Counted from the stretch's first letter, positions 1-24,000 are shown. The stretch: 24,000 bases of DNA from an uncultured Enorma sp. (GCA_964624825.1 CAZUYD010000018.1:3593-27592); one strand, 5' to 3'. Notes: generated by a model not told the origin, from the letters alone. Numbers and translations: made by a program.

Positions 1-210
1 ATCGCTTTTGACCTTGAGGAATTCCTCCTGGTTCTTTACCACTTTGACAGCGCCGTGCTGGCCGCGGTGGCCAGCCATGATCTGGCCTTTGAGGACGCAG
101 GGGAACCCTATGCCCTCGGGCAGCTCATCGTTCTCCACGAGGGGCGTGGGGTTCACCGGAATCCCGAAGCTCTCAAGCCTGCGCTTGCCCTCTATCTCAA
201 GATAGTCCAT
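1..210 (-). CDS. SucC-like ATP-grasp acyl-CoA ligase (ADP-forming), N-terminal 70 codons only; the gene continues beyond the left edge
   Basis: Reverse-strand translation from the ATG at 210-208 gives MDYLEIEGKRRLESFGIPVNPTPLVENDELPEGIGFPCVLKGQIMAGHRGQHGAVKVVKNQEEFLKVKSD. This follows the succinyl-CoA synthetase beta N-terminal pattern (LxExxxKxxLxxxGIPV ... VLK.Q..AG.RG..G.VK). An AAGGGG RBS lies upstream. It is co-directional with the aldehyde dehydrogenase. It is absent from the ORF track because it is truncated. Confidence 0.55.
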   Translation of the reverse strand, partial: MDYLEIEGKRRLESFGIPVNPTPLVENDELPEGIGFPCVLKGQIMAGHRGQHGAVKVVKNQEEFLKVKSD

Positions 211-223
211 TCATATCCCCTTT

Positions 224-290
224 CATGCGGGGTGGGAAAACGACCCCGCATGCAGTTAACCTGGCCGCCGTGCCTTCCGTGCCCGGCGGC
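224..290 (-). other. Two intercistronic GC-rich stem-loops between the aldehyde dehydrogenase and the ligase gene
   Basis: A perfect 10-bp stem joins CATGCGGGGT (224-233) to ACCCCGCATG (243-252) with a 9-nt loop. A 7-bp stem joins GCCGCCG (264-270) to CGGCGGC (284-290). Neither is followed by a U-tract. Confidence 0.35.
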
Positions 291-303
291 GCCGAAATGC
301 CGT

Positions 304-1677
304 TTACCAGACCTTGGCCGGGTCGGGCATGTAGGACGCTTCCAGCGGGTAGCCCACGCGCGTGATGTTCAAGAGGTGCGTGTAGCTGAAGTTGCCGCTG
401 AAGCTGTTATTGCCCCACGAGCCGCAGCCGAGGGTCGTGGTAGGGCCGAACCAGTTGGTGGGGCTACCCCCTCCCGTGGTGCCGGCAGGTTGGTTCACCA
501 CGCAGCGGGACACGGAGCACTGGACGGCGGCATACTCTACGTGCTCGGGGGTGTTGGAGTGCACGCAGATGCTGTGACCCTTGCCCTCGAACTCGAGATT
601 CTCGACCATGTAGGAGACGCCCTGCTCCCAGTCCTCGTAGGTGTAGACGGCGCAGACCGGGCAGAGCTTCTCACGGCAGAGCTGCTCGTCGGCACCGACG
701 GCCTCGGCTTTCACGAAGATGACGCGGGTGTCATCGGGGACCTCGACGCCGAGCTTCTTGCCGACCTCAGGGGCGGAGAGGCCGACCACGTCGCGCGATA
801 GCGGACCGTTGCCCGGGAAGAGTCCCTCGCGAATCTTGGCGACGATTTCAGGGTCATCGATGCAGAGGGCGCCGTGCTTGCCAGCTTCTTCGATGAACTT
901 GTCGTATTTGGCGGCCGGGACGAAAACGGTTTGTTCGCCCAGGCAGATTAGGCCGTTGTCGAAGCTTCGTCCGACGATGACCTTTTCCACGGCATCGGAC
1001 ATCTCTGCGTCCTCGTCGATGATGCACTGGACGTTGCCTTGGCCCACCCCGAGGGACGGCTTGCCGGAGGAGTAGGCGGCCTTGACCATGGCCGGGCCAC
1101 CCGTGGCGACGATGATGTCGGCTGCTGCCATGAGCGCGGCGGAATCTTCGAGCGAGACATGCTCCAGACCAAGGACAAGGTCGCGCGGGAGGCCGAGTTT
1201 CTCGAGCTCGGCCTGGAAAAGCTCAACGCACGTCTTGGTGATTTCGATGCAGCGTGGATGTGGTGAAAAGATTACGGAGTTGCGCGTCTTGAGCGCGTAG
1301 GCAGCGTTGCACATGGGCGTGACGACGGGGTTGGTGGAGGGGATGATAGCCGCCACGACGCCCATGGGCTTAGCTACCTCGTACATATGGTGCTCATCAT
1401 CGCGGGAGATCACCCCGACGCTCTTCTTGTCCTTGATGTACTGCCAGATGAGGGCGGCCTTGTTGCGACACTTGGCGATCTTGTCGGCCTCGTTGCCCAT
1501 ACGGGACTCCACGGCGGCCTGCGGGCCGAGCTCCTCGGCGTTGTCGTAGACGACTTTCAAGATGGCGCGCGCGGCAGCGTCGGCCTGCTCTTGGGTCATG
1601 AACTCAATCTGCTTCTGGGCGGCGCGGGAGCGCTCGACGAGCTCTTCGACAGACGGATAGCTCTGCTTTTCGGGCAT
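304..1677 (-). CDS. CoA-acylating aldehyde dehydrogenase, AdhE-N-terminal / SucD (succinate-semialdehyde dehydrogenase, acylating) type
   Basis: Lies within ORF 304..1752. I place the start at the ATG at 1677 (MPEKQSYPS...), which is preceded by GAAGGAGAAAACC. Family motifs are present: PSTNPVVTPMCNA, ATGGPAMVKAAYSSGKP, FDNGLICLGEQ (catalytic Cys) and PTTTLGCGSWGNNS. From memory it resembles Clostridium kluyveri SucD along its length. Confidence 0.9.
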   Translation of the reverse strand: MPEKQSYPSVEELVERSRAAQKQIEFMTQEQADAAARAILKVVYDNAEELGPQAAVESRMGNEADKIAKCRNKAALIWQYIKDKKSVGVISRDDEHHMYEVAKPMGVVAAIIPSTNPVVTPMCNAAYALKTRNSVIFSPHPRCIEITKTCVELFQAELEKLGLPRDLVLGLEHVSLEDSAALMAAADIIVATGGPAMVKAAYSSGKPSLGVGQGNVQCIIDEDAEMSDAVEKVIVGRSFDNGLICLGEQTVFVPAAKYDKFIEEAGKHGALCIDDPEIVAKIREGLFPGNGPLSRDVVGLSAPEVGKKLGVEVPDDTRVIFVKAEAVGADEQLCREKLCPVCAVYTYEDWEQGVSYMVENLEFEGKGHSICVHSNTPEHVEYAAVQCSVSRCVVNQPAGTTGGGSPTNWFGPTTTLGCGSWGNNSFSGNFSYTHLLNITRVGYPLEASYMPDPAKVW

Positions 1678-1721
1678 GGTTTTCTCCTTCGGCTTTGCGT
1701 TGGTCGACGGTTCGGATGCGC

Positions 1722-1746
1722 GCTTCATGAGAGCCGTGCGAAAGCG
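1722..1746 (-). other. Stem-loop between the transporter and the aldehyde dehydrogenase
   Basis: AGCCGTGCG-aaagcga-CGCACGGCT forms a perfect 9-bp stem. No U-tract follows on the minus strand. Confidence 0.3.
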
Positions 1747-1857
1747 ACGCACGGCTGCAGCAGTACCGATTGGGATCGCGCAGAGGACAATTCAGTAACG
1801 GTGCGCCCTCTCGGTACCCGATTCGGTTGTTAGTGACGTTATCCAGGCGCGGTGTGC

Positions 1858-3270
1858 CTACAGCACCGAGAAGGTGGGCCAGAAGTTCATGAGAAACACG
1901 CCCAGGACTATGATGATCACGATGCGGACGATCATCATGGGCAGGCCGTACTTGAGCATATGGCCGGCTTCCAGGCCGTAGCCCGCGGGCACCGCGCGAA
2001 TGGAGACGGGCAGCAGGAACTCCGCATCGAATGCCATGACGGTGATGCACCAGTACGGGATGGGGTTCAGCCCGAGTTGGGTCGTCAGCGCGATGACAAG
2101 GGGCACCGTGACCGCAGAGGACACCGTGGAGCTCGTGAGCTCGGAGATGAGGCAGGCAAGTAGCACGAAGACGATGATGGTGGTGATGCCGCCGTCGAGC
2201 GAGAAGCCCTGAAGGATGGTGGCGATGACGGAGGTGGCGCCGGAGCCGTTGATGAGCGTACCGATGGCCAGGCCGCCGGCAAAGAGGTACATCATGCCCC
2301 ACATGACGCCCTTCTGGGCCTCATCCCAGCCCATGAGGGGTTTCTTCCCGTAGGTGAAGATGAATGACAGCATGCCCATGGCCACGAAGATGTAGGCCGG
2401 GACCAGGTTGGGAAGGATGTCGGCGAACAGCGGACGGCAAAGGGCGCCGAGGAACGCCAAGCCGAAGAAGATGCCAACCATGGCCTCGTTGGTCTTGATC
2501 TTGCCCATAGCCTTGTAGCCCTCGCGGAAGAACTCCTTAGACCCCTTGAGCGGATCGACCTTGTGGAACATGAGCATCATGAGAGCGAAGAACACGAGCA
2601 TCGTCACGATGGTATAGGGCAGGAAGCGAATGATCCAGTCGAGGTACATGACCTCGATGCCGAGCTGTTCCTGCAGAAGCGAGATGGCCGTGACATTCAT
2701 GGCGCCGCCGAGCGGGGTCACGATGCCGCCGAGGACGGTGCCCCAGCAGATGGCGAGGAAGATGGGCGGGCCGGAGGGGCAGTCGCGTAGGCTCTCGTAG
2801 CCAGCGGCCCGGAACATTGCCAAAGCGAGCGGGCAGAAGAGGGAGACGACCGCGATGTTGGGGAGCACCGCCGAGAACAGCAGGCTCGCGACGAACCAGA
2901 CGATGAGCTGGGACGTGAGGGAGGGGCCGACAACCGCGAGAATCTTGTAGGCGACGCGGCGGTCGAAGCCGGTTGCCTTCCACGGTACTGTCAACAGGCA
3001 GGAGCCGAAGACCAAAACGATGCTCTCAGAGAAGTACTGAGAAATGACGTTTTCCATCGGAACGATGGAAAATAGCGCGTTGACCGGGATGGGAAGCAGT
3101 GCCGTGACCGTCAAATCGACGGGACGGGAAACCCACCAGAACACCATCCAGAGCAGCGTGCCCAATGCTTGGGATCCGGGGCCTCCGAACACGTTGGACA
3201 GGCCTAGCGCACATGCAGCGAACAACGCAGGACCGATGATGAGATAGATGATTCGCTTGGTGAAGTCCAT
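1858..3270 (-). CDS. DASS/SLC13-type (divalent anion:Na+ symporter family) permease
   Basis: Lies within ORF 1858..3438. I place the start at the ATG at 3270 (MDFTKRIIYLIIGPALF...), preceded by AAGGAG. The product is 470 aa and polytopic hydrophobic, with two hairpin-like segments (SAVLPNIAVVSLFCP and SELTSSTVSSAVTVP) where DASS proteins carry SNT motifs. Confidence 0.8.
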   Translation of the reverse strand: MDFTKRIIYLIIGPALFAACALGLSNVFGGPGSQALGTLLWMVFWWVSRPVDLTVTALLPIPVNALFSIVPMENVISQYFSESIVLVFGSCLLTVPWKATGFDRRVAYKILAVVGPSLTSQLIVWFVASLLFSAVLPNIAVVSLFCPLALAMFRAAGYESLRDCPSGPPIFLAICWGTVLGGIVTPLGGAMNVTAISLLQEQLGIEVMYLDWIIRFLPYTIVTMLVFFALMMLMFHKVDPLKGSKEFFREGYKAMGKIKTNEAMVGIFFGLAFLGALCRPLFADILPNLVPAYIFVAMGMLSFIFTYGKKPLMGWDEAQKGVMWGMMYLFAGGLAIGTLINGSGATSVIATILQGFSLDGGITTIIVFVLLACLISELTSSTVSSAVTVPLVIALTTQLGLNPIPYWCITVMAFDAEFLLPVSIRAVPAGYGLEAGHMLKYGLPMMIVRIVIIIVLGVFLMNFWPTFSVL

Positions 3271-3705
3271 GCCGCTATCGCTCCTTTCGACGAGATACCG
3301 ATGAACATACCTTTCCATGCGCGCTCGGGCGCCATTCGCGCGCACGGTATCGCAGCCGGGACGTGCCCGGTTCCGATTGAAAGACAGGCAAGGACCATGG
3401 GCTGTCGCGTATCCGTCGTGCTTTCGGGCACTCGACATGTTGCCGGACGGTCCGAGCCGTAAACTGCTGCGTCAAAGGGTAATTGTCAAGACGGCAGCCA
3501 TGCTGGTCATAGAGTCAATATGGGTAAAAGTTCCCAAAGATACGCCATCTGGCTACCTCGGTGGCGCTTCGGTCCTCCTTCTCTCCAAAGATGGCCATTT
3601 CGGCCACTGTCGCGTTCGTAAGCGACTACGTAAGATGTGCTTGAATGTAGAGACGGGTCCGGGAATCGTCCCGGTGTTTACGCTTCGAGAGGAAAAGAGG
3701 CAGGT
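3271..3705. promoter_or_regulatory. Divergent control region between the transporter operon and the activase-GRE-ADH operon
   Basis: 435 bp with no credible coding sequence and locally lower GC. It contains imperfect direct repeats, CCAAAGATACGCCATCTGGC (3534-3553) and CCAAAGATGGCCATTTCGGC (3585-3604). A small hairpin, CCGGGAatcgTCCCGG, lies at about 3658-3673. The individual promoters could not be resolved. Confidence 0.5.
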
Positions 3706-4656
3706 GTGGCAGAGAGTGGAATCGTTTTCAACGTCCAACGCTACACGATTCACGATGGCCCTGGCTTGCGAACCGAGTTCTTTCTGAAGGGCTGTCCACT
3801 CCGCTGCCGCTGGTGTTCGAACCCTGAGAGCTGGGATCCCAAGATCCAGTATGGCGTCTACCGCACCAAGTGCATCGGGCTCGACAAATGCGGCGCCTGC
3901 ATGGATGTCTGCGCGTGTCCCGAGGGGCTCTTCTTCAAGAAGGGTCGGCTCGACCGCATCGATTACCGTCTCGTTCCTGACTGCAAGCCCCTCTATGACG
4001 AGTGCCCTTCCGACTGCCTCAAACAGTGGGGTCGCGAGATGACGGTCGAGGAGTGCATGAGGACGGTTATCGCCGACAAGGGCTACTACGAGCGTTCCGG
4101 CGGCGGCGTTACCGTTTCCGGCGGCGAGCCCCTCCTGCAGAGCAAGTTCGTTGCCGAGCTCTTCCGAGCTTGCCGCGATGAAGACGTCCAGACCTGCTGC
4201 GAGACCACCTTCCACGTGGGATGGGCCGCCGTCGAGCGCATCATGCCCCTGACAGACATCTTCATCACCGACCTCAAGACCATGGACACCGAGGTACACC
4301 AGGAGTATACCGGTGCCGGCAACGAGGTGATCCTGGACCATATCAAGCGCGTCGTGGACGCGGGCGCGGACGTCATAGTGCGCATTCCGGTCATTCCCGG
4401 CGTCAACGATGGCGAGGAAAACATCTCGGCTACGGCCGACTTCATTCTGGACGAGCTGGGAAATCGTATCCAGATGCTCCAGCTCCTGAGCTTCATGCGC
4501 TTGGGCGTGGAAAAATACCAGTCGCTTGGCATGCCCTACGGCATGAGCGGCGTCAGGGTCAATCGCAAGGCGTTCCAGAAGCACGTGGAAGAGATCGCGG
4601 ACTATTTCGCTGGCCGCGGCATTCGCTGTCGCGTCGGTAACAACGACGAGAAATAA
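3706..4656 (+). CDS. Glycyl radical enzyme activating enzyme (radical SAM, with a ferredoxin-like Cys-rich insert)
   Basis: The radical SAM motif CPLRCRWC follows GIVFNVQRYTIHDGPGLRTEFFLKG. An additional cluster region, CIGLDKCGACMDVCACPEG, is present. The start is probably the GTG at 3706 (VAESGIVF...) after GAGAGGAAAAGAGG; the ORF-track ATG at 3637 would add an unlikely 23-aa leader. Confidence 0.9.
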   Translation: MAESGIVFNVQRYTIHDGPGLRTEFFLKGCPLRCRWCSNPESWDPKIQYGVYRTKCIGLDKCGACMDVCACPEGLFFKKGRLDRIDYRLVPDCKPLYDECPSDCLKQWGREMTVEECMRTVIADKGYYERSGGGVTVSGGEPLLQSKFVAELFRACRDEDVQTCCETTFHVGWAAVERIMPLTDIFITDLKTMDTEVHQEYTGAGNEVILDHIKRVVDAGADVIVRIPVIPGVNDGEENISATADFILDELGNRIQMLQLLSFMRLGVEKYQSLGMPYGMSGVRVNRKAFQKHVEEIADYFAGRGIRCRVGNNDEK

Positions 4657-4702
4657 GGCACCTATGGCGGAGAGGTCCGCCGGAAGATAAAGGAGGGTTT
4701 GT

Positions 4703-7219
4703 ATGCCAACTGTTGACATGGCGAAGCGGAAGCACACAGACGCGTGCGGAACCGAGCCGTACGACAAGACCTATAGCCTCGGCTACCAAGTCCACCACGA
4801 GGATTGGTCTCCGTTCCCTCGCGTCAACCGTCTGCGCCAGACGTTTCTCGACCGAGAATACTACATCGATGTCGAGCGCCTGCGCCTCGTGACCGAGGCC
4901 TATCAGCAGTACGAGGAAGCGCCGCGCAAACTCCAGTGCGCCCACGCGTTCGACAGCGTCCTGCGCAACTGCAGCCTGTTCGTCTACGATGACGACCTCA
5001 TTCTCGGCGAGATCGCCGCGCCCGCCAAGGCCTCTCCGATCTATCCTGAGTTTTCCGTGGACTGGATCATCCGGGAGTCCCAGAAGGAATTGGCGAAGGA
5101 CGTCCCCGTGTTCTGGGAGCGCGAGCACGACCAGTTCTACTACCGCAACGACGAGGAGCGCAAGGAGGCCATCGAGCTCTGTGCCTGGTGGAAGGGCAAG
5201 ACCGTCGAGGACCTGATCAACGCTCGCTTGGACTACGACCAGGTCAAGGGCTCTGAGGTCGGCGAAAAGATATTCCAGACAAATCTGTACCACTATGCGG
5301 GAACCGGTCACCTTGCTATTGACTACGATCGTCTCATGAAGCTCGGTTTCGACGGCCTCATCGACGAGGCCAAGAGAGGCCTTTCCGAACTTGACTACCG
5401 CGATCCAGAGTTTGGCGACAAGCGCGATGAGTATCAGGCCATGATCATCATGTATGAGGCCACCAAGGCTTATATCGAGCGCTACGCCACGCTGTGCGAG
5501 AGCACGGCTGTCGAGCAGACCGACGAGAAGCGTCGCGAGGAACTCCTCGCGATGTCTGCCAACTGCCGCGCCGTCGCCGGTCCTGCGCCCAAGAGTTTCT
5601 GGCAGGCACTCCAGCTCTTCCAGATCGCCACGGCGCTCATTCAGGTCGAGAGCAATGGCCACTCCATCTCCTACGGTCGTATGGACCAGTGGCTCTACCC
5701 GTTCTACAAGGCGGATATCGAAAACGGTTCCATCACCAAGGAATTCGCCCTCGAGCTGCTCGAGGTCGAGTACGTCAAGATGAATAACCCGACCAAGCTC
5801 AAAGACTTCGGATCCATGGCCGTTCGTAACGGCCGTGGGTTCGGCGGCGAATCCCTTACCATCGGCGGCATTGGCCGCGACGGCAAGGATGCCACCAACG
5901 ATCTCACCTTCCTCATGCTCGAGGCCTCTGCTCATACGCGCATGATGAATCCGTGGGTTGCCGTCCGCATGCACGATGACACTCCCTACGAGCTCGCCGT
6001 CAAGGTCGTCGAGTGCATCCGCGCAGGCTACGGGCACCCCAAGATTTTCAACGACGCCCCAGCAATCAAGGGCATGCTCCGCAAGGGCATGACCATCGAG
6101 GAGGCGCGCGACTACTGCGTCGTGGGCTGCGTCGAGATCGATCTGCCCGGCAAGGAGTACGGCTGGCATGACGCCGCCTACATCAATACCCCCAAGATGA
6201 TGGAGATGGTCCTGAACGGCGGCAAGAGCCTCAAGACCGGTGAGCAGCTCGGCCCCGATACGGGCAGCCTCGAGACCTACAAGTCCTTTGACGAGGTCCT
6301 CGCCTCCGTTGACGAACAGTTCGAGTATTGGACCAACCAGATCTGCAGCAGCCTGAACATCATTGATGCCGCGCATCACGATCGCAAGCCTCTTCCCTAT
6401 GTTTCCGGCTTCTACCGGGAGTGCATGGAATCCGGCCACGATCTGGTAGAAGGTGGTGCCAAGTATAACGGCATCGGCCCCCAGGCCGCTGGCATGGGAA
6501 CTTGCGCTGACTCTCTTTGCACCATCAAGCAGCTCATGTTCGACGAGGAGAGGGTCACGGGTGCCGAGCTCCTCCAGTGCGTCAAGGACAACTGGAAAGG
6601 TCACGAGAAACTCTACGCACTCGTGAACAGCTCCAAAGTCCACCACTACGGCAATGATGACAACTACGCCGATGAGCTCTTCAAATGGATGTTCGAGTGC
6701 TACTGCCGCCATATCGCCGGCCGTCCCACGCGCCGCGGCGGTCAGTTCAACCCGGGCGTGTACTCGGTTAACGCCAACGTGGCCATGGGCATGAACACCT
6801 TCGCCACGCTTGACGGACGCAAGGCGGGCGAAGCCATCTCCGACAACATGGCACCGGTTCACACCGATGCCGGATCGCACGATACCGAGGGTCCGACCGC
6901 GCTCGTGAACTCCCTCTCAAAGGTCGACCACAGCCTGGCCTCCAACGGCACGCTTATGAACATGCGCTTCCCGGAAGACGCAGTCGCGGGCACCCAAGGT
7001 CGCGACAACCTCGTGAGCTTCATCGAGGAGTATGTCCGCAAGCAGCCCATGCACGTCCAGTTCAATATCATGAGCGCCGCCAAAATGCGCGCCGCCCAGA
7101 AGCACCCCGAGGACTACAAGGACATGCTCGTCCGCGTGGCAGGCTACTCCGCGTACTTCGTCGAGCTGGGCAAGCCCTTGCAGAAGGATCTCATCCAGCG
7201 CACTGAGCTGCACTTCTAA
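4703..7219 (+). CDS. Glycyl radical enzyme, PFL2 / 1,2-eliminase (dehydratase or lyase) type, substrate unassigned
   Basis: 838 aa, with RBS AAAGGAGGG upstream. The glycyl radical motif is MLVRVAGYSAYFVEL (Gly813). The thiyl loop is VVGCVEIDLPGKEYGWHDAAY (Cys476, Glu478). ATLDGRKAGE is also present. The overall layout is typical of the CutC/GDH/IslA/HypD-type enzymes. Confidence 0.95.
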   Translation: MPTVDMAKRKHTDACGTEPYDKTYSLGYQVHHEDWSPFPRVNRLRQTFLDREYYIDVERLRLVTEAYQQYEEAPRKLQCAHAFDSVLRNCSLFVYDDDLILGEIAAPAKASPIYPEFSVDWIIRESQKELAKDVPVFWEREHDQFYYRNDEERKEAIELCAWWKGKTVEDLINARLDYDQVKGSEVGEKIFQTNLYHYAGTGHLAIDYDRLMKLGFDGLIDEAKRGLSELDYRDPEFGDKRDEYQAMIIMYEATKAYIERYATLCESTAVEQTDEKRREELLAMSANCRAVAGPAPKSFWQALQLFQIATALIQVESNGHSISYGRMDQWLYPFYKADIENGSITKEFALELLEVEYVKMNNPTKLKDFGSMAVRNGRGFGGESLTIGGIGRDGKDATNDLTFLMLEASAHTRMMNPWVAVRMHDDTPYELAVKVVECIRAGYGHPKIFNDAPAIKGMLRKGMTIEEARDYCVVGCVEIDLPGKEYGWHDAAYINTPKMMEMVLNGGKSLKTGEQLGPDTGSLETYKSFDEVLASVDEQFEYWTNQICSSLNIIDAAHHDRKPLPYVSGFYRECMESGHDLVEGGAKYNGIGPQAAGMGTCADSLCTIKQLMFDEERVTGAELLQCVKDNWKGHEKLYALVNSSKVHHYGNDDNYADELFKWMFECYCRHIAGRPTRRGGQFNPGVYSVNANVAMGMNTFATLDGRKAGEAISDNMAPVHTDAGSHDTEGPTALVNSLSKVDHSLASNGTLMNMRFPEDAVAGTQGRDNLVSFIEEYVRKQPMHVQFNIMSAAKMRAAQKHPEDYKDMLVRVAGYSAYFVELGKPLQKDLIQRTELHF

Positions 7220-7277
7220 GGTGCGCGGCGAACCGATCGACGTGAAGGACATCACCTGATCGAAGTGCCTGGACCAG

Positions 7278-7304
7278 CCTCGCCCGCCTTCCCGGCGGGC
7301 GAGG
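7278..7304 (+). other. Intercistronic stem-loop between the GRE and the alcohol dehydrogenase
   Basis: CCTCGCCCGCC-ttccc-GGCGGGCGAGG forms a perfect 11-bp stem with no U-tract. It may be an mRNA stabiliser or a partial terminator. Confidence 0.4.
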
Positions 7305-7345
7305 TGCCTTATGACGGGAAATCGTGTCTAGGAATAGGAGCAACT

Positions 7346-8488
7346 ATGAACCCGTACACCTTCAAGATTCCGCAGACCGTCGAGTTCGGTATGGGAAGTC
7401 TGAAGAAGCTTCCGGAGATCCTACGGTCCGAGAGCTCCGATCATGTCTTCTTCATATCCGACCATGGCTTGGAGCGCATCGGCGTAGTCGACAAGGTCGC
7501 TGGCATCATCGAGGCGTCCGGCATCAAGGTCACGCGCTATCTCGAGGTCAAACCCAATCCGACCGTTCAAATTGTCGAGGAGGCGACTCGACTCTACGAG
7601 CAAAGCGGTGCGTCGAGTATCGTCGTCCTGGGCGGCGGCAGTCCGATGGACGTTGCCAAGGCCGTTGGCGTGCTTGCCACGTTCGGCGGAGCGATCACCG
7701 ACTACGAGGGTGCCGGGAAGGTTCCCGGTCGCATCCTGCCCCTGACCGCCATCCCCACTACAGCGGGGACCGGCAGCGAGGCCACGGCCTCGGCGGTCAT
7801 CTCCGATCACGTGCGCAACGTGAAGTTCTCCATCGTGAGCTACAACATCTTGCCGCGTTACGCGCTGCTCGACCCCGAGCTCATCATGACAGCCCCCGCG
7901 AGCGTTGCTGCTTCCTGCGGCATCGACGCGTTTATCCATGCCATGGAGGCCTACGTCTCACGTCAGGCGTCGCCCTTTTCCGATGCCATGGCCGAGAAGG
8001 CTATGGAGCTCATCGGCGCCAATCTGCGCCGTTTCGTGGCCGACCGCGCTAATGCTGACGCTGCTTGCGCCATGATGGCGGGCAGCAACCTCGCCGGCAT
8101 CGCCTTCGCGTGGGCGCGCCTCGGCAACATCCATGCGCTGAGCCATCCCGTGAGCGCCTATTTCGGCGTTGCCCATGGCGTGGCCAACGCGATTCTCATG
8201 CCCCATGTGGTGGCCTACAACGCGCTCGCGGATACCGGTCGCTATGAGAAGATTTACCGCTACCTGCACCAGGGTCCTGTAAAGGATTTCGAGTCCCTGA
8301 TGCTCGTGGACGAGCTCGTCAAGCTCAACGCCGAACTCAAGATCCCTGCGCGTCTCTCCGAGGTGGGCGTAACCGACGAGCATTTCGAAGCCATGGCGGC
8401 AGACGCCATGGGTACGGTGAACGTGCCGGCGAACCCCCGTCAGAGCACCGTCGCCGATCTCATCGACCTCTACAGGGCATCGCTCTAG
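7346..8488 (+). CDS. Iron-containing (group III) alcohol dehydrogenase
   Basis: Lies within ORF 7265..8488. I place the start at the ATG at 7346 (MNPYTFKIPQTVEFGMGS...) after GGAATAGGAG. Family motifs are present: VLGGGSPMDVAKA, PTTAGTGSE, DAFIHAMEAY and the His-rich metal site HALSHPVSAYFGVAHGVANA. Confidence 0.9.
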   Translation: MNPYTFKIPQTVEFGMGSLKKLPEILRSESSDHVFFISDHGLERIGVVDKVAGIIEASGIKVTRYLEVKPNPTVQIVEEATRLYEQSGASSIVVLGGGSPMDVAKAVGVLATFGGAITDYEGAGKVPGRILPLTAIPTTAGTGSEATASAVISDHVRNVKFSIVSYNILPRYALLDPELIMTAPASVAASCGIDAFIHAMEAYVSRQASPFSDAMAEKAMELIGANLRRFVADRANADAACAMMAGSNLAGIAFAWARLGNIHALSHPVSAYFGVAHGVANAILMPHVVAYNALADTGRYEKIYRYLHQGPVKDFESLMLVDELVKLNAELKIPARLSEVGVTDEHFEAMAADAMGTVNVPANPRQSTVADLIDLYRASL

Positions 8489-8505
8489 CGCCATCCTCTC
8501 TTTAA

Positions 8506-8538
8506 GCCGGGGCCGCTGCGGTGCGCAGCGGCCCCGGC
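8506..8538 (+). terminator. Strong GC hairpin ending the GRE operon
   Basis: GCCGGGGCCGCTGCG-gtg-CGCAGCGGCCCCGGC forms a perfect 15-bp stem 18 nt after the ADH stop. It lacks a canonical U-tract. Confidence 0.55.
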
Positions 8539-8666
8539 GCATATCTGGGCTTCCTGCCTGACCCCTCGATGCGCGCATATCGGGCGTCCCGGTGCCCACT
8601 CGAGGACGGAAGGCGTGGTGGTTTTGCAGGTCGGGGTTTTGTGCGTATGCGAGCGGACATTTTCGG

Positions 8667-8672
8667 TACAAT
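8667..8672 (+). promoter_or_regulatory. Candidate -10 box (TACAAT) for the dnaJ-like gene
   Basis: cGGTACAATgc lies 46 nt upstream of the ATG at 8718. The same GTACAATAAG-like box recurs upstream of deoR (21761) and of the phosphatase gene (17682-17687, minus strand). No convincing -35 element is present. Confidence 0.35.
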
Positions 8673-8717
8673 GCAGACCATGACTGTCGCTCAGCGCCCC
8701 AGGAGGTCCCCTGCCCG

Positions 8718-9845
8718 ATGGCAACCATGAACGATAAAGACTACTACGCGATTCTCGGTGTATCCAAGGATGCATCGCAGAAGGAAATCCAGAAGGCGTT
8801 TCAGCAGAAGGCGCGTAAGCTGCATCCCGATGTGAACAAGGCACCCGATGCCGAAGAGCGTTTCAAAGAGGTTTCCGAGGCGTATGCGGTGCTCTCTGAT
8901 GAGCAGAAGCGCGCACGATACGATGCGATGCGCTCGGGCAACTCGTTTGCAAGCTATGGTGGCTCGGCGGCGCAGCATCCGTATGGCGCGGGAGCCGCGC
9001 GCGGATCCTATTATGGCGGCTTCGGAGGTTTCGGCGGGTTCCCCTTCGGCGGTGCGTGGGGCGAGAGCCGCAGGCCAGGGCGTCAGAGCTCGCAGGCGTT
9101 CAACCCGGAAGAGGGCGCCGATGTGGTGGTTGACATCGACCTTACGCCCGAGCAGGTAAAAAACGGCGCCCGCAAAGCCGTGAAGTACCGCCGATATGAA
9201 ACCTGCCAGCATTGCCATGGCGTGGGCTCCGTTTCTTCTGAGCATGCCCACGCGTGCCCGAGCTGCGGAGGCACCGGTGCTATGGGCGTGGATATGTCAT
9301 TTCTCTTCGGCGGCGGCATGTTTCAGATGGTTTGCCCGGAATGCAACGGCTCGGGCAAGGTCATCAACGACCCCTGTCCAGATTGCGGAGGTTCCGGTCG
9401 GCGTCAGGTGATGTCCGAGGCGGTCATCGAATTTCCCGCGGGCGTGCACGATGGAAGCACGGTGCGCGTGAGCGGTCTGGGCAATGCGGGCACCAACGGC
9501 GCGGCGGCGGGAGACCTCGTCGGTCGCGCGCGGGTTGCCGCGGAACGCCTTGAGGGGCAGGCACAAAAAGGGTTCCGTGCTATGGGATTGTCCGCGCCGT
9601 TTCTGCTGCTGGCGCTGCTTGGCGGTTCTGTTAGCGTTATCGCGCTTGTTGGCCTGGCGTTCTTTATATGGGGACTCGTGAATGTGCTGCGCGAGGTTCC
9701 CGGCCATCGATCGTTCATCTGGTTCAAGCGCGGTCTCGCGGTCTTCGCGCACGGGATGGCGAATACGCTGCTCTGGGTGCTTCTTCTCCTATGGTTTGCG
9801 AGCTGCTCGCGCGGGCTTTACTACCGTCCGATGGTCTGGTATTAG
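8718..9845 (+). CDS. DnaJ-like co-chaperone with a C-terminal transmembrane anchor
   Basis: Lies within ORF 8592..9845. I place the start at the ATG at 8718 after AGGAGG. It has a J domain (DYYAILGV...[11 protein letters not shown] present), a G/F-rich linker and four CxxCxGxG zinc-finger repeats ([32 protein letters not shown]). Where CTD-II and the dimerisation region would lie, there are two hydrophobic stretches ([31 protein letters not shown] and [22 protein letters not shown]). Confidence 0.8.
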
Positions 9846-9967
9846 GCCGCTGCCCTGCGCTGCATATACCCATGTGTGTCGCCGCGTGGGTTGGTTGTTT
9901 ATGTGGGTCAGCTCTGGGGTAGTATGGATGCTGCATGTTTTTCCGCTGCATAGTTCGGTGCGCCTGA

Positions 9968-11140
9968 ATGGCGCTGAAGAGGGGGAAGGTTCGTATCGTG
10001 CCGGGATCGAAGGATTATTACGAGATTTTGGGCGTTGACCGCGATGCCGATCAGCGCACCATCAAACGCGCGTTTCTCAAGAAAGCGCGCGAGGTGCATC
10101 CAGATGTCTCCGACGATCCAAACGCCGAAGAGAAGTTCAAAGAGGTCAACGAGGCGTATTCCGTGCTTTCGGACGAAGAGAAGCGCGCAAACTATGACCG
10201 CTACGGTACAGCCGATGGCCTCGGCGGAAACGGGTATGTCGATTTCAGCGACATCTTTAGCGGCATGGGCATGGACGATATCTTCTCGTCGTTCTTCGGC
10301 GGTGGCCGCTCCGGTTCCGGTTCGAATCGGAGCACGCGTCGCCGTGGCCGCGATATGGCCATCTCGATCACCATCACTCTTGAAGAGGCGGCGCTCGGCT
10401 GCACGAAGACCATTAGCTACGACCGCCTTGCCCCGTGCGAGGATTGCCGCGGCACCGGCATGGCCGATGGCGCACAGGAGACGACCTGTCCCCGCTGCCA
10501 TGGTACGGGGTATGTCACCACGGTGCAGCGCTCGCTCTTCGGGCAGGTCCAATCCTCTTCACCGTGCCCGGACTGCAACGGCGATGGCACGGTCATCGAT
10601 AAGCCGTGCGATATGTGCGATGGACAGGGACGCACGCCGACGCACGAGAAGCTCGACCTTCAGATTCCCGCCGGCATCGTATCGGGAAGGCGGCTGCGCG
10701 TGCGCGGCTATGGCGAGGCGGGCTATCGCGGCGAGGCTCCGGGCGATCTGCTTGCAAGCGTTGCTGTTGCCGAGCACGAACGGTTCCAGCGTTCGGGCGA
10801 TGACCTATTGTGCGCCATATCCATTTCGATTGCCCAGGCGGCGCTCGGGTGCACGGTTGCGGTTGCGGGCATCATGCCCGATGAGACCATCACGTTTACG
10901 GTTCCTGCCGGTGTTCAGTTCGGCGATACCGTCGAGGTCGAGGGCATGGGCATGCCTCGTTCCGGCATGGATGGCCGAGGGCGAGCCATCGCGCAGGTGC
11001 GCATCGAGGTTCCGCGCAAGCTCAGTGGAGAGGCGCGCAGCCTGCTCGAAAAGTATGCCGAGGTCATGGACGAGGACGTTGCAACGCGGCGCACCGTCGG
11101 CGAACGCATTCGCGACGCGATCGATGACATCCTCGATTAG
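9968..11140 (+). CDS. dnaJ: Molecular chaperone DnaJ (type I, full length)
   Basis: It has a J domain (KDYYEILGV...EVHPDV), a G/F region, four zinc-finger repeats (CEDCRGTG, CPRCHGTG, CPDCNGDG, CDMCDGQG) and both C-terminal domains. The GTG at 9998 after GGGGGAAGG is an alternative and perhaps better start. Confidence 0.9.
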   Translation: MALKRGKVRIVPGSKDYYEILGVDRDADQRTIKRAFLKKAREVHPDVSDDPNAEEKFKEVNEAYSVLSDEEKRANYDRYGTADGLGGNGYVDFSDIFSGMGMDDIFSSFFGGGRSGSGSNRSTRRRGRDMAISITITLEEAALGCTKTISYDRLAPCEDCRGTGMADGAQETTCPRCHGTGYVTTVQRSLFGQVQSSSPCPDCNGDGTVIDKPCDMCDGQGRTPTHEKLDLQIPAGIVSGRRLRVRGYGEAGYRGEAPGDLLASVAVAEHERFQRSGDDLLCAISISIAQAALGCTVAVAGIMPDETITFTVPAGVQFGDTVEVEGMGMPRSGMDGRGRAIAQVRIEVPRKLSGEARSLLEKYAEVMDEDVATRRTVGERIRDAIDDILD

Positions 11141-11155
11141 CGGCAAGGGACATTC

Positions 11156-12475
11156 GTGGCGAATCCGTTTGTTTCCGTTGTCAACCTGGGATGCCGGGTA
11201 AACCGTGTGGAGTCGAGCCACATGGAGCGCGAGCTTGCGCGTGCCGGCTTCACGTTCGTCGACCCCGACGAGGCGGAGCTCATCGTTATCAATACGTGTG
11301 CGGTGACCGGTGAGGCCGAGGCGAAGACCCGCAAGGCGGTCCGCCATGCGCTCGCATATTCGCAAGAGCCGTTCGTGCTCGCGACGGGATGCGCGGTCTC
11401 ACTGCACCCAGACGCGATCAGCGCGCTTTCCGACCGCGTCGTCGTGGAGCCCTCTAAGGCTGAGGTGGTTGGCTGGGCCCAGCGCCTTCTTGGACGCGCG
11501 CATCCTACGGGTAGCTCGGAGGAACCCGTCTCACCGGTGGCAGGAACTGCCCATCAGCAGGCGCGCGTCGGCGTGAAGATACAGGATGGCTGCAACCATC
11601 GGTGCACCTATTGCATCGTGTGGAAAGCACGCGGGCCTGAGCGTTCCGCAACCGTCGAGGCGGTGCTTGAGCAGGTGCGCGCTGTCGAGGCCTCAGGGTC
11701 GCCCGAGGTCGTGCTGACGGGGGTCAACCTGGGAGCGTATGACGGATCGAGTAAGACCGATGAGCACGTGAGGATCGATGAGCTGCTCGAGATCATCATG
11801 CGCAAGACCACGATGCCCCACATTCGGCTCTCATCAATTGAGCCCATGGATGTCACCGACCGCCTTATTGAGCGCATCGCCGCCTCCGGCGGACGGGTCG
11901 CGCCGTTTTTGCACCTGCCTGTACAATCCGGCTGCTCCGCGACGCTCGCGCGCATGGGGCGCCCGTATAGCGCCGAGGAGTTCGAATCGCTCTGCATGCA
12001 TGTTCGAGATGCCGTGCCAAGCATCGCGCTTTCGTGCGACCTCATCGTTGGGTTTCCCGGCGAGACGGATGAGGAGTTTTCCGAATCGCTTGCGCTTTGC
12101 AATCGCGTCGGGTTTTCACGGATGCACGTGTTTCGCTATAGCGCGCGCCCGGGTACGCCGGCAGCCGAAATGCTCGACCAGGTGCCGCCGGCAGTAAAAG
12201 AGGAGCGCAGCCGTGCGGCGCGCACGCTCGCATCGAAGCTCGCCTGTGCCGATGCGCGCGCTCGCGTCGGCACCACAGAGCGGGCGGTCATCGAGACCGG
12301 CCGGCGGGGCACGCTCGCCTCGTTTCATCGCGTGATGGTCGAGAATCTCTCGGCTTCCGGCGTCTCGGCTCCTGCGATCGTCGACGTTGATATCATGGGA
12401 GTGCAGGAATCTGGTTTGGTGCTCGCACGTCTTAGCCCGGCGCAAACGGCTGCTTCGTCTGCCAAGGAGGTTTGA
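11156..12475 (+). CDS. mtaB: MiaB/RimO-family radical SAM methylthiotransferase, MtaB-like
   Basis: The start is GTG. The N-terminal UPF0004 cysteines are present (NLGCRVN, NTCAVT). The radical SAM motif is DGCNHRCTYC. Its position immediately after dnaJ matches the Bacillus yqeV (mtaB) arrangement. Confidence 0.75.
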   Translation: MANPFVSVVNLGCRVNRVESSHMERELARAGFTFVDPDEAELIVINTCAVTGEAEAKTRKAVRHALAYSQEPFVLATGCAVSLHPDAISALSDRVVVEPSKAEVVGWAQRLLGRAHPTGSSEEPVSPVAGTAHQQARVGVKIQDGCNHRCTYCIVWKARGPERSATVEAVLEQVRAVEASGSPEVVLTGVNLGAYDGSSKTDEHVRIDELLEIIMRKTTMPHIRLSSIEPMDVTDRLIERIAASGGRVAPFLHLPVQSGCSATLARMGRPYSAEEFESLCMHVRDAVPSIALSCDLIVGFPGETDEEFSESLALCNRVGFSRMHVFRYSARPGTPAAEMLDQVPPAVKEERSRAARTLASKLACADARARVGTTERAVIETGRRGTLASFHRVMVENLSASGVSAPAIVDVDIMGVQESGLVLARLSPAQTAASSAKEV

Positions 12476-13560
12476 TGGATACTGCGACCGTGAGGCTCAC
12501 AATTCCGGACGGGGTCGATCCGGTTCGCATAACCGGTGGGGGCGATGCGCTGCTTCGTGTGATCGAGGGTTCGACGAGCGCATCGATCGTGGTGCGCGGG
12601 CGCTCGATTGCGCTCTCCGGCTCTCCCAGCGAGGTCGAGCTGCTTACGCGGTTGTTCACCTATCTCATCAGCGAGGCGCGTGCGGGTGACGCTCCAACCG
12701 AGGCCGAGGTCACGCGTGCCCTGCAAACGCTGCGCGAGAGCGCCATGGATCTATCCGGGTTTCGCGATGATATCCTGCTAACCTACCGCGGCAAGGCGAT
12801 CCGTCCTAAAACGGTGGGGCAGAAGCGGTATATCGATGCGATTCGCTCGAGCACGGTTACATTCTGCCTCGGTCCTGCGGGCACCGGGAAAACGTATCTT
12901 GCCATGGCGATGGCGGTCGCTGCGCTCAAGCGCCACGAGGTCGGCCGCATCGTGCTGACGCGTCCGGTCGTCGAGGCAGGGGAGAGCCTTGGATATCTCC
13001 CTGGAACCCTCCAGGAGAAAATCGACCCGTACGTGCGCCCGCTGTTCGACGCGCTATTCGATATGACCGACATGGAGCGCGGGGGTGAGCTCGTTGAACA
13101 GGGGATCATCGAGATCGCGCCCCTTGCCTACATGCGCGGGCGCACCTTGAACGACGCGTTCGTGGTGCTTGACGAAGCGCAGAACACCACCCCCGAGCAG
13201 ATGAAGATGTTTCTTACGCGTTTGGGGTTCAACTCGAAATTCGTCATTACCGGAGACACCACGCAGCGCGATTTGACGGGGCGGCGCGGAGGGCTCACGG
13301 ATATCGAGCGCATTCTTGCAGGGGTCGATGATGTCTCCTTCATCCATCTGGGTCGAAGCGACGTGGTGCGCCATTCGCTCGTGGGGCGCATCGTAGCGGC
13401 CTACGATGCATTCGACGAGGAGTCTGAGAAGGCGGCCGCTGCGGGCACATCGAACGCGTCGAGTGCATCGCGCGCGCATCCATACAAGACCGCAAAGCAG
13501 AACCGCCGCACGCAGCGCGGCGAGCAGCGCACGGCAGGTGACGGTGACGCGCCATGCTGA
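12475..13560 (+). CDS. phoH: PhoH-family ATPase
   Basis: The ATG at 12475 overlaps the mtaB stop (TGATG) and follows AAGGAGG. Walker A is GPAGTGKTYLAMA and Walker B is FVVLDEAQN. GYLPG is typical of PhoH/YbeZ. Confidence 0.9.
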   Translation: MDTATVRLTIPDGVDPVRITGGGDALLRVIEGSTSASIVVRGRSIALSGSPSEVELLTRLFTYLISEARAGDAPTEAEVTRALQTLRESAMDLSGFRDDILLTYRGKAIRPKTVGQKRYIDAIRSSTVTFCLGPAGTGKTYLAMAMAVAALKRHEVGRIVLTRPVVEAGESLGYLPGTLQEKIDPYVRPLFDALFDMTDMERGGELVEQGIIEIAPLAYMRGRTLNDAFVVLDEAQNTTPEQMKMFLTRLGFNSKFVITGDTTQRDLTGRRGGLTDIERILAGVDDVSFIHLGRSDVVRHSLVGRIVAAYDAFDEESEKAAAAGTSNASSASRAHPYKTAKQNRRTQRGEQRTAGDGDAPC

Positions 13561-14072
13561 CCATGCTGATTTCAAATGACGACGCGCTCGATACGCTTAT
13601 CGACGAAGCCGAGGCGAAGGCGGCGTGCGAAGCGGTGCTGGCTGCTGAAGGGATTGCGGGCGACGCAGAGGTCTCCCTCTCGTTCGTTTCGGCCGACGAG
13701 ATGCGCTCGCTGAACGCAGCGTGGCGCGGCATCGATGCGCCGACCGACGTCCTTTCCTTCGCGCTTATGGAGGGGGAGGATGCCGGTGCGGCATCTTTTG
13801 GTAAAGCGGCGCCCGAGCTCGGCGACATCATTCTTGCTCCCGAGGTCATCGCACGTCAGGCCGGGGAGTTCGGCAACACGCCGGTAGAAGAGTGTCGCCT
13901 TATGCTTGTGCATGGCATGTTCCATCTGCTCGGATACGATCATGTGTCTGCGAGCGAAGCGATCGAGATGGAGCGCCGCGAGCTTTCGGTGCTGCAAACG
14001 CTTGCGATCGCCCGCGGGGAGGATCCGCGCATGGTGAAGATCGGGCCTACGACCCGCCACGAAAACGATTGA
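13554..14072 (+). CDS. ybeY: rRNA maturation endoribonuclease YbeY
   Basis: The zinc motif HGMFHLLGYDH is present. The start overlaps the phoH stop (ATGCTGA). The phoH-ybeY-dgkA-era order is conserved. Confidence 0.9.
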   Translation: MLTMLISNDDALDTLIDEAEAKAACEAVLAAEGIAGDAEVSLSFVSADEMRSLNAAWRGIDAPTDVLSFALMEGEDAGAASFGKAAPELGDIILAPEVIARQAGEFGNTPVEECRLMLVHGMFHLLGYDHVSASEAIEMERRELSVLQTLAIARGEDPRMVKIGPTTRHEND

Positions 14073-14090
14073 TCGGATTGCGAGGGCCTT

Positions 14091-14471
14091 ATGATTCCAG
14101 GATCAGATCGCGATCACCCCGCCTTTCTCACTTCGTTCGGCTATGCCATCGAGGGCTTGCGCACGGCCATCACAACCGAGCGCAACATCAAGGTGCAGCT
14201 GATCGTTGGCGCTGCGGCGGTTATTGCTGGGTTTGTGCTCAAAATCGACGCCATCTCATGGGCGCTTGTGATACTCTGCATTGGCCTTGTGCTTTTCGCC
14301 GAGCTTGTAAACACCGCCATCGAAGCGATCGTCGACCTCGCCACCCAGGAGCTTCACCCGCTCGCAAAACGCGCGAAGGACATCGCGGCGGCAAGCGTGT
14401 TCATCCTCTCGATTATGGCCGGCGTGGTGGGGCTTATCATTTTTGCGCGCGCTGCGTGCGCGGTATCGTAG
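14091..14471 (+). CDS. dgkA: Prokaryotic diacylglycerol/undecaprenol kinase family membrane protein
   Basis: 126 aa with three hydrophobic helices. The motifs AIEGLRTAITTERN and ELVNTAIEAIVD are present. Confidence 0.8.
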   Translation: MIPGSDRDHPAFLTSFGYAIEGLRTAITTERNIKVQLIVGAAAVIAGFVLKIDAISWALVILCIGLVLFAELVNTAIEAIVDLATQELHPLAKRAKDIAAASVFILSIMAGVVGLIIFARAACAVS

Positions 14472-15494
14472 ATGTCTGAAACGGTAGGTTTTACGATGGC
14501 TGATATGGTCGAACGCGATCCATTTGAGGGCATGACCGACGAAGCGCTCGATGCACTGGCTGAATCAGCTGAGGCGTCCGATGTTTCTGCCGGGGTTGCC
14601 CCCGATGGCTTCCGAAGCGGCTTCGTCGCACTCGTGGGGCGTCCCAACGCAGGCAAGTCCACGCTTATGAACGCGTGCATGGGCAAGAAGATGGCCATCA
14701 CGTCGCCCGTTGCCCAGACGACGCGGCGGCGCATGTGCGGCGTGGTGCGCCGCGAGGGCGTGCAGATCGTGTTCGTAGATACGCCGGGACTGCACAAACC
14801 GCACGATTCACTGGGAAACGCGCTCAACCGCAGCGCGCTTTCCGAGCTCAGCGATGTCGATGTGGTCTGCTTTCTCATCGACGCCTCGAAACCCGTCGGG
14901 CGCGGGGACGCATGGGTGGCGAAGCGCGTGGCGCAGAGCACCGCCAAGCGCGTTCTGGTGCTCACCAAGGCCGATATCGCCTCGCCCGAACTCGTCGCGA
15001 AGCAGATCGAGGCGGCGCATGAGCTCTGTGCGTTTGACGACGAGATCGTCCTCTCGGCGACCGAGAACTTCAATGTCGATGCGTTCATCGACGTGGTCGC
15101 GCGCTACCTGCCCGAAGGGCCGCAGTGGTTTCCCGAGGGCATGCCGACCGACATGTCCGATGAGATGCTCGTCGCCGAGTTCGTGCGCGAGAAGCTGCTG
15201 ACGCGCACCCGGGAGGAGGTTCCGCATTCGGTGGGCGTAGCGTGCGACTCATTTGAGCGCAAACGCGATGTGCTGGTGGCGCATGCCACGATCTATGTGG
15301 AACGCGAGGGGCAGAAGGGCATCGTCATCGGCAAGCGCGGTGAGATGCTCAAGCACGTGGGCATCGACGCACGGCGCGACCTCGAGCGCATCTTTGGCTG
15401 CAAGGTCTATTTGGAACTCGGCGTGCGCGTGCAGCCCCATTGGCGCGAGGACGCGCGTGAAATTCGCCGGCTGGGCTACGCGGCTGACGAGTAG
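14472..15494 (+). CDS. era: GTPase Era
   Basis: G1 is GRPNAGKST, G3 is DTPG and G4 is TKAD. The C-terminal KH domain contains VIGKRGEMLK. The ORF begins directly after the dgkA stop (TAGATG). An acidic extension of about 50 aa precedes G1, so a later start (M9 or M21) is possible. Confidence 0.9.
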   Translation: MSETVGFTMADMVERDPFEGMTDEALDALAESAEASDVSAGVAPDGFRSGFVALVGRPNAGKSTLMNACMGKKMAITSPVAQTTRRRMCGVVRREGVQIVFVDTPGLHKPHDSLGNALNRSALSELSDVDVVCFLIDASKPVGRGDAWVAKRVAQSTAKRVLVLTKADIASPELVAKQIEAAHELCAFDDEIVLSATENFNVDAFIDVVARYLPEGPQWFPEGMPTDMSDEMLVAEFVREKLLTRTREEVPHSVGVACDSFERKRDVLVAHATIYVEREGQKGIVIGKRGEMLKHVGIDARRDLERIFGCKVYLELGVRVQPHWREDAREIRRLGYAADE

Positions 15495-15579
15495 CGCGGC
15501 TCCTCTGGTTTGGGCTTGCTGATACGACGGGAGCGTTGGTACGGCATCGGGTGGAAGAACATATCGGACGAAGGCCATT

Positions 15580-16305
15580 GTGCTCGATAAGACGAAGCTG
15601 CGCGAGACCGATCTTATCTTCACCCTGCTTGCGGAAAACGGCACGCAGCTGCGGGCAGTCGGTAAGGGCGCTCGAAAGCCGGGAAGTCGCCTTGCCGCGC
15701 GGTGCGAGCTTGGCTGCACGGTTGATGCGCTGTTCGCACGGGGGCGCTCGCTCGACGTGATATCTGAAGCGACGCTCGTTGACGCCCCGTTGGGCGCGTC
15801 TCCGTCATACGAACTGCTCTCATCGGTTAGCGCGCTTGTCGATGTCGCGCGCTATTGCTGCTTCGAGGATGCCGAGGATCCCTTCGTGTTCGCCATTACC
15901 GCGCGGGCGCTTTCGGTGCTCGCGGGCGATGGCACCGGTTCGCTCGACGGCGTCCATCTCGATCTGGTGGTCGCGGCATATGTGTTCAAGCTCCTCGCGC
16001 ATCTGGGGTATCATCCCGATTTTTCGTCGTGTGTGGCCTGCGGAGACGCGGCGGTGACCTACTTTTCCGGCACCGCGGGGGGCTTGCTGTGCGCGTCGTG
16101 CGCCTCGAGCATTCCCGGTGCGGAAGAAGTTGACCGCACCACGGTGGAATGGCTTCGCTCGCTCATGGCGCTGCGCTTGGATGAGCTTGCGGCGGCTCCG
16201 TGCGATAGCGCAACCGCAACGTTTCTGCTGGTGCTTGCGCACACGTGGGCTGCCACGCATCTCGATGCCCGCTTGCGTGCGCTGGAGTTCATGCTTGGCT
16301 GCTAA
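15580..16305 (+). CDS. recO: DNA repair protein RecO
   Basis: The OB-fold N-terminus (LDKTKLRETDLIFTLLAENGTQLRAVGKGARKPGSRL) and a zinc-finger-like CVACG...LLCASC are present. The listed GTG start probably truncates the true N-terminus (see findings). Confidence 0.8.
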   Translation: MLDKTKLRETDLIFTLLAENGTQLRAVGKGARKPGSRLAARCELGCTVDALFARGRSLDVISEATLVDAPLGASPSYELLSSVSALVDVARYCCFEDAEDPFVFAITARALSVLAGDGTGSLDGVHLDLVVAAYVFKLLAHLGYHPDFSSCVACGDAAVTYFSGTAGGLLCASCASSIPGAEEVDRTTVEWLRSLMALRLDELAAAPCDSATATFLLVLAHTWAATHLDARLRALEFMLGC

Positions 16306-16424
16306 CGCTTGGTGCAAAGCGGCTTCCTTCGCGTGCTGTGCATGCGCCGATCGCGCCGGGCGGCATGCGATACGGTGCGGATTTCTTGTACCACGAATCT
16401 GATGTGCGGCATAGGGCGGCGTTG

Positions 16425-16433
16425 TGCTACACT
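16425..16433 (+). promoter_or_regulatory. Candidate extended -10 promoter (TGcTACACT) for rpsO
   Basis: TGCTACACT lies about 105 nt upstream of the rpsO ATG. No clear -35 element is present. The leader is long enough for S15 autoregulatory structure. Confidence 0.3.
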
Positions 16434-16536
16434 ACTCCGCTGTTGGTACCTTCTGCTTAGACGCACGCTGCACCGGCGGCTTCTCAGCATAAGGCGAATC
16501 GAAGACGGAACGCCCCGTCGAAAGGAAAGGTGTGTT

Positions 16537-16815
16537 ATGACGGTATCGAAGGAGCGCAAGGCCGAGCTCACCGCCGAGTTTGGCAACAACCCGCAGGACA
16601 CCGGCAACCCGAAGGTTCAGGTCGCCATCGCAACTGAGCGCATTCGCGAGCTCACCGAGCACATGAAGACCCACCCGAAGGACTTCCACACGCGCCGCGG
16701 TCTGCTCATGATCGTTGGTCGCCGCCGCCGCCTGCTGTCCTACATCAAGAAGAATGACGTTGTGGAGTATCGTGAGCTCATCGCGAAGCTTGGCATCCGC
16801 GACAACATCCAGTAA
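16537..16815 (+). CDS. rpsO: 30S ribosomal protein S15
   Basis: I place the start at the ATG at 16537 after GAAAGGAAAGG, inside ORF 16309..16815. The product is MTVSKERKAELTAEFGNNPQDTGNPKVQVAIATERIRELTEHMKTHPKDFHTRRGLLMIVGRRRRLLSYIKK..., which is canonical S15. Confidence 0.95.
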   Translation: MTVSKERKAELTAEFGNNPQDTGNPKVQVAIATERIRELTEHMKTHPKDFHTRRGLLMIVGRRRRLLSYIKKNDVVEYRELIAKLGIRDNIQ

Positions 16816-16840
16816 CGTCGCATTCCACACCTCGGACGCG

Positions 16841-16876
16841 AAGCCCCTGCAGGCAGTGCCTGTGGGGGCTTTTTAT
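16841..16876 (+). terminator. Intrinsic terminator after rpsO
   Basis: AAGCCCCTGCAGGC-agt-GCCTGTGGGGGCTT forms a 14-bp stem with two G-U pairs. It runs into TTTTTAT. Confidence 0.8.
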
Positions 16877-17153
16877 GATGGGCGAGATGGTTTCCAAGAA
16901 GCCCTGTTCCACATAGGGGCTCGCGCACGGCTCGCACGGGACGCGTTAGCCCCGCCGATAGATGCATCTGCGCATCCGTGCATGGGGCAGCATCGTGTCC
17001 TGGGGCTCAAGAAGTGAACAGCGGTGTTTTCACAGCTGTGGCGAACGCCTTTGACATGGTTGCAGCTCGAGAATTAGCCGATATATCGTCCGAAAGGGCT
17101 CCGTAGATCCGAATAAGAGCGGGCGGGAGCCTTTGCAACTTGTTCGCGCGCAC

Positions 17154-17621
17154 CTACTCGCATAACTGCGCCAGCAGTGCCTTGCACCCGCGGAGAACGT
17201 CGCGGTAGGTCGTGTCGAAATCGTGCGTATACCAGGGGTCTGCCACGTCTGGCGCGCGATCGCAGGGGAGCCCGTCGGCATATTCCAGCAGCTTGTGTAC
17301 CTTTCCTTTAGGATCTCCCTTGAGCATGCGACGCATATTGCGCACGTTGGCGCTGTCCATGCCGACGAAGAGGTCGAAGCGGTCGTAGTCGCTTGCACGT
17401 AGCTGCACCGCGCGCTTGCCGGCGCACGAGATGCCGTGCGCGCGCAGTACGTGCTGTGTGCCCGGATGCACCGGGTTGCCGAGCTCCTCTGTGCTCGTGC
17501 CCGCCGAGGCGATGAAAAGCTCGTGTGCTCGTCCCGTGCGTTTCGCCAAGTCTTTCATAACGAATTCTGCCATGGTTGAACGGCAGATATTGCCGTGGCA
17601 GACGAACATGATCCTGTGCAT
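17154..17621 (-). CDS. Low-molecular-weight protein-tyrosine phosphatase
   Basis: Lies within ORF 17154..17708. I place the start at the ATG at 17621 (MHRIMFVCHGNICRST) after GAGGAAGGA. The P-loop CHGNICRS (CX5R-S) and the DPWY acid loop are present. Confidence 0.85.
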   Translation of the reverse strand: MHRIMFVCHGNICRSTMAEFVMKDLAKRTGRAHELFIASAGTSTEELGNPVHPGTQHVLRAHGISCAGKRAVQLRASDYDRFDLFVGMDSANVRNMRRMLKGDPKGKVHKLLEYADGLPCDRAPDVADPWYTHDFDTTYRDVLRGCKALLAQLCE

Positions 17622-17681
17622 GGTGGCATCCTTCCTCATGGCTCCGCATGGCGCGTCATGGTCGCAGCTTGTGCAGCGCTT

Positions 17682-17687
17682 ATTGTA
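17682..17687 (-). promoter_or_regulatory. Candidate -10 box (TACAAT on the minus strand) for the phosphatase gene
   Basis: The minus strand reads cGGTACAATAAGc, about 60 nt upstream of the ATG at 17621. It lies downstream of the mtlA terminator hairpin. Confidence 0.35.
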
Positions 17688-17720
17688 CCGGTTGGGCTGG
17701 ACAGGCATTCTACTGCAACG

Positions 17721-17750
17721 TGGGGCGAGCGCGATCGCGCGCTCGCCCCA
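17721..17750 (-). terminator. GC-rich hairpin after mtlA
   Basis: TGGGGCGAGCGCG-atcg-CGCGCTCGCCCCA forms a perfect 13-bp stem 32 nt after the mtlA stop. No U-tract follows. Confidence 0.5.
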
Positions 17751-17781
17751 GCTGGAAGATGCTCGGTAGGGGAATCGCCTT

Positions 17782-19638
17782 TTATGCGAGGGTGCTTAAT
17801 ACCCAGTCGACGTCGGTGGTCGTCTTGAGCTTCTCGACGACCTGTTCATTTTCGAGGATCTTGCAGATGTTCGCCAAAACCTCGAGATGCTCCTCGCCCT
17901 TGCCGGCAATACCGAAGACCAGATAGGCGTTTTCTCCATCGAAATCCACGCCGTCGGGATACTGCTGGAACACCACGCCCGTTTCCTTGACAAATTCCTT
18001 AGCAGTTCCCGTGCCATGCGGAATGGCAACGCCCATACCCAGATAGACGCTGGTGAGCTTGTCGCGCTCAACCATGGCATCCACATACGACTCATCGACG
18101 CACCCAAGCTTCACAAGCAAGCTTCCCGATGCGCGGATCGCATCGACGCGCGGCAACGTTGCACAGCCGAGCTGGATTCCGTCACACGTCAAGGCAATCG
18201 CTGGCGTTTCGGGCTTCGCGGGTTCAGCGGCCGGTGCGGGCGCAGGCTCGATAAGTTCAGCGGCTTTGGACATCTGCGTCAGCGCGTCATAGAGGTTGTC
18301 GAGCGCGGGGTCATCGAGGAAGTTATCGATGGGCACGATCTGTGCGTTCGGCGCGCTCTTGCGGGCACGCTCGGAAAGCACGCGCTGGCAAACCACGATA
18401 TCGGCTTCCGCAGGGACGGTATCGACACTCGAGTGCTTAACGCTCAGGTCGGGGCGATCGGCCTTGATGCGGTTACGGAAGCGCGTGGCGCCCATCGCCG
18501 ACGAGCCCATGCCGGCATCGCAGGCAAAGATAACCAGCCCGTTGGCGGTATCGGAGATGACGGCGGCCTCGGCGGCACCTTTCATTTCGCGCATCTGCTC
18601 GGTCGCCTGGTCAAGGCCTTGCGCGTCCGCGCTTCGCACGATCGGAGTCGCGACCGCGAAGGACACGCCCGCGGCGATCGCCACGCCGACAAGGTTGCTG
18701 AACAGGCACTCGGGCGGCGTCATGCTAATGAACGCGATGATGGAGCCCGGCGAGACGGGGGCGACCATGCCAGAGCCCATCAGGCTGAACCACGCGATGG
18801 CGCATAGGTTGCCCAAAATGGGCGCCACGATGATTTTGGGATTCATGAGCACGTAGGGGAAATAGATCTCGTGGATGCCACCGAAGAAGTGGATGATGAC
18901 CGCGCCGGGCGCAGACTGACGGGTCTTCTTGTCGCGGCAGAACAAGCAGTAGGCGAGCAGCACGCCTAAACCGGGACCCGGGTTCGCCTCGAGCATGTAC
19001 ATAATAGAGCGACCGGTCTCCTGCACCTGAGTAAGCCCAATGGGCGTGAAGATGCCGTGGTTGAGGGCGTTGTTCAAAAACAACACCTTTGCGGGCTCGA
19101 TAAAGATGGCAAGCAGGGGCAGCAGACTGTAATTGATGAGTACGCGTACGCCGGCCGTCAGCACGGCCAAGATGGCACCCATAACCGGACCGATGACCAC
19201 ATAGCCAAACATGGCAAGCAGCATGCCGATGATGCCGAGCGAGAAGTTCTCGACAAGCATCTCAAAGCCGGAGGGGGTGCGGCCATCCATGAGCTTGTCG
19301 AAGGTTTTGATGACAAGCCCGGCAAAGGGACCCATCACCATAGCGCCCATCAGCATGGGGTAATCGGGCGCACCGATGATACATCCCACAACGGCGATGG
19401 GGCCGATGATGCGACCGCGATCGCCACCGACCAGGTAACCGCCCTGAGCCGCGATAAGGATCGGAATGAGATAGTCAAGCATGGGGGTGGTCATCTCGGC
19501 GAACGATTCTACTGGGAACCAGCCGCTTGCCGAGAAGATGGCGGTAAGAAAGCCCCAAGCGATGAAGACCCCGATATTGGGCATGACCATGCCGCTCAAG
19601 AACTTGCCAAACTTAGACACGCGCTCCTTGATGGACAT
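17782..19638 (-). CDS. mtlA: PTS mannitol-family transporter, fused EIICBA
   Basis: 618 aa, with RBS GGGAGGG upstream. It appears near-colinear with E. coli MtlA as I remember it (FGKFLSGMVMPNIGVFIAWG, FIEPAKVLFLNNALNHGIF, EANPGPGLGVLLAY, IHFFGGIHEIYFPYVLMNP). The EIIB motif is ACDAGMGSSAMG. The C-terminal EIIA contains GMGVAIPHGT. Confidence 0.9.
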   Translation of the reverse strand: MSIKERVSKFGKFLSGMVMPNIGVFIAWGFLTAIFSASGWFPVESFAEMTTPMLDYLIPILIAAQGGYLVGGDRGRIIGPIAVVGCIIGAPDYPMLMGAMVMGPFAGLVIKTFDKLMDGRTPSGFEMLVENFSLGIIGMLLAMFGYVVIGPVMGAILAVLTAGVRVLINYSLLPLLAIFIEPAKVLFLNNALNHGIFTPIGLTQVQETGRSIMYMLEANPGPGLGVLLAYCLFCRDKKTRQSAPGAVIIHFFGGIHEIYFPYVLMNPKIIVAPILGNLCAIAWFSLMGSGMVAPVSPGSIIAFISMTPPECLFSNLVGVAIAAGVSFAVATPIVRSADAQGLDQATEQMREMKGAAEAAVISDTANGLVIFACDAGMGSSAMGATRFRNRIKADRPDLSVKHSSVDTVPAEADIVVCQRVLSERARKSAPNAQIVPIDNFLDDPALDNLYDALTQMSKAAELIEPAPAPAAEPAKPETPAIALTCDGIQLGCATLPRVDAIRASGSLLVKLGCVDESYVDAMVERDKLTSVYLGMGVAIPHGTGTAKEFVKETGVVFQQYPDGVDFDGENAYLVFGIAGKGEEHLEVLANICKILENEQVVEKLKTTTDVDWVLSTLA

Positions 19639-19694
19639 TAGTTCCCTCCCTTCGGATAGACCGAACGCAGTCAGTCTACCGTACGAATAGATGC

Positions 19695-19708
19695 GTTTTC
19701 GTTTCGAT
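19695..19708. promoter_or_regulatory. Candidate operator, copy 1 of the 14-nt repeat GTTTTCGTTTCGAT
   Basis: It is a perfect copy of the 19867-19880 sequence. It lies 57 nt upstream of the mtlA start and 7 nt downstream (minus direction) of a TATAGT-like box (complement of 19716-19721). Confidence 0.45.
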
Positions 19709-19831
19709 GGGCTGAACTATAAAGACTTACGAACTGTAAATAGCAGATAGGTTAGTGATTGCCGATAAACGGTCGATATTTAACGGTAAACGGTAAAAAT
19801 CAGCTTGTTTTCGAGAAGTAGAACTTCCGAA

Positions 19832-19859
19832 TTGACAGAATCAAGGGCAGGTATATCCT
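19832..19859 (+). promoter_or_regulatory. Candidate sigma-70-type promoter for the plus-strand fruK'-dehydrogenase transcript
   Basis: TTGACA (19832-19837), a 16-nt spacer, then TATCCT (19854-19859), within the AT-rich intergenic region. Confidence 0.45.
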
Positions 19860-19866
19860 ATCAATA

Positions 19867-19880
19867 GTTTTCGTTTCGAT
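19867..19880. promoter_or_regulatory. Candidate operator, copy 2 of the 14-nt repeat GTTTTCGTTTCGAT
   Basis: A perfect repeat starting 7 nt downstream of the TATCCT -10 box, so it would overlap the transcription start. Confidence 0.45.
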
Positions 19881-20065
19881 AATAGTAATTGTTGGAACAG
19901 CGGTTCACAGACTTGTTTGCACGCATGAGGTTGTCTCGATTGCTTCTCGCACGCATGGACGCGACACATGTCGCGAAGGCAGACGGAGAGCCCGGGCAAT
20001 CGAGCAACACAGGCCACGCGGCGGGTATGTGATTCGCCCGCGAACGCGGAAGGGAAGGCGCGCAG

Positions 20066-20332
20066 ATGATGTACACCGTGACGCTCACCCCGGCGCTCGA
20101 TAAAACGGCGCGCGTCGATTCGCTGACGCCCGATCGCGTGAACCGGGTGACGGAGTGCCGCGTCGATCCGGGCGGCAAAGGCATCAACGTGTCGAATGCC
20201 ATCGCGAACCGCGGCGGGGAAAGCACCGCGCGTGTGCTGCTCGGCGGAAACGTCATGAGCGACGGTACCGCGGCTGCCGATCGCGCCACAATCCATCTGC
20301 GTATCGACCAGGTCTCGTTCGAAACGTTGTAA
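20066..20332 (+). pseudogene. fruK: Truncated 1-phosphofructokinase (PfkB family) remnant, first ~88 of ~310 codons
   Basis: MMYTVTLTPALDKTARVDSLTPDRVNRVTECRVDPGGKGINVSNAIANRGGESTARVLLGGN... matches the FruK/PfkB N-terminus (TxTLNPAxD ... GGKGINV). The frame stops at 20332, only 59 nt before the next gene. No ATP-binding C-terminal half (GAGD motif region) is present anywhere downstream. Confidence 0.6.
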
Positions 20333-20391
20333 CAGCTCAATCCCGTGCGTCAGGTAGTGCAAGTGCGTGCGGGCATCGCGAAAGGAACACC

Positions 20392-21654
20392 ATGAAGGCA
20401 AAAGCGGTCCGTCTCCATGCAGCGAACGATCTGCGTCTGGAAGAGTTCGAACTTCCTGCGATCAAAGACGACGAGGTGCTCGTGCGGGTCGTGTCAGATA
20501 GCATCTGCATGTCTACCTATAAATGCGCGACGCTCGGTATTGAGCATAAACGCGTGCACGATGACGTGGCAGAGCACCCGGCAATCATGGGCCATGAATT
20601 TGCCGGCGACATTGTTGAGGTAGGTGCCAAGTGGGCGGATCGCTTCAAGCCTGGCATGAAATTCACCATTCAGCCGGCGCTCAACTACAAGGGCACCATG
20701 TGGAGCCCGGGATACTCCTATGAGTTCTGCGGCGGCGATGCAACGTATTGCATTTTGCCGGCCGAGGTCATGGAGTGCGACTGCCTGCTCGAGTATACCG
20801 GCGAGGCGTACTACCAGGCATCCCTTGCCGAACCGATGAGCTGCTCGATCGGCGCATTCCACGCGGCATATCACACGCAAGCGGGTGTCTACGAGCACGA
20901 GATGGGCATTCGCGAGGGAGGCAAGCTCGCCATTGTGGCGGGTGCCGGTCCTATGGGTCTCGGCGCGCTGACCTATGCGCTGCACTGCGATCGTCGCCCG
21001 TCGCTGGTGATGGTTGCCGATATCGACCAGGCGCGGCTTGACCGTGCAGCCGTGCTCTTCCCACCCGAGGAGGTCAAGACCGAGACGGGTATCGATCTGG
21101 TCTTCATCAACAACGGCGCGTACGACGATCAGGTTGCGGCGCTGCGCGAGGTGTCGGGTGGCACCGGCTTCGATGATGTGCTGTGCTATGCCCCGGTTGC
21201 TCCGGTCGTCACGCTTTCCGCGGCGATCTTGGGACGTGACGGGTGCCTGAACTTCTTCGCCGGCCCCACCGATAAGCACTTCTCGGCTCCGGTGAACTTC
21301 TATGACGTGCACTATAATTCAACGCACGTCATGGGCACTACAGGCGGCAACACGGCCGACGAGATCGAGTCGCTTGAGCTGACGGCGGCAGGACGCATTG
21401 ACCCGGCTGTGATGGTGACGCATGTGGGCGGCCTCGATGCCGCGGCCGAGACCACGCTCACCCTGCCCACGATTCCCGGCGGCAAGAAGCTCATCTACAC
21501 CCACGTCGAGATGCCCCTGGTAGCTCTCGATGAGCTGCGCGAGAAAGCAGCCGAGGACGCGCGCTATGCGGGGCTGGCCGACATCGTGGAGGCAAACCGC
21601 GGGCTTTGGTGCCCTGCCGCCGAGCGGTACCTGCTCGAGCATTGGGCTGCATAA
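20392..21654 (+). CDS. Zinc-dependent MDR dehydrogenase, SorE (L-sorbose-1-phosphate reductase)-like sugar/polyol-phosphate dehydrogenase
   Basis: Lies within ORF 20155..21654. I place the start at the ATG at 20392 (MKAKAVRLHAAND...) after GAAAGGAA. It has MDR zinc and GHE motifs (SDSICMSTYKC, GHEFAG), a Rossmann GAGPMG, and the long C-terminal block DGCLNFFAGPTDKHF..NFYDVHYNSTHVMGTTGG..MVTHVGGLDA..IPGGKKLIY that I recognise from enterobacterial SorE. The product is 420 aa. Confidence 0.8.
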   Translation: MKAKAVRLHAANDLRLEEFELPAIKDDEVLVRVVSDSICMSTYKCATLGIEHKRVHDDVAEHPAIMGHEFAGDIVEVGAKWADRFKPGMKFTIQPALNYKGTMWSPGYSYEFCGGDATYCILPAEVMECDCLLEYTGEAYYQASLAEPMSCSIGAFHAAYHTQAGVYEHEMGIREGGKLAIVAGAGPMGLGALTYALHCDRRPSLVMVADIDQARLDRAAVLFPPEEVKTETGIDLVFINNGAYDDQVAALREVSGGTGFDDVLCYAPVAPVVTLSAAILGRDGCLNFFAGPTDKHFSAPVNFYDVHYNSTHVMGTTGGNTADEIESLELTAAGRIDPAVMVTHVGGLDAAAETTLTLPTIPGGKKLIYTHVEMPLVALDELREKAAEDARYAGLADIVEANRGLWCPAAERYLLEHWAA

Positions 21655-21711
21655 GGGGCCGCGCGATTTTCGTGTGTGAATGCCCGCGCTCTTTGAAACA
21701 GTGCGGTTAAG

Positions 21712-21757
21712 AGCCGTGCCTGGTTGCGAGAAGTTGCAGCCGGGCACGGCTGTTTCG
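21712..21757 (+). terminator. Terminator-like hairpin after the dehydrogenase
   Basis: AGCCGTGCCTGGTTGC-gagaagtt-GCAGCCGGGCACGGCT forms a 16-bp stem including two G-U pairs. It is followed by GTTTCG. Confidence 0.55.
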
Positions 21758-21760
21758 CCG

Positions 21761-21766
21761 TACAAT
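21761..21766 (+). promoter_or_regulatory. Candidate -10 box (TACAAT) for the DeoR regulator gene
   Basis: cCGTACAATAAGg lies 57 nt upstream of the ATG at 21823, immediately after the terminator hairpin. An inverted repeat, GTGCAACacggGTTGCAC (21787-21804), lies in the leader. Confidence 0.35.
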
Positions 21767-21822
21767 AAGGCTCGATGGTCAACAGCGTGCAACACGGGTT
21801 GCACTGCGTAAGGGAGTCGTAT

Positions 21823-22590
21823 ATGGCGGTATCGGTCGTCGAGGAGCGTCGCGAGCGCATCGTGCAGCTCGTGAACGCCGAGGGCAGCGTCTCGTTTGCT
21901 CAAATCAAGCAGCTGTTTCCCGATGTGTCCGACGTTACCCTGCGTACCGACTTGAAAACGCTCGATGCCGAGCGCCGCATCGTGCGCATTCACGGTGGGG
22001 CGCGATCGGTGGAGTTTGTCATCGGTACCGATGGCCTGCTCGATAGCCGATCAACCCGTAACGTCGATGCCAAAAGCACGATCGCACGCAAGGCCGCCGA
22101 GCTCATTCGTCCCGATAGCACTATCTTTCTCGATTCGGGGAGCACGACGACGATGCTTGCGCGCGCGCTTCCGAACGAGCGCCTGCTTGTGTTTACCAAC
22201 AGCATCACCTGCGCGGCTGAACTTGCGAAGCTCGAGACGGCGCGCTCGATCGTGATCGGGGGCAACCTCAACCGGTACAGCCTTTCGCTGAACGGCGGCC
22301 GGAGCGTGGAGGACGTGCGGCAACTCAACTTCGACCAGCTCTTCCTCGGTGTGACGAGCTATTGCACAAACTCGGGGTTTACCTGCGGTTCCGACGAGGA
22401 TGCCGCGCTCAAGCGCGCGTGCATTGAGCGGGCGGAGCGAACCGTCGTGCTCATCGATGCCAGCAAGATCGGGCGGCATAGCACGTTTAAGATCTGCGAC
22501 CTCGAAGCGATCGACATGGTCGTTTCGGACGGTCAGCTGCCCGAAGATTTCTTACGTTCCTGCGAGATGGCCGGGGTTGAAGTTCGCTAG
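21823..22590 (+). CDS. DeoR-family transcriptional regulator (FruR/GlpR-like)
   Basis: Lies within ORF 21775..22590. I place the start at the ATG at 21823 after AGGGAG. It has an N-terminal HTH (ERRERIVQLVNAEGSVSFAQIKQLFPDVSDVTLRTDLKTLD) and a DeoR C-terminal sugar-phosphate sensor domain (IFLDSGSTTTMLARAL, LFLGV). Confidence 0.85.
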   Translation: MAVSVVEERRERIVQLVNAEGSVSFAQIKQLFPDVSDVTLRTDLKTLDAERRIVRIHGGARSVEFVIGTDGLLDSRSTRNVDAKSTIARKAAELIRPDSTIFLDSGSTTTMLARALPNERLLVFTNSITCAAELAKLETARSIVIGGNLNRYSLSLNGGRSVEDVRQLNFDQLFLGVTSYCTNSGFTCGSDEDAALKRACIERAERTVVLIDASKIGRHSTFKICDLEAIDMVVSDGQLPEDFLRSCEMAGVEVR

Positions 22591-22784
22591 GCTCAAGGCC
22601 TGTGCCAAATATGCACGCTGACCGCTGTCCCGCGCATGCCGCACGTGTCGTTTCCCTATGGTTACTCCGCGAAACTGCTGCTATGTTGCCGTTTATATGA
22701 GCACGTTGTGCTATCGTATCACCGTTTGTGACGGGTAATAGGAGATACCGCGTGCAATGGGGCACGCGACGACAAAGGAGAACC

Positions 22785-24000
22785 ATGACACTCGTATCGA
22801 AGACCTTTGAGCTCTATGGCAAGACCTACACCCTGGAATCGGGGGAGCTTGCCAAGCAGGCAACCGGAGCGACCTTGGTAAAGCAGGGCGATACCACCGC
22901 GCTTGTGACCGTTGTGGTGTCCAAGGAGCGCAAGAACTACGATTTCTTTCCACTGACCGTTGATTTCAACGAGAAGCTCTATGCGGCAGGCCGCATTCCG
23001 GGCGGATACCTCAAGCGCGAGGGCCGTCCGACCGAGAAGGCCACGTTGACGGCGCGCATGATCGACCGTCCCATCCGCCCAAGCTTCCCGGAAGGCTTCC
23101 GCAACGAGGTTCAGGTCGTCGCCACCTCGCTTGTGGCCGATCAGGTGAACCCCGTTGATGTCATCTGCACCATGGGCGCCTCGCTCGCCCTTACGCTCGG
23201 CGGCGTGCCGTTCGAAGGCCCGCTCGCATGCGTGCGCGTCGGCCGCAACAAGGAGACCGGCGAGTTCATCGTGAACCCCACCTATGAGGAGCGCGAGAAC
23301 TCCGACCTCGACCTCGAGCTTGCAGGCACCCGCGATTTCATCTCGATGGTGGAAGCCGGCGCGGACGAAGTCACCGAGGATGACATGCTTGCCGCCATGC
23401 AGTTTGGCCAAGAAGCCATCGGTGTCTTCTGCGACGCCCAGCTTGAGTTCGTCGAGGAGTGGGAGCGCGTCAACGGCGCCATCGTGCCCAAGGAGTATCC
23501 GCTCGACGAGCCGGTGCCCGAGGTGCACGACCGCGTCTTCGCCCACTATGATGAGATGTATGCGGCGCTTGCAGACGCCGACAAGCAGAGCCGCATCGCG
23601 AAGGTCGACGAGCTGAAGGCGGCTATCGCTGCCGAGTTCACCGAGGAAGAGCAGCTCATGTGGGAGCGCGAGATTCCGGTGAATCTGAAGAAGCTCGAGA
23701 AGCAGGCTATGCGCACCATGGTTGTCGAGACCGGCGAGCGCGTCGACGGGCGCGGCGCTACCGAGATCCGTCCCATTATGGTGAAGGGTGACTACCTACC
23801 GCTCGTACATGGATCCGGCCTGTTCCAGCGCGGTCAGACGCAGGTGCTTTCGGTGCTCTCGCTCGGCATGCTCAACGAGGCGCAGCGTCTCGATACGATC
23901 GAGCCCGTCGAAGGCAAGCGTTACATGCACCAGTACAACTTCCCGCCGTTCTGCACGGGCGAGACCGGCCGCATCGGTTCGCCGAAGCGCCGCGAGATCG
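22785..24000 (+). CDS. pnp: Polyribonucleotide nucleotidyltransferase (PNPase), N-terminal 405 codons; continues beyond the right edge
   Basis: The ATG at 22785 follows AAAGGAGAA. The translation is MTLVSKTFELYGKTYTLESGELAKQATGATLVKQGDTTALVTVV...FFPLTVDFNEKLYAAGRIPGGYLKREGRPTEKATLTARMIDRPIRP...YNFPPFCTGETGRIGSPKRREI, which is canonical PNPase with RNase PH domains. It is missing from the ORF track because it has no stop in the window. Confidence 0.95.
   Translation, partial: MTLVSKTFELYGKTYTLESGELAKQATGATLVKQGDTTALVTVVVSKERKNYDFFPLTVDFNEKLYAAGRIPGGYLKREGRPTEKATLTARMIDRPIRPSFPEGFRNEVQVVATSLVADQVNPVDVICTMGASLALTLGGVPFEGPLACVRVGRNKETGEFIVNPTYEERENSDLDLELAGTRDFISMVEAGADEVTEDDMLAAMQFGQEAIGVFCDAQLEFVEEWERVNGAIVPKEYPLDEPVPEVHDRVFAHYDEMYAALADADKQSRIAKVDELKAAIAAEFTEEEQLMWEREIPVNLKKLEKQAMRTMVVETGERVDGRGATEIRPIMVKGDYLPLVHGSGLFQRGQTQVLSVLSLGMLNEAQRLDTIEPVEGKRYMHQYNFPPFCTGETGRIGSPKRREI

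What the first reader, a model, noticed from the sequence alone, without database searches (positions are those of the whole stretch)
1..8538. GRE catabolic locus combining an anion symporter, a SucD/AdhE-type acylating aldehyde dehydrogenase, a SucC-like ligase and an Fe-ADH; it matches no characterised GRE pathway I know
Two divergent operons share a 435-bp control region.
- Plus strand: activase, then an 838-aa GRE with the eliminase-type GCVE thiyl loop, then an iron ADH.
- Minus strand: a DASS-family anion symporter, then a CoA-acylating aldehyde dehydrogenase of the AdhE-N/SucD family (not the EutE/PduP type), then a succinyl-CoA-synthetase-beta-like ATP-grasp ligase.
- Pathway read as a whole: an anionic substrate is imported and undergoes radical 1,2-elimination to an aldehyde. 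The aldehyde is then either reduced by the ADH or oxidised to an acyl-CoA that yields ATP through a succinyl-CoA-type ligase.
- Comparison with known eliminase loci: CutC and propanediol dehydratase sit with microcompartment shell genes. Glycerol dehydratase sits with dhaT only. HypD sits with a P5C reductase. IslA/HpsG sit with sulfite handling and other transporters. HpfG sits with a reductase.
- The SucC-like ligase and DASS permease argue for a product resembling succinate semialdehyde. Candidates are 3-sulfopropionaldehyde from dihydroxypropanesulfonate (3-sulfopropionyl-CoA is a succinyl-CoA isostere), or succinate semialdehyde from 3,4-dihydroxybutyrate. Isethionate or a neutral diol cannot be excluded.
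Basis: partly seen in the sequence, partly recalled or inferred. Interest (0 to 1): 0.8.

Follow-up and report, generated by a model that had tools for sequence, protein, structure and literature searches.

The report
Known DHPS sulfonate fermentation gene cluster
This is a Collinsella copy of the published HpfGHD-HpfXYZ gene cluster, which lets gut anaerobes split the plant-derived sulfonate DHPS into a reduced and an oxidised product while making ATP, so it is real but not new.

Summary

- **GRE and activase:** the GRE scores 1586 bits on NCBIfam's HpfG equivalog (DHPS dehydratase, cutoff 1000). The activase passes the HpfH equivalog.
- **Match to Enterococcus gilvus:** every enzyme is 57-75% identical to its counterpart in the biochemically characterised E. 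gilvus locus. [quoted passage not shown]
- **Ligase signatures:** both published HpfYZ signature residues are conserved.
- **Same cluster already listed:** the cluster is fully syntenic, at 77-92% identity, in Collinsella sp. An2, which that paper already lists.
- **Transporter:** the DASS transporter is also a recurrent part of hpf loci.

Three details are undescribed, and they are minor:
- the likely DHPS-transport role of this DASS clade;
- a 449-aa permease that takes the place of the TauE-type exporter in Collinsella;
- a conserved tandem operator-like motif.

Interest is low.

The parts
1..210 (-). hpfY, 5' end only (first 70 codons). [quoted passage not shown] The rest of hpfY, then hpfZ and a 449-aa permease gene, lie left of the window and were read from L001.
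   Evidence: Pfam ATP-grasp_2 and NCBIfam sucCoAbeta match the N-terminus. The full 378-aa protein in L001 is 69% identical to characterised E. gilvus HpfY and keeps the GIN signature.
304..1677 (-). hpfX, encoding the NAD+- and CoA-dependent (acylating) 3-sulfopropionaldehyde dehydrogenase, 457 aa. The ORF continues to 1752, and a gene caller chose 1728 as the start.
   Evidence: It is 66-68% identical over 95% of its length to E. gilvus HpfX (P0172). It is 86% identical to the Collinsella sp. An2 orthologue. Its best NCBIfam hits are the AdhE N-terminal half and SauS acylating types. The FDNGLICLGEQ catalytic-Cys motif is present.
1858..3270 (-). DASS/SLC13-family permease, 470 aa, first gene of the minus-strand operon. 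It is probably the DHPS transporter (inferred).
   Evidence: It matches Pfam Na_sulph_symp and CitMHS and TIGR00785 dass. Its nearest solved structure is VcINDY. It is 52% identical to the DASS gene directly upstream of hpfX in E. gilvus and 49% identical to the DASS gene of an hpfGHD-only enterobacterial locus. In 7 of 8 sampled contexts, homologues sit in C3-sulfonate loci.
3271..3705 (.). 435-bp divergent intergenic control region between the DASS gene and hpfH.
   Evidence: Gene starts were fixed by homologue lengths and by the An2 orthologues. There is no Rfam hit, no sigma-70 consensus match and no terminator.
3534..3556 (+). Copy 1 of a 23-nt motif, CCAAAGATACGCCATCTGGCTAC. Candidate operator.
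   Evidence: Two copies lie 51 bp apart and occur only in this intergenic region. Both copies are conserved at the equivalent place in Collinsella sp. An2, while the surrounding sequence has diverged.
3585..3607 (+). Copy 2 of the 23-nt motif, CCAAAGATGGCCATTTCGGCCAC.
3706..4656 (+). hpfH, encoding the radical-SAM activating enzyme for HpfG, 316 aa, GTG start.
   Evidence: It scores 510 bits on the NCBIfam HpfH equivalog NF048008 (cutoff 500). It has the CPLRCRWC cluster motif. It is 57% identical to E. gilvus HpfH and 84% to An2.
4703..7219 (+). hpfG, encoding the glycyl radical (2S)-DHPS dehydratase, 838 aa. Key residues are Cys476, Glu478 and Gly814.
   Evidence: It scores 1586.5 bits on the NCBIfam HpfG equivalog NF048009 (cutoff 1000) and aligns to model positions 1-824 of 824. 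The HpsG, CutC and HypD models all score far below their cutoffs. It is 75-76% identical to HpfG of the E. gilvus and Citrobacter-type loci and 91% to An2.
7346..8488 (+). hpfD, encoding the NADH-dependent 3-sulfopropionaldehyde reductase (Fe-ADH family), 380 aa.
   Evidence: It matches Pfam Fe-ADH and ADH_Fe_C. It is 65% identical to the kinetically characterised E. gilvus HpfD and 77% to An2.

Best explanation
The locus is the HpfGHD-HpfXYZ system for fermentative disproportionation of (2S)-2,3-dihydroxypropanesulfonate (DHPS), carried by a Collinsella (Coriobacteriia) genome.

Proposed steps:
1. DHPS produced by neighbouring sulfoquinovose degraders is taken up, probably by the DASS permease. 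This step is inferred.
2. HpfH uses SAM to place a radical on Gly814 of HpfG. This follows from family knowledge.
3. HpfG dehydrates DHPS to 3-sulfopropionaldehyde through the Cys476 thiyl radical and Glu478. According to papers I could read (PMC11489063, PMC12890257), the activity was shown for orthologues in a primary paper I could not access.
4. The aldehyde is then split between two branches.
   - HpfD reduces it with NADH to 3-hydroxypropanesulfonate.
   - HpfX oxidises it with NAD+ and CoA to 3-sulfopropionyl-CoA. HpfYZ then converts that to 3-sulfopropionate while phosphorylating ADP.
   - All three of these activities were shown for the E. gilvus orthologues.
5. The two products are exported, probably by the 449-aa permease downstream of hpfZ and/or by the DASS protein. 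This step is inferred.

The net reaction is 2 DHPS -> 3-HPS + 3-SP + 1 ATP, which is redox-neutral.

Transcription from the shared 435-bp region is probably controlled by the LuxR-type regulator that accompanies hpf loci elsewhere. This is inferred.
For: - **Equivalog scores:** the GRE passes the HpfG equivalog at 1586 bits against a cutoff of 1000. The activase passes the HpfH equivalog at 510 bits against 500. All other GRE models fail.
- **Identity to the characterised locus:** against E. gilvus ATCC BAA-350 (L006), identities are HpfG 75%, HpfH 57%, HpfD 65%, HpfX 66%, HpfY 69% and HpfZ 71%. That locus's enzymes were assayed in PMC11489063.
- **Published HpfYZ signatures:**
  - GIN is present in HpfY in place of the GIV of succinyl-CoA synthetase.
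  - His is present in HpfZ in place of Tyr, in SGTLTHE.
  - The phospho-His MGHAGAI motif is also present.
  - A planctomycete SucCD-like pair used as a control has GIT and Tyr.
- **Conservation within HpfG:** the window protein keeps 402 of the 432 columns that are invariant among six non-Collinsella HpfG orthologues.
- **Synteny with An2:** Collinsella sp. An2 has the whole cluster in the same order at 77-92% identity. The paper names it as carrying a DHPS-disproportionation cluster.
- **Organism:** the window's HpfG falls in the same 90% cluster as Collinsella sp. An2 and a C. phocaeensis MAG.
- **No upstream pathway:** no sulfoglycolysis genes are found in the window, L001 or L002. This fits a DHPS scavenger.
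Against: - Nothing from this organism has been assayed. The assignment rests on 57-76% identity to characterised or canonical orthologues.
- HpfH clears its equivalog cutoff only narrowly.
- NCBIfam returned no equivalog-level hit for HpfD, HpfX or HpfYZ.
I therefore could not check the published sulfonate-pocket residues one by one.
- The window's HpfG departs at 30 columns that are otherwise invariant. Most of these departures are shared with An2.
- The TauE-type exporter (HpfE) found in the other hpf loci is missing here.
- Co-expression of the two operons has not been shown.
Confidence: 0.9

Rival explanations
1. The GRE dehydrates a carboxylated or neutral diol, for example 3,4-dihydroxybutyrate to succinate semialdehyde, or glycerol or 1,2-propanediol. 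The aldehyde dehydrogenase and ligase would then be a SucD/SucCD pair making succinate and ATP.
For: The ligase subunits score close to, or just above, generic SucC/SucD models. Some sources label HpfX homologues as succinate-semialdehyde dehydrogenase. The closest solved GRE is glycerol dehydratase.
Against: The GRE passes the HpfG equivalog by a wide margin and is 75-76% identical to HpfG of known DHPS loci. HpfY and HpfZ carry the Asn and His signatures that distinguish the 3-sulfopropionate ligase from succinyl-CoA synthetase. The E. gilvus enzyme showed no activity on succinate.
Confidence: 0.03
2. The GRE is a C-S lyase of the HpsG/IslA type. It would release sulfite from DHPS or isethionate, and the flanking genes would process the carbon product.
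For: It belongs to the same GRE eliminase superfamily with a GCVE loop, and an anion permease lies next door.
Against: It scores 494 bits on the HpsG model against a cutoff of 1000. Its phmmer scores to the HpsG and IslA structures are only 356 and 358 bits, against 597 for glycerol dehydratase. There are no sulfite reductase or sulfite-export genes in the window, L001 or L002.
Confidence: 0.01
3. The minus-strand operon (DASS-hpfX-hpfYZ-permease) works independently of the GRE. It would handle imported 3-hydroxypropanesulfonate or 3-sulfopropionate, possibly in the reverse direction, and the adjacency would be incidental.
For: In Chakrabartyella piscis, an HpfX-like gene lies with an Fe-ADH, two DASS genes and a CoA-transferase, with no GRE within 10 kb. 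HpfX and HpfYZ are reversible in vitro.
Against: In Collinsella (window, An2 and the partial contig L017), E. gilvus, Hespellia and L014, the XYZ genes are always beside hpfGHD. The published survey found that clusters with HpfXYZ invariably also contain HpfD. Here the two operons share one control region with a conserved tandem motif.
Confidence: 0.05

Closest known systems
HpfGHD-HpfXYZ bifurcated DHPS pathway of Enterococcus gilvus ATCC BAA-350 (Chen et al., iScience 2024, PMC11489063)
   Same: All six enzymes are orthologous at 57-75% identity. The DASS-hpfX-hpfY-hpfZ gene order is the same. The HpfYZ signature residues are the same. A homologous LuxR-type regulator is present in the Collinsella sp. 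An2 version.
   Different: In E. gilvus the cluster is fused to the sulfo-TAL sulfoquinovose genes. It has two TauE-family genes, an IclR regulator and a second, unrelated DASS gene, and all genes lie on one strand. The Collinsella version stands alone, is arranged as two divergent operons, lacks TauE and IclR, and adds a 449-aa permease.
Collinsella sp. An2 cluster (NZ_NFJW01000008), listed in Table S1 and the Discussion of PMC11489063
   Same: It is gene-for-gene syntenic. Identities are HpfD 77%, HpfG 91%, HpfH 84%, DASS 88%, HpfX 86%, HpfY 86%, HpfZ 92% and the permease 81%. The tandem intergenic motif is the same.
   Different: It is a different species-level genome. The DNA flanking the hpfD side differs: a methyltransferase in An2, DnaJ genes here. 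In An2 a tyrosine recombinase gene lies about 3 kb beyond the regulator.
Canonical HpfGHDE reductive DHPS pathway (Klebsiella oxytoca / Hungatella hathewayi; Liu et al., PNAS 2020, as cited in PMC11489063)
   Same: HpfG, HpfH and HpfD are shared, as is an orthologous DASS permease at 49% identity. The LuxR-type regulator is also found in the Citrobacter-type locus L008.
   Different: The canonical locus has no HpfXYZ, so it only consumes NADH and makes no ATP. It carries the TauE-type exporter.
Sulfoacetaldehyde oxidation modules SqwD-SqwKL and SauS-SauCD (named in PMC11489063 and PMC12890257)
   Same: The logic is the same: a CoA-acylating sulfo-aldehyde dehydrogenase followed by an ADP-forming SucCD-type ligase. 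SauS is the second-best NCBIfam hit for HpfX.
   Different: These modules act on a C2 substrate. The SqwK and SqwL sequences differ at the signature positions. They are not linked to a GRE dehydratase.
B12-independent glycerol dehydratase with 1,3-propanediol dehydrogenase (PDB 1R8W)
   Same: It is the closest solved GRE at 597 bits. The Cys-x-Glu loop aligns, and its His164 and Asp447 align with identical residues in the window's GRE. The diol-dehydratase chemistry followed by an Fe-ADH is the same.
   Different: The substrate is glycerol rather than a sulfonate. There is no acyl-CoA or ATP branch.

Membership tests
HpfG, (2S)-DHPS dehydratase (glycyl radical enzyme) | GRE architecture with the glycyl radical motif RVxG and the eliminase Cys-x-Glu loop | tested here: met
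   It matches PFL-like and Gly_radical. GCVE is at residues 475-478 and RVAGY at 811-815.
HpfG, (2S)-DHPS dehydratase (glycyl radical enzyme) | Scores above the curated equivalog cutoff and below the cutoffs of sister GRE families | tested here: met
   NF048009 gives 1586.5 bits against a cutoff of 1000, over the full model length. HpsG gives 494 against 1000, CutC 498 against 1050 and HypD 553 against 1100.
HpfG, (2S)-DHPS dehydratase (glycyl radical enzyme) | Close orthology to HpfG in loci whose pathway was demonstrated | tested here: met
   It is 75-76% identical to the E. gilvus and Citrobacter-type HpfG. It keeps 402 of 432 columns invariant among six orthologues.
HpfG, (2S)-DHPS dehydratase (glycyl radical enzyme) | Conservation of the sulfonate-binding pocket residues | not tested
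   No experimental HpfG structure exists. The 2020 paper with the homology model was not available. Only general conservation was checked.
HpfG, (2S)-DHPS dehydratase (glycyl radical enzyme) | Converts DHPS to 3-sulfopropionaldehyde without releasing sulfite | not testable with these tools
   This needs anaerobic reconstitution.
HpfH activase | Radical-SAM GRE activase that passes the HpfH equivalog and is encoded next to hpfG | tested here: met
   NF048008 gives 510 bits against a cutoff of 500, which is a narrow margin. The CPLRCRWC motif is present. The gene ends 46 bp upstream of hpfG.
HpfD 3-sulfopropionaldehyde reductase | Fe-ADH family member orthologous to the characterised HpfD and clustered with hpfG | tested here: met
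   It matches Fe-ADH and ADH_Fe_C. It is 65% identical to E. gilvus HpfD. It lies directly downstream of hpfG.
HpfX CoA-acylating 3-sulfopropionaldehyde dehydrogenase | Acylating ALDH of the AdhE-N/SauS type with a catalytic Cys, orthologous to the characterised HpfX | tested here: met
   It is 68% identical over 95% of its length to E. gilvus P0172. The FDNGLICLGEQ motif is present. The NCBIfam ranking supports the acylating type.
[quoted passage not shown] | Two SucCD-type subunits encoded together downstream of hpfX | tested here: met
   L001 encodes a 378-aa beta and a 305-aa alpha subunit. Only 70 codons of the beta subunit lie inside the window.
[quoted passage not shown] | Published signature residues: Asn of GIN in HpfY (E. 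gilvus N312) and His in HpfZ (E. gilvus H160) | tested here: met
   FGGINNC and SGTLTHE are conserved, and the SucCD-like control has GIT and Tyr. These residues lie in L001, outside the window.
[quoted passage not shown] | Specific for 3-sulfopropionate over succinate | not testable with these tools
   This needs an enzyme assay.
Microcompartment-associated GRE loci (cut / pdu-type GRM) | BMC shell protein genes adjacent to the GRE | tested here: not met
   No BMC Pfam is assigned to any called gene of L001. There is no tblastn hit to PduA/EutN sequences (recalled from memory) in the window, L001 or L002.

The most novel reading that the evidence does not exclude
The Collinsella-type hpf locus uses a transport and control set that has not been described. 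This reading has three elements:
- A distinct DASS clade serves as the general DHPS transporter. Its hairpin tips read PNV/PNI and (T/S)(N/S)(S/G)T where, from memory, DASS proteins carry SNT. It would import DHPS in hpf loci and export it in sulfo-TAL loci.
- A 449-aa permease with no clear family replaces the TauE-type HpfE as the 3-HPS/3-SP exporter.
- A LuxR-type regulator acts on a tandem 23-nt operator.

If so, gut Collinsella would be dedicated DHPS scavengers. They would supply 3-sulfopropionate to Bilophila and so feed H2S production.
Probability: 0.4. Interest if true: 0.3.

Novelty: already known. Interest (0 to 1): 0.12.

Why it matters
The pathway matters for gut sulfur cycling. 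It decides whether diet-derived sulfoquinovose/DHPS sulfur ends up as 3-hydroxypropanesulfonate or as 3-sulfopropionate. Bilophila wadsworthia cannot use the first but respires the second to H2S (PMC11489063). That significance is already established.

This window adds only that the complete, intact cluster occurs in further Collinsella genomes (Actinomycetota) as a stand-alone DHPS-scavenging unit. It also gives some comparative leads on the transporters and regulator, which remain uncharacterised.

Tried and rejected
- **RNA and signals:** an Rfam scan of the whole window gave no hits. Sigma-70 and terminator consensus scans of the control region and of the hpfD 3' end found nothing.
- **Motif search:** my first IUPAC pattern for the intergenic motif was mis-specified and found nothing. 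A regex allowing the 1-nt indel found both copies.
- **Primary paper:** the 2020 PNAS HpfG paper could not be retrieved by DOI or PMC id. The published pocket residues were therefore not checked.
- **Leftward extension:** The window's proteins are on record on a 41,294-bp NCBI contig.
- **The 449-aa permease:** it has no PDB relative at E<=10 and only a marginal GntP_permease hit.
- **Microcompartment hypothesis:** rejected.
- **DASS as a 3-sulfopropionate-specific carrier:** rejected, because orthologues occur in loci without hpfXYZ.
- **Limit of the genome scan:** the genome-contig scan with HpfY returned only 4 loci because the pattern method finds close relatives only.

Full report
**Observation**

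On the minus strand:
- The first 70 codons of a SucC-like ATP-grasp subunit lie at 210..1.
- An acylating aldehyde dehydrogenase lies at 304..1677. Its best NCBIfam hits are the AdhE N-terminal half, SauS and EutH_ACDH, and the EutE-like model is much weaker.
- A DASS/SLC13 permease lies at 1858..3270.

On the plus strand:
- A GRE activase lies at 3706..4656.
- An 838-aa GRE lies at 4703..7219, with GCVE (Cys476, Glu478) and RVAGY (Gly814).
- An Fe-ADH lies at 7346..8488.

With gene starts fixed by homologue lengths, the divergent intergenic region is 3271..3705, exactly 435 bp.

A public contig (L001) differs at 3 of 13,211 overlapping bases and reaches 3.3 kb further left. It supplies the complete beta subunit (378 aa), the alpha subunit (305 aa) and a 449-aa permease.

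No microcompartment shell genes are present.

**What it is**

- NCBIfam places the GRE in the equivalog for HpfG, the (2S)-3-sulfopropanediol (DHPS) dehydratase. It scores 1586.5 bits against a cutoff of 1000 over the full model.
- The HpsG, CutC, HypD and other GRE models all fall far below their cutoffs.
- The activase passes the HpfH equivalog at 510 bits against 500.
- A homologue search shows 75-82% identity to many proteins that sources name (2S)-3-sulfopropanediol dehydratase, from Enterococcus, Citrobacter and Clostridia.

**Literature**

- A search for HpfG and sulfopropionyl-CoA led to Chen et al., iScience 2024 (PMC11489063).
- It also shows that cells make both 3-hydroxypropanesulfonate and 3-sulfopropionate from DHPS.
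- The idea had been published in 2022 (PMC9594981). It now appears in reviews (PMC12890257, PMC13335735, PMC12330013).

**Direct comparison with the characterised locus**

I retrieved the E. gilvus ATCC BAA-350 locus (L006) through its HpfX protein.

| Protein | Identity to E. gilvus |
|---|---|
| HpfG | 75% |
| HpfH | 57% |
| HpfD | 65% |
| HpfX | 66% |
| HpfY | 69% |
| HpfZ | 71% |
| DASS permease | 52% |

- The DASS match is to the DASS gene that also sits immediately upstream of hpfX in E. gilvus. The DASS-hpfX-hpfY-hpfZ order is therefore shared.
- The paper's two signature residues are both present in this organism's proteins: the Asn of GIN in HpfY, and the His that replaces the SCS Tyr in HpfZ.
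- The phospho-His motif is also present.
- A planctomycete SucCD-like pair used as a control has GIT and Tyr.
- These signature residues lie in L001, just outside the window.
- The window's HpfG keeps 402 of the 432 columns invariant among six non-Collinsella orthologues. Most of the 30 departures are shared with the Collinsella sp. An2 protein.

**The same neighbourhood is already on record**

- A genome scan with HpfY found Collinsella sp. An2 (L002). It has the same eight genes in the same order and orientation at 77-92% identity.
- An2 is listed in Table S1 and named in the Discussion of the iScience paper as carrying a DHPS-disproportionation cluster.
- The window's HpfG shares a 90% cluster with proteins from An2 and from a Collinsella phocaeensis MAG. 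The window is therefore from a Collinsella genome.

**Mechanism**

1. DHPS is imported.
2. HpfH activates HpfG.
3. HpfG dehydrates DHPS to 3-sulfopropionaldehyde.
4. HpfD reduces part of the aldehyde to 3-HPS, regenerating NAD+.
5. HpfX and HpfYZ oxidise the rest, via 3-sulfopropionyl-CoA, to 3-SP with substrate-level phosphorylation.

- The net reaction is 2 DHPS -> 3-HPS + 3-SP + ATP.
- According to papers I could read (PMC11489063, PMC12890257), HpfG's dehydratase activity was shown for orthologues in the 2020 primary paper, which I could not access.
- The HpfD, HpfX and HpfYZ activities were shown for the E. gilvus orthologues.
- They are inferred here from orthology.
- Transport and regulation are inferred only.
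- No sulfoglycolysis genes occur in the window, L001 or L002. This organism most likely scavenges DHPS released by others.

**Transporters and regulation (beyond the paper, modest)**

- **DASS orthologues.** The window's DASS protein is 48-54% identical to orthologues found in several kinds of locus:
  - hpfGHD-only loci (L008, Citrobacter-type; L015);
  - hpfGHD+XYZ loci (L006, L011 Hespellia, L014);
  - a sulfo-TAL-only locus that should excrete DHPS (L013 Butyrivibrio);
  - a GRE-less HpfX/Fe-ADH/CoA-transferase locus (L012).
- **What that implies.** Only one of the eight sampled contexts was unrelated to sulfonates. The common denominator is DHPS rather than 3-sulfopropionate. The permease therefore does not specifically indicate a succinate-like product.
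- **Exporter.** The TauE-family gene that accompanies hpfG elsewhere is absent from the Collinsella version. I equate it with the paper's HpfE only from the pattern of UniProt accessions, which is weak evidence.
- **The 449-aa permease.** The Collinsella version has it instead. It has only a marginal GntP hit and no PDB relative. I found it only in Collinsella-type loci: L001, L002 and L017.
- **Regulator.** A LuxR/GerE regulator of about 370 aa is conserved with hpf loci from Citrobacter to Collinsella at 45-68% identity. In An2 and L017 it follows the permease gene. In this organism it probably lies just beyond the left end of L001.
- **Operator-like motif.** The 435-bp region holds two copies of a 23-nt motif, at 3534-3556 and 3585-3607. 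Both are conserved in An2 despite divergence around them.
- **A different motif elsewhere.** Firmicute and enterobacterial hpf promoters instead share a TAGGGAAnATTCCCTA palindrome.

**Verdict**

The claim of novelty is not: this is the published HpfGHD-HpfXYZ DHPS disproportionation cluster, in a Collinsella relative of a strain already listed in that publication. Interest is low. The remaining open points are transporter roles, the regulator and its operator, and biochemical confirmation in Collinsella.

Noticed in passing
window 3534-3556 and 3585-3607; L002 6649-6671 and 6710-6732 (minus strand): Two copies of a 23-nt motif (CCAAAnAT..GGsyA-N4-GGsyAC) lie upstream of hpfH. They occur only in the hpf intergenic region and are conserved between the window and Collinsella sp. 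An2. This is a candidate operator.
   Followed up: partly
L006 about 550-590; L008 about 6845-6870 and 2690-2725; L011 about 4230-4260: The hpf promoter regions of E. gilvus, the Citrobacter-type locus and Hespellia share a palindrome, TAGGGAA(n)ATTCCCTA, followed by AAATAGTA. The Collinsella-type region lacks it. It is probably the site for the LuxR-type regulator in those lineages.
   Followed up: partly
L002 13542-14678 (-); L017 1633-2760 (-); L008 5734-6837; L011 2992-4098; L014 7658-8785; L015 1920-3041: A LuxR/GerE-family regulator of about 370 aa accompanies hpfGH loci across phyla, at 45-68% identity. An IclR regulator accompanies the hpfXYZ module in Firmicutes but is absent from the Collinsella version.
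   Followed up: partly
L001 38-1387 (-), just left of the window; L002 12083-13489; L017 206-1531: A 449-aa polytopic permease follows hpfZ. It has only a marginal GntP_permease N-terminal hit and no PDB relative. I found it only in Collinsella-type hpf loci, where the TauE-type exporter is missing.
   Followed up: partly
window 1858-3270 (residues about 137-139 and 380-383 of the 470-aa protein): The hpf/sulfo-TAL-associated DASS clade has PNV/PNI and (T/S)(N/S)(S/G)T at two positions. From memory of the VcINDY sequence, and without aligning it, I take these to be the hairpin tips where DASS proteins carry SNT motifs.
   Followed up: partly
L012 8449-17241 (Chakrabartyella piscis CP092441): This locus has an acetyl-CoA hydrolase/transferase-family gene, a DASS gene, an HpfX-like ALDH (69% identical), an Fe-ADH, an IclR gene and a second DASS gene, but no GRE within 10 kb. 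It may be a GRE-independent route acting on 3-HPS/3-SP or a related C3/C4 compound.
   Followed up: no
L013 6420-16483 (Butyrivibrio-type contig from a JGI metagenome): A sulfo-TAL sulfoquinovose cluster (GH31, MFS, transaldolase, SLA reductase, DUF4867, isomerase, ROK) contains a DASS orthologue 50% identical to the window's. This suggests the clade also exports DHPS.
   Followed up: partly
window 8489-11140 versus L002 1-1814 and 14870-17621: The hpf cluster sits in different chromosomal contexts in the two Collinsella genomes. DnaJ genes follow hpfD here, and a methyltransferase follows it in An2. In An2 a tyrosine recombinase gene lies near the regulator side. This is consistent with horizontal movement of the cluster.
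   Followed up: partly
window 8718-9845 and 9968-11140: Two DnaJ-family genes lie in tandem. The first has a glycine-rich linker, a zinc-finger region and a C-terminal stretch that looks like several transmembrane helices. That is unusual for DnaJ.
   Followed up: no
window 17782-22590: A PTS EIICBA gene (minus strand), a Zn-dependent alcohol/polyol dehydrogenase and a DeoR regulator lie together. This looks like a sugar-alcohol utilisation unit unrelated to the finding.
   Followed up: no
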